A stretch of 59,473 bases of DNA, counting the filler, from Sphacelaria rigidula (lineage: Eukaryota), in the NCBI GenBank assembly GCA_964200075.2. It is 7 parts of 7 records of this genome, joined end to end, with 100 filler letters (N's around TTAATTAATTAA, not from the genome) between each part and the next. Parts side by side here need not be neighbours in the genome. Positions count along the whole stretch, not along the records: positions 8,512 to 16,922 come from CAXNAA020011233.1; 6 more parts are not named here. One strand, given 5' to 3'. The translations under genes were made by a program, and so were the position numbers. This document shows positions 1 through 59,473 of the stretch, in pieces. The notes under the pieces are model-generated. The model was not told the origin of the DNA and searched no databases. It worked only from the letters and a program-made list of their open reading frames with translations. Position 1 is the first letter of the stretch, and every line of letters begins with the position of its first letter.

Positions 1-364
1 GTGCAAAAACTCACAAAACGCGATACAAGCAAACAGAAAGAAAGAAGAAAGAAAGAAGAAAGGGAGTACATACTGCCAGTTACTTTGGCATATTCGATAC
101 AGGCTGTCACTTTGTAGACTGTGATCTTACGGCCTATCTCATCCTGCGCTTTGTGCTGTACGTTCCCAAGATACCACCTCTATACCCGGGTTTGGTCATG
201 TCTGAACGTTGCACAGCCGTACTTTGTGCTGCGTGAGGTGTATTACTCCGGCTGGCTCTATCGCGTTTGGACCGTCTGTCCTCGTGGATGGCGTTGGGGT
301 GTTATGCAATGATATTGCATACGTTCTGTCTTCTGGCATAGAAGGCCGTTACATCGTTATTCAG

Positions 365-751
365 TTATACTGAATTGTAGTGAAGTGTAGTTACTGACTG
401 TAGTTGTAGTTGGGTTACGCTGGTTGCAAAGGCTGTCCCGGTCGGTTGTAGACCGTTTGCGAGAATATCGCCTGTCTGCAAGCTTGCAATCACGTCTGCC
501 TGGTGTCTCCTACATAGTCCTGCGTGCCTCGCAGCGTTTTCACTTGTCGCGGCTACTGTTTTGACGTTTGGTGAGCGAGCGGGGGGGGTGGTGTGCGCCG
601 GGGGGCAATGGGCTGCCCCAACCGCTCTTGCAGCTTTTTCAGCGAAACGCCTGGCAGCGTCCTGGCCGTGCATCTCAGCCACCTCTTCCAGCTTAGGGTC
701 GCTCTTCAGCGCTTCCACATGTGGTGACGGGATTTCTACGTGCTCCGCCAT
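365..751 (-). pseudogene. Unknown ORF with a protein-like N-terminus, possibly a retroelement gag remnant
   Basis: MAEHVEIPSPHVEALKSDPKLEEVAEMHGQDAARRFAEKAARAVG looks helical and coding-like, then decays into low complexity; no diagnostic motif. Confidence 0.25.
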
Positions 752-1060
752 ATCGTTGTCGCCGGCCGTATAGTGTGGCTTCCTACGCTCGCCAACTCTT
801 CTTGATGATTCAGCCCACCAAAATGGTGCACTACTCTAAGTTCAAGTATACTCGTGCGCGACTCTAACTTCAAGTATCCTAATATTATGACGCATTCGTG
901 CACCGAACTCGAATTGAGATATTTCACAGATTCTACTGAAAAAAATCACATATATATACAAGGTTCCCCTTTCCCCTCCGGGACGTTGAGACGGGCCTCC
1001 CCGGGCTGACGCAAGTCGAAAAAATATATTTTGTCAAGTTTTCCACGATCTTGAAGAGAG

Positions 1061-1290
1061 TTTTGTGGTTCGGGATCGACACCGCGCGAAAAAAGGCCAG
1101 TTTGAGCGACTTTCGGTGGCCAGAACACGCGCCACAGGTATCAGATGGCGCCAAAACTTGAACGGTAATGTACCGCTGAGCCTTCTCGGTGCGCTGCAAT
1201 AGGACATGTAGGAAAAAATGCCTCGCCGCCAGAGGAAACTCGGCAAGAACGGTGAAATTGTGAAGTGATACATGAACATAATATACATTG
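1061..1290. repeat. Diverged dispersed repeat, copy A
   Basis: Aligns with 2169-2398 (shared GCCAGAACACGCGCCACAGGTATCAGATG); adjacent 1302-1356 resembles ~17779-17832 in contig 3. Confidence 0.8.
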
Positions 1291-2168
1291 CGCGTAAGCA
1301 CTGACAGCGCTTGCACGACCGTGCCTCCTGAAGTGAGTACCTCGACACGCGATACCAAGATAGGTTCCGCGGAAAACGACATCATCGAGAGTGTACCCGA
1401 TACGGATCGATGCTCGTTTGCCGGGGCAGGAACCACCCAGCAGGTCATGACGTGGAAGTGAGCGCATCTGCGTGTCCATACAAGCGTTTACCGACGTCTC
1501 ACACAGTGTGGGCCGAGGGGACTCCGCTCTGAGGGCGTATCGATGGCATTGCCCAGAATCCGTATTCACTTCGTGCGTCTGGCGCACCACGTAAAACGTG
1601 CCGCCGATACGTGAAAATGCTATCTGTGTTGTGGTCTACCTCTGTGCCAATTTTCAGGCCGGTTCGTTCAGACACGGCGGAGAAATCAACAAGCAAAGTA
1701 ACGCTTGACTTGTACTGAAAATACAGTACTAAGCCGTCGAAAGATACATGAGGGGCGTACTCGTATGATTCTCCCTGTCACCCCTGTCACAAGGACAAAC
1801 CTGTCAAACCTATCACAAGGATATCCCTGCGCCAGTACTTCACAGTTGCATCCTACGGGTTGCATGATTACAGGGATTTCGGCACCCCGCTTTGCTGGTT
1901 TTACACAGTTGACCCACAGTGGCAACGTTTGCCCACGTGTGTGCCTTGTTCAACTCGTCTCACCGCACGGTCTGGTGTTTGCTGCTGACTAAGGCCAAGA
2001 CAATGTTCAATTGTTTTCAACTGCATTGCTGTCATGTTCTCGTGGCGGCATAAGCGTTTTACTCGTGCTCCCAAATGAACAAGAACCCGACGAAGAGGAA
2101 AACGGTGGGAAAATACCCCACCAACCATCATCCTGCTTCTTGAAGTGGTTCATGAAGTTGGGAAGGCG

Positions 2169-2398
2169 TTTGTGGTCCGGAATCGATACCCCGCGAAAAG
2201 GAGCCAGTGCGGGCGACTTTCGATTGCCAGAACACGCGCCACAGGTATCAGATGACAACCAGACCTGAACGGTATTGTACCGCTGCGCCTTCTTCGTGCA
2301 CTGCAAAAGGAAGCGCGTGATGGGATGCCTTGCCTCCAGGTAAAACTCGGCAAAAGCAATGAAAAAAGTGAAATGATACATGTACATGTAGAAGTTTG
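2169..2398. repeat. Diverged dispersed repeat, copy B
   Basis: Direct repeat of 1061-1290 with many substitutions. Confidence 0.8.
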
Positions 2399-2725
2399 TA
2401 CTGTTTTGCAAGAGTTTTGTCGATGCATACAATTGGACGCACTTCGCCCGTCGCGTGATAGCAATGGACAAACCCGACCCGACCGCTCCGGGGTTTCATT
2501 CTCGGTACATCCATGACGTATGCGTTTGGAGTCGTCTTCGGTCTTCAAGAGAAAATATGGTTGCCGTCGGTCTTTCGTGTTTCCATCTTTTCTTCTTTGT
2601 CAGGGCTTCTCATAAGGAGGCGCCTGGCCCGGGGACGGGAGGGGAGGGTTCCAAAAGGGTTCAAATAGAATATCCCCGTGCCTTAGATACACACTTAGAA
2701 TTCCTCTTGTACTTACAGTATCCTG

Positions 2726-2835
2726 CACGGGTGGCCACTGGAGTGCCTGCAACCTCAAATTTAGACGTTACAGACGTTGCACAAGGTCTGTAACGTCCAA
2801 ATTTGAGGTTACAGGCAATCCAGTGGCCACCCGTG
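2726..2835. mobile_element. 110-bp foldback MITE, CAC...GTG termini, 2-bp TSD (TG); CMC/EnSpm-like
   Basis: 50-bp arms with 3 mismatches; removing the element and one TG restores copia codons FLKP-GYCKYKR. Confidence 0.85.
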
Positions 2836-3248
2836 TGGCTTCAAGAAGGAAAGAAGCTTGACCTGGGGCTCTTAATCGTGGAATAGTTTAATCTGGTGAC
2901 TTCTTGCTAGGATTTGTCGTGGTTGCGGTACAATTCAAAGCATCTGCTTCCCAACGATACGACTCTGCCCACATCCTCTCCGGGACGTCTACGCCGTGCA
3001 ATTCCTCAGTTTTCATTCGTGCAGCTATAGCTGCTTACTCAACCAACGCTATCGCATGTTCAGCCACTCCGTTGTATTCAGGGCTATCTGCTGGTGTATA
3101 CTCTTGTCTCATGCCACGCGTCCCACATGAATCGCCGAAAGGTCCTGGAACCTCGCCTTCACCATCTGACTTTATAGTCTCTACAATCGAGGGAATGCGA
3201 TGCGATCTAAGATGTGCGAGATACTGTTCAAAAGCCTGTGTGATATCT

Positions 3249-3860
3249 CAAGGGTCTATCAAAACATATTTTGGCACACGTAGGCCCCAAGATCGAAAAT
3301 TTGAGTTTTTTTGGGAGGGGTAAGGGTAAGGGGGGGGGGCGCCCAGCCTGCTGTCCCCTAGTTTACTGTCGGGGCGTTGGCGGATGCGGTCAGCTGCCGT
3401 GTACAGATATCCTTGGCATGGAGACTGCTGAGATGACGGACACACCACCCCCCTCCAAGCTCATCACCAACCATGATTACATTCATGGGACGATATTCCG
3501 TGTCGTGGGCCTCGACTATCTGTCACTAATCCGGGCGAATTTCGCGAGGCGTGAGATAGTGTTGCTACTTTGGCTAGAGGCTGTTGCTACCGTGCGCCCG
3601 TGTATTTTACATAGATGAGTGTGAGCAATGCCGGAACCCGAGGTCATTAGGACAGGGGGGGCAAGGAACAGAAGCAAATATACGAACCTTGCAAAGCCCG
3701 CCAGACATTTCGGGTTTTGCCGGTATTTCTTGATGAATTTCTTGTAACAGTATCAACAAAAAAATCAAAACAATCACGACAATTTTGAAATATTGCCCTC
3801 CAGAAGGGAAGGGGGGGGGGGGGGCTCCGCGTCCGAAACACTTATCTCGACCGACCCTTG
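3249..3860. mobile_element. 612-bp non-autonomous DNA transposon with 7-bp TSD GATATCT; P-element-like
   Basis: CAAGGGTC...GACCCTTG termini; GATATCT at 3242-3248 and 3861-3867; removal restores integrase frame CRSDITQAFEQ. Confidence 0.85.
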
Positions 3861-5130
3861 GATATCTGACCTGCAGTTTCCGAAGTACGTCCAAACGTTT
3901 TCGCGAAAAGTCACCCTGACTGAGAAAGGGGCATCTCATACTACGAACACTCTCGACCGGCTTCAGACCCGACGCATCCATGAGTACACGTGCAAACGAC
4001 TCAACTGCTCTTGAGATGACTCTTGACCAACGAGCACCCCCTGTACTCCATCAAATCCCCCACCAAAGTCACCCTGTGCTACTTCGCGGTTTCGCGCAAC
4101 AAACACTCGTGCAGGTGGCCGTGGGAGTGGTGAAAAACGTAAAGCGTTTCTAGGAACGGATTTCTCTGCTGAACATGAACATATCCAGTTCACGTGGGCT
4201 TCATACTAACCACTGTGCAAATTCCAGAAATGTTGGGTGAGATTATCCGCTGTATTTTCTCAGGTCTGAACGAACGCGAAGCGAGTGCTGTATCTCAGCT
4301 TTTGAGAGCCGTTTTGATTTCATCGGATGAGGCCAAATATTATAGCTTTTCTCCCTTGTACAATTCATGAGTATCGACTTGCTGCAGGCAGTCACAACAG
4401 CAAGGAGAAAATTCGGCCTTCTTTGATCTTCCGTCGACTGCGCTGCTTGAAAGTTTACCTCAGAATGACCAATGTGAAGGCAGGGTATTTTTAATACAAA
4501 ACGCTTAGTTCTGGTGGAATCGTATCTCGTCTCAGTCTGTGATGGTACAGTGTAATTGTTAAAAGACACACAGATACATACATCCGACTGTACATGGGAC
4601 AAACTCATAGAAAACATAAAACATACCCACATGGTTCATGCTAGCAACGTTAAGTCACCGCCAGATGCATATTTTTTCACTCCGCATGCCAAGAAGGTCT
4701 CCATGAACGTCCAACCTCTCGTACATCTCCTCAACTGAGATATGCGAAACTTGTGTCCTTGTGCCAAACGTGGAGCAATACCAAAAATGACAAAAACACC
4801 CCTCAACATGCAATTCATTGGATCTTGGCGCAACGTCCTCACTCGCACGTGTGTGTGTGAATGTGTGGGTATGTGTGTGTGGGGGTGTGGGTGAATAGTA
4901 GCGGTGACGAAAACATCGCCCTGCTTTCCCACGACGTGTTCTGCAGCGCATAGAGGTACGTCCTGTCCAAACCGAGAGGCAGAGAGGAATCGATATTTGC
5001 CTTGGTCAGCGCCACAAACAACATACGATTATATCCGTCAAGATGCGGCAACCCTGGGCACTCCGATCTTCTCTTCGGGGCTGTGCAACAAGCCCCTGTC
5101 AGGATTAAACGGCGTGTAGTATCTTGAACG

Positions 5131-5423
5131 TGTCGCAGGGGCAGGCGCCACAGCTGCTAAGCTGATCGGAAGGAGGATGTAAACACAAAGTACGCAGCTT
5201 ATATTGATGGTTCCCGAGAACGTGAAGAGAAGAGTAAACAAGAAGGTGACCATATACAGATCTACAGTACCATCAATCTGACGGTTACAACAAGTTGAAC
5301 TGAAACGAATCACACCGACTATTATGTGTCTATCAGTCCGCATGACAGGCTGCAACTATGACAACGCCTTAATGATCTTGAGCGTTGACTACTGAATGAA
5401 TAGAAGTATATCATTTCTTGACA
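5131..5423 (-). repeat. 3' LTR (293 bp) of the copia element
   Basis: TGTC...GACA termini; polypurine tract GAGGGGAAG (5424-5432, minus) directly abuts the TG; no 5' LTR in the contig to confirm. Confidence 0.7.
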
Positions 5424-5873
5424 CTTCCCCTCAACAGAAATAGCATCTTGAAAGTACCATACGCTATCACGATCATCTTCAATTGATAACATCAGTATAA
5501 TGTTGAAACGTTCACGAACAGTATACTCTCATCGAACACACCAAACCTTGACTAACTGATTCCAAAGAAGCTACAGATAGCAAATGCATACATCCAAACT
5601 TAAAACTAGTAACGCTACTGCTACGATAAGCTACCCACTCCTTGTTTATGCTAATAAAACTACTGCTACGGTAAGCTATCCACTCCGTGTCAGTCGTGCT
5701 TTCGTCGTCGTCGTTGTCTTGGTCTTGATTGCTTGAACAGTCACATCGGTGTTGGTCCAATCAGAACCTGAGTAGTTTTCTTTCAAGAAATAAGACGCAA
5801 AAGTTACACAGAAGGAAGACACAAAGGGCAAGACACGAAGGCATGCTCCTCCGCCTCAAACTGGTCCACCCTC

Positions 5874-6349
5874 TCAAGCCTTTTGTGAGTTATTGAAGTT
5901 CTTGATGAGATTCATAAGGTAACGGAACCTCTGAGTTGCAAGGAACTTTGTTCCAATGTTAGCTATTTGATTCTTTGTTTCAATGTAATGAACTGTGATC
6001 TTCCCAGATTCCACCAATTCCCTCATGAAGAAAAAACGCAGAGCGACGTGTTCCGTCCTTCCGCTGAAAATACGGTTGGCAATCACTTGAAGAGTTGCTA
6101 TGTTGTCCAGGTAGATAGGTACAGTGTTGAGCGATGATCCACATCCCATCTCAATAATCATATTCGAGCAATAGACCGCCTCCTTGATGGCAATAGCTCC
6201 GGCAACCAGTTCCGCTTCCATCGTTGATTGTGCAGTAAGTCCCTGTAGCCTGACTTTAAAGGTGACCGGGGTTTCGCCGGCATGATGATGTTTGATGACG
6301 TGGATTTGGAGTTGGCGGGATTGTTCCCCCAGATTGCGTCAGAAAGCCC
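5874..6349 (-). pseudogene. Copia RNase H domain (frameshifted)
   Basis: SDAIWGNNPANSKSTS, TAQSTMEAELVA, IYLDNIAT, RTEHVALRFFFMRELV, NQIANIGTK. Confidence 0.92.
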
Positions 6350-7311
6350 GTCGACTTGCTGATGTACTTAAAACCCCCAATTGTTTCTGGGGTAATCGGT
6401 CCCATCATATCACCAATTATTAGTTCGTATGGACGAGATACTTCGCAGACGATGGTCTTGGGGTGAGCCTGTTGTTCACTTTTGCCCAACGCACACGTGT
6501 CGCACGGAGAAAGATTCCCCGTGAAAAACACCCCATTCCCGTCGATGCCTCGTATCGTATGAAGTGTCTGGCTAGACACGTGTCCGAGGCGCCGGTGCCA
6601 CAATTCTGCGTCCGCCGTTGTTAACATCGCCACTGTATTTGTTGTTTCCCCTTCGGCTGAAGCCACCTGCCTCCCTGTACCCGCGCCGGCCGAACGATCC
6701 ACGCGTATGATGAATGTGTATAGACCGTGGTCATGGAGCGACTGTTTCAGGGATAGTTGGAAAGATGCGACTTCCAAGCGTGGATCCGCCGGGTCGAACA
6801 CGACGTTGATTCCTCTTGTAACAGCGTTCTTGACGGAGAACAAATGGTGCCCCAGACCTTGTACTTCAAAAGATGGGAGAGATACTTCGTAAGAGACTCC
6901 CTGTTGGTCTGTTACCGTTCCTAGGACAGTAACTGAAGCTGTAGCATTTAACACATGATCTCCGGCCGCAGTTATTTGAAAGAGATTGGGAAAAATGGTG
7001 TAGTCGGGAACGGTCTCCAGTAAGCCAGGATTCAAAAAGTTGTCAAGAAAATTCTCGGTTGTCCCGCTGTTGACCAGTAGGGAGAGTAGAGTATCAGAAG
7101 CCAGCAAAGCTACACCCATGGTGGGATGTCCCGTTCTACTTTCCGTGAATTCCCCGATCGCTACATATGTCCGACCGTCCCCGGCGGGTGGCACTCCAGG
7201 CTGAATCGGTCTCCCGAGGGAGAGAGTTGAAGCTGGTTGATTGACAAAAGACATCGTAGCCGGGGGCCATAGCAGAACATGATAAGCCTTCATTCTGAGC
7301 TGTGGGGCCAC
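6350..7311 (-). pseudogene. Copia protease, GAG-pre-integrase and start of integrase
   Basis: LLVNSGTTENF (DSG changed to NSG), LGHHLFSV, LWHRRLGH...CDTCALGK, GDMMGPITPETIGGFKY. Confidence 0.9.
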
Positions 7312-7323
7312 TGACCGCTGTAC

Positions 7324-7700
7324 CTACAGCTTCTGAACTACCACAGCTGGGTATCTTGTTGCTGTAGCACCAGCCGTTGGTTGCGACTGGTGTGCGGGTG
7401 CACCGATGACTGCGTTAGAAGGGTACGCTGCCATATGCGCGTAGTGCGCCACACAAGCAGCGGCACTCTCTTTTTGAATGCGGCAGTCAGCATCGTCATG
7501 TGTTTTGGAACGATGATGAGAGCACCACTTCGCCGTTTTCTCTTTACCGTTCATAGTATTGCTCCCTTTTGCCCTTCCCCCTCCGCGTTGTGACGAACTC
7601 TCCTTTTTGGTTGCTTGAGAATTGGTGGGGCAATCCCGCCGGTAGTGTCCGAGTCTGTTGCAAGCGAAACACTTGATGCCTGCTGCCTCAGCAGACAGTG
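7324..7700 (-). pseudogene. Copia gag C-terminus with CCHC zinc knuckle
   Basis: IKCFACNRLGHYRRDCP (7621-7680) and WCSHHRSKTHDDADC. Confidence 0.85.
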
Positions 7701-7811
7701 CAGTGCCGGGTCCAGCATATTTCGTGGCCCGTGGCGAAGGATAAATAGTTTTATCTTTTGTATTATTGGAGAATGCCTAGACTGAGTTGACCCTATGACT
7801 GAGGGATCAGA

Positions 7812-7955
7812 TGTTGAGTGTGCTCAGCAGGCAGCGTGGTAGCTGCAACGAGCGGGGTACTGTAGTCACACACACTCGACTACCAGTACTCGCACGTCCG
7901 CATGAATCCATCCGTACATGTGCATGCTCACTCACTGTACCTGTTCACATGAACA
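7812..7955 (-). repeat. Candidate short 3' LTR of a different LTR element
   Basis: TGTT...AACA termini preceded on the minus strand by PPT-like AGAGGGGG; not similar to the 5131-5423 LTR. Confidence 0.45.
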
Positions 7956-8411
7956 CCCCCTCTGAACCGGTACATCAGTCGTCGTGGATTTTTCTAAAAA
8001 AACAAAACGTTTCAAAGGGGAAACCCGGCCATCCGGGCAAAAACCCCCTCCCCTCAACAGCTTGTGCTCCATCCAGATTATCCATGGACGCCGGTCAAAG
8101 CAGATACACGACATATCAGGAAACGCCCTACAAAACCCATGCCCCTCAAAGTAGCGTGGGTGGCTTCAAACAAAATACGCATAAATGCATCACTTGAACA
8201 TCTAAAAATACCCGGCAAGAGCACAATGGTACACACAAAAACCGTACGTACTCGTCACCTTCCAAGTTGATAAAAAAACGTCTGTGCCTCGTAAACAGGC
8301 TGAGACACTTTCTACGACAGCCCCCCCCCAAAAAGTGCAAGGTTTTGGGAGGCAAAATCTTTCCATTGATCGAAATGGGAAAAGCCGAGGACAACGAGAA
8401 GCTGGGAATTC

Positions 8412-8511
8412 NNNNNNNNNNNNNNNNNNNNNNNNNNNNNNNNNNNNNNNNNNNNTTAATTAATTAANNNNNNNNNNNNNNNNNNNNNNNNNNNNNNNNN
8501 NNNNNNNNNNN
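8412..8511. other. Artificial contig linker
   Basis: N44-TTAATTAATTAA-N44, with stops in all six frames; identical at six positions. Confidence 0.99.
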
Positions 8512-9781
8512 CACGAACTTGCGTCTCCACGTTCGCGAGAGCCTCGGGGCCCACCTTAACAAGGGAGCGTGAAAAAGAAGTGAAGAGCAAGCTCGCATCC
8601 GAAAGCAGCATGTTGAGCTGTCGGCGTGACATCACCCCCCCCGGCGATCAATCCATCAGCATGCCGCTCGCACACTTCGCACTCCGCCCTTTTTTTTTGT
8701 TTGTGCTCAGTTTCAAGGGCACTGATTGCGGTAAATTCAAATGTCATCACTGATGAGTGCGGGATTTTAAGCTCTAACGTGTAGTTCCGGGGCTTAACGG
8801 GGCCGCTATGTAGCAAGTGTGGTCAATGCATTCAGAACTACGTCGCGTCTTCGGTGCTTCTTGCCCAGACACACGTAAAGACACATACACGGGCAGACAG
8901 GCAGAGAAGCAAGTCAGCCAGTTAGAGAGACAGAGAGACGGACCGACGGGCAGATACAAGACAGGCACACCCTTAGTCGGCAGTTTGCAGGTTCATGATG
9001 CAAAGTTGAACATCGCACGATTTGGATGCAGATTGACGGGCTCCGTGAAATCAAATCACCAGCCGAGTAACTGAACATACCCGCACCAGCAATAATTTGG
9101 GTCTTTCTTCGTCTGGGTCCGCGTCACGGTTGTACCGGTGGAGGTGTAACCGACGTGAGGAGGCGTTGTGGTATCCGGTACCACAATCAATTTGTTCATG
9201 TACTTGGGGGCTCTTTCACCATTACTCTGCAGGAACTAACAATACCATCAGCGATTAGCACGATAATGCTTGTGTTCAGGTGTTACTCATTCGCTCCTGG
9301 TTCTCAGGATGCTCTAGTCAGGAGAAAGTGGAGATGATACGCATTTCATTCGTGTAATAGACTGTATCTTGCTCAGTACTTGTAGGGTCACGTACAATAG
9401 CAAGGTCATGATGTGCACGCGAGACCCCTTTTTTTCGTGTCAGCGTGGTCAGGTTGCTGACCAGGTTCCAGGGCAGATGCACCACACTTTTTTGCACCGT
9501 ACGTATGACGGAAATAATAATTCCGACGTACGTCCTTGGCGGCGTGCTCCCTGCTGCTCCCCTCACCCAGCTCACTTCCACGAACATCCTCTCGTTCAAC
9601 GTGTTGGTTGCGTCCAGTACGGCTGCCCCTGAAAGTCGTTCAACTGACGGTGAGTGGGTTACATGTTCCAGTCGAGGCGCCGCTGTAGGTGTTCTCGCAT
9701 TGCTCACATGTCAAACGGTATGTCCACGGTTAACGAAGTATAATAGCGTATGTTGGTCTTTCACGGGATGACGAGCATCTC

Positions 9782-9992
9782 TGTGATGCGTGAGAGGACC
9801 GCGTGCTTCGAGGACCGCGCCGTAGTTCAAAGCACCCCAGGATGAACGTTTTTCAAAACCAATCGGGCCAGTCCCTGCAGGTACGACGCCCCTGACTGAA
9901 ACCCCGACCCTAACCCCGACCCCAATCATAACCATCGGGATGTTCAAATCCCGGTGCGATCCTCCAAGCCCGCGGTCCTCTCACGCATTACA
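9782..9992 (+). mobile_element. TGT...ACA MITE family, copy 1
   Basis: ~37-bp TIR TGTAATGCGTGAGAGGACCGCGTGCTT...; internal CCCTAA-like repeats. Confidence 0.85.
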
Positions 9993-10151
9993 AACACGGG
10001 GTGAGTGGAACGGCATTCTAGCCTTGGTCCCCAACCCCGTCAGGCTTACTTCATTGTTGATCGTCGAACTGGAGACGTGAGGATCTTTCTCGCCTCGACC
10101 CGTTTTGCCTGAGTGCACATCATGGACCATCTATTACGCCATCTATTACGT

Positions 10152-10362
10152 TGTAATGCGTGAGAGCACCGCGTGCTTCGAGGACCGCGCTGTAGTTCAA
10201 AACACCTCAGGATTGATGTTTTTCGAAACCAATTGGGTCAGTCTCTGCAGGTACCACGCCCCTGACCATGAACCCAACACTAACCCCAACCCTAACCCCA
10301 ACCATGGGAATGTTCAAATTCCGATGCGGTCCTCTAAGCACGCGGTCCTCTCACGGATTACA
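10152..10362 (+). mobile_element. TGT...ACA MITE family, copy 2
   Basis: Full TIRs; flanks ACGT/ACTT fit a 4-bp TSD with one mismatch. Confidence 0.85.
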
Positions 10363-10750
10363 ACTTCGTCGACATACGTACTGGATTCTTTGTCTCCCGC
10401 AATACATCTGCAGTCGACACTGTACGTAGGACACGTTTCGACAAGCTGATATTTTGTCCAGGGTGTGCTGTAGTGTTGCTTCCGTAGCGGGGAAGTGGCG
10501 TTTTTCTCTATTCTAGGTGCGCTTGTTCATTTCCTGCCTTTTCCGTGGTCGATGTGTCTGACCTGGGGGCAAAGGATGCGCACAGTGTGCAGGTATGGCT
10601 CGAGCTCCGCCATTTCGATGAGGTGATGACTGGCACTCCCTGCCATATGTAGTACAGTAGTCAATCCGGAAGCGAAGAAGCCAGTGGTGGCCGTGACGTC
10701 CTGCCATGGCTGTCGATCTGTCTCACTCCGTCAAAAGTCACATCAGTGGA

Positions 10751-10973
10751 TGTAACGCGTGAGAGCACCGCGTGATCGGGGGACCGCATCGGATCTTGAT
10801 CATCCCTACGGTCAGGGTCAGTGTCGGGGTTGAGGTTGGTGCTCGTGCTGGGGTTGGGGTCAGGGGCGCGGTTCCTGCAGGGATTGGCCCGATTGGTACA
10901 GAGAAGGGTCAATCCGGAGGTATTTTGTGCTACCATGCGATTCTTCAAGCACGCTGTGCTCTCAGGCATTGCA
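10751..10973 (-). mobile_element. TGT...ACA MITE family, copy 3
   Basis: Reverse-oriented diverged copy with both TIRs. Confidence 0.8.
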
Positions 10974-11455
10974 GCAATCATGATAACGTACTTCACGGTG
11001 AAGCGCTGACTTGACATATCATTGCTTGGGGCGGGTTGCCGACACATGCGTGTCCATTGCACAACTGGCGCTCGCCGACCGCGGTGCAGACGTTCGAGGG
11101 CGATCCAGATGTGATGAGAAGTTTCGAGACATGATGTGCCGGACACCGCGTTGGGCTCCGAAACACCACCCGTTTTTCTCGACGTGGATGACTAATGTAA
11201 CATACATCACTCACTCACTCTGCTGCTCCAACGTGATGCTTCGTCCTTCCTCACAGTCGCTGACCGTCTGGTTTTGAGGGGCTAGGGAAGGCAACAGTAG
11301 GGTTTGTACCGACAGCTGTCATGCATTGTTCAGAGTGCAACGATGCTCACCTCCCACGTCTAGTCGAGTGGAGTACGCGTGACTTCGTGCAGGAACCGAG
11401 CGGTGGATGTCACACGACTGAACTATGTCCGCCACAAACTCTGTGGAGTCCACCC

Positions 11456-11629
11456 CGTCATGCGTGGGAGTTCTCATGTGTGGAGTTGGGGTCAGGGTTG
11501 TTGTTGGTGCCATGGTCAGAGGCGTGGTACTTGCAGGTACTGCCCGATAGGTTTTGGGAAACGTCGATCCTGATGTGCTTTGAATTACGGTGCGGACCTC
11601 CGAGCACGCGGTCCTCCCACACGAGAACA
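11456..11629 (-). mobile_element. TGT...ACA MITE family, copy 4 (partly deleted)
   Basis: Shared core CAGAGGCGTGGTACTTGCAGG and TIR remnant. Confidence 0.7.
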
Positions 11630-11782
11630 CAGATCCCCCCCCCCCTCCCTGATGAGCGAACAGTTGTAATAAAACGTGTCCCCATGCCCCGCGTTCCAAG
11701 AGGAAACGCCCGAATGCAAATAACTCCAACCCACTGAACTTTTGAATTTACATCGTTATGGTCTGACAGGATCACCAGCGAC

Positions 11783-11864
11783 ATGTGGTCAGCCAGGCAG
11801 CTGTATGTTTGCGTGGTGGGCATCATCTTCTGCTTGTCGCTGTCATGCAGCCCCGCGGTGGGAG
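11783..11864 (+). CDS. Exon 1 of secreted Lys/Gly-Asp/His/Tyr diblock protein: signal peptide
   Basis: gacATG start; MWSARQLYVCVVGIIFCLSLSCSPAVG has n/h/c regions and an A-x-G cleavage site; donor G|GTACGT, phase 1. Confidence 0.75.
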
Positions 11865-11927
11865 GTACGTACTCCATGGGTAGTTCGCAATCGTGGTAGA
11901 TCTCTGCGGTAGACCTTGTCGGAGACC

Positions 11928-12107
11928 TATAATGCGGAAGGTGACCGCGTGCACCTGAACACCTTGGGTGTCGATTGTCGGGTGTCGGGGTTGGGGGTGG
12001 CGGTGGCGTTGGCGTTGGGTTCACAGCTGGGGCCAGGGGCGAGGTCCCTGCAGGAAGCGACCCGGTTGATGATGAAGGACGTCGATCCTGGGGTGTTTTC
12101 AGCTATG
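11928..12107 (-). mobile_element. TGT...ACA MITE family, copy 5 (truncated, inside intron 1)
   Basis: Diverged core and GGGTTG-type hexamers. Confidence 0.65.
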
Positions 12108-12428
12108 AAACTGGCCACGGGCATCAAGTCTTCTCAAACATCCTGAAGGAATCCCGAACCGTCGTCGGCACCACTGAGCGCAAGTTTCATGGTGGAAGAC
12201 GAGCGTCTGGCTGTTGCTCCGAGATCTTTGACGCGGTGCAGTGGTTGGTTGGAATTGACTTCAAGGGGGTGGACATTCAAACCACAACGCACTATGTAAA
12301 TGAGAAATTCGGGAGGATTTGTTCAGGGACAATTCCCGATGTGCCTTGCACCGTCACTGTGTGATACAACGAATCGATGCCGAACACCCGCCGCTCTCCC
12401 GTTTGTGTTGCTCGGTTCCGTACCACAG

Positions 12429-12536
12429 AGTCAACGACACCGCTTCAACGTACCCCCGATGCCGTCACTCCGGGCGCGGAGGATCATGCCTGGGCGATGC
12501 AAGCTGGCTTGCTGACCCACGCATCAGCTACTGAGG
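12429..12536 (+). CDS. Exon 2 of the diblock protein: propeptide-like spacer
   Basis: ~100-nt AG-free stretch, then CCACAG acceptor; 108 bp, phase 1-1; STTPLQRTPDAVTPGAEDHAWAMQAGLLTHASATE; donor G|GTGAGA. Confidence 0.7.
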
Positions 12537-12855
12537 GTGAGACGGAGAAGCGTGTAGGGGGGATGATGCACCGCCATGACTAAGTTCGAGTCGTACTACG
12601 ACGCAGTCGACCATTTGCGGTGTGATGATCTGAATGGAGGGGACAATTTCAGCGACATTCGTCCCTCCTTCCGTAGTGGGGACGGACGTTTATCCATCTC
12701 ACCCGTCTACCGGCATGAACCTTGACTTGACGTACAAGACTTGATGGAGGTGGGGCACTCCTTTTTTCTCGTGTACTGTTCCGTTGGCAACCGATATCAA
12801 CATTGTCGTGTCCGATGCGTCGATCCCGACGATTCCTTCTGCGACGTCAATACAG

Positions 12856-13232
12856 GTGACTCTGAACGGGCCCTCTCGAAGGGCAAGAAGAAGAGGGGCA
12901 AGAAGGGCAAGGGGAAGAAGGGCAAGAAGGGCAAGAAGGGCAAGGGGAAGAAGGGCAAGAAGGGCAAGGGGAAGAAGAAGGGCGGAAAGGGCAGGGGGAA
13001 GAAGGGTAAGAAGGGCAAGGGCAAGAAGAGCGACGACTACGACGACGACCACTACGACGACGACCACTACGATGACGACGACCACTATGACGACGACCAC
13101 TACGATGACGATGACCACTACGACGATGACCACGATGATGATGACTACAGTGACGGCTACGACTACGGCATGTACCCAAAATACGACTACGACACGTACA
13201 CCGCAGACGTCTACGACGACATGTACTATTGA
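12856..13232 (+). CDS. Exon 3 (terminal) of the diblock protein: RAL site, K/G block, D/H/Y block, stop
   Basis: ~100-nt AG-free stretch, then TACAG acceptor, phase 1; G/C-ending codons (AAG, GGC, GAC, TAC, CAC); non-repetitive Tyr-rich tail ending YY-TGA. Confidence 0.85.
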
Positions 13233-14336
13233 CTAGAGTGGCAGTCGTAACCGAGCTCACGTCTTGGGGTTGGCTGATGAGATCGTATTCATCCTCCTCT
13301 CACTGTAGTCGAACGTCGACTAGTTGTATCAAGACATACCATGGTTCCGATTGGTGTGGGTTTGATATCGAGTGTCCGTAAGCACTTGAAAACCTGTACA
13401 TAATGTTTGAAGTTGGGACGTCGTGAGGATGTTTGCCCGTAATTTCACTGGCTGGCGCCGGAAGCCGCTGGATTCACTCGCTTGGTGTTGTACTGTGTGT
13501 ACCCCGTAGTTTGTCTCATGTATCACGTTTTTGTACTGTATTCCGCTGTGCCGTAGTATCGCCCTGTGCGCTTGCCTCGACGATTTTGTCCACGTCCTGT
13601 AGCTCGACTGGTCAAGCAGTTGTCGTTTGACGTGTGAAGTACTTCGCGCTGGTGTGGTGTGGAACCGCGAGGGACGGATCAGGAATTGTCTACAGCATGT
13701 TGAGGCGCTGTGTGGAGGAGTATGTACACCTTACACTTGACACGAGGGATTCGAGGTCATTTTAATGTGGAATTGTCGCCTGACGTCTCGACTACTGGGA
13801 AGCAGCATTGGTTCAGTCAATACCATGAAATACCGACTCGGAGCTTGGTCTATCGAACGGGATGGCGATATGTGAAGGGTGCTCGTGGCACCTCCTGCCA
13901 CTGTCCCACACCTCGCCTCAACGGCGGAGAGGGCGACACTCTCGCGTCCCCGAAGATTCCCAAAATTTTGGTACCTCCGCCGCAGGCGGCTAGACGAGAA
14001 ACGCAACGTCGACCTTCTGCATGGCGTAGTCTCGCCCGCGACGTCCGTGTACCCTAATCACATCTGAGTGCATCCGGAGTCACCGTTCAGTTGAACGATA
14101 ACCGGAGGCCGGGAGGCCGACATGACCCAGGAATAATTGCGCGTGTCCATATGTTGGGATGAGGTAATGAAATAACCGGAAGATTCTCTGTAGTGCATCC
14201 GCAGGTTCGTGTACGAGTGTGTGGTGCGCTGTCTTATCAGCTTCCCCACCATGTGGTCGTCAACCCGATTTCACGCCGGGTAGCGTTCCCCGAGGGAAAT
14301 GGCACGATACGTATGTGGCACATGTCTGCTTCCTGT

Positions 14337-14525
14337 CGTGATGGGTAAGAGGACGGTGTGCGTGGAGGTCCGCATCGGAAGTTGGATATTCTCATGGTAA
14401 GGGTTGGGGTTGGTGCCGGCGTTGTGGTCAGGGGCGTGGTACTTCCAGGGACTGACCTGATTGGTTTTGAAAAACCTCGGTCGTGTGGTGTCTTGGTCTA
14501 CGGCGCGGTCTCCTCACGCACTATG
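14337..14525 (-). mobile_element. TGT...ACA MITE family, copy 6
   Basis: Diverged reverse copy. Confidence 0.7.
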
Positions 14526-15539
14526 GTTGCCAACCCAGCACGACAACGGAGCCGTCCCCGCTCTGTCTTTGCACACAACGAGACAAACCAACCAAGCACA
14601 ACTGTGCTGTATAATACCCAAATGAACGCGTAACCAACGGTTGTGAGAAATGTGTGCAAGCAAAAAAAGAAAGAAGAAACAAGGGAATTTTGGCTGTGCA
14701 GAGAGAAGAGAATTGATGAATGTAGTTCAAGCTCCCTACCTCCCTGTACTCCACGCCACGGCAGTCTCATCTCTCAACTACGACATCTACCTGCCGTTGG
14801 TTCGCTGTCGCCTCATGACAGCACCTGGCAACCTGGTCACAGGAGGCACCCGTCGGCCCTTTTCGTCACGTCAAGGTTGCCCGTTGTGACGCTCTCTCTG
14901 GATGATTTATCCCCACAACTTACCCCACACGAATCAATCACCCACACGCATATATACTTCGGCATTATGCGTCAAAACAGGTGCGAATGTCTTGCTGTTG
15001 AGACTTGCTGTTCCTAGCATGCGCTTTGATCTATGTGCATGCCTTCTCGAGGTGATATGACACATCTTCCATGCAACCCTTCCTGGCTGTAGCCTTCAAC
15101 TTTCCAACTTCTTCTGCTACGACTACATCAGGAGGCGAGTTGATAATTTCTGAGCTTCTGTCTTCAACGTTGCCAGCGTCGCCGGAATCTTCCTCGCTTT
15201 GTACCATTGCCCTGCCGCACACGACATGGCTTTCAAGCTCACGGCTGACTTGTAGCCTTGCTCTACTCACTAAAGTGTTCGCTTTTATGCCCAGTCTGCA
15301 CAAAGTTAGTGGGTGCGTAGTTCTATGCCGAAACCAGATGATATGCCGTGTACCGAACCCCGAGGAAAAAGCGGCATGAAGATCATATTGTTCGTGTACC
15401 CTGAAAAAAACGGCATACAAATTATCTGGCATATAATAATCGGCACAAAATCGGGTCCACTACCGTATCAGGGAAATGGGCGCCCATCACGGTCTCCTAC
15501 TCGCCTTCATGCTCTGGGTTCTGGGAAGGTGAGGCGGGA

Positions 15540-16210
15540 GTTGGACTGGTCTCCGGAACGTTGTAACGGTTCAGCACCTCCGCCATGAACCGGATTTGTG
15601 CAATATCCCGAATACACCCATCCCGGCCCCTTCTGTTCTAGAGTTTCCTCAACTCTTCATGATATCGTCCACCCCGAAGACCATCATCGCCACGGTGTAA
15701 TGCGTGAGAGGATCGCGTGCTTAGGGGACCGCGGTGTAGTCCACAACACCCGAGGATCGACATCTTTTTACACCTATCGGGCCAGTCCCTGCAAGTACCA
15801 CGCCCCTGACCCTAACCCTAACCCTAACCCTAACCCTAACCCTGACCCTAACCATACGGATATTCAAATTCAGATGCGATCCTCTAAGCACGCGGTCCTC
15901 TCACGCATTACAACGACGTCACCAGGGCCCCTCAGTCGAGAACCCCGGGGCCTACCGAGCATTGCCCGAAACCACACTCCACCAGTTGGGCTGGTCTCCG
16001 AAACGTTGTAACGGTTCAGCACCCCCGCCATGAATTGGGTTTGTGCAGTATCCCGGGTACATCCATCCCAGCCTCTTCTCTACTCGAATTCCCCCAGCTC
16101 TTCATGATACCGTCCACGCGAAAGACCATCATCGCCACGGCGTCACCAGGGCCCTTCAGTCGAGGAACGCAGGGATCTACCGAGCATTGCCCGAAACCAC
16201 ACTTCACCAA
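15540..16210. repeat. Tandem duplication (~225 bp) within the RT; the first copy carries a MITE
   Basis: GTTGG(A/G)CTGGTCTCCG...CCGAAACCACACT present twice (starting ~15540 and ~15985). Confidence 0.9.
15696..15912 (+). mobile_element. TGT...ACA MITE family, copy 7 (best preserved), 4-bp TSD; Ginger-like
   Basis: 37-bp TIRs with 3 mismatches; the empty site in the duplicate (CGCCACGG^CGTCACC) gives TSD ACGG/ACGA; internal (CCCTAA)n. Confidence 0.9.
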
Positions 16211-16922
16211 TGCGATAACAGTAGGTAATACCACGCACGACCACTCTGCTTGAATCCATACAAAGCCTTGTTGACACGCACTACCTGACCAGATACTCAT
16301 CCACAACCGGGGGGCAGGCGCACGTAGAAATCGGTGTCCCACTCTAAATAATGAAAGCCTGGTCTACATCCGAGTACCTCAAATCGCAGTCTAGCTTACA
16401 TGCCATGGCCGCCACCAACATGTTTGAAGTGGCAAATGCCGCAGGGGCGAATGTCTCGAAGTAGTCTATGCTGTGTACCTAATGGTACGCCGTAGCTACT
16501 ATACGGGTTTTCACCCCCGCTTAACCATACCGTGTTAATCACTACTCCACTTTTGTGCCCATTTAGTGTCCACAAAGTTGCACCTCTTAGGAATGTCAGT
16601 CACCTCCGCGAACGTTCCGGCAGCCATCAGCCCATTCAACTCCATCTTCGTCGCCTCCAATAACACATCCGAGTATTGTGATGATGAACACGCCGCAGGG
16701 CACGACAACGGCGCCGGCCCTGCTTCCCGGACGAGACATTTAGGGCACTCGCCCGGCTTAAGGGCAACCTCCTGTACCGCCTTCAGTCCATGGACTATTT
16801 TTCCCCGAGTCATCCTACGATACGGGAGGGGGGGGGGGGGGGGTGGTGTGTTTTGTGCTTTTTTTAGATAATGAGTTTTTGCAGTGTGTGAAGAAGCACG
16901 AAGTCGCTTACATGATCTGTGT

Positions 16923-17022
16923 NNNNNNNNNNNNNNNNNNNNNNNNNNNNNNNNNNNNNNNNNNNNTTAATTAATTAANNNNNNNNNNNNNNNNNNNNNN
17001 NNNNNNNNNNNNNNNNNNNNNN
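16923..17022. other. Artificial contig linker
   Basis: Same 100-bp linker. Confidence 0.99.
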
Positions 17023-17158
17023 GGGTGTGATTTTTACGGGGGTTGGGCGCCGCCCCCCCCCCCCCAAACAGCGCCACATCCCCCATCCCACAACCCCCCC
17101 CCCCCCCCCCCCCCCCCCTCCCAAAATACAACAAGACAAAACAAAACGCAAAGGCCCG

Positions 17159-17612
17159 AGGGCAGGGTCGAGTAGAGTATGCACTTTTGAGTACTCGAGT
17201 AAAATGCGAGTGTTTACTCTACTCAAATTGTGGGTAAATTGAGTACAGCCTCGAATACTTGGCGCAAACTTTGAATAGATCGAGTACGATCTCCAATACT
17301 GTACTCAAATTTTGAGTAGGTCGAGTACCTCAGATACTCTACTCAAACATTGGGTAGGTTGAGTATGGCCTCAACTACTCTGCGCTAATTTTGAGTAGAT
17401 CAAGTACGACCTCCGATACTCTACTCAAATATTGAGTAAGCACTCTCAGTAATACTCGAGTATAGAGTATCACTCGGGTATGACCTCAATACTCTACTCA
17501 AAATTTGAGTAGGTCGAGTCCAGCCTCACTCTGCTCACAATTTGAGTAGATCGAGTACGACCTCCAATACTCTACTCGAATATTGAGTAATGCTCTCAGT
17601 AATACTCGAGTA
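17159..17612. repeat. Array of ~38-bp palindromic subrepeats, left part of a TIR element
   Basis: Repeated TACTCAA-nnn-TTGAGTA units; begins AGGGCAGGGTCGAGTAGAG. Confidence 0.8.
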
Positions 17613-19329
17613 CAGCAGTCCTGCGCCAAAAGAAAAAAAAACATTTTTCGGAACAGAATTGGAGCTCTTTTTATCCCCTCGCGCACTGCTGCAACGCCCA
17701 ACCCCGGATCTAGACGCATGCACTTGTTGGTTGTCGTCTACATGACATGTCAGCACAGTTTCAGGGCATAGAAGCGACGACAGCGCGCGCATGACGGTGC
17801 CTCCTGCTCTGAGCATCTCTAAGGTCGATACCGGTGTGGGTTTTTTACAGATTGTCATCATCCACAGGCGGCGGCAGAAATGATTCGTGTTTGTTTGCGA
17901 GCACTTCAGCCGCCCAGGTGGTCACGATGCGGAAGTGAGTGCGCTATCACGTCCGCATGTGCATTCACTTACGGTACACAGCATACCGGCCGCCAGGTAA
18001 TCGTTTTGAGGGCATACAGACGGTATTGCCCAAAACTGGAATTTGCCTCGTTTAATTTGCTCGGGAAAGGAAAGTGGCTGTGCTCCGGTACATACACTGG
18101 CTGTGGGGTGCCCGACTAGTGCACCAAGTTTCACGTTGGTGCCTGCAGCGGCGCTCGAGAACTCAACAATCAAAAATGAAGGGCAAAAGTCGAAAATGGC
18201 ACCGGTCAACCGTCCAAAGATACACCAGCTGCAGTTACGCCACATAATCCTCGTACGAAAACATAATAGCGTAACCGCTGGGCCTCTACAGCAGCACAGA
18301 ACAGATGGGGACAAGCGCACAACCGTACTTGCCAGTACTGTGGATTTTGCAACCGATATGTCTTCAATCATGTCGGCATCAACAGGGCATATAGTGTTGT
18401 GTTCTTAGCGCACGTCGTATTGAGCTGCAGGCGACAGAATGCTGTACACGGTTGCACTGCCGAGCACGGTACGGGCAGTAGCTTTATACAGTAGTCACAC
18501 ATCAGAAAAAAGGAGTGCAGTACATCACACTTTTTCACACTGTTATTTATTTGAAGTTTTCAGTGTTGAAGGCGGCGCAATTGGCTGCAGGAGGCATGCG
18601 TGCACAAAAGTGTGTCGTGTTACATGCTCGTTGAAGCAAATGACCTAATTTTTTTTCATGTGGATTGAATACATCATGCACTAGCCGAGACGCATCCTTT
18701 TGGCCTGGTGCCGTGAGCGTGTTCGCCACCTATCGGCGTTGCATTGTCTACGAGATGCATGAATTAAGAGCACCACTATTCAGACCACCCAACGCGGGAA
18801 ATCATCACTATTTCAGCCAGAAATCTTTAAAGACGATCCCGCCTTGAGCAAAGCTTGCCACCGATGCCACGCGCTGGGCCTATGGTCCCTTGTGTCGGCC
18901 CCGCCGCTCGCGTTAACTGTGTCTACTTCACGGCTGATATCAGCTGAGTGCTTGTCAAATGGTTCTTCTCTGCGGGCATTCTGGTATCGGATTGTTTTTT
19001 TTTTCTTCCTTTTGCGCAGGACAGACAGAATATCAATTGGGTATGATGAGTATCGAGACCGTTGGCGACTTCGTGACGTCACTTCCAAGACTTTGTTGAA
19101 TACATGGGCGAAAGATGGCCGTGAATTAGATAAGTGGCGTTACGTCACGGGTTACATTGGGTATGATCTTTCTCGAACATACTGTATCCCAATGTTTGCT
19201 GAAGTTTGATCGGGAATCAGTACTAATCATGGGTGGGCAACTCTAGGACTACCTCGGTATTTACTCTATCGGAGTTTGAGTATCTTGCGTACGAACTTGA
19301 ATACATAAATCGAAGTTCTACCCAGGGTT

Positions 19330-19590
19330 TTTGGTACATCGGGTCCGGCCTCAAATACTCTACCCAACTTTCGGGTAGATTGAGTATGGCCTCCAATACT
19401 CTACTCAAATATTGAGTAAGCACTCTCAGTAATACTCGAATATAGAGCATCGCTCGGGTATGACTCAATTCTCTACTCAAATTTCGGGTAGATTGGGTAT
19501 GACCGCATATGCTCTACTCAAAATTTGAGTACTAAAAATACGACTCTTCGAAAATACCGAGTATTGAGTATGCTCCACTCGACCTGCCCT
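19330..19590. repeat. Same palindromic subrepeat family, right part ending in the inverted terminus
   Basis: Same units; ends CTCCACTCGACCTGCCCT, the inverse of the 17159 terminus. Confidence 0.8.
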
Positions 19591-19595
19591 TACAA

Positions 19596-19775
19596 GAGTC
19601 CACCTCGCGAAATCTTGGCGAAACTTGAATTAGACACGGGTCAACGGCATGCGTGGACCAATCACAACACGGATCAACGGGAAGTAATGAACAAGGTGCC
19701 AAATTGTGATTGGTTCACACATGTCGTTGATCCGTGTCTTATTCAAGTTTCGCCAAGTTTTCGCGAGGTGGGCCT
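19596..19775. mobile_element. ~180-bp foldback MITE
   Basis: ~70-bp inverted arms CCACCTCGCGAAA.CTTGGCGAAACTTGAAT.AGACACGG with a few mismatches; no clear TSD. Confidence 0.8.
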
Positions 19776-20321
19776 TTGCGATTTCTCTCTCTTGTTCTAT
19801 TTTTGGAGAGCAAAGGAAAAAGTGGGTACATCACCACCTCTTTCAACTCAAACGTAGATAGGGGTAACTGCGCAAGTTCTACCTCCTGTACTAAGATACA
19901 CGCATATTTAACAAACATACGCGCGCCCTTGTGTGTATCTTGTGCGTGAGGAGCCCTTCGGTTGAGCAACAGCGTTGCATGCACTGCGTGCGCCCCATCT
20001 CGCCATCGTCACATCATTCGCAAAAAAAGTACTTCCTGCCCGGTACATCTTCCCCGCCCTACATGCATGCATCGTTTTCCCGTCATACGTTTGTTCACTT
20101 CAACTCCTCCACTCCCTCGGGGGGAGTCCGAAACGATCATAGTAGCCTTTCCCTCAACATATACCCAACCCTTTTGGTCTCACATATTCGATTCGGCCAG
20201 CATTCCCGCACCGTGACGACTTCGTCGATTTTTTCTTACTATCATTACTCGCGTTTCAATAATTCCGACGGCGGAGATCAGATCCTACTCTTCCGACAAG
20301 ACAGAAAATACAAAATAAACT

Positions 20322-20390
20322 CTTGTGACTCGATCTCTCCACCTCCCGACCTAACCGATCCAAGTTATACCACCTAGGCCACCAGGGCGC
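20322..20390 (-). mobile_element. Degenerate tRNA-derived SINE head
   Basis: A box TGGCCTAGGTGG and B-box-like GATCGAGTC about 35 nt apart. Confidence 0.4.
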
Positions 20391-21144
20391 CGCAACCTAC
20401 AGTCTACCCCTAGCATACATCCACACGCGTACCTTCTCCGTTGGTCCAGTAACGATGCTCTTGTCAAGTGGGGGCGGCGGGCCAGGGTCCCCGTCCTCTC
20501 CGCCTTCCCCCCCACCCCTGATGAAATATCCTGGAGACTCTTCCCAGCCCTTATCGGTCACCTCGGCAGAAAATTGTCTGCTGCTGCACCCCTGACCGTC
20601 GGACACCAAACAAGCTGATCGCCGTCCCTCCAACCGCCGTTGGTGTGGTAGACGTTGGTGGCTTCGTAGCGTTGCTTCTCCAGAGGCGGCTCTTGTCGTA
20701 ACACCCCGCCTCGTTTCCTCTCCTCGCGCTAGCGTCGCTCTGCAGTGGTTGTCGTATGATGTGCGGTTGTTGTTTTATTCCGGGTAGATTGAGAGACAGC
20801 GGTAAAGGGGGTTTAGGGACAAGGGGAGCCACTGACATCGGGTACGCACAAAGGTCGCCATTTCTCTCTCTTCCTTCGGGGGAAATGGGGAGGGGGGGGG
20901 GGGAAAGGGGAAGCATCTTCGAGGGCAGTGAAACAATGACGTTAGAAAAAAGGGGGTGGAATTTGACTTGACCCGAGTCCTGTTTCGAAACCCACCCCAT
21001 GCTTGTGGCTTCGCCTGTATTTGCACGAGAGGCTGCTAACCCAGCGTCATTTTCGGCTGGTTCTTGTTTTCGTCGCTCATCCACGCGGAAGGGTATACTG
21101 TGGATCCCTTAACGGCTCGGTAGAAGTAGGAACCCTATAAGTTC

Positions 21145-22878
21145 CACAGGCACCGTAGGTAAGGTAGGTACGCGGTACCGGTATTTGGGACATTTCATAC
21201 CCTGCCGATACCGGTCCGATCGGGTATTTTCGAATGTCATACCCACGATACCCACAATATCACGGTATTTCGAGATGTCAATACCTACCGTACGCGCTCG
21301 ATGAGGTATTTTCAAATTTCATACCTACGTTACCTACGATACCACGGTATTTCGATATTTCAACACCTTCCGTACCCGCCCAATCGGATATTTTCATATG
21401 TCATACCTACGATACCTACGATACCACGGTATTTCGAGATTTCAATACCTACCGTACCCGCTCAATGGGGGTATTTTCAGTTCTCAAACCTACGATACCA
21501 ACGCATACCACGGTACGGGATACCCCGGCGAATACCGGACGCGATGCACTTCCCACGGTGCAGCAGCTGGTCCCAACTTACGCAGAGGCCAGAAGTTGTC
21601 GAAGCAGGTACATCTCTTTCTTCACGAGTAATATATACCCAGCTTCCCCCTGATTTTCGTGCTTGGATCAATTCGAATGAACTTATTACCACGTATTTTG
21701 TCTGAAGTGCGGTTGATATTTTTCTCTTGATCTGATAGGTCCAGCACATACCTGTTCGTAGAAGGCTTTAACTCAAACTTGTGATCAGTGGCTTGCGGAG
21801 AAAAACTACAAAACAGTCACAATAAGCTTTTTCGATCGAAAACATACGGTCGAAGGGCACGAAGCGACACTTGACTTTTATCTTATAGACCGCCACGCCA
21901 GATAACACCCGTTCACAGAATCATGCCAACTCGATCCAACTCATTCTCAGCTACCACCGCAACCCTACAGCATCGAGTACGAGTTGAGCACAGGGATAGG
22001 TACCCTGCAGTAATTGGGCATGCTTTCTTTATTTTTTGTCGGCGAAAACTTGTGCACCTTATTTCATAGTAGGATCAGCGACGAAACTGCGGGGTACGGT
22101 GGGCAACCGAGTTGCGTACACGCTTATGGACAGTGCAGGCAGTACAAAGCTGCACGTTGTTGAAGTCCCTTTCACGTCGCGTTGTAAGCAGAGAGAACTG
22201 ATAGTCCTGGGCCGTCTGCACTGAACGTTGCCCGCTTCTCTTCAGAATCCTACAGTACAAAACACGCACACACACACGCAAGATACTGCTTGCAAGCAAT
22301 GCAGTCAGTACAGACTGTCTACACTGTACACGAGTGATCATGTACCGTTTCACTAATTTCACTGTCTTTTTTCGATCGAAAGTTTGAAATTCACTTGTAC
22401 CCAACCAGACAAGAATGAGCGATTTTCGCTCAAATCTATTCCACCGCCCAATTTTTTCGATCAAAGAAAAGTGCTGATATACACCCTGAAGCGCTTCTCC
22501 GCATTGCCGGATGACAATTTTGAAACGGGTAAAGAGGGTAAGGCAAGTACCCGGTACTGGTATTTGCGACATTTGATATCCTCCCGATACCGACCAGATC
22601 GGGTGTTTTCAAATGTCATACCTACGATACCCACAATACCACGGTATTTCGAGATAAAAGTACCTACCGTACCCGCCAACTCCGGTATTTTGAACTATCA
22701 TAGCTACGATACCTATAATACGATACCAGGGTATTTCGAGATTTCAATACCTACCGTACCCGCCCAATCCGTAGTTTGAAATGTCATACCTACGATACCT
22801 ACGCATACCACGGTATGAGATACCCCGGTAAAATACCGGGGATACGCTTGGTACGGTACCTTACCTACGGTTCCTGTG
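21145..22878 (+). mobile_element. Non-autonomous hAT-like element (1734 bp), 8-bp TSD ATAAGTTC
   Basis: TIR CACAGG(C/A)ACCGTAGGTAAGGTA; TSD at 21137-21144 and 22879-22886; subterminal tandem repeats; no transposase ORF. Confidence 0.92.
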
Positions 22879-23399
22879 ATAAGTTCACATCTAATACGTA
22901 CAAGGAAAATAAAAATGCGGTTGCCTTCATGAGGCGATCATCGATGTTATTGGGCCAACGTTGAGGGGGCTGAATTGTGGCGTTTCATCTCCTTGACATT
23001 TGCCAGATTCAGTTACAATTTCCGCCAGATTCAGGTATTCGTCGAGATTCGGGTATAGATTTAGGAGAAAACACGAAAACATCCACGTGTACTGTATCTT
23101 GTCGCACTTTGCGAAGGCTCCCGCCAATCACGTGACTGGGAATCTGGTCGGCTTGTGCTGCCAGTACACCCTGTACCTGAATATGGCGGATATACGTCGA
23201 GGTGTATCTGGATGTGCCGTTCGCTCGAAGGTGAATAATCTGGATGATTTATTTATGTTCTTGTATTACCAAAACACTTCCGCACCGTTCACCAGACGTC
23301 CACGTAACTGTATGCAGTAACATGCAGTCATTTGACGATAACATTTGAGGTGTACTGGGCGGCGATGAATGTTGTGGTGTACAAGCGATGTTGTTTGGA

Positions 23400-24060
23400 T
23401 TCCTCAAAAAGTAGGTGGGTACTACACGGTACACCAGCGAAACGCGTTTGGGTGGGCATTGCCACTGTCAAAGACATGTTGCCGTAACACAGGCCGCCGT
23501 ATTACATAACAGTAGCGTTGTTCAAATTGATCGAGGGAGGATCGTGGAGAACGCGACCGCACATCATATGGAGACCCTGGTCGTGTGTTCTTGCATAGAA
23601 CCTTGGTGTATCCACCCCTACTTGTGCTTACAAGCATCGAGCACCGCACGCGCGATACAGTCTGACGGCAGTGAGACAGTAGAAACTGCTATGTAAGTCT
23701 GTGCTGACTGTACAGTAGTCGGAAAGCAGGGGTCCTCACCGAAACGCCAGTCTTCGTTCAACAGCCTTCGGTCGACTCAGCGAGGTAGCATTAGCACTGC
23801 TGCTGTTATTGCTTCTACTGGCGCTATTGAACCTACATCTCCGCATAGACTGCGCAGCACCGTCACGACGCCCAAGGCTCTTTGTAGTCGCCGCCACCGC
23901 CTGGATGGGCAGTCGGAAAGCCATTGATCAAACCTACCAACAACCTTGTAGGAAAGGTCGCCTGCTGCTCGCTTCACTTTGTTTCTCTGCGCACAACAAA
24001 GCTTCAACAAAGCTCTCAATGTGAAATACTTGATTTCCCAGTAGGCGATGCTGCTGCTTC
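23400..24060 (-). pseudogene. Possible highly decayed hAT-like transposase
   Basis: Motif-like fragments in the expected order across frames: YWEIKYF..KLC..WLSDCP (BED-like), FGEDPCF, CRQTVSRAVLD, MPTQTRFAG. Confidence 0.35.
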
Positions 24061-25254
24061 AGATCGTGGCAATGTCGACGACGCTGCAGACTGCACGAGC
24101 AGCGCCTCAACCAGAGCTGGCGCATTGAGCTCGAGCGCACTACGCACAATCTTCCAGTCATATTCCATCCAAATCCAGGGTATGATCGTGTCAAGATATT
24201 TGTGGTTCTTCGACGCCGGGCCCGTGTAAGCAGTAATTTCGAGCAGATCGTATCGTCTCCATGTGTGTCGCCCACCATTAAAATATTGGATATTATTCGA
24301 ACAAGTCTGAATACCTACTCAAAGCCTCGAACACACAGCACACACGTCTTGTTTTTCCCGTTTAGTTGGTGCTATCGAACGGGTTTTGGGTCTGACCAGG
24401 AACGAATGGGCAAATATTGTTATCCTGGGGCTGGATGGATTGAGGGACAGTGTATAGTATCGGTCGAAGGACAAAATGGCAGCGGCACAGCAACACGGTG
24501 GCGTAGAAGTGGTGACTAGGCAGTTCAAAAGCGACAATAACGACATCGTGCTTTGCAACGAAAACATCAAAATCAAGGTAAATGCCATAGATGCCTCCCC
24601 GCGCCCCCCTGCTGCGTGCTACATCCGGCCTCTCTGCCGTGCGCTGTATCTTACTCTTTTGCGGTGCTGATTGCTCCGGTACGACAAGATATTTCTCGTG
24701 CCTGGACATTAAACCACTTGACGTGGAGAGTAACTGCATTTTTTGTACACCCAGCATCATTCTCTCGACACGTTGACTATTCCCTCGGAGGTATATATGC
24801 GTCAATAACTGCGGAAGATACGTTTGGCCAACGCGGGGTTGGGTGGCATTTTCTTCTTCACAGGACTAAACTTGTGCTCTGGGCTAGGTCGCATTTCGGA
24901 ACACTTTTATAGTCAGCGCGTTACTTACACGTAGATTAGAGAAAAATCTGTATCTCCGGCGGCGACAACAACTCCAAGCCCGATTTTTCTTGTGAACACG
25001 GGATCGCAATACTGTAAGTTCGTGAAAAATCGTCTACCGAACGGTGTCGACAACGTTTCCCCGGTTCAACCCCATCTTCCCTTTGACGCCAGACGCACAG
25101 ACCGTCCTCAGATCGACCACTAGAATGTGTGCCGAACAACTGCTTTGTTCGAGGAACATGCGTGAGTCCAGTGTTGGAGTCCGCAGATTATACGGAATGC
25201 TGTCATTGTGGGTTGAGCTCCCAAGTAGAACGGAGGTGCTCGACCATCGCATGT

Positions 25255-25327
25255 CGGGGTTAACCCTTAGACCGCGAGGTTAGTCTTCTGTTGAATCGGC
25301 ATCAATTTCAAGTGGAAAAAAGTAGGG
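25255..25327 (-). repeat. Single inverted unit of the contig-7 palindromic repeat family
   Basis: GGTTAACCCTTAGACCGCGAGG...GAATCGGCATCAATTTCA is the reverse complement of units at 56690-56760. Confidence 0.75.
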
Positions 25328-25433
25328 CAATACACAAAAAAGGGTAGACCCTTATGCTTTTGGAGCAAAAAAGGGTGGCGCATTTTTCGCTTGGGGGCGC
25401 GGCGCTGCACGCTGGCCAAACACCTCGAAAACA

Positions 25434-25533
25434 NNNNNNNNNNNNNNNNNNNNNNNNNNNNNNNNNNNNNNNNNNNNTTAATTAATTAANNNNNNNNNNN
25501 NNNNNNNNNNNNNNNNNNNNNNNNNNNNNNNNN
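25434..25533. other. Artificial contig linker
   Basis: Same 100-bp linker. Confidence 0.99.
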
Positions 25534-25730
25534 CGTCACGCCGATTCGGAGTCAGACCACGACTGGAACGTACCGAGCCAGCTGATACGATACAAGACAC
25601 CGAGAAATTTCCATGACAACATGTCACGGCGATGGATCTCCTCCAGGTGCTCACGTGATAGACTGACTACCTCCCATACATCACAGAAAGTCGGGTAGGA
25701 GCACGACAGATGGACGGCCAGGAAGTCGGT

Positions 25731-25754
25731 CACACACACACACACACACACACA
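25731..25754. repeat. (CA)n microsatellite
   Basis: Direct reading. Confidence 0.95.
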
Positions 25755-26206
25755 TCTCAACCGACCACTCATGTATCGAACCCGGCCTCACACCAGCGCA
25801 GTCACCCGGCGTTACTCGTACCAACATTGCCTTCAGCGCAACCGTGCGCCATCCCGAGGTCGGGTTGAGGCGCTCCCGGTAGCAATACAGTACATGGCTG
25901 GATTTCGAGCGTCCAGTTCACGGACCCTGGGCGATTTTTTCGGCTCTCCTCGGCTAGAAACACGCACATATCCACCACTGCAGTAGATAGCATTCGGCAC
26001 CACCACCTTCCAGCAAGCCGTCCTGGATCGACCGCCACCACGAGGGCGACCTCCCCGACATCACCCCCCCTCCTGCAAGAGCTTCTTACAGCTCCATGCC
26101 AGTTCCTCACTCCGGTTGATGTACCATGCAAACAACAACCGTAGTTCACTCACCACACAAGATGACCGTGGGGATATCTCATCCTCAACACAAGAGTTGC
26201 GGAATT

Positions 26207-28960
26207 TCAAATCCGCCACATTGTTCCCACAGCTAGGGAACTTGTCACACATGAGGTTTGGCGGTGGCAACTATATGGCTTCTGTTCTCTATTGCTTCGC
26301 CACAAGGGGCGATTCTGTGCATCTACTTCCGTCCCCTCTCGACTACTGGTACGGGTATATCTCTTTCTTCTCTCTGGCAGGTCCGGGTCGCCCAGCCGAG
26401 ATCTCAGTTTCGGATATTTCGCCGCGTCCATCGGGCCACGCAGACACGCGTTCATCATCACTATCCCCTCTCTCAATCTCCCGTCTATCTTCAGGTGCTC
26501 TTCCTCGTCTACTTTGTGTCTGAGCGCTTTTTTTCTCCTTATTTCTACCATGTCTCTTACTGTTGTCTTTTACCCCGCATCTGCTTCACCTATGGACAGT
26601 ACCTCGTCTTGGTTTCCTCCGATTTTCGTCCATACGTTCTCGACTTCTCCATCCCACCCTATTCCAGCCTGCCCGTTCGTTACGTTCTTCCATACAGCTC
26701 CATCAACAATGGATGATACGCTGTTTCTCTGCATCATGTTTTTTACGCTGTATCACCACCCCAATTTCATCATGCCTCTGTTTGTTTGAGGTGGGTACAT
26801 TCACAACTCTGCTCTCAATGGTTTATTGTTACTCGTCGTTTTCGAGCATACGAGCAGGTTTTTAGCAGCCGCCATCTGTGATGTTTGCAACTTCTTCACC
26901 AACTCCACTATTCTAGCCTCGGTACATTGGTACGTTCATCAGGATACATCTCTTAATCCTAGTGTCTAGGTGCGAGTCTCTGAGGATCACGTCCATCCTG
27001 CCTATCTGCGCCTCACCGTCGTCATTAACTTTATTCATGCGTGAATCCCAACAACAGTGTTTTAGATCTCCACGCCAAGGTGTGTATACTGGTCCACGAT
27101 CGGCAGTTTCTCTTCTCCCCACTTCTATTTGGTCTCTACCGGATGTTTCTCATCTTCGTTACATACGAGTGCCCAGCATTTGTGAACGTTCGCTGTCGGT
27201 CCCCCTTTCCTAGTGTGTTCCACTTGATTGATTGATTGATTGATCGATCGATTGTCGCACTTTAACTGAGCCCCCAGGGATCCAGCCGCGGTCACATGAT
27301 AGTAGTACCCAAGACGAAACAATACTGAAACAAACACTCGCTGAAGAAAAAGAAGGAACAGAAAACGTCAAACAGAACTACACAGTAGACTAAGGCGTGG
27401 AAAAAATGAGGATCAAAAGTCAAGAAGAGCAAAGGGCAGAATGAAACGGTCGGTCTCAAACGAACATTGCCTTTGCCGTTTGTTCCTGTTATCCTTCTGG
27501 TGCTCCTGAGATCCCCACAAAATCATCCGTGAACATCAATCCTGATACCATATCTTCACCCACCTTGACTCCTTGCTTCGCTACTTCTATTGCTATTATC
27601 AGGCCGTTTGTAAACACCTCGAATATAGTGGGTGATAAAATCACTTCCTTGCGCAACTCCTTGTAAAATAACAAAATATTTGATGTCTCCTCGTCTAGCA
27701 TCCTGGCACTTTTGGCATATTCTATCATCTTCTTCCCCATTCTCCACATCTTTCTTTTTCTCACAACTTTTTCCACGGCCCATTTCTCCACCATACGGTG
27801 TCATGAGCCTTTTGCACGTCCAGAAAGAAACAGTACGTCGTTAGCCCGGTGTCTTTCCTACCCTGAATAATCTTGCCTAGTGTACACACACATGGTCGAC
27901 GCAACTACGGTTGGGTCCAACACCTGCTTGCCCCTGGCTGATTTTGCTTCTTTCTCTAGCATCGTTCCTGTTCTGTCGTTCAGAATCTTACAGAATGTTT
28001 TACCTACGGTGCTCAGCGGCGTTATCCCTCTGTAATTTCCTGGGTCAGCCTTGTCTCGTTTGCTGAAAAGGTTGACCACTACTCCTCTCCACCTCTTGGG
28101 TGTGTACTCGTTTCCCACATGCAGTTATACAGCACAACCATCGTGGTAATTATTTCCTCTCCCCCGTACTAAAGAAACTCATTCACCATGTCGGCTGCCC
28201 CTGCTGCCTTCCTCTTCTCAAGTTTAGCTACGCACCCCTTTACTTCATCTCTGGTGAACACTCATCTGCAATTCTTTCGAGTCATTATCCTCCCGTGTGG
28301 ATGCCTCTACATTTGCCTTCGCTCACGCGTTGACCTCTTTTTCGAATTTCGTGTCGGACTTCATGCTAGTTTTTCGTGTTCCTAGTTTGCGGCAGTGCTC
28401 TACTCGCCCTTCTCCCTTCCCCTTCGAACGACTGACCATTTTACCGCTATGTGCCCGTAGTGTGGCTACTCTGTTGTTCATCATTCTTGCCTAGCTTCCC
28501 ATGATCCCTTTTATCCCTACCCACATATGTTCTATCCCTCCATCGAAATCTTCCTTTGCTTTGTTCACTACATCCTTCTTCCCTACCATCTTCTTTACTT
28601 CGTTTTTATATACCTTCCATCCTACCGTAGTTTCACTCGATACGCATCTATCGTGGGCCTGTCTCCTTACCTTTACAGCCTCTACAAATTCCTCATCTCA
28701 CCATTTTACTGCTCTGTTGCATACGATCAGTTTCTTCCGTAATGACTTTCACTCGCTATGTTCTTGACCAACTGCTACCATCCTTCTATAATCTTCGCTC
28801 CTGCCCGATCCCTTTTCATGTCGGTATCAACTGTACCTACGCGTTTCAACAGGTCGGAGAATTTTACTGCATTTTTGGCCATATCTTCTCGGAAGTCTTG
28901 CTGTTTTTCGGCCATTTCTAGGTCATCGACTCTCCATTTGTACAACTTCCTACCCCGCAT
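26207..28960 (-). mobile_element. Decayed non-LTR retrotransposon (LINE) ORF2: RT and C-terminal region
   Basis: DPGNYRGITPLSTVGKTFCKIL, FFLDVQKAHD, GVAQG, LSPTIF, GLMFTDDFVG, YTHLGVEI; frameshifted. Confidence 0.92.
27224..27465 (-). mobile_element. Retroposon 3'-end insertion with (ATCA)n tail inside the LINE RT
   Basis: (GATT)n at ~27227-27244; interrupts the RT peptide QEQTAKA / VEHTRK. Confidence 0.65.
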
Positions 28961-30255
28961 ATTTATTTTAGCTCTCGTCTGCTGGTATATAGATGGTACC
29001 GGACGGGGGGTGACGCTTCTCGATTCCACTTCTGGCTCGGTAAGAAAGCCGAGGACATCCCTGAGATATGGTTTGCTCAGAATCCACAAGAAACATTGGT
29101 GTGAAGTAGGATTAGTGACCTTTAGTGACCTCTGCAAACAGCTAGTGGGCAGATTTCATCGTCGTCAACTCCAGCTTTGACACCCGCGCACGACGGAGTG
29201 CTATACCACGGAGTGACGATACAGGGAGAAGCACCTAGGCATCCACTACACGTCCCGCCCTCGGTACTCGGTGGGTTGTTCGCTGTGCGCTAAATGGAGC
29301 GTAACACGTGGGTATGCATACACATACATACACATCATCAAAAAGTGCTATCATGAGCAACCACGGGATTGACTCAGCATGGCTCGATTTGGGATATACG
29401 CCTAGTCTCTGCGCTCGTTCTACTAGGGTCGAGACCAATCACGGCTTGGGTGCGTTTTTCTTCTTCTGTTTTTTTAGCTACGCTAGGTTGAAAATATCCA
29501 CAAGCCGTTTGTTATCAGGAGGACAATCCGAAAATACCCGTCCATCCTTCACGACCGACAGCACAGGGTGTCGCCGTACCAAACTCATTTTCGCCTCCCC
29601 TCCCCAAGACAAAACATCCATTGCAACTTTGCCGATCAATTTCGCTCAACCTTGCCAAGCTGGGGGGTGGGATCTACAGTCTACGCCGTCATCAACTCAG
29701 GCATACCTTGGAGCATGTTCCCACGCTTTCCACCCGGGCCAGATCCTTCAGCATCTCCTCTACATTATCTGGGCCGATGACCGGCAACTGCGGTGGGCCC
29801 AACGAAACAGTTAACGGGTTGAACGGACAGTAGAGGAAGTAGGAACGGCGGAGTTGGGGGCATAAGACCGTGTATAGTGTCCACGGCGCGTTGGTCTGCA
29901 CCTATGCACGACACACGCATAGGGCGGCAATACTTCTCAGCATCGATGACATCATGTTCAACAGTCGCATCGAAGAAAAATGTCAGAAATTTCTCCATCG
30001 CCTCGACGCGATAGCTCGATTTCATCGACCAGACCTCGTCCGACTAGAGCGCAGGCGAGCGCCGAGATTATTTAGAGTTCATGTGTGCGATCATTCTCAC
30101 ATCCCAACATTGGTCTCGAGCCTGTCATGCAACCCCCCGGCTCAACCTAGTCCCTGCTCATGGCAACGTGCGTACAGAGGGGCACGCGTGTTGAAGATGC
30201 GTTCAATGCCGGAAGGGGGACCCGCGCGTGGGTGCGAATGCATCCCACCGCTCTC

Positions 30256-30296
30256 TGCAAGAATAATGCAAGAATAATGCAAGAATAATGCAAGAA
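30256..30296. repeat. 11-bp minisatellite (TGCAAGAATAA)x3.7
   Basis: Direct reading. Confidence 0.95.
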
Positions 30297-31920
30297 AAAA
30301 AAGCGAAGTCGCAATCCTCGGGCAAAAACAGACTGTAATACGTCATCGAAGCACAACAGAGCTTTGGGGGTGACACTACCGCCTGAAGGACGTGAGAATC
30401 GGGGGAAACACCTCTCCTCCCCGCGCTGTCGGAAAGCCGGAACAAGACGATGATGTCGGCACTCAGAGCTTCCCAGAGCGTTGCTTGGCCCCTCTGAGCT
30501 CTGGCTCTCACACGGTTCAGCGCAAACTACGAACCAAGGTGAAACACGCTGGGCGTACGAGCTGGTCGGCCATAAAGCAGGACAGACCGGGTAAACCCCT
30601 GGTCGTTGATCTTTCAGAACAGCATCCCACTGTCCAGCCTGCAGTGCCCTGACCATAATTTTACATGTGACTCATGCAAGTGGGGTCGGATTTGAAACAG
30701 CGTCATCTGATTCACGTACAGGCTGGTTCACGCTTATCGCCCAAAATTGTGTCATCAGCAAATGCCTTTCGCAATACATACCCAAGAGTCGCAAACATGA
30801 TATCATACTGACCGCCATGGACAGCTGAAGAGCGTGACATAGCCGAATTTGTGTGTAAGGCCATAGTGGTAGCGCCAAGGGCGAAAACGTATACCGACCG
30901 ATCAGCGCCCGTCAAATTGTTCCGAGATCGAAATTACGAACTCCGAGCCCAATTTTCACCCCATCTCCACCACGTGCTTCAAATCGTAATATCAGTCATC
31001 GGCTCCGCAATCTGACGAAAAACAACATATTTTGAAACGGCTACTACGCGGGTCGAATTATGACCGAAACCGGGATGTTTCGGCGATATGGGGTGTTGGC
31101 GTCGTCTAATTTCCACTAATGACGCGCACGAAAGATCCAGGGAGCCTTGTGACGGTGTCCCGTATGTCTGTTGTAGAAAAGCTCAGATCGCCCTCAAACT
31201 TGGCAGTTCCGTAGGTATTCCTGCTCAAAATGGGAAAAAAAAAAAATCTGAACAATATTTCATGGTTTCTCCGTTCTCTAACGACTCCCGCGGGTCCAAG
31301 TATGAAGACCCCCGAAAGGCGGTACAGAATGCCTCAAAATAAAAAGAATAAAATCATGCGTCCCGGAGGTAGTCCAAGGAACACATGTACAAAGTTTGGT
31401 GGATAACTAAAAAGACTCAAACATTTTTTTTCGCCTTGACGTGAAACTTACCCCAAAAGACGTTTCCATACTAAAATCAAGTAGTTGGGACTTGAACGTT
31501 TCAAGTCCACGTTCCCCACAAACGCGCAAACCTTCACGCCATTATTACGAGTTAGAATCTGAAACCTTGCACAAATATGGTATGTGTCATTACGCAACTT
31601 TCTATGGACAAGCTTCTTTACCACTTGAGGTTTTCACCGTTTTGGGGGGGGTTCCACGGGATCCAAGTCGTTTCTCGCAGCAGTCTCCATTATGGGACCC
31701 CGGAAAATCAGCACTACGACTTTTTCTCATTTTTTTCGCTCCGTGACGAGTCGTCTCCGCATAACCTCAAGAAAGGTTCCACACAATTTCGTCGCAAAAC
31801 TCAATCAATTGATACTTGAATTTGAATGTTCACGTCAAAGAAGGCCCAAAAACGCCGTTTCGGTACGAAAATCAATTGGCTTGCGGTTTCACCGCGGTAC
31901 GCCAAGGTTTACCGCACGAA

Positions 31921-32218
31921 AGCGAAAAACCTCACGCGTCTCGAGGAGACATTTAGACCCTGAAAGTTTGCACAGCTGTTCTATGCGTGATTACGCAACT
32001 TTGAAAGAACGAGTTTTTTTCGTCGATACCGTTTTACGGGGTCCGACTGGATCGATGTTTTCCCGAAAATTTGGGGACCCCCGAAAAGAGGTGAAAACAG
32101 TCGAAAAGTAGAAAAGTGAAGAAAAAGTCGTTCTTCGAAAGTTGCGAAGTGGCCCATAGAACAGCTGTGCAAAAATTCAGGGTCTAACTCCTTTCAACGG
32201 CGTGAGGTTTTGCCGATA
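31921..32218. repeat. Inverted repeat (~95-bp arms), probable TE subterminal structure
   Basis: TTAGACCCTGAA..TTTGCACAGCTGTTCTATG at 31953, inverse ending at 32187; related diverged direct unit at ~31552. Confidence 0.8.
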
Positions 32219-33556
32219 GGTGTTTCTTGGGTGATAAGCGTGAACCAGCTGGTAGAGCAGCAGCGTTCAGCGTTGTATTCCCTGTGATTGTCGGGCACCT
32301 CAGCAGTATGCAACAAAAGCGGTCGTGCCAACGACCCAAAACGTGCAGCAAAGCAGAGCGCGATTTCCCAGTCAAGGACCAATGAAGCAAGCTGTAAATA
32401 CAGCACCACCTCAGGAGCTCACGACGTACTCGGCACCCTTACCAACGCCAACGCGGTGAGGGCGTACCCTGTGCGAAAGGGTCTTGTTCATCTTTGCCAT
32501 GCCTGCGCAGCAATGAGCATGTGTTACTAGAGCTCAGAAATCGTTTGTCTCACCATCAACCAGTAAAACGACACATAATGGTTTGGTCATCGAGCGACGA
32601 AGCTGCGACGCGGGCCAAAACGTCTCCCCTCGCAAAGGGGGCCCCGCCGGAGGCGCCGTGCCAGAGGCAAGCTTTCACGCGATTGGGCTTCACTAGCGCT
32701 ACCAAACACGTTGGATTTTGGCCAACTTTCAAGGGCTGTATGTAGCATACGCAGGCGATAATGGCTTGAAAGCCGGTAACGGTGAATAATGGTTTCATAC
32801 CATTATCCCAAATCTTCATGTAACCATTACCATCATTACCATTATACTGATAATGGCCAGTTGTAAAACTGGTACCATCTCCAAGCTCCATATTTCACTG
32901 ATTGATTAATGATCACACCCCCCAACTGAGCTTCGGGCCTTGCGTGCCGACATGGTCGGGACAAACAGATCAATTGACGTTTCCAACGTCACTGAGCAGT
33001 CGCTTGTTACTTCCCCAAGATGCTCATCATATCTGCGCATTTTGTTTCATTTTCAGTTTACGGGCTTCTTCTCCGTTCAGTACGGTACAAACAGGAAGTG
33101 CGGCAGAGAACCATGCTGGCGTAAACTACTCTGGAATGAGCTCAAAACAACTCATCTCACGACGGAAGCCACATCTTCTCTGACTCTCTATCGGTGCTCC
33201 ATTCTGTGGATCGGCACCGTTTGTGTTCATGCCAAGCAGAACTACAACATGCGGAAGCTGGTAGGAATTGTATTCCACGGGCTCGCTCGACACTGGGTTC
33301 TGTTCACAAAATTCCGACTCAGCGTGGCTCTCTCCCTTCGGCGTCATATGATGGATCACTATATTACCCGAATCCTATCTCGCGGCTGCCGTCGTAGTAC
33401 TCTTAGCCCGTGGAATATTTCGAACTTCTGTGATACTCAGCCGTACCTCCCTCAATGTTGAGTGATTACTGCTCGGTACAACCGAGACTCCTCCTCGTCT
33501 GTGATCACGTCGCTGTTTCGCCCATCAAGATTTCGTCGGTTCTGCTGTCATCTCAC

Positions 33557-33667
33557 CTCGATACTCATGAACGGCGTGGAGGTCACCGACGTGCCCACGG
33601 TCGCATCCTCCGCGTTCAACGCCGTCGTCACCTCTTGCCTCCACCTCCCGAAGAAAAGTGCACTGAT
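33557..33667 (-). CDS. Isolated internal exon of an unknown host gene
   Basis: Pyrimidine tract and TGCAG acceptor, GAG|GTGAGA donor, 111 bp phase 0-0, high GC3; ISALFFGRWRQEVTTALNAEDATVGTSVTSTPFMSIE. Confidence 0.6.
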
Positions 33668-33943
33668 CTGCACCCGTACGTCCCGTACGGAGCGGAAAAA
33701 GGGAGAAAACGGCGTGTGCACATCATGTATTGATCGAGTTGCACTGCTTTCATGTGAGAACACGCTGCTATTAGCGGAAGGTATGCGCTGCCTCCAAAGT
33801 GGGTTACATACACTACACCAGGAGGGTGTGTTCGTGTGTGTGCAAGCCGCAGCTGAGTCGAACCACACGGTAGTTCTGCGGTGTCGTCCGCGGTTGGCCA
33901 CGCTGCCAAGAGCCATTACAAGAAGGAGGGCACAAAACAAGAT

Positions 33944-34043
33944 NNNNNNNNNNNNNNNNNNNNNNNNNNNNNNNNNNNNNNNNNNNNTTAATTAATTAAN
34001 NNNNNNNNNNNNNNNNNNNNNNNNNNNNNNNNNNNNNNNNNNN
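33944..34043. other. Artificial contig linker
   Basis: Same 100-bp linker. Confidence 0.99.
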
Positions 34044-34192
34044 ACCAAAAGAAACAAAGGATAACGCCCCCCCCGCCCCGCCACCCGAGGTCAATGGTCT
34101 GATGACTATGGCATGCATGATCATGAGTACACCCCCCCCCTCCCCGCCCACCCGCTCGCTCTCTTTCACTTTCAAAGTGATTTTTCACGTAC

Positions 34193-34348
34193 CTGCTGCT
34201 GCCACGGGGATACTTGTTTGCAATCCTCGCTTTTGCCCGTTGATCCCCCACTCGCAGTCGGGAACATGGCGTTGTTGTTGTCTTCTGGAGACAAAATGCC
34301 GCCCCCACCGGCAGCGGCGGGTTGCTGACGATTGGCATTGTCGGGCTG
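34193..34348 (-). CDS. Contig-5 gene, exon E (last visible)
   Basis: CTGCAG acceptor (NAGNAG), CAG|GTACGT donor, phase 0-0; QPDNANRQQPAAAGGGGILSPED...SPWQQQ. Confidence 0.65.
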
Positions 34349-34635
34349 CTGCAGGCGGCGAGGAAGTTGGGGTAGTCGGGTAAAGAGGGGTGCTCAATGC
34401 CACTTCTTCCACGGGAGGAGTCCGTCATCTCAAGAGACCCACGATAATTTCATTTCCCTCCCGGTACACGCCTTGGATTTTGGTATCGCAGATTGAAGTG
34501 CATCAGCATTCCCGCGCACTGCGTTGACCATCGTCCGATAGATTCTCTTTCGCCACAAACACCCTCCCGCTTTTCAACGACGGATATCACACACACAGAA
34601 GCAAGAACGAGCACCAAAATAACTGAAGCCTCTTT

Positions 34636-34704
34636 CGCCGGGATTCGAATGGTGGTCTTCCCCCCTAGCTCGCTTCACTTATTCCCAATCAGATCACCGG
34701 GGCG
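34636..34704 (-). mobile_element. Degenerate tRNA-derived SINE head (intronic)
   Basis: A-box-like TGATCTGATTGG and B-box-like ATTCGAATCCC. Confidence 0.45.
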
Positions 34705-34848
34705 CGCAGCGGTTATGTATCGATGTACATCGCGTAGTCCATTGCCGACACAAAGATCAAAAGGGCGGCTACGATTAGAGCTCTCGGTCTCTACGGGAAA
34801 ATCATGCCACTATATGGGGGTTTCAATAAACACTAAGTGCATATATTG

Positions 34849-35987
34849 CACACCCTGGACAATACGATATGTACTATGTGTTGCCTGCTCAAAATGTCGA
34901 CGCGTCGGATGGTCAACATATATTGGGCAAGCAATATGATGGCACGAGAGGGTCAATATATATATATATATATATATATATCGTGCCATCAACATGTCAA
35001 GTTTCGCGGCATGCAATATATAGCAACTGAACAGTATATCACGACACGCGCCACCTCAATATATATTGGCCGAGTAACATGTTGGCGCGGTAAGGCACGA
35101 ATGTACATTTGTCGAGTAATATGTTGGCTGCCACACGAGGTCAATATATATTGATCATTCAATATGCTCAACACCCGCAGCGCCAAAATATATTGCCGCG
35201 CCAATATATCGTGCGTCGATGCGTCCAATATATATTGGGCGGACGATACACGAGGTCTTTGTTGGTATGTTATCATACAGGAATATATCGCATTTTCCAT
35301 GGCATAAGCAACACAGCACTGGTGACCACAGGGGTATCAAAAGACGCATATCGACCCGCGTCTTCTGTCGTCGTGATGTTTACCGAAGATGTATTACATG
35401 TTGTGAAGGGGATGGGCGACCCCGCAACGGTGGCCAGAGAGGTATCAGAAGGCATATATACCGGGTTGCCTCTTCTGCCACCATATTTTCTGACCAGTAT
35501 ATATATCTGTATATATATATATATATCAAACGAATTCGACAACTCTTCGTAGCAATACACGTGAACTCCTGCGGCTCCGTTCGAAGCTTTTCTCAATCTG
35601 CACGTGCTCCGGCATCCACCGCAGCTGGATATTTCTTGAAGTGTACACCTCTCTGATGTGTTGTCGTGTGTGTGTTGTCGTCCCATTTATTCTGGGCGCC
35701 AGTCTACCCTTTTCGGGATATGTGGGCGCATCAGCCGGGGTCACACAGGAGGAAGGTCAACACAGGGGCTTTTTCCTTTTCACTTGTTTTTAGTACCCCA
35801 CCCTAATATACATTGATCGTGCAATATGCCGTCGCTCACACTGTCCCAATATATATTGGGCGGGCAATATGTATGCAGTCCAAGGGTACCAATATATATA
35901 TATATATATTACATTGGCAATGTCTCGCAAAATTCCAATATGATCGACTAATATTTATTGAAAACATTTTGTGTTGTCCAGGGAGTG
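34849..35987. mobile_element. CAC-terminated non-autonomous element with AT-rich palindromic subrepeats (intronic)
   Basis: CACACCCTGGACAA...TTGTCCAGGGAGTG; CAATATATATTG units; same TIR as 43179-43315; no matching TSD. Confidence 0.7.
35657..35803 (-). mobile_element. 3' end of a LINE/SINE family with CA-rich tail
   Basis: Close match to 50789-50937 (GTCGTCCCATTT.TTCTGG...CAGCCGGGGTCACACAGGAGGAAGGTCAACACAGG). Confidence 0.8.
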
Positions 35988-36010
35988 AAATATTGAGAAA
36001 CGACTTTTAC

Positions 36011-36173
36011 CTGTGGCGCCGAAAGTGAGAAGGACGACGGTGGGCGGTCGCTGTTACTCGAGTTACTCCCTCCCGCGGCGCCGGCGCCCCCGGCTCCGCC
36101 AGTGCCGCCACCGCTGCCACCGCTGCTACTCGAGCTGCCGCTGCGGGTGCTGACTTCATCTGGGAAGTACCCC
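36011..36173 (-). CDS. Contig-5 gene, exon D (Gly/Ser-rich)
   Basis: Long pyrimidine tract, GCAG acceptor, CAG|GTAAAA donor; phase 2-0; GYFPDEVSTRSGSSSSSGG...SAPQ. Confidence 0.7.
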
Positions 36174-36801
36174 CTGCTCTCGGTTCCAAGAATTGTTCGC
36201 GAAGGTGCGAGAGGAAGCGGAAGGGGAGGACGGGGTAAAAGTGAGAAACAGAGAAAGTGCGAATGAGGCAGGGAGTACTTACATCCCATTCGCACCGGGG
36301 CGAGCATAAAAAATCGAGAGAGTTTCGCCGTCACGCTCCGCAGCAAAAACGCAAAAATAAGAGTCGTTGCACTAGTCTCATCAACACGGACAAATTTCAC
36401 TAGTCTGATCGTTCATTTATACTTTTGCTGTACGCACGGGGGTCGTAAACGCAAATGTAGATGGGTTTTTTGGGGGTCAATTTACACCCCACTTGATGGT
36501 GTTCGAGCAGCGCCAACAGCGCGCGGTGTGAGTCAAGCGCATTCAGGCACTGAAGCCGGCAAGGGGTCAGAACAGGAAAATCCCGTACAAAGATGCGAGC
36601 ATTTCGCACAATCGGCCGACGTACGCAGAAACAAAAAAACAAGCTATCCTGTGGCAAATCACTTCGACGATTGAAAAAAAAACGAAACGAGCATGATGCG
36701 CTGTTTTTTTCGGGTTTTTTTCGTTTTTTGCTTTCGAACAATCAAACAAATTGGAATAGAGCGAGTGGCCTTCAAAACGCTGGGTCCGACCCCTCCCTCA
36801 C

Positions 36802-36888
36802 TTGATCAGGGTCTTGGGTGCATCTCCCATCGAAAGTCCGAGCAGGATGACGATCACGCCGGGAGCCTCCGTCGCGTTCCCATGTTGT
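36802..36888 (-). CDS. Contig-5 gene, exon C
   Basis: TCCAG acceptor, AA|GTGAGG donor, 87 bp phase 2-2; QHGNATEAPGVIVILLGLSMGDAPKTLI. Confidence 0.7.
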
Positions 36889-37181
36889 CTGGATATTTCG
36901 GAGAAAAACAAGAACGACGGCGATAACGAATGCAACATGCTCCGTTCACCAACGATAAAGATTTCTTCAGAGCGAGGCACGTGATCACATTGCATGAGAA
37001 CGCGGGACAGGATGGGCAGCGTACATCCCAGCACGCTTCATCTCCTAAAGAGAGATCGCATAGAAATATTTCCCCCACTCCCCCATATATATTTCTTTAC
37101 ATTTTCTTACTTCAGGTATGAGGTAATATTCCTACTGCACGCGCGGCGAGTCGACACCCGGGGCGAAAAGATGTTGCTCAC

Positions 37182-37280
37182 GTTGCGTTGCCGATCGCCC
37201 TCGATGAGGCCGTCAGCTCGCGGAGAATCGCGGCTTGCATTGTAGACTTTCTTGCCGGGAGGTGCACCGCAACTGTGGAA
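37182..37280 (-). CDS. Contig-5 gene, exon B
   Basis: CTACAG acceptor, AC|GTGAGC donor, 99 bp phase 2-2; STVAVHLPARKSTMQAAILRELTASSRAIGNA. Confidence 0.6.
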
Positions 37281-37329
37281 CTGTAGAAGGGTGGGTGCAG
37301 CTGCGAGTGGACATATGGCGCGTGCAGGC

Positions 37330-38435
37330 AAAAATAAAGGAGGGGGGGGGGGGCGTACTCATTTGTTGCTTGCCTTCGTCGTTTGACCATTGACCACGCA
37401 TCCCTTTCGAGACGGAGCATAAATATAAGGAGGGAGGGAGGGGGGGCGTACTCATTAGTTGCTTGCCTTAGTTGTTTGACCATCGACCACGCATCCCTTC
37501 GGAGACGGAGCACCGTTTCTACTCCTGATAGAGCCATCGCCAACATTCCGGCGCTCTTCACGTTTCTTCCATACATTACACACGAGCTATTTACATATCT
37601 CATCCCCGTCCTGTTTCGCCATCTCCGGCCATCATCTATCTCCTAGTATAGCCATCGTTTTCTCCCTACTGTATAGTGCATCAAACGATTCCATGCCACC
37701 TTCGTTCACGTCCCGCATTTCCCCCTCGAGCTCGTCCCGTTCCTCCTTGTTCAGTTCGCATTCTACCACTATATGACTTCTGCTCCAGTGCTTCGCCACA
37801 GAGGCAATTTTGTGCATCTACTTCCTCCTCCACACGACTACTGGTATATCTATTTTTCCTTTCTGGCAGGTCCAGGTCCCCCACCCGAAAACGCAGTTTC
37901 AGATTTTTAGCAGCGTCCATTGGGCCATGCAAATATGTTTTTATCCCTATCCCCTCTCTCAACCCCTCGTATATCTTCAGGTGTTCTTCCTCGTCTACTT
38001 TGCGTCTGAGCCCTCCTTTCCCCCTCATTTCCATGACGTCTCTTACATTGTCTTGTACCCCACGCCTTCACCTATGGACAGTATTTCGTCTTGGCTTCCT
38101 CCTATCTCCTTCCATACTTTCTCGACTTCTCCATCTGACTTTATTCCAGCCCGTCCTTTTCTAATTTTCTTCCATACAACCTCATCAGCCATAGCTGGCA
38201 ATCTCTTTCTCTGCACGTTCTTCAAGCTAGAGTAACATCGCGATTTCCCCATGTCTGTGTGGTTCAAGTGAGTACATTCCCAACTCTGCTCTCAATGCCG
38301 TATTACTCGTCGTTCTCGAGCATCCAAGTATCTCTTCAGCTGCTGCCATCTGTACTGTTTTCAACTTCTTCACCAATTCCACGTTCCGCTCCCATACTCC
38401 CCCTGCATATTCCAGCTTTGGTACAATCACCGTTT
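37330..38435 (-). mobile_element. 5'-truncated copy of the contig-4 LINE family, with duplicated 3' end
   Basis: PKLEYAGGVW, RKVDEEEHLKIY, HGPMDAAK, DLPERK; the last three match 26207-26900. Confidence 0.9.
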
Positions 38436-38710
38436 GCCTCGCATCCCTACAAAGCCGTGACGGAGAACGCCGGGTTTTCGCCGGACCAGGCTTGCAATCA
38501 ATCACCAAGCGCAAAGCATCGTGGTGTGTTCGGCGAGTCGCATGAAGGGTGAGCTATGTCCTGCTCAGATTGGTCGGCCCGGAGCGCACTGGGTATCTTG
38601 CATATGGATGACAACCTCAAATGAGTGATTTTATCTTGTGGCATAGGCACTTTCAGAGACAGCCACGGATCTCACACTGCCTGATGAGTGTCGCACCATT
38701 TAAACACTAC

Positions 38711-40461
38711 CACAGGAACCGTGGGTAAGATACCGAACCGAGCGTACCCCCAGTATTTACCGGGGTATCTCATACCGTGGTATGCGCGGGTATCGTAGGT
38801 ATGAGTTTTGAAAATACCTGACTGAGCGGGTACAGTAGGTATTGAAATCTTGAATCACCATGGTATCGTAGGTATCGTAGGTATGAGTTTTGAAAACACC
38901 TGATTGAGCAAGTACGGTAGGTAATGGGATCTCGACATACCGCGGTATCGTCGGTATCGTAGGTATGACATATGGAAATACCCGATTGGGCAGGTACGGT
39001 AGGTACTGGTATCTCGAAATACCGTGGTATCGTAGCTATCGTCGTTATGACATTTGAAAATACCCGATTTGGTCGGTATCGGTAGGGCATGAAGTGTCTC
39101 AAATACCAGTGCCGGGTACCTGCCTTACCCTCTATACCGACTTCAAAACTGTCATCCAGCAGTGCGGAGAAGCGTTCCAGGGCGCGACTTAGCACTTGTT
39201 CTTTCGGTTGAAAAAATGGGGCGGTAAAATTGATTTGAGCGAAAATCGCGCATTTTTGTCGAGTTGGGTCCAAGCGAATTTTCCAGCCTTTGATCGAAAA
39301 AAGGCAGAGAAATTCGTGAAACGGTACATGTCACTCGTGTACACCACAGACAGTCTGTATTGTCAATGCTTGCACTGCTTGCAAGCAGTATGTCTCGGGT
39401 GCGTGTGTGCGTGTTTCGTACAGGAGGATTGGATTGAAAGAGGAGCGGGCAACGTGTAGTGCAGACAGCCCTGGACTATCAATTCTCTCTGCGTACAAGT
39501 GCGACGTGAAAAGGACTTGACGTGCAGCTTTGTACTACCTGCACTGTCCATGAGCGTGTACGCAACTCGGTTGCCCGCCGCACCACGCAGTTCCGTCGCT
39601 GATTCTACAATGAAAGAAGATACGCAAGTTTTCGCCAACAAAATGAAACAAAGCATACTCAACTACTGCAGTGTATCTATCCCTGGGCTCAACTCGTACT
39701 GGATGCTGCGGGGTTGCGGTGGTAGCTGAGAATGAGTTGGATGGAGTTTGCATGGTTCTGTGAAAGGGTGTCATCCGGCATGGTGGTCTGTAAGATAGGA
39801 GTCCAGTGTCGCTTGGTGGCTTTCGACCGCATGTTTTCGATCGAAAAAGTCCATCTTTACTGTTTTGTAGCTTTTCCCCGCGCGCCACGAGTTATAAGTT
39901 CGAGTTGAAGCCTTCTAAGAACAGAAATTCGGTGGACCAATCAGATCGAGAAAAAAAATCGACCGCACTTCAGACTACATGATAATAAGTTCATTCGACG
40001 TGATGCAAACACGAAAATCGGGTGGAATCTGGGTACATATTGTGAAAACAAGAAGTCTCTTGTCCGACAACTTCTGGCCTTTGCGTAAGTTGGGACCAGC
40101 TACTGGACCGTGGGGAGTGCATCGCGTTCGGTATTTACCAGATATACCCCCGGTATTTACTGAGGGTATCCCATACCGTGGTATGCGTGGGTATCGTGGG
40201 TATGAGTTTCGAAAATACCTGATTGGGCGGTCACGTTAGGTATTGACATCTCGAAATACCGTGGTATTGTGGGTTTCGTAGGTGTGACATTCGAAGATAC
40301 CCGCTCGAGCGGGTACGGTAGGCATTGACATCTCGATATACCGTGGTATCGTGGGTATAGCAGGTATGGCATACGAAAATAACCGATTGGACCGGTATCG
40401 GTAGGGTATGAGATGTCTCAAATACCGGTACCGGGTACCTACCTTACCTACGGTGCCTGTG
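38711..40461 (-). mobile_element. Second copy of the hAT-like element (1751 bp), reverse orientation, TSD AACACTAC/AACACTAT
   Basis: Same TIRs; internal sequence colinear with 21145-22878. Confidence 0.92.
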
Positions 40462-40813
40462 AACACTATGTAGTATGATCATCTCCTTTGCGCGGGATTG
40501 CGATTTTCCCACCCCACACAATATGGTCTACCTCGACCACCACCATGATTACCGCACCAAAAACTCGCAAGCGCAGGAAGAACATACGGTAACCTGGTTG
40601 CCTAGGTTACACGGTGAATGGCATGTTTTACAGCGTCGTTGCCGACAAAAGCCAACCTCAAGGGGGGAGCAAGTCGGGGTCGGGTTAGGTAGGTTTTTAT
40701 ACATCCCATTAGAGCACAATGTCATAGTTTGTAGATAGATTCACGATGGTCGGGGAAATATCAAGTGGGTCGCCGTTACAGCTTGTTCGGTCCAAAGTAC
40801 ACTTGCCACGTAC

Positions 40814-40976
40814 CTCCATCCTGGGGCCTTCGACACCATCTCTCCATTCTTCAAGGTCAAGGTTTTGATGCCTATCAGGCAGGATTTTTCAGAAACGAAG
40901 ATCTGTCTACATGTCTGGACTTCTTTTTTTTTTGCCAGTGCAGTGATGAACGCCTTCGAATCATTGATGCGCTCAT
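40814..40976 (-). CDS. Contig-5 gene, candidate exon A
   Basis: TTTTTTTCAG acceptor, AG|GTACGT donor, phase 1-2 compatible with exon B; ERINDSKAFITALAKKKEVQTCRQIF...KAPGW. Confidence 0.5.
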
Positions 40977-42453
40977 CTGAAAAAAACTCGAGTAATAACG
41001 TTCAAGCCTCAAGCGGAACTAATGTAGAAGAAAATCTTGAAAATTCTCTACATCTCTGCACACGGTCTCACCCAACATGCACATCATTCGGACATCGTTC
41101 ATGTTGACTCACAGGGTAGTTCCACGGCTGGAATTCCTTCCAACACTTATGGACAAGAAGGACCCTGAGGGCTGAACGCACACATCTGCTTCACGATAAG
41201 ATCACGTCAAACGCGGCACCGTTGGGCCGCTATGTGCTGCTCCATACCAAGACCAAATAAAACGAGCATCTGAGCCGTAGTGCAGCCTTTCCGTTCCGCC
41301 GTGTACCGAGTTGACGTGATCTAATACTTTGAAAATTGTGCAGCTAACAACTGGACACAACGCATATTCACCCCGTGACGCTTGCGAACATATATATATA
41401 TATATATATAATATATATAATCATTTTCGAACCCACCCAACATCCCCCGAGCGAATGCACAGTGGATATTTGGAGTATGACTCATCATTCACACAGTTAT
41501 GGGTAGGAATGGGGGCTCTAACGACCAAAAATCGACACACGATTTGAAATAAAAGATAACACGGAGGAATAATGAACACGTCAGTTGGTGGCCGGACTTG
41601 TGCCGAGGCCCTCGCAAACGCAACACATGCTTCGTCACTTATTCACTTGGTTTAGTATAGGAAACCTGTAGCACTCGAGATCGCTCGGTTCTCGACACAG
41701 GAAGCAAGCCGGTCCACGGCACTTGACAGCCCTCCGCATACACAAGGTCTAGGGGATCTAGTTTGATATTTTGCTGGCGTCGCGTCAGCGACCCGGAAAT
41801 CCCCCCTCAGAGCGTAAAACACCTCATTGTAGTATATTTGGGTAATTTGCGAGCCAGCATCACGCGCAAACGCAAAAAACACACCAAGCGACGTAGCTTG
41901 GGTGTGTGGGAAGCGCACGCAAGAAATCGCAGTCCAATTCCCCGCTTCGTTGCCGAGTTGTAAGCGTTGCGCGATCAGCCCTTTTAGGTTGAAGATCAGT
42001 ACGAGCTGGGCCAGCCAAGAGTATGCGCGAACCTCGCTCAGGCGACGCACGGCGAGATATTAGGAGTTGGACGCTGAAATTTTGACAGCAGCTTTCGATG
42101 ATCGAAATGCAGAAGATCACAGGAGCAGCAAATAAAAAAATAAAAAAATAAAAAATAAGGAAGTTGTGGGATTCGAAATTTCAGAAAAAAGTAGATAATA
42201 TCATAAGTCCAGGAAAGAAAGGAGAATCTGCAACTGGACTATCAGTTCCTTGGGTGCAGAATGTCTTCCTGAAATTTCAGCTCAAGACTCGTCGGGTTGG
42301 GCCGTGCGTTCGACACTTTCCGTGACGCTGCTGCACCCCACTAATTCCCAGTGCGGGGTGATTGCTGAGGTGAACCCGCATTAAAAAAAAACGCACTCTG
42401 ACACGCTATCGCTCAATGATATCAAACCCACCCTGTACTCTATGCAGTACAAT

Positions 42454-42553
42454 NNNNNNNNNNNNNNNNNNNNNNNNNNNNNNNNNNNNNNNNNNNNTTA
42501 ATTAATTAANNNNNNNNNNNNNNNNNNNNNNNNNNNNNNNNNNNNNNNNNNNN
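42454..42553. other. Artificial contig linker
   Basis: Same 100-bp linker. Confidence 0.99.
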
Positions 42554-42620
42554 TTCTTCCATACATTACACCGGAACCTCTTACATATCTTATCCCCGTC
42601 CTGTTTCGCCGTCTCTGGTG
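42554..42620 (-). mobile_element. Small fragment of the same LINE 3' region
   Basis: TTCTTCCATACATTACAC...ATCCCCGTCCTGTTTCGCC matches ~37564-37625. Confidence 0.8.
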
Positions 42621-43178
42621 GGGGGTAGGGGTGCGCGTTGGCATCTTGGAGTGTGTGACCGTTTGTTATTTGTGACGAGCTTGAGTATACTTTACAAACA
42701 CACATAATACCACTTGGTTACCGTCCGAAAGCATAGAATCAGGGTCACCGGCTAACCCGCAAGCGTTGCGCACTCGGTTTTACCGAAAACTGGGACCGCG
42801 TAGCAGTACGGCATGAGATAAAAGAGCAGAGAAATATGGATTTTCCGTTCACTTGGCCCGCTGAAGGGCATCACTCAAAATCTCAATCAGTAAGAAACTC
42901 GGAGAGCAAAAGCAAGGGTGAGGCACGCACTACAGCTGTCGATTTATAACGTAGCGGACAACAAGTGGAGTTTAAGACGCATGCTGGTTGACGGAAAACA
43001 ATTATCAAAGTGAAGGGAATGACCGCTGACAAAGTGAAACGCATTGCTGTGGGTATCGCGGTGTGTGTATGTATGTGTGTCTGATGTTCTCTGCAGTGGG
43101 TAAACACGGATTGATCGACGAAGACGTGAAGCAGTATTTTAACCGTTAGCGCTCGGATAACATACCCCGGAAACGTAA

Positions 43179-43315
43179 CACACCCTGGACAAAAGAACAC
43201 ACTGTCAAAATGTGTACTGCGTACAGTATCGACGATTGCGCATATTTCAACAGACAATAGATTGCATAATGTACAGAGTATATTTTTGAAAATATAATCT
43301 ATTGTCCAGGGTGTG
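43179..43315. mobile_element. 137-bp MITE, CAC...GTG termini, 2-bp TSD AA; CMC/EnSpm-like
   Basis: Perfect 14-bp TIR CACACCCTGGACAA/TTGTCCAGGGTGTG flanked by AA on both sides. Confidence 0.8.
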
Positions 43316-46300
43316 AAGCGTAACTGGTTCGATCGATCAATTACCCTGAACGTCGGCGCTCGAACCACATATCCATGGACGTGAAAAGCTGGGAAACGAA
43401 GAGCAATAGCGGTGCCCACCTCTTCCAATTGGTGAGGTTATGTGAAATAGCTAAGGCTGTCACGTTCTAGTTGGTGTGTACGAGAGATGTGTGTGCTCGA
43501 TGATGCTAGCTAGCCGCCGTCTTCCGGGGGATGCGAGGGGTAATGGACGCATCTTTTACATTTGCACAAAAGCGACATCGTTTCTTGGCTGATACAGAAG
43601 TCAACATCGACAACGACATGGGAAGAACGGGAACGCGGGCGACTTCCGGTGCAAAACAGTACCGCCACACGATGTTCATGCTGATAGGTCACCCTCCAGC
43701 TTGGTCGAAGACGTGGATTTGAACCCCGACAGTCATGCGTCGTGTTACTATTCTCCGCCATGTAACGCGTCTGAAGGGGAGTTATTGGAAAAGTGTGGAT
43801 AACAGTTGACGGACGCGGGAGTGGTCATCGTCCAATGCCCGGTAATAAATTGCGAGGCGGGTACGGGCGGAGACATGGATTCATCTTTTGAGACAAAGGA
43901 CTCCTCTCTCGAAGAGAAAGGGGGGGCGGGGAGAGAGGGGGTGAGAGTGTGAAGAACAGAAAAGGAAACGTATATCAAAAGATACTCGCCAGGCACGATA
44001 TCAAGTCCTTTTTCAGAGACACGGGAGGGCCATCTCACGTTGATGCACCTTGCTCACCGAGATTGACGAGATAGGTCTCGTGGACTACACTGATACCGCA
44101 CCGCTGAAATGCACCAGAATCAACTCGTTGATATGCGTCATGATAACACTGCTACGATAAATGTGGTGCAAAAGTACCACCGAAGTATGACGATACGTTC
44201 TCCGAAAAGCGAACATCGCTGAAATTTGACAAATTTCAACCGCTAATGTTTTACAGAACCTTCCGGAAATTGATTGACCGACTGATCGGCTGATTGTCAC
44301 GCATAAACTGATCCGCTGTGACCCTTGAGTGCAACACAATGTCGCCGCTGGGCCGTGAAATGACCGGCGCCGATCGACTGCAGACATCATAATTATACTC
44401 CAACGTCTGTCGGACGGATTCTCACGTCCTTTGTCGGTTGCAGCCACTCGCATCGTCACTTCACTTTTCAACATTTATGGATTTCCTGCAGTGTCCTTGA
44501 CTTGTTATCCGGCGAGTATAAACAAACTCCTCGAGTTCGTGACGATTTACAGTTGTAATATTCATCGCTCGGGAATGATCTAGGAGATGAAGGTTTCAAA
44601 GACGCGGCGATTTCTTAGGGTAATCTGAGCTTGTTTAACGGTTGGTCACTGTGTTTTTCATGGCCTACACACATACACTACTATATATCACAAGTAGTCG
44701 CTCGCCGCGGCTGCGTCAGTATTTTTCTCAGTTTGAATACGGCACAGTGTCTTGTGCAACATCGTTTCTGTAGCCCGCGTGATTCTCGCTCCCTCATGAA
44801 CTGGGTTCTGGTGGACAGTAAAAGTTACTTCGCATGTTTTGAAAAGCTCCTCTCCGAAGAACTATTACGCAGCGACAGCATTTAGTCAGGAACTGTCGTA
44901 ACTGTGCATGCACACTCACACGCACGATTATGTTGGGAAAATGACCCGACTTTGGTGTACCAGTGCGGCTGCTGATTTCTTGACACATGATCAAAACGGC
45001 TCAAGGAAATGCAACACGATGAGAGAGACTCAGGAAACACTTTGTAATTGTTGATCAATTTAAGTTCCGCCTGCGCATATCTCATGGACCTGACGCTTTC
45101 GAAAAAATTAAAATTTAATTCATTTGTTTTCTCAGCATTTTGAATCTCTTATGTGTCGTGCGGAACAACATAGAGTTTTCGAAGTTGCCATCTTCATGAG
45201 GTACACGCTGACAGGAGTTACGCCCACAACAAACCAAAAGGCTTTTCCGAAAGTCTGTTGCCTAGTCTCCTCGTGAGCACAGGGCTAGGGTCAGGGTCAC
45301 GGCCCTACACGCCTTTGGAAGTGCGGAGAATAGAACGAGGGAGCTAGCTCATTCGGGCGAATGCTTGGTCGCCACCAGAATAGACGGATCGTGCCCGAGT
45401 AAGCTACCATCAGACCGCACTTTGAACGTTTGCGTTTTGTGACCTTACGGTAGTAACCAGCCTTGAGTGAGACCAGCCTAGCCTTGAGTTTCGCCCCCGA
45501 GAGTCGCGGCGCACGTGTTTTGTCGAGGCAATAGCAAAAACGCAACGCCCGGGCGCATCTTACGTGATTCGTGGCTAGGTTGGTTTTTCTGCGCGTAATC
45601 GAGGTAGTAGCGCGGAAACATGAACAACCTTCTTGATGACGACAAGCAGCGTAATTTCTCTCCTGAGACGACGGCGGTGCGCGTTATTCGTGTTTTCACA
45701 AGAGGAAAAAAAAATGTCATATTTTCCAATACCCTCTATACGTTTGCGTTCATCCAAGCGCACACTGCACACGGATAAACATCACTTTTCCCCGCACCAA
45801 AGTGCTGCAACGAGCAGGCTCTCTATTTCGCCCTTGGCGCGGCACGTCGGCCATGTGTCCGCACCAAGACCCACACGTAGAAAAACTTGTGCACGCCCGA
45901 AACACAGGTAGACTGGTCACACACACTACAGTACAGATAATAAAACCCGCAACACGGTGCAACAACCTACCAAGCGATGGCCAATACAGCATCGCACGAA
46001 AAAATTACCGCAGGGAAAAATGAAAGCCGAATCAAGATCCGTATTTCTCGACACAACCACACGCGTCTTCAACAGACCCCACCCCCTCTCCCATCCCCCC
46101 GCCGCCGCCCCGCCCCTCTTGCCCACTTTATCGAGTGCACGAACGCTCTCAACGAAAATATCACGGCTACATTTGAGGAAAGATACACTGCCCGTACTGG
46201 AGATTCCTCGAAAAAACAAATTGGATTATTCGGGGGAGGGGGGGGGGGGAATCGATCATTCAACACAATGTTCGAACACGTCAGGCAAGACGCGGATTCT

Positions 46301-47367
46301 ACAAGTATGATCTAAACTGCGCTGTAACCGGTTTATGCCAGCGTTTGCAGCTTCCCCCGCAACTTCGCCATTGTGGTTTACGACGGTAACCGAATGGTGC
46401 GAGTTTTTATTTCTTGGATATCGTGATCCGAACACCCCCTGGCGAAATCACGGTTCAGTTTGTCAAGTACCGTGATGACCCCCTCCCCCCCCTTGCCCTC
46501 CCCCCGATTAGTAACATATTGAACTCCGAACGAGGTTACGGCAAAGGGATGTACTACACCAGATCGCCCAGAGAAGGACGCTGTTTTTCAACGCGAAAAT
46601 CTCAAGACGAAAATTGCATTCGAGTCGCGCGGGTCAGAACTTTACACAGACACAGGGCTGTACTACTGGTGCACAAGCAGAGACACTCGGGGTCTATTTG
46701 AACACCTGCAACGGATAGTATCCCTCGCATGGAAAATATCGCTTGAGGTGACTTTGTGTCTCGATTTTCAGCGAAAAATCACCAAAAAAAAAAAGCTGCA
46801 ATCCGAGCAGTAAACACACACGCACCCACAAACACTCCCGCATAGGCCCAAGGCAAAACCTTGTAAACCGACCTTTTTGTAGAATGCACGCGACGTCTTT
46901 TCTTCACGTACAGCATATGTTGCACGCGCCTATAACACTGCAGCAGGCTGACGAGCCGCACCGCACTTTCTGTGCCCGCAAACCATAACGCTCTTTGCCA
47001 CTCTCGCACGCACACAAGCACGCACAACACGCGAACACGAAACATCCCCTCCAGAGGACAGAATCAATCTGCCTTGGAGTACCCCCCCCATGAACAGTGG
47101 GACTACTACCATGAACAGTAACATGTACGTTTCCCCACGGTTTTACGCTGCTTTTTGGATAGACACATAAACTTTTCAAACATGATCGTTCCATACAAAC
47201 ACGACAGTCTACCCCTCAAAAGGGGCATCCATTAAACACACACGCGCGCGCACGCACACATACACACACACGGTACACTGCACGACTATGACAAAACCTC
47301 CACAACCGCACACCATCAACAGCACTACCACAACAACAGCGATAACGACGATGACGACGATCATGAG

Positions 47368-47397
47368 AACAACAACAACAACAACAACAACAACAAC
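47368..47397. repeat. (AAC)10 microsatellite
   Basis: Direct reading; CA-rich low complexity from 47235. Confidence 0.95.
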
Positions 47398-48508
47398 CCT
47401 GCTTTGAGCATATCCAACACATAATTAAAAACGTTCTCGTAATCATTTTTCAGCATAATTACCCCTCGCTCCCTCCGCCTTCGTCCATTTATACACCCCC
47501 GTTCTTCTCCGACCCGCGGGGATCCCTGTGCCACCGGTGAAACATTCCTCACGAGTGTTTAACAGCACGAGAAATACGACAAAAACAGTAGGGGACTCTT
47601 GACTCAATTCGCAATACATAAAACACTACAGTAATGCACACGTAGAAAACCACACGATCGTTTTGCGTCTTTGGGAGGGGAGGGGGGGGGGGGGGGGGGG
47701 GGGGTGGCGGTGGCAATAGTTACATTAATATTAATCCTCTCTCTCTCTACGGTAACCTAGTACATCTATTTACCCACGGCGGCCAAGCATTTGTACTGTT
47801 TTATTTTCAGATTCATAAAACGAAAACATTTTTCATTTTTTTTCTCCCGCTCTAGTTTTGCGTTTACTGTTGGCTTCACAAAACCTCTGCATATTCGTTC
47901 ATGTGTAACACCCCCTGCAGCACCTCGTCTGGCACCCTGCAGTGCACATCTACCTCTGGTGCCCATCTCTCTGTCTCCTCTCTCAGAACCTTAGCTGCTA
48001 AGACCGTTAGAGTAGAGGGCGATCCTCGCACCTGGAAAGCACAACGCCGATAGGGTCGGGTCGGGTCGGGTCAAGTTAGCGTTGAGGCCTAGTAAGGATA
48101 GTTTGGGCTGGACTATGTTTCGTCAGGTCTGGTCGGGGTAAGGGATGGGGGTCGAGGTCAGGATGGGTTAGCACGGTTGGTCAGGCAGTGAGTCGTGTAC
48201 ACTATTGGCAGCGTTTTCCATATTAAGGAAATGCTGTCAGTCAACTATCCATGGACCGGTTTTCGCACAGCAATGGTCACTATCGTGACCAGAAAGTGAA
48301 TGGATCGCGCACGATTGACTCGGAGCGCGTAGCAAAGTAGGAAGCAAAGAACAAGGTTGGATGCGCGTTTTGTACCCCCGTCTCCGCAGAAAACGTAACA
48401 CCCTCGTACCACCTCTGTTGCACTACCGCGACCAACCCGGCGACTACCGCCGCTGCCACCAACAACAACGACAACAACCGCCACTACGACAACACACCGC
48501 CCGCTTGC

Positions 48509-48787
48509 CTGATACCGCCAGACGTCATTGTAGCGTATGTCGCCGTTGGCACCGCTGAAAAGATACAAAGATCCGTCGTGGAAGACTGCGGAGTGAAACG
48601 CCCTCGCAGGGGGGCTGGGCTCCCCAGCTTCGGCGGTCAAGCGTCTCCAGGAGGTGCTCTCACAGTTGTACACGTAGAAGTCGGCTAAACGGCTGAGCTC
48701 TCCGGTGAAACCTCCCCACAGGTAGATATCCCCTGCTACTGGGTCGAAACTACAGCTGTGCGCTACTCTGGCCTTGGGAAGATCGCC
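48509..48787 (-). CDS. Internal exon encoding two Kelch repeats
   Basis: P.AR.AHS...IYLWGG...DFYVY...W and PPARAFHSAV...LYLFSG...NDVWRY; ACCAG acceptor; probable CAG|GCAAGC donor; 279 bp phase 0-0. Confidence 0.9.
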
Positions 48788-49683
48788 CTGGTCGTCGTTG
48801 TTGTGGGGGGGGGATTGGAGATTGGAGTGAGGACGGGAAAAACACGAGTGAGAGTTGTGAGAGTTTTCGAGGGAATGTAAAGGTGATGGTGCGGATATGG
48901 CGTCGACCAGGAAGGATACCCTGTCGTTGGTTGGTCCGTTGATTGATTGGTTGTCACGCGTTGGCTCGTCTGTCGCAATTATGCTCATGCGGGAGACGGA
49001 AATGGGTAAATCAATAGTGAACCGAGCGGGAAGACGCGCTCCACCGTGAGAGAGGATATGGCCTGGTTACACACATAAAGGTATGGTCTGGTAGCCTGTG
49101 ACCACGGATCAGAGAGATCGGGCTAATGTGCGGAAATAATAATAATACATCGTAGCAATGATATTGATGATGATGGTGATAATATACTAATAGTGGCCAT
49201 AGTAATGCACTAATTAATAACAATGAGAATGACAATGATAATGACGGAATTAATGATGATGGCAAAAAGAAAAACAAGAGCAAGAACAAGAACCGTAATC
49301 ATAGTAGTAGTAGTAGTGCAGCCAGAAAACGCAAACGCGAAATATCAGCAAACCAAAGTCAATCACTGGTGATTTTCTCTCAACGCCGAGCGGTCAACGC
49401 GCAATTCAACGCAGTTCAACTCATGAACCCGCAAGACGCCGTTTGCTTTTGTACTGTTGTAGCGTAAAGTGAAGGATGTAGACGCACTTGATGTGCACAT
49501 GGGTGGCGTTCGACGCGGGTCGAGCGAGAATGCAAACCCGGCGAAAGAAGCTGACACGAAACTGATTTTTTATTGATCGTCGCATATGAATGGGTCCCTC
49601 CAGGGATACAGTCGTGGTCACAAGATGGACTTACCCAAGGCAAGCAGAAGCGTATACACTAGCTAAAGGAACCTCGACAAAGG

Positions 49684-50505
49684 TGACAGTAACAGTAGTG
49701 GCAATGGTAATGGCAATGGTAGTGGTAATAACAACGGTAATAGTAATAGTACTAGCAATGGTGATGGCAATAGTACTAGCAATGGTAATGGTAAAAGTAA
49801 TTGTAATAGTAATTGTAACGGCTCTAGTAATAGTAATAGTAATGGTAATGGTAGTGGTAGTGGTAGTAGTAATAGTATAGTAATGGTAGTGGTAATAGCA
49901 AAGGTAACAACAGTGATAGTACTAGCAATGGTAATAGTAATAGTAACTGTACTAGTAATTGTAACTGTACTAGTAATGGTACCAGTAATAGTAATAGTAA
50001 TGATAACGATAATGGTAATAGTGATTGTAGTGGTAGTAGCAACGGTAATAGTACTAGTGCTAGCACTAGCAATGGTAGTGGTGAATTTTATCGTTATAGT
50101 AACTGTAATAGTAATAGCACTAGTATTAGCAATGGTAATGGTGATTGTAATAGTAATAGAAATGGTAGTAGTAGTAGTAATAGTAATGGTAATAGTAGTA
50201 GTGGTAGTAGTAATAGTATAGTAATGGTAGTGGTAATAGCAAAGGTAACAACAGTGATAGTACTAGCAATCGTAATGGTAATAGTAACTGTACTAGTAAT
50301 TGTAACTGTACTAGTAATGGTACCAGTAATAGTAATAGTAATGATAACGATAATGGTAATAGTGATTGTAGTGGTAGTAGCAACGGTAATAGTACTAGTA
50401 CTAGCACTAGCAATGGTGATGGTAAATGTTATTGTTATAGTAATTGTAATAGTAATGGCACTAGTATTAGCAATGGTAATGGTGATTGTAATAGTAATAG
50501 AAATG

Positions 50506-50553
<48 letters not shown>

Positions 50554-50790
50554 ATGGTAATGGTAGTAGTAATGGTAATGGTAATGGTAGTGGAAATAGC
50601 AACGGTAATAGTGATAATACTAGTACTAGTACTACAATGGTCATGGTAAGTGTTATATTGTAATAGTGACTGTAATAGTGATGGTAATGGTACTAGTAAT
50701 AGTAATAGTAATAGTTCTAGTAATATTGTAGTAATATTGTAGTAATAATAACAGCAATAGTGATAGGGATAGGGATAGGGATAGTAATGT
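49684..50790. repeat. GTAATA/GTAATG-derived satellite with a 341-bp higher-order repeat
   Basis: Marker GTATAGTAATGGTAGTGGTAATAGCAAAGGTAACAAC recurs 341 bp apart; pure (GTA)n at ~50505-50553. Confidence 0.93.
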
Positions 50791-50963
50791 GTGTGTTGTT
50801 GTGTGTTGTCGTCCCATTTGTTCTGGACGCCAGTCTACTGTACCCCTTTCGGGATATGTGGGCACATCAGCCGGGGTCACACAGGAGGAAGGTCAACACA
50901 GGAGCGTTTTCTTTTTATTTGCTTTTAGTACCCCACCTTCCTTCTGCGGTGCTTGCCTTTATG
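50789..50963 (-). mobile_element. 3' end of the LINE/SINE family (second copy, cut by contig end)
   Basis: Matches 35657-35803. Confidence 0.8.
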
Positions 50964-51063
50964 NNNNNNNNNNNNNNNNNNNNNNNNNNNNNNNNNNNNN
51001 NNNNNNNTTAATTAATTAANNNNNNNNNNNNNNNNNNNNNNNNNNNNNNNNNNNNNNNNNNNN
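50964..51063. other. Artificial contig linker
   Basis: Same 100-bp linker. Confidence 0.99.
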
Positions 51064-51160
51064 TCACACGCTTACTTGATCCCAGTATGGAGCGGCGGAT
51101 CCTTTTGCTCACTTGATCCCAGTATCGCGCGGGGGATCATTTCCCCTAATAATATATTTG

Positions 51161-51245
<85 letters not shown>
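51161..51245. repeat. (AAT)n/(AATGAT)n microsatellite
   Basis: Direct reading. Confidence 0.95.
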
Positions 51246-51779
51246 GGGGTTGATGAAGAGCGGTGGGAAAATTTTGTCGTGTCTTCTGATTGTCAAATGA
51301 GCATGATGCCGGTTTCATCTTCATGTAGAATCGATGCCGATTTCACAAGGGACTATTCTTGTTACGTTTTCAGCCCTAAGAGCAATGAGGATGATGGGTA
51401 AGTACAAGGCTCAATACAACCCATCACAATCAAAGCTAAACCTGAGGAATTGACCGCCCCCGCGAACCAAGAACATATACAGTGGCAACGAGTTTGACGA
51501 TGTGATCGCCAACCAAGAGACAAATTGACCGTCGACCAAAACACATACAGTGGCGACGAATTTGACCATTTGACCGCCACGATAGGTTATCTATCGTTGA
51601 AGCGGCATCAGTTCATTGGACTTGGCGAATTACTGCGTGGCCCAGATAACCTACCCTACCGGTCAAAGGATAAAAAAACAGTGAAAATGAAGTATAGTCG
51701 AGACCATGCGATGTACATGCATGATAGTTGTAAGCGTTGCGTGTCACACAGAAGGAGGCCAAAACAGAAATTTCTGCGG

Positions 51780-51984
51780 TCGCCTTATTTTCTCATCGGG
51801 AGAGAGGTTCAGCGGTCCCTTTCCCTCGTCGACCATAAAATCGAACTCTGTTTACCCGACATAATCGCCGTCCACTGTTGGACATGGTGTGAGATAAAAT
51901 TCCAGATCGTGTGACTGCACTGAGGTTCAAACCCACGACCCAACCGTCACAAGGTTTCGGGATTACCAACTGAGCCACCGCGGC
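51780..51984 (-). mobile_element. tRNA-derived SINE (head 51912-51984, His-like GTG loop)
   Basis: A box TGGCTCAGTTGG, B box GGTTTGAACC, stem-loop AACC-TTGTGAC-GGTT; acceptor stem poorly paired; body boundary approximate. Confidence 0.65.
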
Positions 51985-54900
51985 AACCGTCTGCCGAAAA
52001 ACATATTAAAGATGGAAGACGACGCCTCATGACGAAAAAAACGCATGTACGGCAATGTAGCTGCAGCAGCATCAGCTGCAACAACAGCAGTCCGGAGACA
52101 GTAAAAGAAGAGTACGGTCGAGGTGATGCGACATGCGGGCAACATCACAACATGCTCTCGGTGTGCCCCGAGATTGAGCGGAGGGTCGTTCCGCACAGCC
52201 CATCCAACTGAGCATGATGCCGATTCAATTTTCAAGTGAAAACGGTACCGGTTCCACAACTGAATATGGGGCCTGTGTGCGGTAAGAGGTGGTATCTCCG
52301 AAACTTTACAGCGGGTGCCCCGTCCAACAAGGAAATGCATCAAACATCAGAATGCCATGGAGAAAACAGCACGGAAAGGGTGTGCACGCCAAACCTAGAA
52401 GGAACGGGAACGCCCCCCAATGCCCAGCGAAATGCAACCGGAGCGGCCGATACGAATAATCAGCGGGAATTGTACTCTAAAATCAACTTGAGAAGAAATG
52501 CTGGCTTCTCAGAGGTTCAGACAACGAACTGGCCCCGGAAGACATGTGCTCTAAAACCGGGTGCAACAATACACCAAAAGTGCACCTGTCTGCAGGGCTT
52601 GAAAATGAGCCGAAATGTAACCTGTATATATGATTTTTGGCGCTTCGCGCCGCCGCTCAATGGAGCGTTACCCAAGGCAAAGAATAATGTGGATGGTTCG
52701 GCGCTGAACCTATGATTTGCAGATAATTCGATATTCTGAAGGAAAAAATGGGATCCTGTAAAGAGGATGTGTGTAGGTTGGCGATCGCAAAGTGGGCGTA
52801 GAACTACCCGCGCAAGCGAAACACGACAACCTGCTCGCGAAAACAATCAACCCCATGCAGTTACAGAAGTACCAGCCAGCAGGGCTCCGCGCCCGCGGGG
52901 TAACATGTGCATTGAAGTGCGCAACCTGATCCAAGTAGAGGGCGTTTATCTGTTTTGCAGTCATGGCCAGTATATCGCCTCGGAATCAAACCGAGCAACG
53001 TAGCCAAGCCTGCCGAGGTTACAGGTGACACCATGACGCGACTTAAGGTACTTGCGGCTTGCCCTGTTATTCAGTTGGACGTTCTTTACTCACCACTGCA
53101 ATGCAGTTGTGCATTGTACTGTTTGTACAGTCATATACTCCTCTGCAGCTACTGTCTGTTACAGTACATACCTCACTTTGGTCCATCTATACTCCGACAC
53201 TTTACTCTCGAGCTTGCATTGCACTTTACTCTACTGTATCGCACTGGGATGTACTTTAACTACTCTCGGTAGCAGTACTGTGCTGTGTTCCAGTGACCGT
53301 GGCAATTCCAACAATGCATTAGGTGCGCTATCGTAACTCCCCTGTCCCGATGCGCGTTGGTTCCTTCGTCTGTTTTCGAAGAACTCATGAATCGACAGAA
53401 CCTGCACCCGATCACTGCGACCAAAAACTCCACGTCAAGCCACGTCATATCAGCTTCCACTACGAACAATTTAACTGTGAAGTTTCAACGCTCCCACTCT
53501 GCACCATGACTATTTGCTCAGAATTTTGTTTCCTCGGAACTCTCTAATACTGATGGATACTTCCAGTACATAGTTACCAGTCGGTGGCGCCGCGGCCTTT
53601 CCGATTGCCTCCGCCATTTCACAGGGAGGTCACGTGAACGACACTGACTGTAGCTCGGGCCGCCATACACGTGCAGACAATATCATCTTGTTCACATTAC
53701 GGGGTCGTTGCTTGGCATGGGAGCGAGGGATGGGTATATCGTATGAAGCCGCTTGCTCTTGTGCAACGAACAATCTCTCCAAAAAAGCCTGATGATTCAG
53801 TGCCGATTTCCGCCGACAGACGTGGTTCGGCGGATCATGCTATCTAATAAATAATTGGTACTGTACTCTTTGGCAGGATTGTAGCCCATTTTTTCGAACT
53901 TTCGTGCGCCGAGTTCAACGTTTAGCCGGATGAATCATTCGTCGATCAGTCCACGAAAACGATTTCGCGAGTGACCCCAAAAAGCTTGAAAGTGCCGGCT
54001 GAAAGTTAAAATGGACGTACGAAAAGGTCAGAAAGGACGCTGGAACCCTCTCGGGAACGTACAGCAAGACTTTTCAGAGTGTGACAATCGGCAAAGCCTC
54101 GAAATACTCGTATTCCTATTGCACCCTGGGGAAAATTGGCGTTGAATCGTCTGTCAAAACTAGATTAGTACTACACACGGCTTTTTCGGAGAAATTGTGT
54201 TCATATCCCTGATGAAAATTCATTCGTCGTATTTTCACGCTTCGAATTTTCGCGCAACGATTTATGGTGCGTTTTCGCCGCACATTAGCTACATGCCGAT
54301 ACCGTACAGTCAGTAGTTCTTGTGTCACGAGTGTTTCTTTAGTGCCAAAGCACGATGAACATCCCCCAACAACACCCACCACCCAAACAAACCGTCAAAA
54401 ACATCTGACACGGAAGCAAACACCACAACCAAGTAGAAGTTCCGCAAAGCCTTGGCTCCACCTTCAGAGGGAAAATCACGCTAAACGCTTTCACGAGCTA
54501 CAGTAACACGATCTACAGTACTCCAGCTGTTCCCGGTATCAAACCTTTGACCACGAGCATAGATAGGTCATGTGTTCGGTCAGCATCAAATTAACTTGGA
54601 AAAATTACCACATAGACCAACATGTTTGTGATAGTAGAATCGTTGTTTGTTTCCGGAACGGAAGGTTATTTTTCGCGATTTACACCAAGGCGGTCGAATC
54701 GTCCGAAACGTTCGTCACCCCCACAAAGTCCATCATCTCACGAGAATAATGGTGCAAAAATATTTTAAATAGACTCAGTCAGTACAGAGTTATGAGGAAG
54801 AATGTATCCAAATTAGGGGAAGAAACGAATGCACATTTTAGCTTCATCTTATGGAAGGTACCACCGCGTGTTTAAATCTGATTGCGGTGAATTCCCGTCA

Positions 54901-55349
54901 GAGTATAGGCCTTCAGGGGGGTGGCGGCCGTTTCGGGTGATTACACCGCCTTGTTATAAATAGCGAAAAACCTCCCGTTCCGAAAGCAAAATCCGTTCAA
55001 CATCTCGCGAACGTGTCATCATAGCCAGATGACCTACCCATCCTCGCGGTCAAAGGGTCAAGCGATTCCGCTCAAACTTTGGTCCGTGGCTGAACTCCTC
55101 GTAAATATATATCGGAAGGTATGCCCCATGTGTTCGGCACCAAATCACAGCTGCTTCCTCGGACTTGAAAAAGCGAAAAACAAAATGCCCTTCATGATGC
55201 AGAAAACGGCTGGTGGGTTACATCATTTGGTTCAACGCGACAGATTTCGTTCTCTGGCAATTGGATGTTCGAAGATAGTACAACACTGCACTGTTTGCAA
55301 CTGCGTGTGTACTGTAGTACTGTGTCATTTTTGCTCCATCTCACCAGTA

Positions 55350-55896
55350 CAGTTTACCATTTGGGATGGTGAGAAATTTCTCAGATAGTTCGACTTCATT
55401 TTAGTGTGAACAGCGAAAATCCGGACTTTAATGGGGCTATGCTCCAAGCGTGCTCCTAGCTGAGGGGATCTGACGAACTGTACGTAAACAGTGGTTGGTA
55501 GTATAGGGATACCGCCAACCCTAACGCTAACCGTAACCCTAACACGTTCTGGACGAGCTGGGTCTACTGCTCACCACCGCTCACCTGCCCGAAGTCATAA
55601 ATTGTCTCAGAACTTTCTTCAGTCTAGAATCAAGTGAAATAGAGTTTGTTCACGTACCTTTCGTCAGCTCTACTGTCCTAGCTCGCGTAAAACGCGTTTT
55701 GGTCGAAATCGGCGCCTGGGGCGCGGATTTGAGGTCTGGCAACGCACCCTTTGCCTATGTAACACCCTCCACCCCCTCGTCCGAGGGTTCTCGGTGTGCC
55801 TTCGTTGGGGTTAGGGTTAGGGTTAGTGTTGGTGTTATACTTTGTTCGAAGTTATAAGTTTCTGAGAAATTTCTCACCATCCCAAGTGGTAAACTG
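55350..55896. mobile_element. 547-bp TIR element, Tc1/mariner-like MITE with internal telomere-like hexamers
   Basis: 36-bp TIR CAGTTTACCA(T/C)TTGGGATGGTGAGAAATTTCTCAGA; TA on the left flank only. Confidence 0.8.
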
Positions 55897-55904
55897 ACCT
55901 CGGT

Positions 55905-57163
55905 CCGTCTGGATCATGCGTACTTCACCCAGTGAAATTGCAGTGAAATTGATACCGATTCAGCAGGTGACCGGATCGGTCATCGGAATCAGGCATACTT
56001 TTTAGGGTGAAATTGATGCCAATTCAATAGAGGATCTACTCTTGTTACAGGGTTAGCTGTGTGACCGCAGGGGTTGTTTATCATGGGTCATATACAGCCA
56101 TACACAGCGGCACAGGAGATCGGCGACGAAAATGGTGTGCAGAATAAATCGTTGTCAACGTGCGGGGCGTCGCGCACCACCGCCGACCACGTCCATCTGA
56201 CTACGGTCAGAGGGTCAACCCTCAGACCGCAATGCGGGTAGTCCATCTTGGATCACGCATACGTTTCCCAGTGAAATTGATCCCGATTCAGCAGATGAAC
56301 TACCCTCGCGGTCAAAGGGTCAACCATTTGACTGCAACGGTAGGTCATCGGAATCAAGCATATTGTTTCCGGTGAATTCGATGCCGATTCGACAAATGAC
56401 CAACTCCCGCCGTCAAAGGGTTAACCGTTTGACCGCGGTGGTTGTTCATCATGGATCATATACAGCCATACACAGCAGTACAGCAGGTAGGCGATTGATA
56501 TAGTCAACCGCCGACTACGGCTATTCGACTATGGTCGAAGGGTCAACCCGTAGACCGCGATGCAGGTAGTCCATCTTCATCACGCATACTTTTCCCAGTG
56601 AAATTGATGCCGATGCAGCAGGTGAACTACCCTCGCGGTCAAAGGGTTAACCGTTCGACTGCTAGGGTCGGTCATCGGAATCAAGCCTACTTTTTCCAGT
56701 GAAATTGATGCCGATTCAACGGATGACCAACTCTCGCAGTCAAAGGGTTAACCGTTTGACCGCGACGGTTGTTTATCATGGGCCATATACAGCCATACAC
56801 AGCGGTACAGCAGGTAGGCGAGTGAAATAGTGTGCGGAATACGTCGTTGTCAACGTGCCCGGCGTCGCGAACCACCGCTGACCACGCCTACCCGACTACG
56901 GTCAAAGGGTTAACCGTTTGACTGCGAGGGTCGGTCATCGGAATCAAGCATACTTTTTCAAGTGAAACTGATGCCGATTCAACAGATGACCTATTTCACC
57001 GTCAAAGTATCAACCGTTTGACCGCGGCGGTTGTTCGTCATAGGTCATATACACCCATACACAGTCGTACAGCAGGTGGGCGACTGATAAGATGGGCGGA
57101 AGAAATAGTTGTCAACGTGCCCGGCGTCGGGCACTTGCGCCAACCACGGCTATCTGACTACGC
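55905..57163. repeat. Complex tandem array of palindromic units with ~260-370-bp higher-order period
   Basis: Units GATGA.C.ACCCTCGCGGTCAAAGGGTTAACCGTTTGAC.GCGAGGGTCGGTCATC; marker CATATACA(G/C)CCATACACAG four times. Confidence 0.9.
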
Positions 57164-57366
57164 AAAAGCCGTGAAGCCACAAATTCTCTGGAACTTGTTG
57201 GCCCGCCTGATCTGAGGTACATGCAATCAACGGCCATGATACTATTGTGGTAAATACCCCTGCAGGGAGACACGGTTCGCGAAGAAGACAGACCGTACGG
57301 CTCCAAACGGAAAATCTCGAGGCATAAAAATGTCCAGCAGCGATCCACCTGCGAATTTTCGGATTG

Positions 57367-57646
57367 GTTTCACTTGTGGTTGTCATAACACACTACTCTC
57401 GGATGTACCGGGCACGTTCGCGCCACAGCGTGGCACTGATGTACTGAAGAAACTCACTATGAATGTGCTCGACGCCGCATTCCCCGCCAGGCTGCAAGCT
57501 TCCGGTCAACACCTTTAGCGCGGGAGGTGTTGATTTGTGCCATCGGCATCATTGTTGCGTGATAAAGGTCGGATATTCATACTGCTTTTCACTTGGTTGT
57601 CATAGCACACTACCCTCGGACGTACGGGCACCTTCGCGCCACGGCG
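57367..57646. repeat. Pair of ~63-bp direct repeats
   Basis: TTTCACTT..GGTTGTCATA.CACACTAC.CTCGGA at ~57368 and ~57587. Confidence 0.8.
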
Positions 57647-58773
57647 CCGCACGCGGTGAGCTCCAACAAAGCAAAATGCTGCAGAAAGGACTCAAGTTGG
57701 GTAGTGATGGAGAAAAAGAGGGGTAGGTGTGGCCAATAGCGAGGAAGGTGCGGATGGACAGCAGGAGATGAGATTTAGCACAGAGAAACGGTTGACCGTC
57801 TCTTGATTATTCGGCATCATTTTCAGGCCTCGTTCAAGTGAAAATTCCGAGATGTGCCGGGGTAACAGGTTGCGCTCATTTCCGAGAAGGAAAGTGTGAG
57901 ATTCAACGGTGAACAGTGGTGGTCACTAGCACGAAGGAGAGGCAAACGGCTAGCGAAGTCCCTTGTCTCAGAGTGATGGGTTCGCTGAGTGACGGGTCCC
58001 TTCCGAGAAAACAAACGAGATAGGTGGGGGAGTCAGTGGTGCCGAAGTGACAGAAAATGTGAAATTTCGAAGGAGTAAAGTTCCGCCACGAGAGCGCGAA
58101 TTGCCGAGGAAAAACAGGACATGCGGTCCATCACAGGGAAACGGAGGAATGAAATACTGGCCGCTGGTGCGTAGGACTTCGGAGGAACGCTGCGCTGTCA
58201 GGCATCGTCACTGTTGCACCTGCGTGCCGGAATTCTGAGTGCGGAGAAATCTACAGCATGAAGATAATAATTTATCCATATCTATAAGATCCGTAAGGCG
58301 CACGAGCGCGCAGCGATGATCGTCAGGAGGCGCCAACGAGATTTATGCTGGAAATAGTGTGAAACTTCCTCTACGCCCGCGTCGGGGGATGACGGTTCGG
58401 GCGAATGCCAATGCTAGGGGGCCGATGCGCAGATTCGTTCCGCGTGGCTCGTGCTACATTTTAACTACGGTAATATTGTGAAAGTGCATGGTCATCAATG
58501 AGCATCGTTAAACCGATCATCATTGAACGGATCATGAGTCGGTGACAAATTCTTCTGGTTGCGGCCACACAGCGCGTGGGGTTCAACACTCGTGTTATGG
58601 CAGTTTTTGCCGTCGAAACTCGTTGACATCGTCAACGCACATGGAATTGAGCGAGCGGTTCGGCGAGGGCATGGGCAGGGCACAACGCAACGATGACCCC
58701 CCGTCGCGAACTCCGCAGAATTTCCCGCAAGTTCGCATTTTCTATATACGTATATAGAGAGAGCAGCTACATT

Positions 58774-59218
58774 TTGAGCGGGTGCACAGAGATAGTCTGT
58801 CATGAGTTGGAAATGTAATTATACAGTGTTTTTCATACGGAGCCACGCCCGGATCATACTCGAGAACACTGGCGAATCATGCCTACACCCTACTCCGTCA
58901 CGACATCAAATCTCAAGAACCACAGCCACACACGACATGCTCAGCTTTTCCTCAACCAAGAAGAAGAAGCGCTCGAAAGACGAGAGGGGATCGTCCTCAA
59001 GCAGTGATAATCAGCCGCAGCATCGGGCGCTAAATTTTCAACGGGCGCACAGAGATAGTCTGTCGTGAGCTGAAACCGTAGTTGTGAGCGGGTTCACAGA
59101 GATAGCCTCCCGTGAGCTGTATCTGTAATTATACAGCATCATACATACTGAACCACAACCCGACCATACTCGAGAACACCGGCGAACCATGCCTTCACCC
59201 TTCATCATCACAACATCC
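58774..59218. repeat. Diverged ~135-bp direct repeats plus a partial third copy
   Basis: GAGCGGGT.CACAGAGATAG...CATACTCGAGAACAC.GGCGAA.CATGCCT. Confidence 0.8.
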
Positions 59219-59473
59219 CCGGTGGTGTGATGGTCCGACTGTCGCCATCAGGGTGAAGAGAACGAGGGTTCGATGCCCGATGCGTTTGGGTTTTTCTTTC
59301 GTGATATATGATTTCTACCGTGGAAAGCGTGAGAACGTGAGTAAACAAAGTTGCCGACTGGATTCGTGTGACGTGAGTTGACACGGTGCGGGAGTGCTGA
59401 CCCAATCCGCGAGACCAAAATAAAAGGCGCGAACCGGGGGAGAGATGGGTTGATCCCCTGAGACCACGGACTC

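Follow-up and report, generated by a model that had tools for sequence, protein, structure and literature searches.

Does a repetitive stretch of DNA from the brown alga Sphacelaria rigidula, which reads as Lys/Gly repeats followed by Asp/His/Tyr repeats, belong to a real gene, and if so what might its product do? The stretch lies within a window of 59,473 nt, i.e. the whole of the DNA that was analysed. A preliminary description of the sequence had proposed a hidden three-exon gene for a secreted protein, in a stramenopile context. That context is upheld by a neighbouring Kelch exon that is 87% identical to Ectocarpus, which indicates a brown alga.

Structure of the gene

Joining the exons by their coordinates (11783-11864, 12429-12536 and 12856-13232) gives 188 codons plus a stop codon (567 nt). 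The frame opens at ATG 11783 and closes with TGA at 13230-13232. The donor sites read G/GTACGT at 11864/11865 and G/GTGAGA at 12536/12537, and the acceptors CACAG at 12428/12429 and TACAG at 12855/12856, so that both introns are GT..AG, in phase 1. The frame is closed 15 codons 5′ of the ATG by a stop, and no in-frame ATG intervenes. The sole long open reading frame at the locus misses this start and has a false N-terminus, as had been pointed out; the spliced frame gives the 188 amino acids.

Contigs from four of 15 listed public runs (X1, X2, X5 and X12) were aligned at a likeness of at least 90%. X1, X2 and X5, from two studies, are RNA-like (their RNA nature is a guess, the listing naming no run as RNA), and X12 is DNA-like and carries the same organism label. 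Being contigs, they inform on joints and depth but not on strand, transcript ends or real abundance. The resulting features, all on the + strand, are as follows.

11724-11782 (+): 5′ UTR, from the jump in X1/X2 depth; the true start is at or upstream of ~11724-11782
11783-11864 (+): coding part of exon 1, read from the sequence and its first in-frame ATG; 27-residue signal-peptide-like segment, ending in phase 1
11865-12428 (+): intron 1, 564 nt, GT..AG, from contig joints in X1, X2 and X5
12429-12536 (+): exon 2, non-repetitive, with phase-1 introns on both sides; most of the acidic Thr/Pro/Ala-rich propeptide (aa 28-63)
12537-12855 (+): intron 2, 319 nt, GT..AG, from contig joints in X1, X2 and X5
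12856-13232 (+): coding part of exon 3 including TGA, read from the sequence; end of the propeptide, K/G block and acid/Tyr block
12867-12875 (+): R-A-L tripeptide (aa 68-70), by its position a candidate RXL-type site of putative cleavage
12879-13028 (+): K/G/R block (aa 72-121), from composition and tandem periods
13029-13229 (+): acidic His/Tyr block and Tyr-rich tail (aa 122-188), from composition and tandem periods
13233-13800 (+): 3′ UTR of at least 568 nt; X1/X2 depth at its final bin (13749-13800) is 3,350/2,605

The 5′ UTR includes a two-codon upstream open reading frame (ATG GTC TGA, 11758-11766). Intron 1 holds a partial copy of a MITE-like repeat at ~11982-12106 (repeat families D4 and D6).

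Transcription and splicing

Both proposed junctions are found spliced in all three RNA-like runs. The joint across intron 1 was placed at 11862 to 12427 (the same cut as 11864/12429) with GT..AG borders in two contigs of X1, one of X2 and one of X5, and in none of X12; the shorter sides measure 28, 28 and 47 letters, of which those of 28 are short. That across intron 2, at 12535 to 12855 (the same cut as 12536/12856), again with GT..AG borders, is present in three contigs of X1, one of X2 and one of X5, and in none of X12. Here the sides are 44 (X1), 23 (X2) and 39 letters (X5), and another X2 contig joins 12536 to 12856 with a side of 30. The three X1 contigs have a summed depth of 22,933.

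Summed contig depth, which is a poor gauge of expression, is ~10^4-10^5 in X1 and X2 on exon 2, which is unique, as well as on the 3′ UTR, and falls to ~9-73 (X1) and 0-50 (X2) within the introns; in X12 it is roughly flat at ~50-560. At the 5′ end the X1/X2 values rise from ~4-8 in the bin 11643-11723 to 46,509/33,734 in the bin 11724-11804. Bins lacking cover (the introns and upstream region in X5, intron 2 in X2) were not counted as evidence. Contigs with no differences from the genomic sequence cover 12444-12536 of exon 2 (X5), and 13236-13329 (X1, depth 2,149) and 13351-13444 (X2, depth 8,422) of the 3′ UTR.

The locus is thus a real brown-algal gene with three exons that codes for a protein; it is transcribed, and spliced at exactly the proposed GT-AG introns. 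From the very deep transcript contigs in the runs it is apparently transcribed abundantly.

The encoded protein

The N-terminal 27 residues, with which exon 1 exactly coincides, open with MWSAR as the n-region, followed by a hydrophobic core ~15 residues long, and A-V-G ends the c-region. By inspection and a hydropathy scan this has the n/h/c layout of a signal peptide, with small residues at -3 and -1 and a 9-residue Kyte-Doolittle maximum of 3.2, in agreement with the signal peptide proposed earlier. There follows an acidic propeptide of 43 residues (pI 4.4 for aa 28-69) ending in RAL (aa 68-70), and the single residue Ser 71 separates RAL from the K/G block. We infer, by analogy with RXL processing in diatoms, that the propeptide is removed at RAL. 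To our knowledge such processing is documented in diatoms only, and RAL is just three residues and could occur at this position by chance.

Other destinations were considered. The bipartite presequence of heterokont plastid proteins has an aromatic +1 residue (usually Phe) within an ASAFAP-type motif. In the present protein A-V-G is followed by Glu, and the next four residues include no Phe, Trp, Tyr or Leu, which argues against plastid targeting. The C-terminus is not hydrophobic (no GPI anchor) and lacks K/HDEL (no ER retention), and the protein contains no Asn and thus no site for N-glycosylation.

The remainder of the chain is the diblock that had been described, free of cysteine. The K/G/R block (aa 72-121) consists of 50 residues drawn from three amino acids (30 K, 18 G and 2 R). 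All its Lys codons are AAG, the Gly codons being GGC (12), GGG (4), GGA (1) and GGT (1), and its charge is about +31 at pH 8. The acid/Tyr block (aa 122-188) has 67 residues, including 33 D (49%), 16 Y and 6 H, arranged as five D3-4HY units, four DY dipeptides and a terminal YY; its charge is about -33 at pH 8. Counted from the end of RAL, the charges of the chain are exactly +33 and -33; its charged fraction is 0.56 and its net charge per residue 0.0. These charges are strongly segregated: kappa is 0.62, whereas 300 shuffles averaged 0.13 and did not exceed 0.275, and the sequence charge decoration is -27 (shuffle minimum -6.2). An AF2 single-sequence model of exon 3 has almost no secondary structure (mean pLDDT 59.8, pTM 0.13). 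Its confidence, low throughout, is consistent with disorder, although single-sequence models are often poor anyway. According to parts of PMC12721214, a block polyampholyte will self-coacervate when its runs comprise at least 8-12 like charges.

Repeats and sequence variants

The tandem periods are all multiples of three (9, 24 and 33 nt in the K/G/R block; 15, 18 and 33 nt in the acid/Tyr block), and the repeat units differ at third codon positions (GGC/GGG/GGA/GGT for G, GAC/GAT for D, TAC/TAT for Y). The gene exists in two diverged versions, both present in RNA-like runs. The length variants listed for these runs within the coding frame are in frame, i.e. +GAA after 12946 and after 12997, each adding a whole Lys codon. 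Loss of base 13231, within the stop codon, adds one Tyr that is followed immediately by a TAG stop. In one X12 contig 1 nt is deleted at 12994 and 3 nt at 12984, which may reflect misalignment in the repeats or a frameshifted second copy.

A non-coding satellite or transposon fragment might mimic an open reading frame, and the preliminary description had counted a genome-wide occurrence of the repeats in such a form as refuting it. X12 depth was used as a stand-in for genome-wide repeat counting. The two blocks reach ~440-1220 against a local baseline of ~70-350, i.e. few-fold and up to roughly tenfold above it, compared with 20,000-39,000 for a nearby MITE-like element, which is 100-300-fold. 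The repeats are hence no genome-wide satellite. Apart from the gene, a paralogue search within the window returned nothing but a simple repeat at 47281-47394, so that the gene is single copy there. MITE-like copies do surround it, with one also in intron 1, and a second long frame (Arg/Ala and then poly-Thr) is open through exon 3. That frame is out of register with the confirmed splice phases, which place the ATG in the K/G-D/H/Y frame. Taken with the GT..AG-spliced contigs of three runs, this makes a satellite or transposon fragment scarcely credible.

The same data bear on a second possibility, that this may be a young, repeat-expanded orphan of little function. On this account trinucleotide-type arrays grew behind a signal-peptide exon, and the gene is transcribed but its product is unstable or irrelevant. 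Both blocks are indeed simple tandem arrays whose length differs between copies, and no orthologue or family was found in any collection searched (see below). Against this, the frame stays open over 188 codons and across two introns, unit variation falls at third codon positions, and the variants in RNA-like runs preserve the frame (+GAA twice) or an immediate stop (the 1-nt loss). Moreover the charge balance is exact, and both diverged versions appear in RNA-like runs. We regard a functionally unimportant product as very improbable.

Searches for related sequences

The preliminary description recognised no named family, and none emerged. The exon-3 translation matched no Pfam-A family at E ≤ 0.01. 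A HMMER scan of 1.84 billion representative proteins gave two matches at E ~1e-5, both compositional, and no true homologue. The better, and the best among the 1.84 billion, is an uncharacterised 338-aa fragment (P0034; phmmer E 1.7e-5, 41 bits). It runs from a K/G block to an E/D/Y block to a Gly/Tyr-rich tail, in the same order as here and twice over. It differs in having Cys-Gly-Cys-Gly motifs and Glu in place of Asp, belongs to no Pfam family, and its similarity is abolished in composition-adjusted BLASTP (best E 0.35), so that it is a look-alike. The second match (P0033), which carries a Rho_N/SAP-like DNA-binding end and lacks a signal peptide, was likewise rejected as a relative.

A word-indexed search with exon 3 against 5.8 billion clusters (lengths 68-217) scored 8000 candidates, with none at E ≤ 0.001; this negative is weak because P0033 was missed too. 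The 41-aa propeptide query produced seven candidates, none at E ≤ 10. A protein atlas searched with exon 3 gave no usable match, and among metagenome contigs 596 pattern matches yielded no confirmed relative. There were no Rfam matches in the window, and a scan for bacterial promoters and terminators, unsuited to a eukaryote, found nothing. No description of a secreted Lys/Gly-Asp/His/Tyr protein in brown algae was found in the open-access papers searched, a scope that does not extend to the supplementary tables of the Phaeoexplorer preprint, which could list the gene. Searched as text in the same papers, the repeat motifs matched only an unrelated Drosophila histone study. With no orthologue found, conservation cannot be used in support of function.

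Possible function

The reading that we favour, to which we would give not quite an even chance, is that the protein is a secreted, self-neutralising polyampholyte that acts as an ionic and later a covalent cross-linker of wall or adhesive secretion. In its favour, brown-algal walls are polyanionic; against it, the ionic strength of seawater weakens purely electrostatic binding. The protein would first enter the secretory pathway, where cleavage at RAL would remove the propeptide, as is suggested by RXL processing in the diatoms, also ochrophytes. Within the vesicle the K/G and D/H/Y blocks would neutralise one another, and the protein would therefore be a compact or self-coacervated, non-sticky cargo beside the polyanionic alginate and sulfated fucans. 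In the saline apoplast, rich in Ca2+ and Mg2+, the pairing would loosen. The Lys block could then bind carboxylate and sulfate groups of the wall polysaccharides, while the Asp/His block could bind Ca2+ or other metals and might bridge to alginate through Ca2+. Finally, apoplastic vanadium haloperoxidase with H2O2 may fix the 16 tyrosines as di-Tyr, halo-Tyr or Tyr-phlorotannin links. In parts of PMC2866472, apoplastic vanadium haloperoxidases are described as cross-linking phenolics, and Laminaria as containing iodotyrosines. Kelp adhesive gives an intense stain for protein, the identity of which is not established in the relevant section of PMC13485184.

A more specific version of this proposal is doubtful. 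It takes the protein for the first structural or adhesive one to be identified in the extracellular matrix of brown algae, namely a coacervate glue that neutralises itself, consists of one component and is cleaved at RAL. The Lys arm would hold on to sulfated fucans and alginate and the Asp/His arm to Ca2+ or other metals, and the tyrosines of the HY and DY motifs would be the natural protein substrate of the apoplastic vanadium haloperoxidases.

The exact +33/-33 balance and strict two-block polarity can be read differently. Precursors of the defensin and cathelicidin type combine a cationic peptide with an anionic propiece. The protein might similarly be the precursor of one or more polycationic antimicrobial or antifouling peptides, with K/G cargo neutralised and kept harmless by an Asp-rich pro-domain until the two are split by proteases, e.g. 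at KKKR/G or KK/S. A signal-peptide-like N-terminus with a propeptide would suit such a precursor, as would the very deep transcript contigs, many defence peptides being similar in this (weak) measure. Yet the K/G block has no hydrophobic residues and so is not amphipathic, the patterning of D3-4HY units and a Tyr tail would be needless in a mere neutraliser, and there is no relative among known peptide families. We consider a defence precursor unlikely.

The composition of the acid block (49% Asp with regularly spaced His) might alternatively serve to buffer or carry ions at high capacity, either in the lumen of the secretory pathway or in the apoplast. Asp and His would hold Ca2+ for alginate gelation, or transition metals, and Lys would hold iodide, vanadate or sulfate esters. 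This would resemble the luminal Ca2+ store formed by calsequestrin or the histidine-rich Ca-binding protein (HRC), with an anion arm added. However, the two blocks would be expected mostly to neutralise one another rather than to bind small ions, there is neither an ER-retention signal nor homology to any Ca-binding family, and buffering leaves the Tyr enrichment unexplained. Kelp iodide is for the most part held in chelates with macromolecules of the apoplast, as stated in part of PMC2866472, and how it associates with the matrix is still unsettled in the corresponding part of PMC8307928. Overall an ion buffer is unlikely.

Lastly, the same charge architecture would suit a packaging scaffold in secretory vesicles or physodes, condensing fucans, alginate or phlorotannins for transport and then being broken down or set free, without playing a lasting structural part. 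Physodes and Golgi vesicles bring phlorotannins and anionic polysaccharides to the wall (portions of PMC2866472 and 10.1101/2024.02.19.579948). This scheme overlaps the opening steps of the cross-linker mechanism and is hence hard to tell apart from it; we think it improbable that packaging is the whole of the function.

Significance

Accounts of brown-algal walls and glues centre almost wholly on alginate, fucans and phlorotannins, and most structural proteins of these walls are uncharacterised according to reviews (PMC8307928, in part). The gene is a plausible candidate for such a wall structural or adhesive protein, being concrete, short and expressible. Its clean, exactly balanced two-block design and Tyr-rich end open its predicted behaviour to direct tests in vitro. 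We note that genes of this kind evade annotation, the sole long open reading frame having a false N-terminus, and the collections of 5.8 billion clusters and 1.84 billion representatives having yielded neither the protein itself nor a true relative. If RAL is used, a processing rule of diatoms would reach another class of ochrophytes. On the doubtful, more specific version given above, RXL processing would be ochrophyte-wide and predate diatom silica, and the protein would carry the iodo- and bromotyrosines that occur protein-bound in kelps, tying halogen chemistry to the curing of the wall. A natural self-coacervating diblock would also be of interest to designers of wet adhesives.

Comparison with known systems

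Close parallels in layout are found among the wall proteins of diatoms. Brown algae make no silica frustule. Silacidins are small peptides rich in Asp, Glu and phospho-Ser, freed when a precursor is cut at the RXL sites that flank them. The acid block is not a silacidin, with 2 Ser among its 67 residues and no RXL within or after it, and has His and Tyr in abundance instead. Wall proteins of diatoms have as their standard layout, set out in sections of PMC5525289 and PMC9650480, a signal peptide, a short domain ending in RXL and a Lys-rich domain. With the silaffin, cingulin and silacidin types so described the present protein shares an ochrophyte origin, a short propeptide with RXL at its end, in the form of RAL, and Lys-rich low complexity; its signal-peptide-like N-terminus would correspond to their ER signal peptide. 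RAL closes a 43-residue stretch after the predicted signal peptide, in keeping with the definition of the RXL domain given in that part of PMC5525289. Cingulins carry Tyr-rich domains and silacidins are polyacidic, and neither these (in the same sections of PMC5525289 and PMC9650480) nor the present protein has a fold or Pfam family. The spacing of Lys differs from that of silaffins and cingulins, since the K/G/R block has no Ser and its motifs are GKK, GK and KKK, as opposed to the K-S-G-K type (PMC9650480, in part). It thus lacks the K-x-x-K arrangement with S/G spacers seen in the Ser-rich lysine-enriched regions of cingulins, whereas Lys in the silaffin and cingulin type is clustered in that way or as pentalysine. 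In contrast to silaffins and cingulins, the basic and acidic parts form two long blocks of one chain whose net charge is zero. Sequence similarity to silaffins, cingulins or silacidins is lacking, and the host does not silicify.

The Amphora coffeaeformis proteins AC3362 and AC714 are also secreted, come from an ochrophyte and have KG repeats and Tyr-rich regions; they were found by their composition, not by homology. Compared by their description in part of PMC4220933, they are Pro/Thr-rich and much longer, and have neither a poly-Asp/His block nor a charge-balanced diblock. Such KG-repeat and Tyr-rich proteins were chosen as adhesives, and AC3362 proved to be a cell-wall protein incorporated into the insoluble wall matrix (same part of PMC4220933). 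Guesses at function based on composition have thus erred before, AC3362 being a wall protein and not an adhesive.

The scan of 1.84 billion representatives revealed no homology to the animal adhesive proteins of mussels and sandcastle worms. Sandcastle-worm cement and mussel foot proteins are Gly/Lys/Tyr-rich, disordered and secreted; opposite charges pair into a dense fluid, which undergoes an aromatic cure. In the sandcastle worm the polycation and a phosphoserine-rich polyanion are separate proteins, whereas here both charges are on one chain with Asp as the anion. A Dopa-independent coacervate idea for the sandcastle worm is mentioned in a passage of PMC4220933. Synthetic Lys/Glu block polyampholytes are likewise single chains, which self-coacervate past ~8-12 like charges (PMC12721214, in part), compared with ~32-33 per block here. 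They are artificial, and lack Gly spacers, His, Tyr, a signal peptide and a propeptide.

Extensins and other HRGPs have Ser-Pro(3-5) repeats with Y-x-Y cross-link motifs. The present protein is not of this group; it has 5 Pro in all, none in Ser-Pro(n) repeats, although its tail does contain Y-x-Y (as Y-D-Y). The protein resembles the silaffin and cingulin type of diatoms and the glue proteins of worms and mussels by design only, and is a member of none of these families.

Structure and transcription of the diblock gene

Exons at 11783-11864, 12429-12536 and 12856-13232 had been proposed in a preliminary description of the gene, and these boundaries are matched exactly by the sequence.

Elements of the diblock gene, read from the sequence
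11783, + strand: start codon ATG
11864, + strand: end of exon 1, followed by GTACGT
12429-12536, + strand: exon 2, preceded by CACAG and followed by GTGAGA
12856, + strand: start of exon 3, preceded by TACAG
13230-13232, + strand: stop codon TGA

Joined by these coordinates the exons give a coding sequence of 567 nt (i.e. 188 codons plus the stop), and both introns are in phase 1. An in-frame stop lies 15 codons upstream of the ATG, with no further in-frame ATG between. We note a two-codon upstream frame (ATG GTC TGA, 11758-11766) 17 nt ahead of the start codon, provided that the 5′ UTR extends there. The ORF list contains at this locus solely the stop-to-stop frame 12726-13232 (168 codons), the first 43 codons of which are intron, so the N-terminus of that frame is indeed false.

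A run search turned up 15 public runs in 6 studies, none on record as RNA and 11 guessed to be RNA. Four were aligned to 11400-13800, as contigs only: X1 and X2 (study P1), X5 (P2) and X12 (P6). The RNA nature of X1, X2 and X5 is a tool's guess, and contigs carry no strand or transcript-end information. Intron 1 (564 nt skipped, GT..AG) is spliced out in two contigs of X1 and one each of X2 and X5, where the shorter flanks are 28, 28 and 47 letters, two of these being short. Intron 2 (319 nt skipped, GT..AG) is spliced out in three contigs of X1 (flank 44), one of X5 (flank 39) and two of X2 (flanks 23 and 30); a loose contig end before 12855 in X2 reads, apart from small differences, like the last letters of exon 2. 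X12 has neither joint. Its longest record is 207,836 letters, it contains no splice joints and its depth is ~50-560 across most of 11400-13800; it behaves as genomic DNA under the same organism label. Both proposed introns are therefore crossed by spliced contigs in each of the RNA-like runs and in none of the DNA-like one, and the gene observation is confirmed.

Summed contig depth, by the tool's own warning a poor measure of expression, is 91,687 (X1) and 118,829 (X2) across the unique stretch of exon 2 (bin 12453-12533), 23,846-93,359 (X1) and 45,850-85,710 (X2) in unique 3′ UTR bins (13263-13505), and ~9-73 (X1) and 0-50 (X2) in bins that are wholly intronic. Difference-free single contigs on the 3′ UTR have depths of 2,149 (X1) and 8,422 (X2). 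Since the transcript runs past 13800, where the aligned stretch ends, its 3′ UTR measures 568 nt or more. Within the limits of summed depth and a guessed kind of run, the pattern looks like that of a spliced, abundant mRNA.

Reading frame and coding repeats

Another frame of exon 3 (Arg/Ala then poly-Thr) is also long and open. It is ruled out by the confirmed splice phases, which place the ATG in the frame of the K/G and D/H/Y blocks. Differences between repeat units in the coding arrays sit at third codon positions. All 30 Lys codons of the K/G block are AAG, while Gly is GGC (12), GGG (4), GGA (1) or GGT (1); the acid block uses GAC for 26 Asp and GAT for 7, and TAC for 14 Tyr and TAT for 2. 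By Tandem Repeats Finder every period is a multiple of three: the first array repeats at 9, 24 and 33 nt, the second at 15, 18 and 33 nt. The 33-nt (11-codon) higher-order period common to both (12891-12968, 97% matches; 13041-13145, 88% matches) suggests that units of either block were duplicated recently, and such parallel duplication could be a means of keeping the charge balance.

In-frame +GAA length variants occur behind 12946 in all four runs and behind 12997 in two of the four. Loss of 1 nt at 13231 (three of four runs) adds one Tyr, followed directly by TAG. In a single X12 contig 3 nt are missing at 12984 and 1 nt at 12994, which could reflect either repeat misalignment or a damaged second copy.

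Copy number and surrounding repeats

The window contains one copy of the gene, and no second copy was found within it. In X12 the two coding arrays have a depth of 440-1,223, where the local baseline is roughly 70-350; this fits there being a few other loci with such simple words in common. At a MITE-like element just upstream of the gene (11481-11642) the X12 depth is 20,104-39,184, so this family is very high-copy. The element is ~210 nt with inverted ends of roughly 40 nt, and contributes nothing to the coding sequence; one copy lies within intron 1 (11982-12106) and another in the 5′ flank.

MITE-like copies, whole or partial
9782-9993
10152-10363
10816-10973
11485-11620
11982-12106
14383-14514
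15696-15907

The coding repeats are not a genome-wide satellite or part of a transposon. The satellite or transposon reading, contradicted by the spliced contigs, the coding-frame pattern, the single window copy and an array depth that is modest and far below that of the MITE, has a negligible probability.

Contigs of the UTRs and introns fall into two versions of the gene, one with 0-1 differences and one with ~4-9% differences and small gaps, seen at 11835-12456, 13236-13329 and 13513-13786. At position 11882 another letter accounts for 103.9 of a depth of 150.2. Intron-1 cover in X1 and X2 derives only from the diverged version. Both versions are present in X1, X2, X5 and X12, i.e. in RNA-like and DNA-like runs, which points to a paralogue or a very divergent haplotype outside the window.

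The encoded protein

Residues 1-27 begin with positive charge, continue through a ~15-residue hydrophobic core (9-residue hydropathy maximum 3.2) and close on a polar segment in which position -3 is Ala and -1 is Gly. By inspection and hydropathy scan this is signal-peptide-like, as had been proposed, and it holds all three cysteines of the protein. Residues 28-70 are acidic and rich in Thr, Pro and Ala (pI 4.4 for 28-69), ending in R-A-L. Ser 71 separates RAL from the K/G block (72-121), which consists of 30 K, 18 G and 2 R and nothing else. Residues 122-188 include 33 D, 16 Y and 6 H; here the D3-4HY unit occurs five times and DDDH-DDDDY once, and the tail carries four DY dipeptides and a terminal YY. 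The composition is thus as originally claimed. The 188-residue product contains no Asn, hydrophobic C-terminus or ER-retention signal.

After RAL there are 33 positive and 33 negative residues (net charge per residue 0.0; charged fraction 0.56). The charge-patterning kappa is 0.62, whereas 300 shuffles average 0.13 and reach at most 0.275; the sequence charge decoration is -27.3 (shuffle minimum -6.2). Such exact balance would fit a cationic defence peptide with the acid block as neutralizing propiece; that is unlikely, since the K/G block lacks any hydrophobic residue and the elaborate HY/DY pattern fits poorly. A single-sequence AlphaFold2 model of the exon-3 product, itself weak evidence, has a mean pLDDT of 59.8, a pTM of 0.13 and one 7-residue helix, and fits a disordered chain.

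Search for relatives

No Pfam family matches the product. HMMER against 1.84 billion representative proteins gave two matches, both with E ~1e-5. One (P0033) combines an Ala/Gly/Lys block and a Ser/Glu/Tyr/Asp block with a DNA-binding end of the Rho_N (SAP-like) type; it lacks a signal peptide and was rejected. The other (P0034) is a fragment in which the order K/G block, Glu/Tyr block, Gly/Tyr tail occurs twice; its similarity vanishes under composition-adjusted BLASTP (E 0.35). A word-indexed protein search, a propeptide search and a protein atlas gave no relative, and 596 pattern matches in metagenome contigs yielded no confirmed one. That no named family was recognized at the outset is borne out. 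Because neither the protein nor a true relative turned up in the collections searched, it is unannotated, lineage-restricted or both. That the gene is a young orphan, expressed but with no real role, is highly unlikely.

Possible function

The gene gives a spliced transcript encoding a Tyr-rich diblock polyampholyte, disordered and exactly neutral, behind a signal-peptide-like start. Brown-algal matrix is described as consisting mainly of sulfated fucans and of alginate gelled by Ca2+, along with phlorotannins and iodine, and most of its structural proteins as uncharacterized (PMC8307928). A study of kelp holdfast adhesive reports strong protein staining without establishing the protein's identity (PMC13485184). 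A matrix or adhesive role, as first suggested, is plausible.

The protein would enter the ER, and the propeptide would be cut off at RAL. The two blocks could then neutralize each other in transit, keeping the polycation from gelling polyanionic cargo too early. Block polyampholytes are reported to self-coacervate once blocks pass ~8-12 like charges (PMC12721214). The protein might instead be a packaging scaffold in a vesicle or physode, which we consider distinctly improbable. On release from self-neutralized transport to the saline, Ca2+-rich wall, the Lys block might hold groups such as sulfate and carboxylate, while Ca2+ or other metals might be taken by the Asp/His block, bridging it to alginate. 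A role as buffer or carrier of Ca2+, metals or anions is rather improbable. Oxidative fixing via Tyr would complete the wall-binding sequence. Vanadium haloperoxidases of the apoplast are reported to cross-link phenolics, and Laminaria to contain mono- and di-iodotyrosine (PMC2866472). We hold the whole sequence, from secretion to Tyr fixation, tentatively, as a little short of probable.

Other features of the window

5874-7776, - strand: copia-type (gag/integrase) LTR retroelement remnant, with zinc-knuckle gag and GAG-pre-integrase domains in separate frames
48245-49066, - strand: large exon of a Kelch-repeat protein
8412-8511, 16923-17022, 25434-25533, 33944-34043, 42454-42553, 50964-51063: pairs of N runs

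The best relatives of the Kelch exon are in Ectocarpus (87% identity) and Discosporangium (80%), with Phaeothamnion, Chrysoparadoxa and Tribonema lower. These matches place the window in a brown alga, one identical to none of the genomes represented in the protein collection searched. Several frames are open across a long simple-sequence tract (49663-50834), and two more dispersed repeat families appear as similar stop-to-stop ORFs (21163-22779 with 38770-39330; 26166-26789 with 37652-38235). The 44-nt N runs, in pairs every ~8.5 kb (528 N in total), are mask-like rather than assembly gaps.

Comparison with known systems

Tube worms and mussels make glues of paired polycation and polyanion, which the diblock protein resembles in design. 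The closest in design are two groups, these glues on the one hand and, on the other, diatom silaffin-, cingulin- and silacidin-type proteins together with Amphora AC3362, a KG-repeat, Tyr-rich wall protein; the diblock protein appears to belong to none of them, and no sequence similarity to them was found. Diatom wall proteins are described as having a standard layout of signal peptide, short domain with RXL at its end and Lys-rich domains, the RXL domain being cut off by a protease that these accounts leave unidentified (PMC5525289, PMC9650480). By contrast with the silaffin and cingulin types, the Lys block here lacks Ser and K-x-x-K spacing; unlike silacidins, the acid block is neither Ser-rich nor flanked by RXL; and unlike the hosts of silica-associated proteins, this alga is non-silicifying. 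Amphora proteins picked for adhesive-like composition are reported to have turned out to be wall components (PMC4220933), which advises caution over composition-based calls.

Secreted low-complexity, charged, Tyr-rich matrix proteins are already known as a kind. The diblock protein is a tangible candidate, simple to express, for filling a recognized gap in the biology of brown-algal walls and adhesion, and its design yields sharp, cheap predictions. What distinguishes it from all of the likened systems is that one small secreted chain unites a long polycation with a polyanion/Tyr block of equal charge.

Follow-up and report, generated by a model that had tools for sequence, protein, structure and literature searches.

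A spliced gene for a putative secretory precursor with an RxL motif at the border of a lysine-rich block and two blocks of opposite charge

Introduction

Does a tripeptide R-A-L that stands directly in front of a lysine-rich block mark the place where a secreted protein is cut, or is it there by chance? The question is raised by a locus in a eukaryotic window (the whole stretch of DNA analysed, 59,473 nucleotides), in which positions 12858-12881 of the plus strand read GAC TCT GAA CGG GCC CTC TCG AAG, that is, D-S-E-R-A-L-S-K. The original prediction had placed D-S-E-R-A-L immediately before the Lys block, and reading of the plus frame confirmed this. It had also proposed that the protein is a precursor of the silaffin type, and that the position of the motif is the evidence for this.

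Processing at RXL is a hallmark of diatom biosilica proteins, and its range beyond diatoms and Parmales is barely charted. The published statements used here come from excerpts of the papers named. Silicanin-1 and other diatom biosilica proteins carry a signal peptide followed by an RXL domain (PMC5525289, PMC5647440). Removal of a pro-region at RXL is known from silaffins, and the excerpt of PMC5525289 describes the protease as still unidentified; mature silaffins do not contain the RRIL and RRNL of their precursors, and RXL was proposed as a general signal for an endopeptidase (PMC4557024). SiMat7-like proteins and SAPs have the same N-terminal RXL (PMC5501833, PMC5647440), which is regarded as the mark of pro-peptide cleavage in most biosilica proteins, Y-type cingulins excepted; the excerpt of PMC5647440 that says so adds that such cleavage "remains to be proven" and that biosilica proteins are the only ones so far in which RXL sites have been found. 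Silicanin homologues of Parmales also carry the RXL domain (PMC10328945). In oomycetes, RXLR effectors are cut after the Leu before secretion (PMC11754927).

Our literature search for silaffin-like proteins outside diatoms returned just the RXL domain of the Parmales silicanin homologues. When silaffins were searched for together with brown algae, only two papers of a general kind surfaced, in which silaffin was mentioned once, and a report in their text or in supplements is possible. Excerpts of the Phaeoexplorer preprint had no bearing on the question. The gene described here is a compact test substrate for such processing: it combines one signal peptide, as predicted, with one spacer, one RxL at the end of that spacer and a distinctive cargo.

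Results and Discussion

Contigs support a gene with three exons

The window was matched by 18 runs from 9 studies; several of these were only guessed to be RNA and none was recorded as RNA, and one matching run of the DNA type carries the label "algae metagenome". We aligned the contigs of four public runs to positions 11000-15000, namely X1 and X2 (organism A), X10 (organism B) and X13 (organism C). Intron 1 (11865..12428, plus strand, 564 nt, GT..AG) was bridged by three contigs in X1, two in X2, one in X10 and one in X13; it was placed by the contig joint 11862->12427 (cut +2) and by the letters of the splice sites, with GAG|GTACGT at the donor. Intron 2 (12537..12855, plus strand, 319 nt, GT..AG) was bridged by 2+1 contigs in X1, 2+1 in X2 and two in X10, and by none in X13, with contig joints at 12535->12855 (cut +1) and 12536->12856. 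The GT..AG joints were thus seen in four runs for intron 1 and in three for intron 2, with three organism labels overall. Contigs joined without the introns have the form that mRNA gives, so exon 3 begins at 12856. The D-S-E-R-A-L-S-K site begins 2 nt inside exon 3, intron 2 ending at 12855, and the stretch of the genomic ORF 12726-13232 that precedes exon 3 belongs to intron 2 and is hence not protein-coding.

The coding part of exon 1 (11783..11864, plus strand) starts with ATG and holds 27 codons and one base; it is delimited by a rise in depth and by the joint at 11864. Exon 2 (12429..12536, plus strand) is 108 nt long. When 11783-11864, 12429-12536 and 12856-13232 were joined, they gave 567 nt, 188 codons and one terminal stop, and both exon junctions were in phase 1. 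The other two plus-strand frames are closed in exon 2 by stops at 12516-12518 and 12532-12534. Since exon 2 can be read through in a single frame, the reading of exon 3 as Lys/Gly followed by Asp/Tyr/His is the translated one. The ATG at 11783 is the first in-frame ATG downstream of an in-frame TGA at 11735-11737. The contigs cover the plus strand beyond the stop codon to about 13813 and then fall away, which makes 13233..13813 the probable 3' UTR, with an approximate, contig-based end.

It is conceivable that the locus is transcribed and spliced and never translated, the product being a non-coding RNA over expanded trinucleotide-type repeats. Tandem-repeat DNA makes up two thirds of the frame, and neither a Pfam family nor a homologue was found. 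However, 188 codons stay open over two phase-matched junctions, with a single open frame in exon 2, and the codon bias of the joined frame is strong (GC3 0.80; AAG in 30 of the 31 Lys codons and GAC in 27 of the 36 Asp codons). In addition, the two best-supported length variants in the Lys/Gly block among the rows listed are both in frame: a loss of 6 nt at 12951, present in five contigs of X1 and four of X2, and an insertion of 3 nt at 12997, present in one contig each of X1 and X2. We consider an untranslated RNA most improbable. The locus is best explained as a genuine gene that is spliced, codes for protein and gives a secretory precursor of 188 residues, the secretory part being a heuristic judgement.

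Several minor features of the contigs were also recorded. One contig of organism C shows changes of 1-2 nt at 13050-13060, in the acidic block. Loose contig ends point to further transcripts coding for Lys/Gly in the organism A runs. An unspliced contig over 11835-12313, which runs from the last part of exon 1 into intron 1, was seen in X1 (463 nt) and in X2 (357 nt); it differs from the window by about 6%, with 16 gaps, and could stem from a diverged allele or from another copy. The contigs of organisms B and C match the window at about 99-100% identity, 3' UTR included, so they come from the same or a near-identical genome, are not independent orthologues and are uninformative on conservation.

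The predicted protein has a signal-peptide-like start, an acidic spacer and two charged blocks

Residues 1-27, encoded by exon 1, carry an Arg at position 5, ahead of a hydrophobic core (about residues 6-20) that gives way to small residues, and the Kyte-Doolittle means over nine residues rise to 3.22 at residues 7-12. On hydropathy and reading by eye, the N-terminus appears signal-peptide-like, with the shape of an ER signal peptide. No transmembrane segment was found downstream of this stretch.

The spacer that follows (residues 28-70, 43 residues) is rich in Ala, Thr, Ser and Pro, has a net charge of -5 and ends in R68-A69-L70. It is encoded by exon 2, which supplies most of this acidic, Lys-free candidate propeptide, and by the first six codons of exon 3. 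The end of the spacer, (G)-D-S-E-R-A-L, occupies 12856..12875 on the plus strand, with the R-A-L codons at 12867-12875 and the proposed cut at 12875|12876. Residues 1-70 contain no Lys at all.

The Lys/Gly block (residues 71-122; 12876..13031, plus strand), delimited by tandem repeats and composition, has 30 K, 18 G, 2 R and 2 S in its 52 residues and a net charge of +32. It holds at least 5 K in every window of 12 residues and 6-9 K in every window of 14. Its DNA consists of imperfect tandem repeats with periods of 9, 24 and 33 nt (TRF). The second block, recognised in the same way by composition and repeats, comprises Asp/Tyr/His and a Tyr-rich tail (residues 123-188) and with the TGA stop at 13230-13232 takes up 13032..13232 of the plus strand. 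Its 66 residues (13032-13229) include 33 D, 16 Y and 6 H, with five D-D-D-H-Y units, and give a net charge of -32; 14 of the 16 Tyr have an Asp at most two residues away. The imperfect tandem repeats of its DNA have periods of 15, 18 and 33 nt, and the periods of both blocks are all multiples of three. Over residues 71-188 the charges of +32 and -32 cancel to a net charge of exactly 0.

A protein of this kind might also stay inside the cell, for example as a charged nuclear or nucleolar protein, with an N-terminus that is no signal peptide or belongs to a wrongly chosen start codon; R-A-L would then have no role in processing. Lys/Gly runs followed by acidic runs are known without a signal peptide, as in P0002, which has no hydrophobic N-terminus, and the signal peptide proposed here was assigned from hydropathy and by eye. 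Against this, the ATG at 11783, the first after an in-frame stop, leads into about 15 residues of hydrophobic character with small residues behind them, and no joint to an upstream exon is listed within 11000-11782, two skips of 0-2 nt aside. An intracellular protein seems to us quite improbable.

Targeting to a plastid was considered as well. In stramenopiles the plastid-targeting motif is an aromatic residue or Leu just after the signal-peptide cut. In our protein E or V would follow, depending on which of the two plausible cuts is taken, and the spacer carries a net negative charge; this destination was rejected.

No relative of the protein was detected

A word-indexed protein search with exon 3 scored 8000 candidates, none of which reached E <= 0.01, and the same kind of search with exon 2 and three intronic residues gave 12 candidates, none at E <= 1. 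An exhaustive phmmer search with exon 3 against 1.84 billion representative proteins yielded two matches at E ~1e-5; both were compositional, and no relative was detectable. There was no usable match in an Atlas search with exon 3 and no Pfam family in that exon. A metagenome scan with exon 2 gave 11 loci, all short chance matches, and none of the 11 had a K/G or an acidic run. Inside the window no paralogue was seen by tblastn or blastn, and three short motifs of the protein were absent from the literature searched.

The two proteins matched by phmmer were examined as possible homologues and set aside. P0002 is a protein with a Rho_N-like domain, situated at its end, and its similarity to our protein is compositional. 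P0003, an environmental sequence, had an E of 0.35 in composition-adjusted BLASTP. Each of its Lys/Gly blocks runs into R-K-L and then an acidic Glu/Tyr block, and the protein also has R-E-L and R-M-L immediately before Lys-rich stretches; by analogy, we read this as a similar layout in an unrelated protein.

R-A-L lies exactly at the block boundary

How often such a motif would be met by chance was estimated in two ways. Translation of the window in six frames gave ORFs with 56207 tripeptide positions, of which 380 (0.68%) are an RxL. When the 43-residue spacer was shuffled 200,000 times, an RxL was found anywhere in the spacer in 17% of the shuffles, within three residues (0-3) of the boundary in 1.8% and exactly at the boundary with the Lys block in 0.44%, although the true chance level must be several-fold higher than this last figure because the motif was chosen post hoc and a dibasic site, RxxR or RxxL at the boundary could equally have been flagged. 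No RxL occurs in the protein downstream of residue 70. A second one, R-Q-L at residues 5-7, lies within the signal-peptide-like stretch and is plainly no processing site, which means that the tripeptide does arise by chance. The caution in the original prediction that a tripeptide can occur by chance was thus well placed. Its argument that the position is the evidence holds in so far as the exact placement is rare among shuffles, and is weakened by the post hoc choice. On the sequence, we regard the position of R-A-L as suggestive but not decisive.

The protein may accordingly be read as truly secreted, with R-A-L there by chance, so that only the signal peptide would be removed and the acidic spacer kept. 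The frequency of RxL in the window and in the shuffled spacers fits this reading, as does the R-Q-L inside the signal-peptide-like stretch. No homologue with a conserved RxL emerged from the searches. Moreover, the middle residue is Ala, as against Arg in the diatom examples compared (RRL, RRIL, RRNL), among which there was none with RAL. On the other hand, the exact placement at the boundary is rare in the shuffles, and the succession of signal peptide, short acidic Lys-free spacer, RxL and Lys block copies the RXL domain as described. A scan of residues 28-75 for dibasic sites, RxxR, RxxL and RxL returned only R-A-L and the K-K at 74, which belongs to the Lys block and not to the spacer, so that among the motifs scanned the spacer contains no competing protease motif. 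A chance motif is a serious possibility to be reckoned with, though on balance we doubt it.

A different protease could also be responsible. If R-A-L-S were read as RXLX, a conserved Golgi subtilase of the site-1-protease/SBT6.1 type would cut after S71, leaving K72 as the first residue of the mature protein. According to excerpts of PMC4983112 and PMC7913133, SBT6.1 cleaves at RXXL and RXLX sites, for example RRLR and RRAL. The substrates of these enzymes are likewise secretory precursors cut in the Golgi at an Arg...Leu motif, and the silaffin sites RRIL and RRNL fit RXXL as well. However, residues 28-75 contain no RxxL, and the plant and animal sites compared carry a second basic residue, which R-A-L-S lacks. 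Cleavage of this kind appears improbable.

We therefore give some preference, tentatively and a little short of an even chance, to a secreted, charge-balanced precursor that would be cut after L70 as directed by its RxL; the cleavage is proposed from sequence features.

Comparison with known RXL proteins and other two-block proteins

The precursors of silaffins (Sil1p of Cylindrotheca fusiformis; tpSil) resemble the predicted protein in having a signal peptide, a pro-region ending in RXL and a basic, Lys-rich part of low complexity. The design is zwitterionic overall in both, and the Lys block has the density of the pentalysine clusters, 5 K in 12-14 residues, which according to the excerpt of PMC9650480 target silaffins and other proteins to silica. 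In contrast, there is no sequence similarity to silaffins and no family match. Silaffins are Ser-rich, whereas the Lys block is made of K and G with 2 Ser in 52 residues, and the negative charge that is added in silaffins is built in here as poly-Asp/Tyr/His. Proteins of the silaffin/silacidin type have Ser-rich basic repeats delimited by RXL (RRIL/RRNL); here a single RxL was found at the boundary. The original prediction of a silaffin-style precursor gains partial support from the gene model, which adds a signal-peptide-like start and an acidic Lys-free spacer that ends in R-A-L at the Lys block, while the Lys block proved nearly free of Ser, with one boundary RxL and no RxL-delimited repeats. 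Membership of this protein in the silaffin group is not established. Judged by analogy, its N-terminal layout matches the diatom arrangement of signal peptide, RXL domain and Lys-rich region, a match that does not imply cleavage.

In Silicanin-1, SAPs and SiMat7-like proteins, too, a short stretch behind the signal peptide ends in R-x-L; it has 30 residues in Sin1 and 43 here. These, however, are membrane proteins with folded or conserved domains, and in our protein there is no membrane span behind the signal peptide and no conserved domain. The cingulins and the Amphora proteins AC3362 and AC714 share with it Lys-rich and Tyr-rich regions of low complexity, and KG dipeptide repeats occur in AC714 and in the wall protein AC3362 (for the latter, an excerpt of PMC4220933). 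The search showed no similarity to any of them. Y-type cingulins have no N-terminal RXL, whereas an RxL is combined here with one K/G and one D/Y/H block of exactly opposite charge.

Effectors of the RXLR class in oomycetes are alike in that R-x-L lies in a disordered stretch soon after the signal peptide. They differ in that the fourth residue here is Ser and not Arg, there is no EER, and no RXLR is present within ~40-60 residues of the signal peptide, the range typical of the class. The cargo is also different: low-complexity, matrix-type protein in our case, an effector domain in theirs. In Plasmodium, the PEXEL motif RxLxE/Q/D is cut by plasmepsin V.

Outside these groups, the KRMP proteins of Pinctada are secreted matrix proteins of a biomineral that also have two modules, a basic domain and a Gly/Tyr domain (PMC4498902, in excerpt). 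They are unrelated animal proteins whose second module is Gly/Tyr and not poly-Asp, and the likeness is an analogy only.

A possible course of maturation

If the preferred reading is right, that is, RxL-directed cleavage of a secreted precursor, the signal peptide encoded by exon 1 would bring the protein into the ER and would then be removed. An RxL-recognising endoprotease of the secretory pathway would cut after L70 and free a mature protein of 118 residues beginning with S-K-G-K. This would be a two-block polyampholyte, +32 Lys/Gly fused to -32 Asp/Tyr/His, with a net charge of 0. It would most likely be a matrix component that associates with itself or binds polyanions, cations or mineral, either outside the cell or in a secretory compartment. 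So read, the gene codes for a secretory precursor of the RXL type whose K/G and D/Y/H cargo is an orphan and exactly balanced in charge, a reading that is plausible and partly supported.

Two kinds of modification can be envisaged, both apart from the preference stated for the cut. The excerpt of PMC7913133 reports that the activity of plant TPST drops when an acidic residue beside the Tyr is replaced, and the Asp-flanked Tyr of the acidic block are plausible candidates for sulfation or cross-linking. Modification of Lys as in silaffins is possible, provided that the host has the machinery.

The original prediction had suggested that, should the host be a brown alga, silaffin-style precursors would be extended to a lineage without silica frustules. 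If the host is a non-silicifying alga, the gene would tie the RXL rule of diatoms to the cut after Leu in the RXLR proteins of oomycetes as a secretory step shared by stramenopiles. Taken to its full length, the idea is that a non-diatom host, possibly a brown alga, which the long introns and the gene-poor, repeat-rich window would permit, uses a propeptide convertase for RxL like that of diatoms and oomycetes, by a stramenopile-wide rule, and so frees an orphan single chain of 118 residues that would act as a "built-in complex coacervate" in the wall, an adhesive or a mineral matrix. We think this unlikely and offer it as speculation. Whether or not the cut takes place, a natural protein with two blocks of exactly opposite charge and no relative detected in a search of 1.84 billion representative proteins is of interest for studies of matrix, adhesion and coacervation.

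Surroundings of the gene

Pfam was run on 134 ORFs of the window and recognised nothing beyond a copia-type remnant and a Kelch ORF; a set of 124 ORFs, each 100 residues or longer, had no family at all, and in the same window there was no Rfam match and no tRNA gene. The retroelement remnant (5874-7776, minus strand) is scattered across several frames and has a zinc-knuckle gag, a GAG-pre-integrase domain and an RNase-H-like ORF, with the gag/zinc-knuckle part at 6256-7776. The Kelch-repeat ORF (48245-49066, minus strand; PF24681, E 2.3e-22) is the only other recognisable cellular gene in the 59 kb. Its relatives were found only at 33-47% identity, and the taxa given for them in the Atlas were generic Eukaryota.

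In its 59 kb the window holds only three genes that could be recognised, together with many dispersed repeats, and in the gene described here the introns of 564 and 319 nt stand against a CDS of 567 nt. Long introns in a gene-poor, repeat-rich window are presumably more in keeping with an algal genome that is large and rich in introns than with the compact genomes of model diatoms.

Around the gene, within 9781-16143, copies of a dispersed repeat family of about 60-210 nt were seen in both orientations, for example at 9782-9993, 10152-10363, 10816-10974, 11485-11620, 14383-14514 and 15696-15907; one copy lies just 5' of exon 1. Telomere-like arrays of CCCTAA / CCCAACCCTAAC were noticed inside this family at 10273-10303 and 15804-15853. 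A run of N at about 33990, which shows up as a row of X when either strand is translated, was read as an assembly gap. A region of low GC content (0.37) at 49666-50834 consists of simple repeats and is open in several frames on both strands, where the translations are rich in Asn/Gly/Ser, in Thr/Ile or in Val/Ile; this is probably satellite DNA that does not code for protein.
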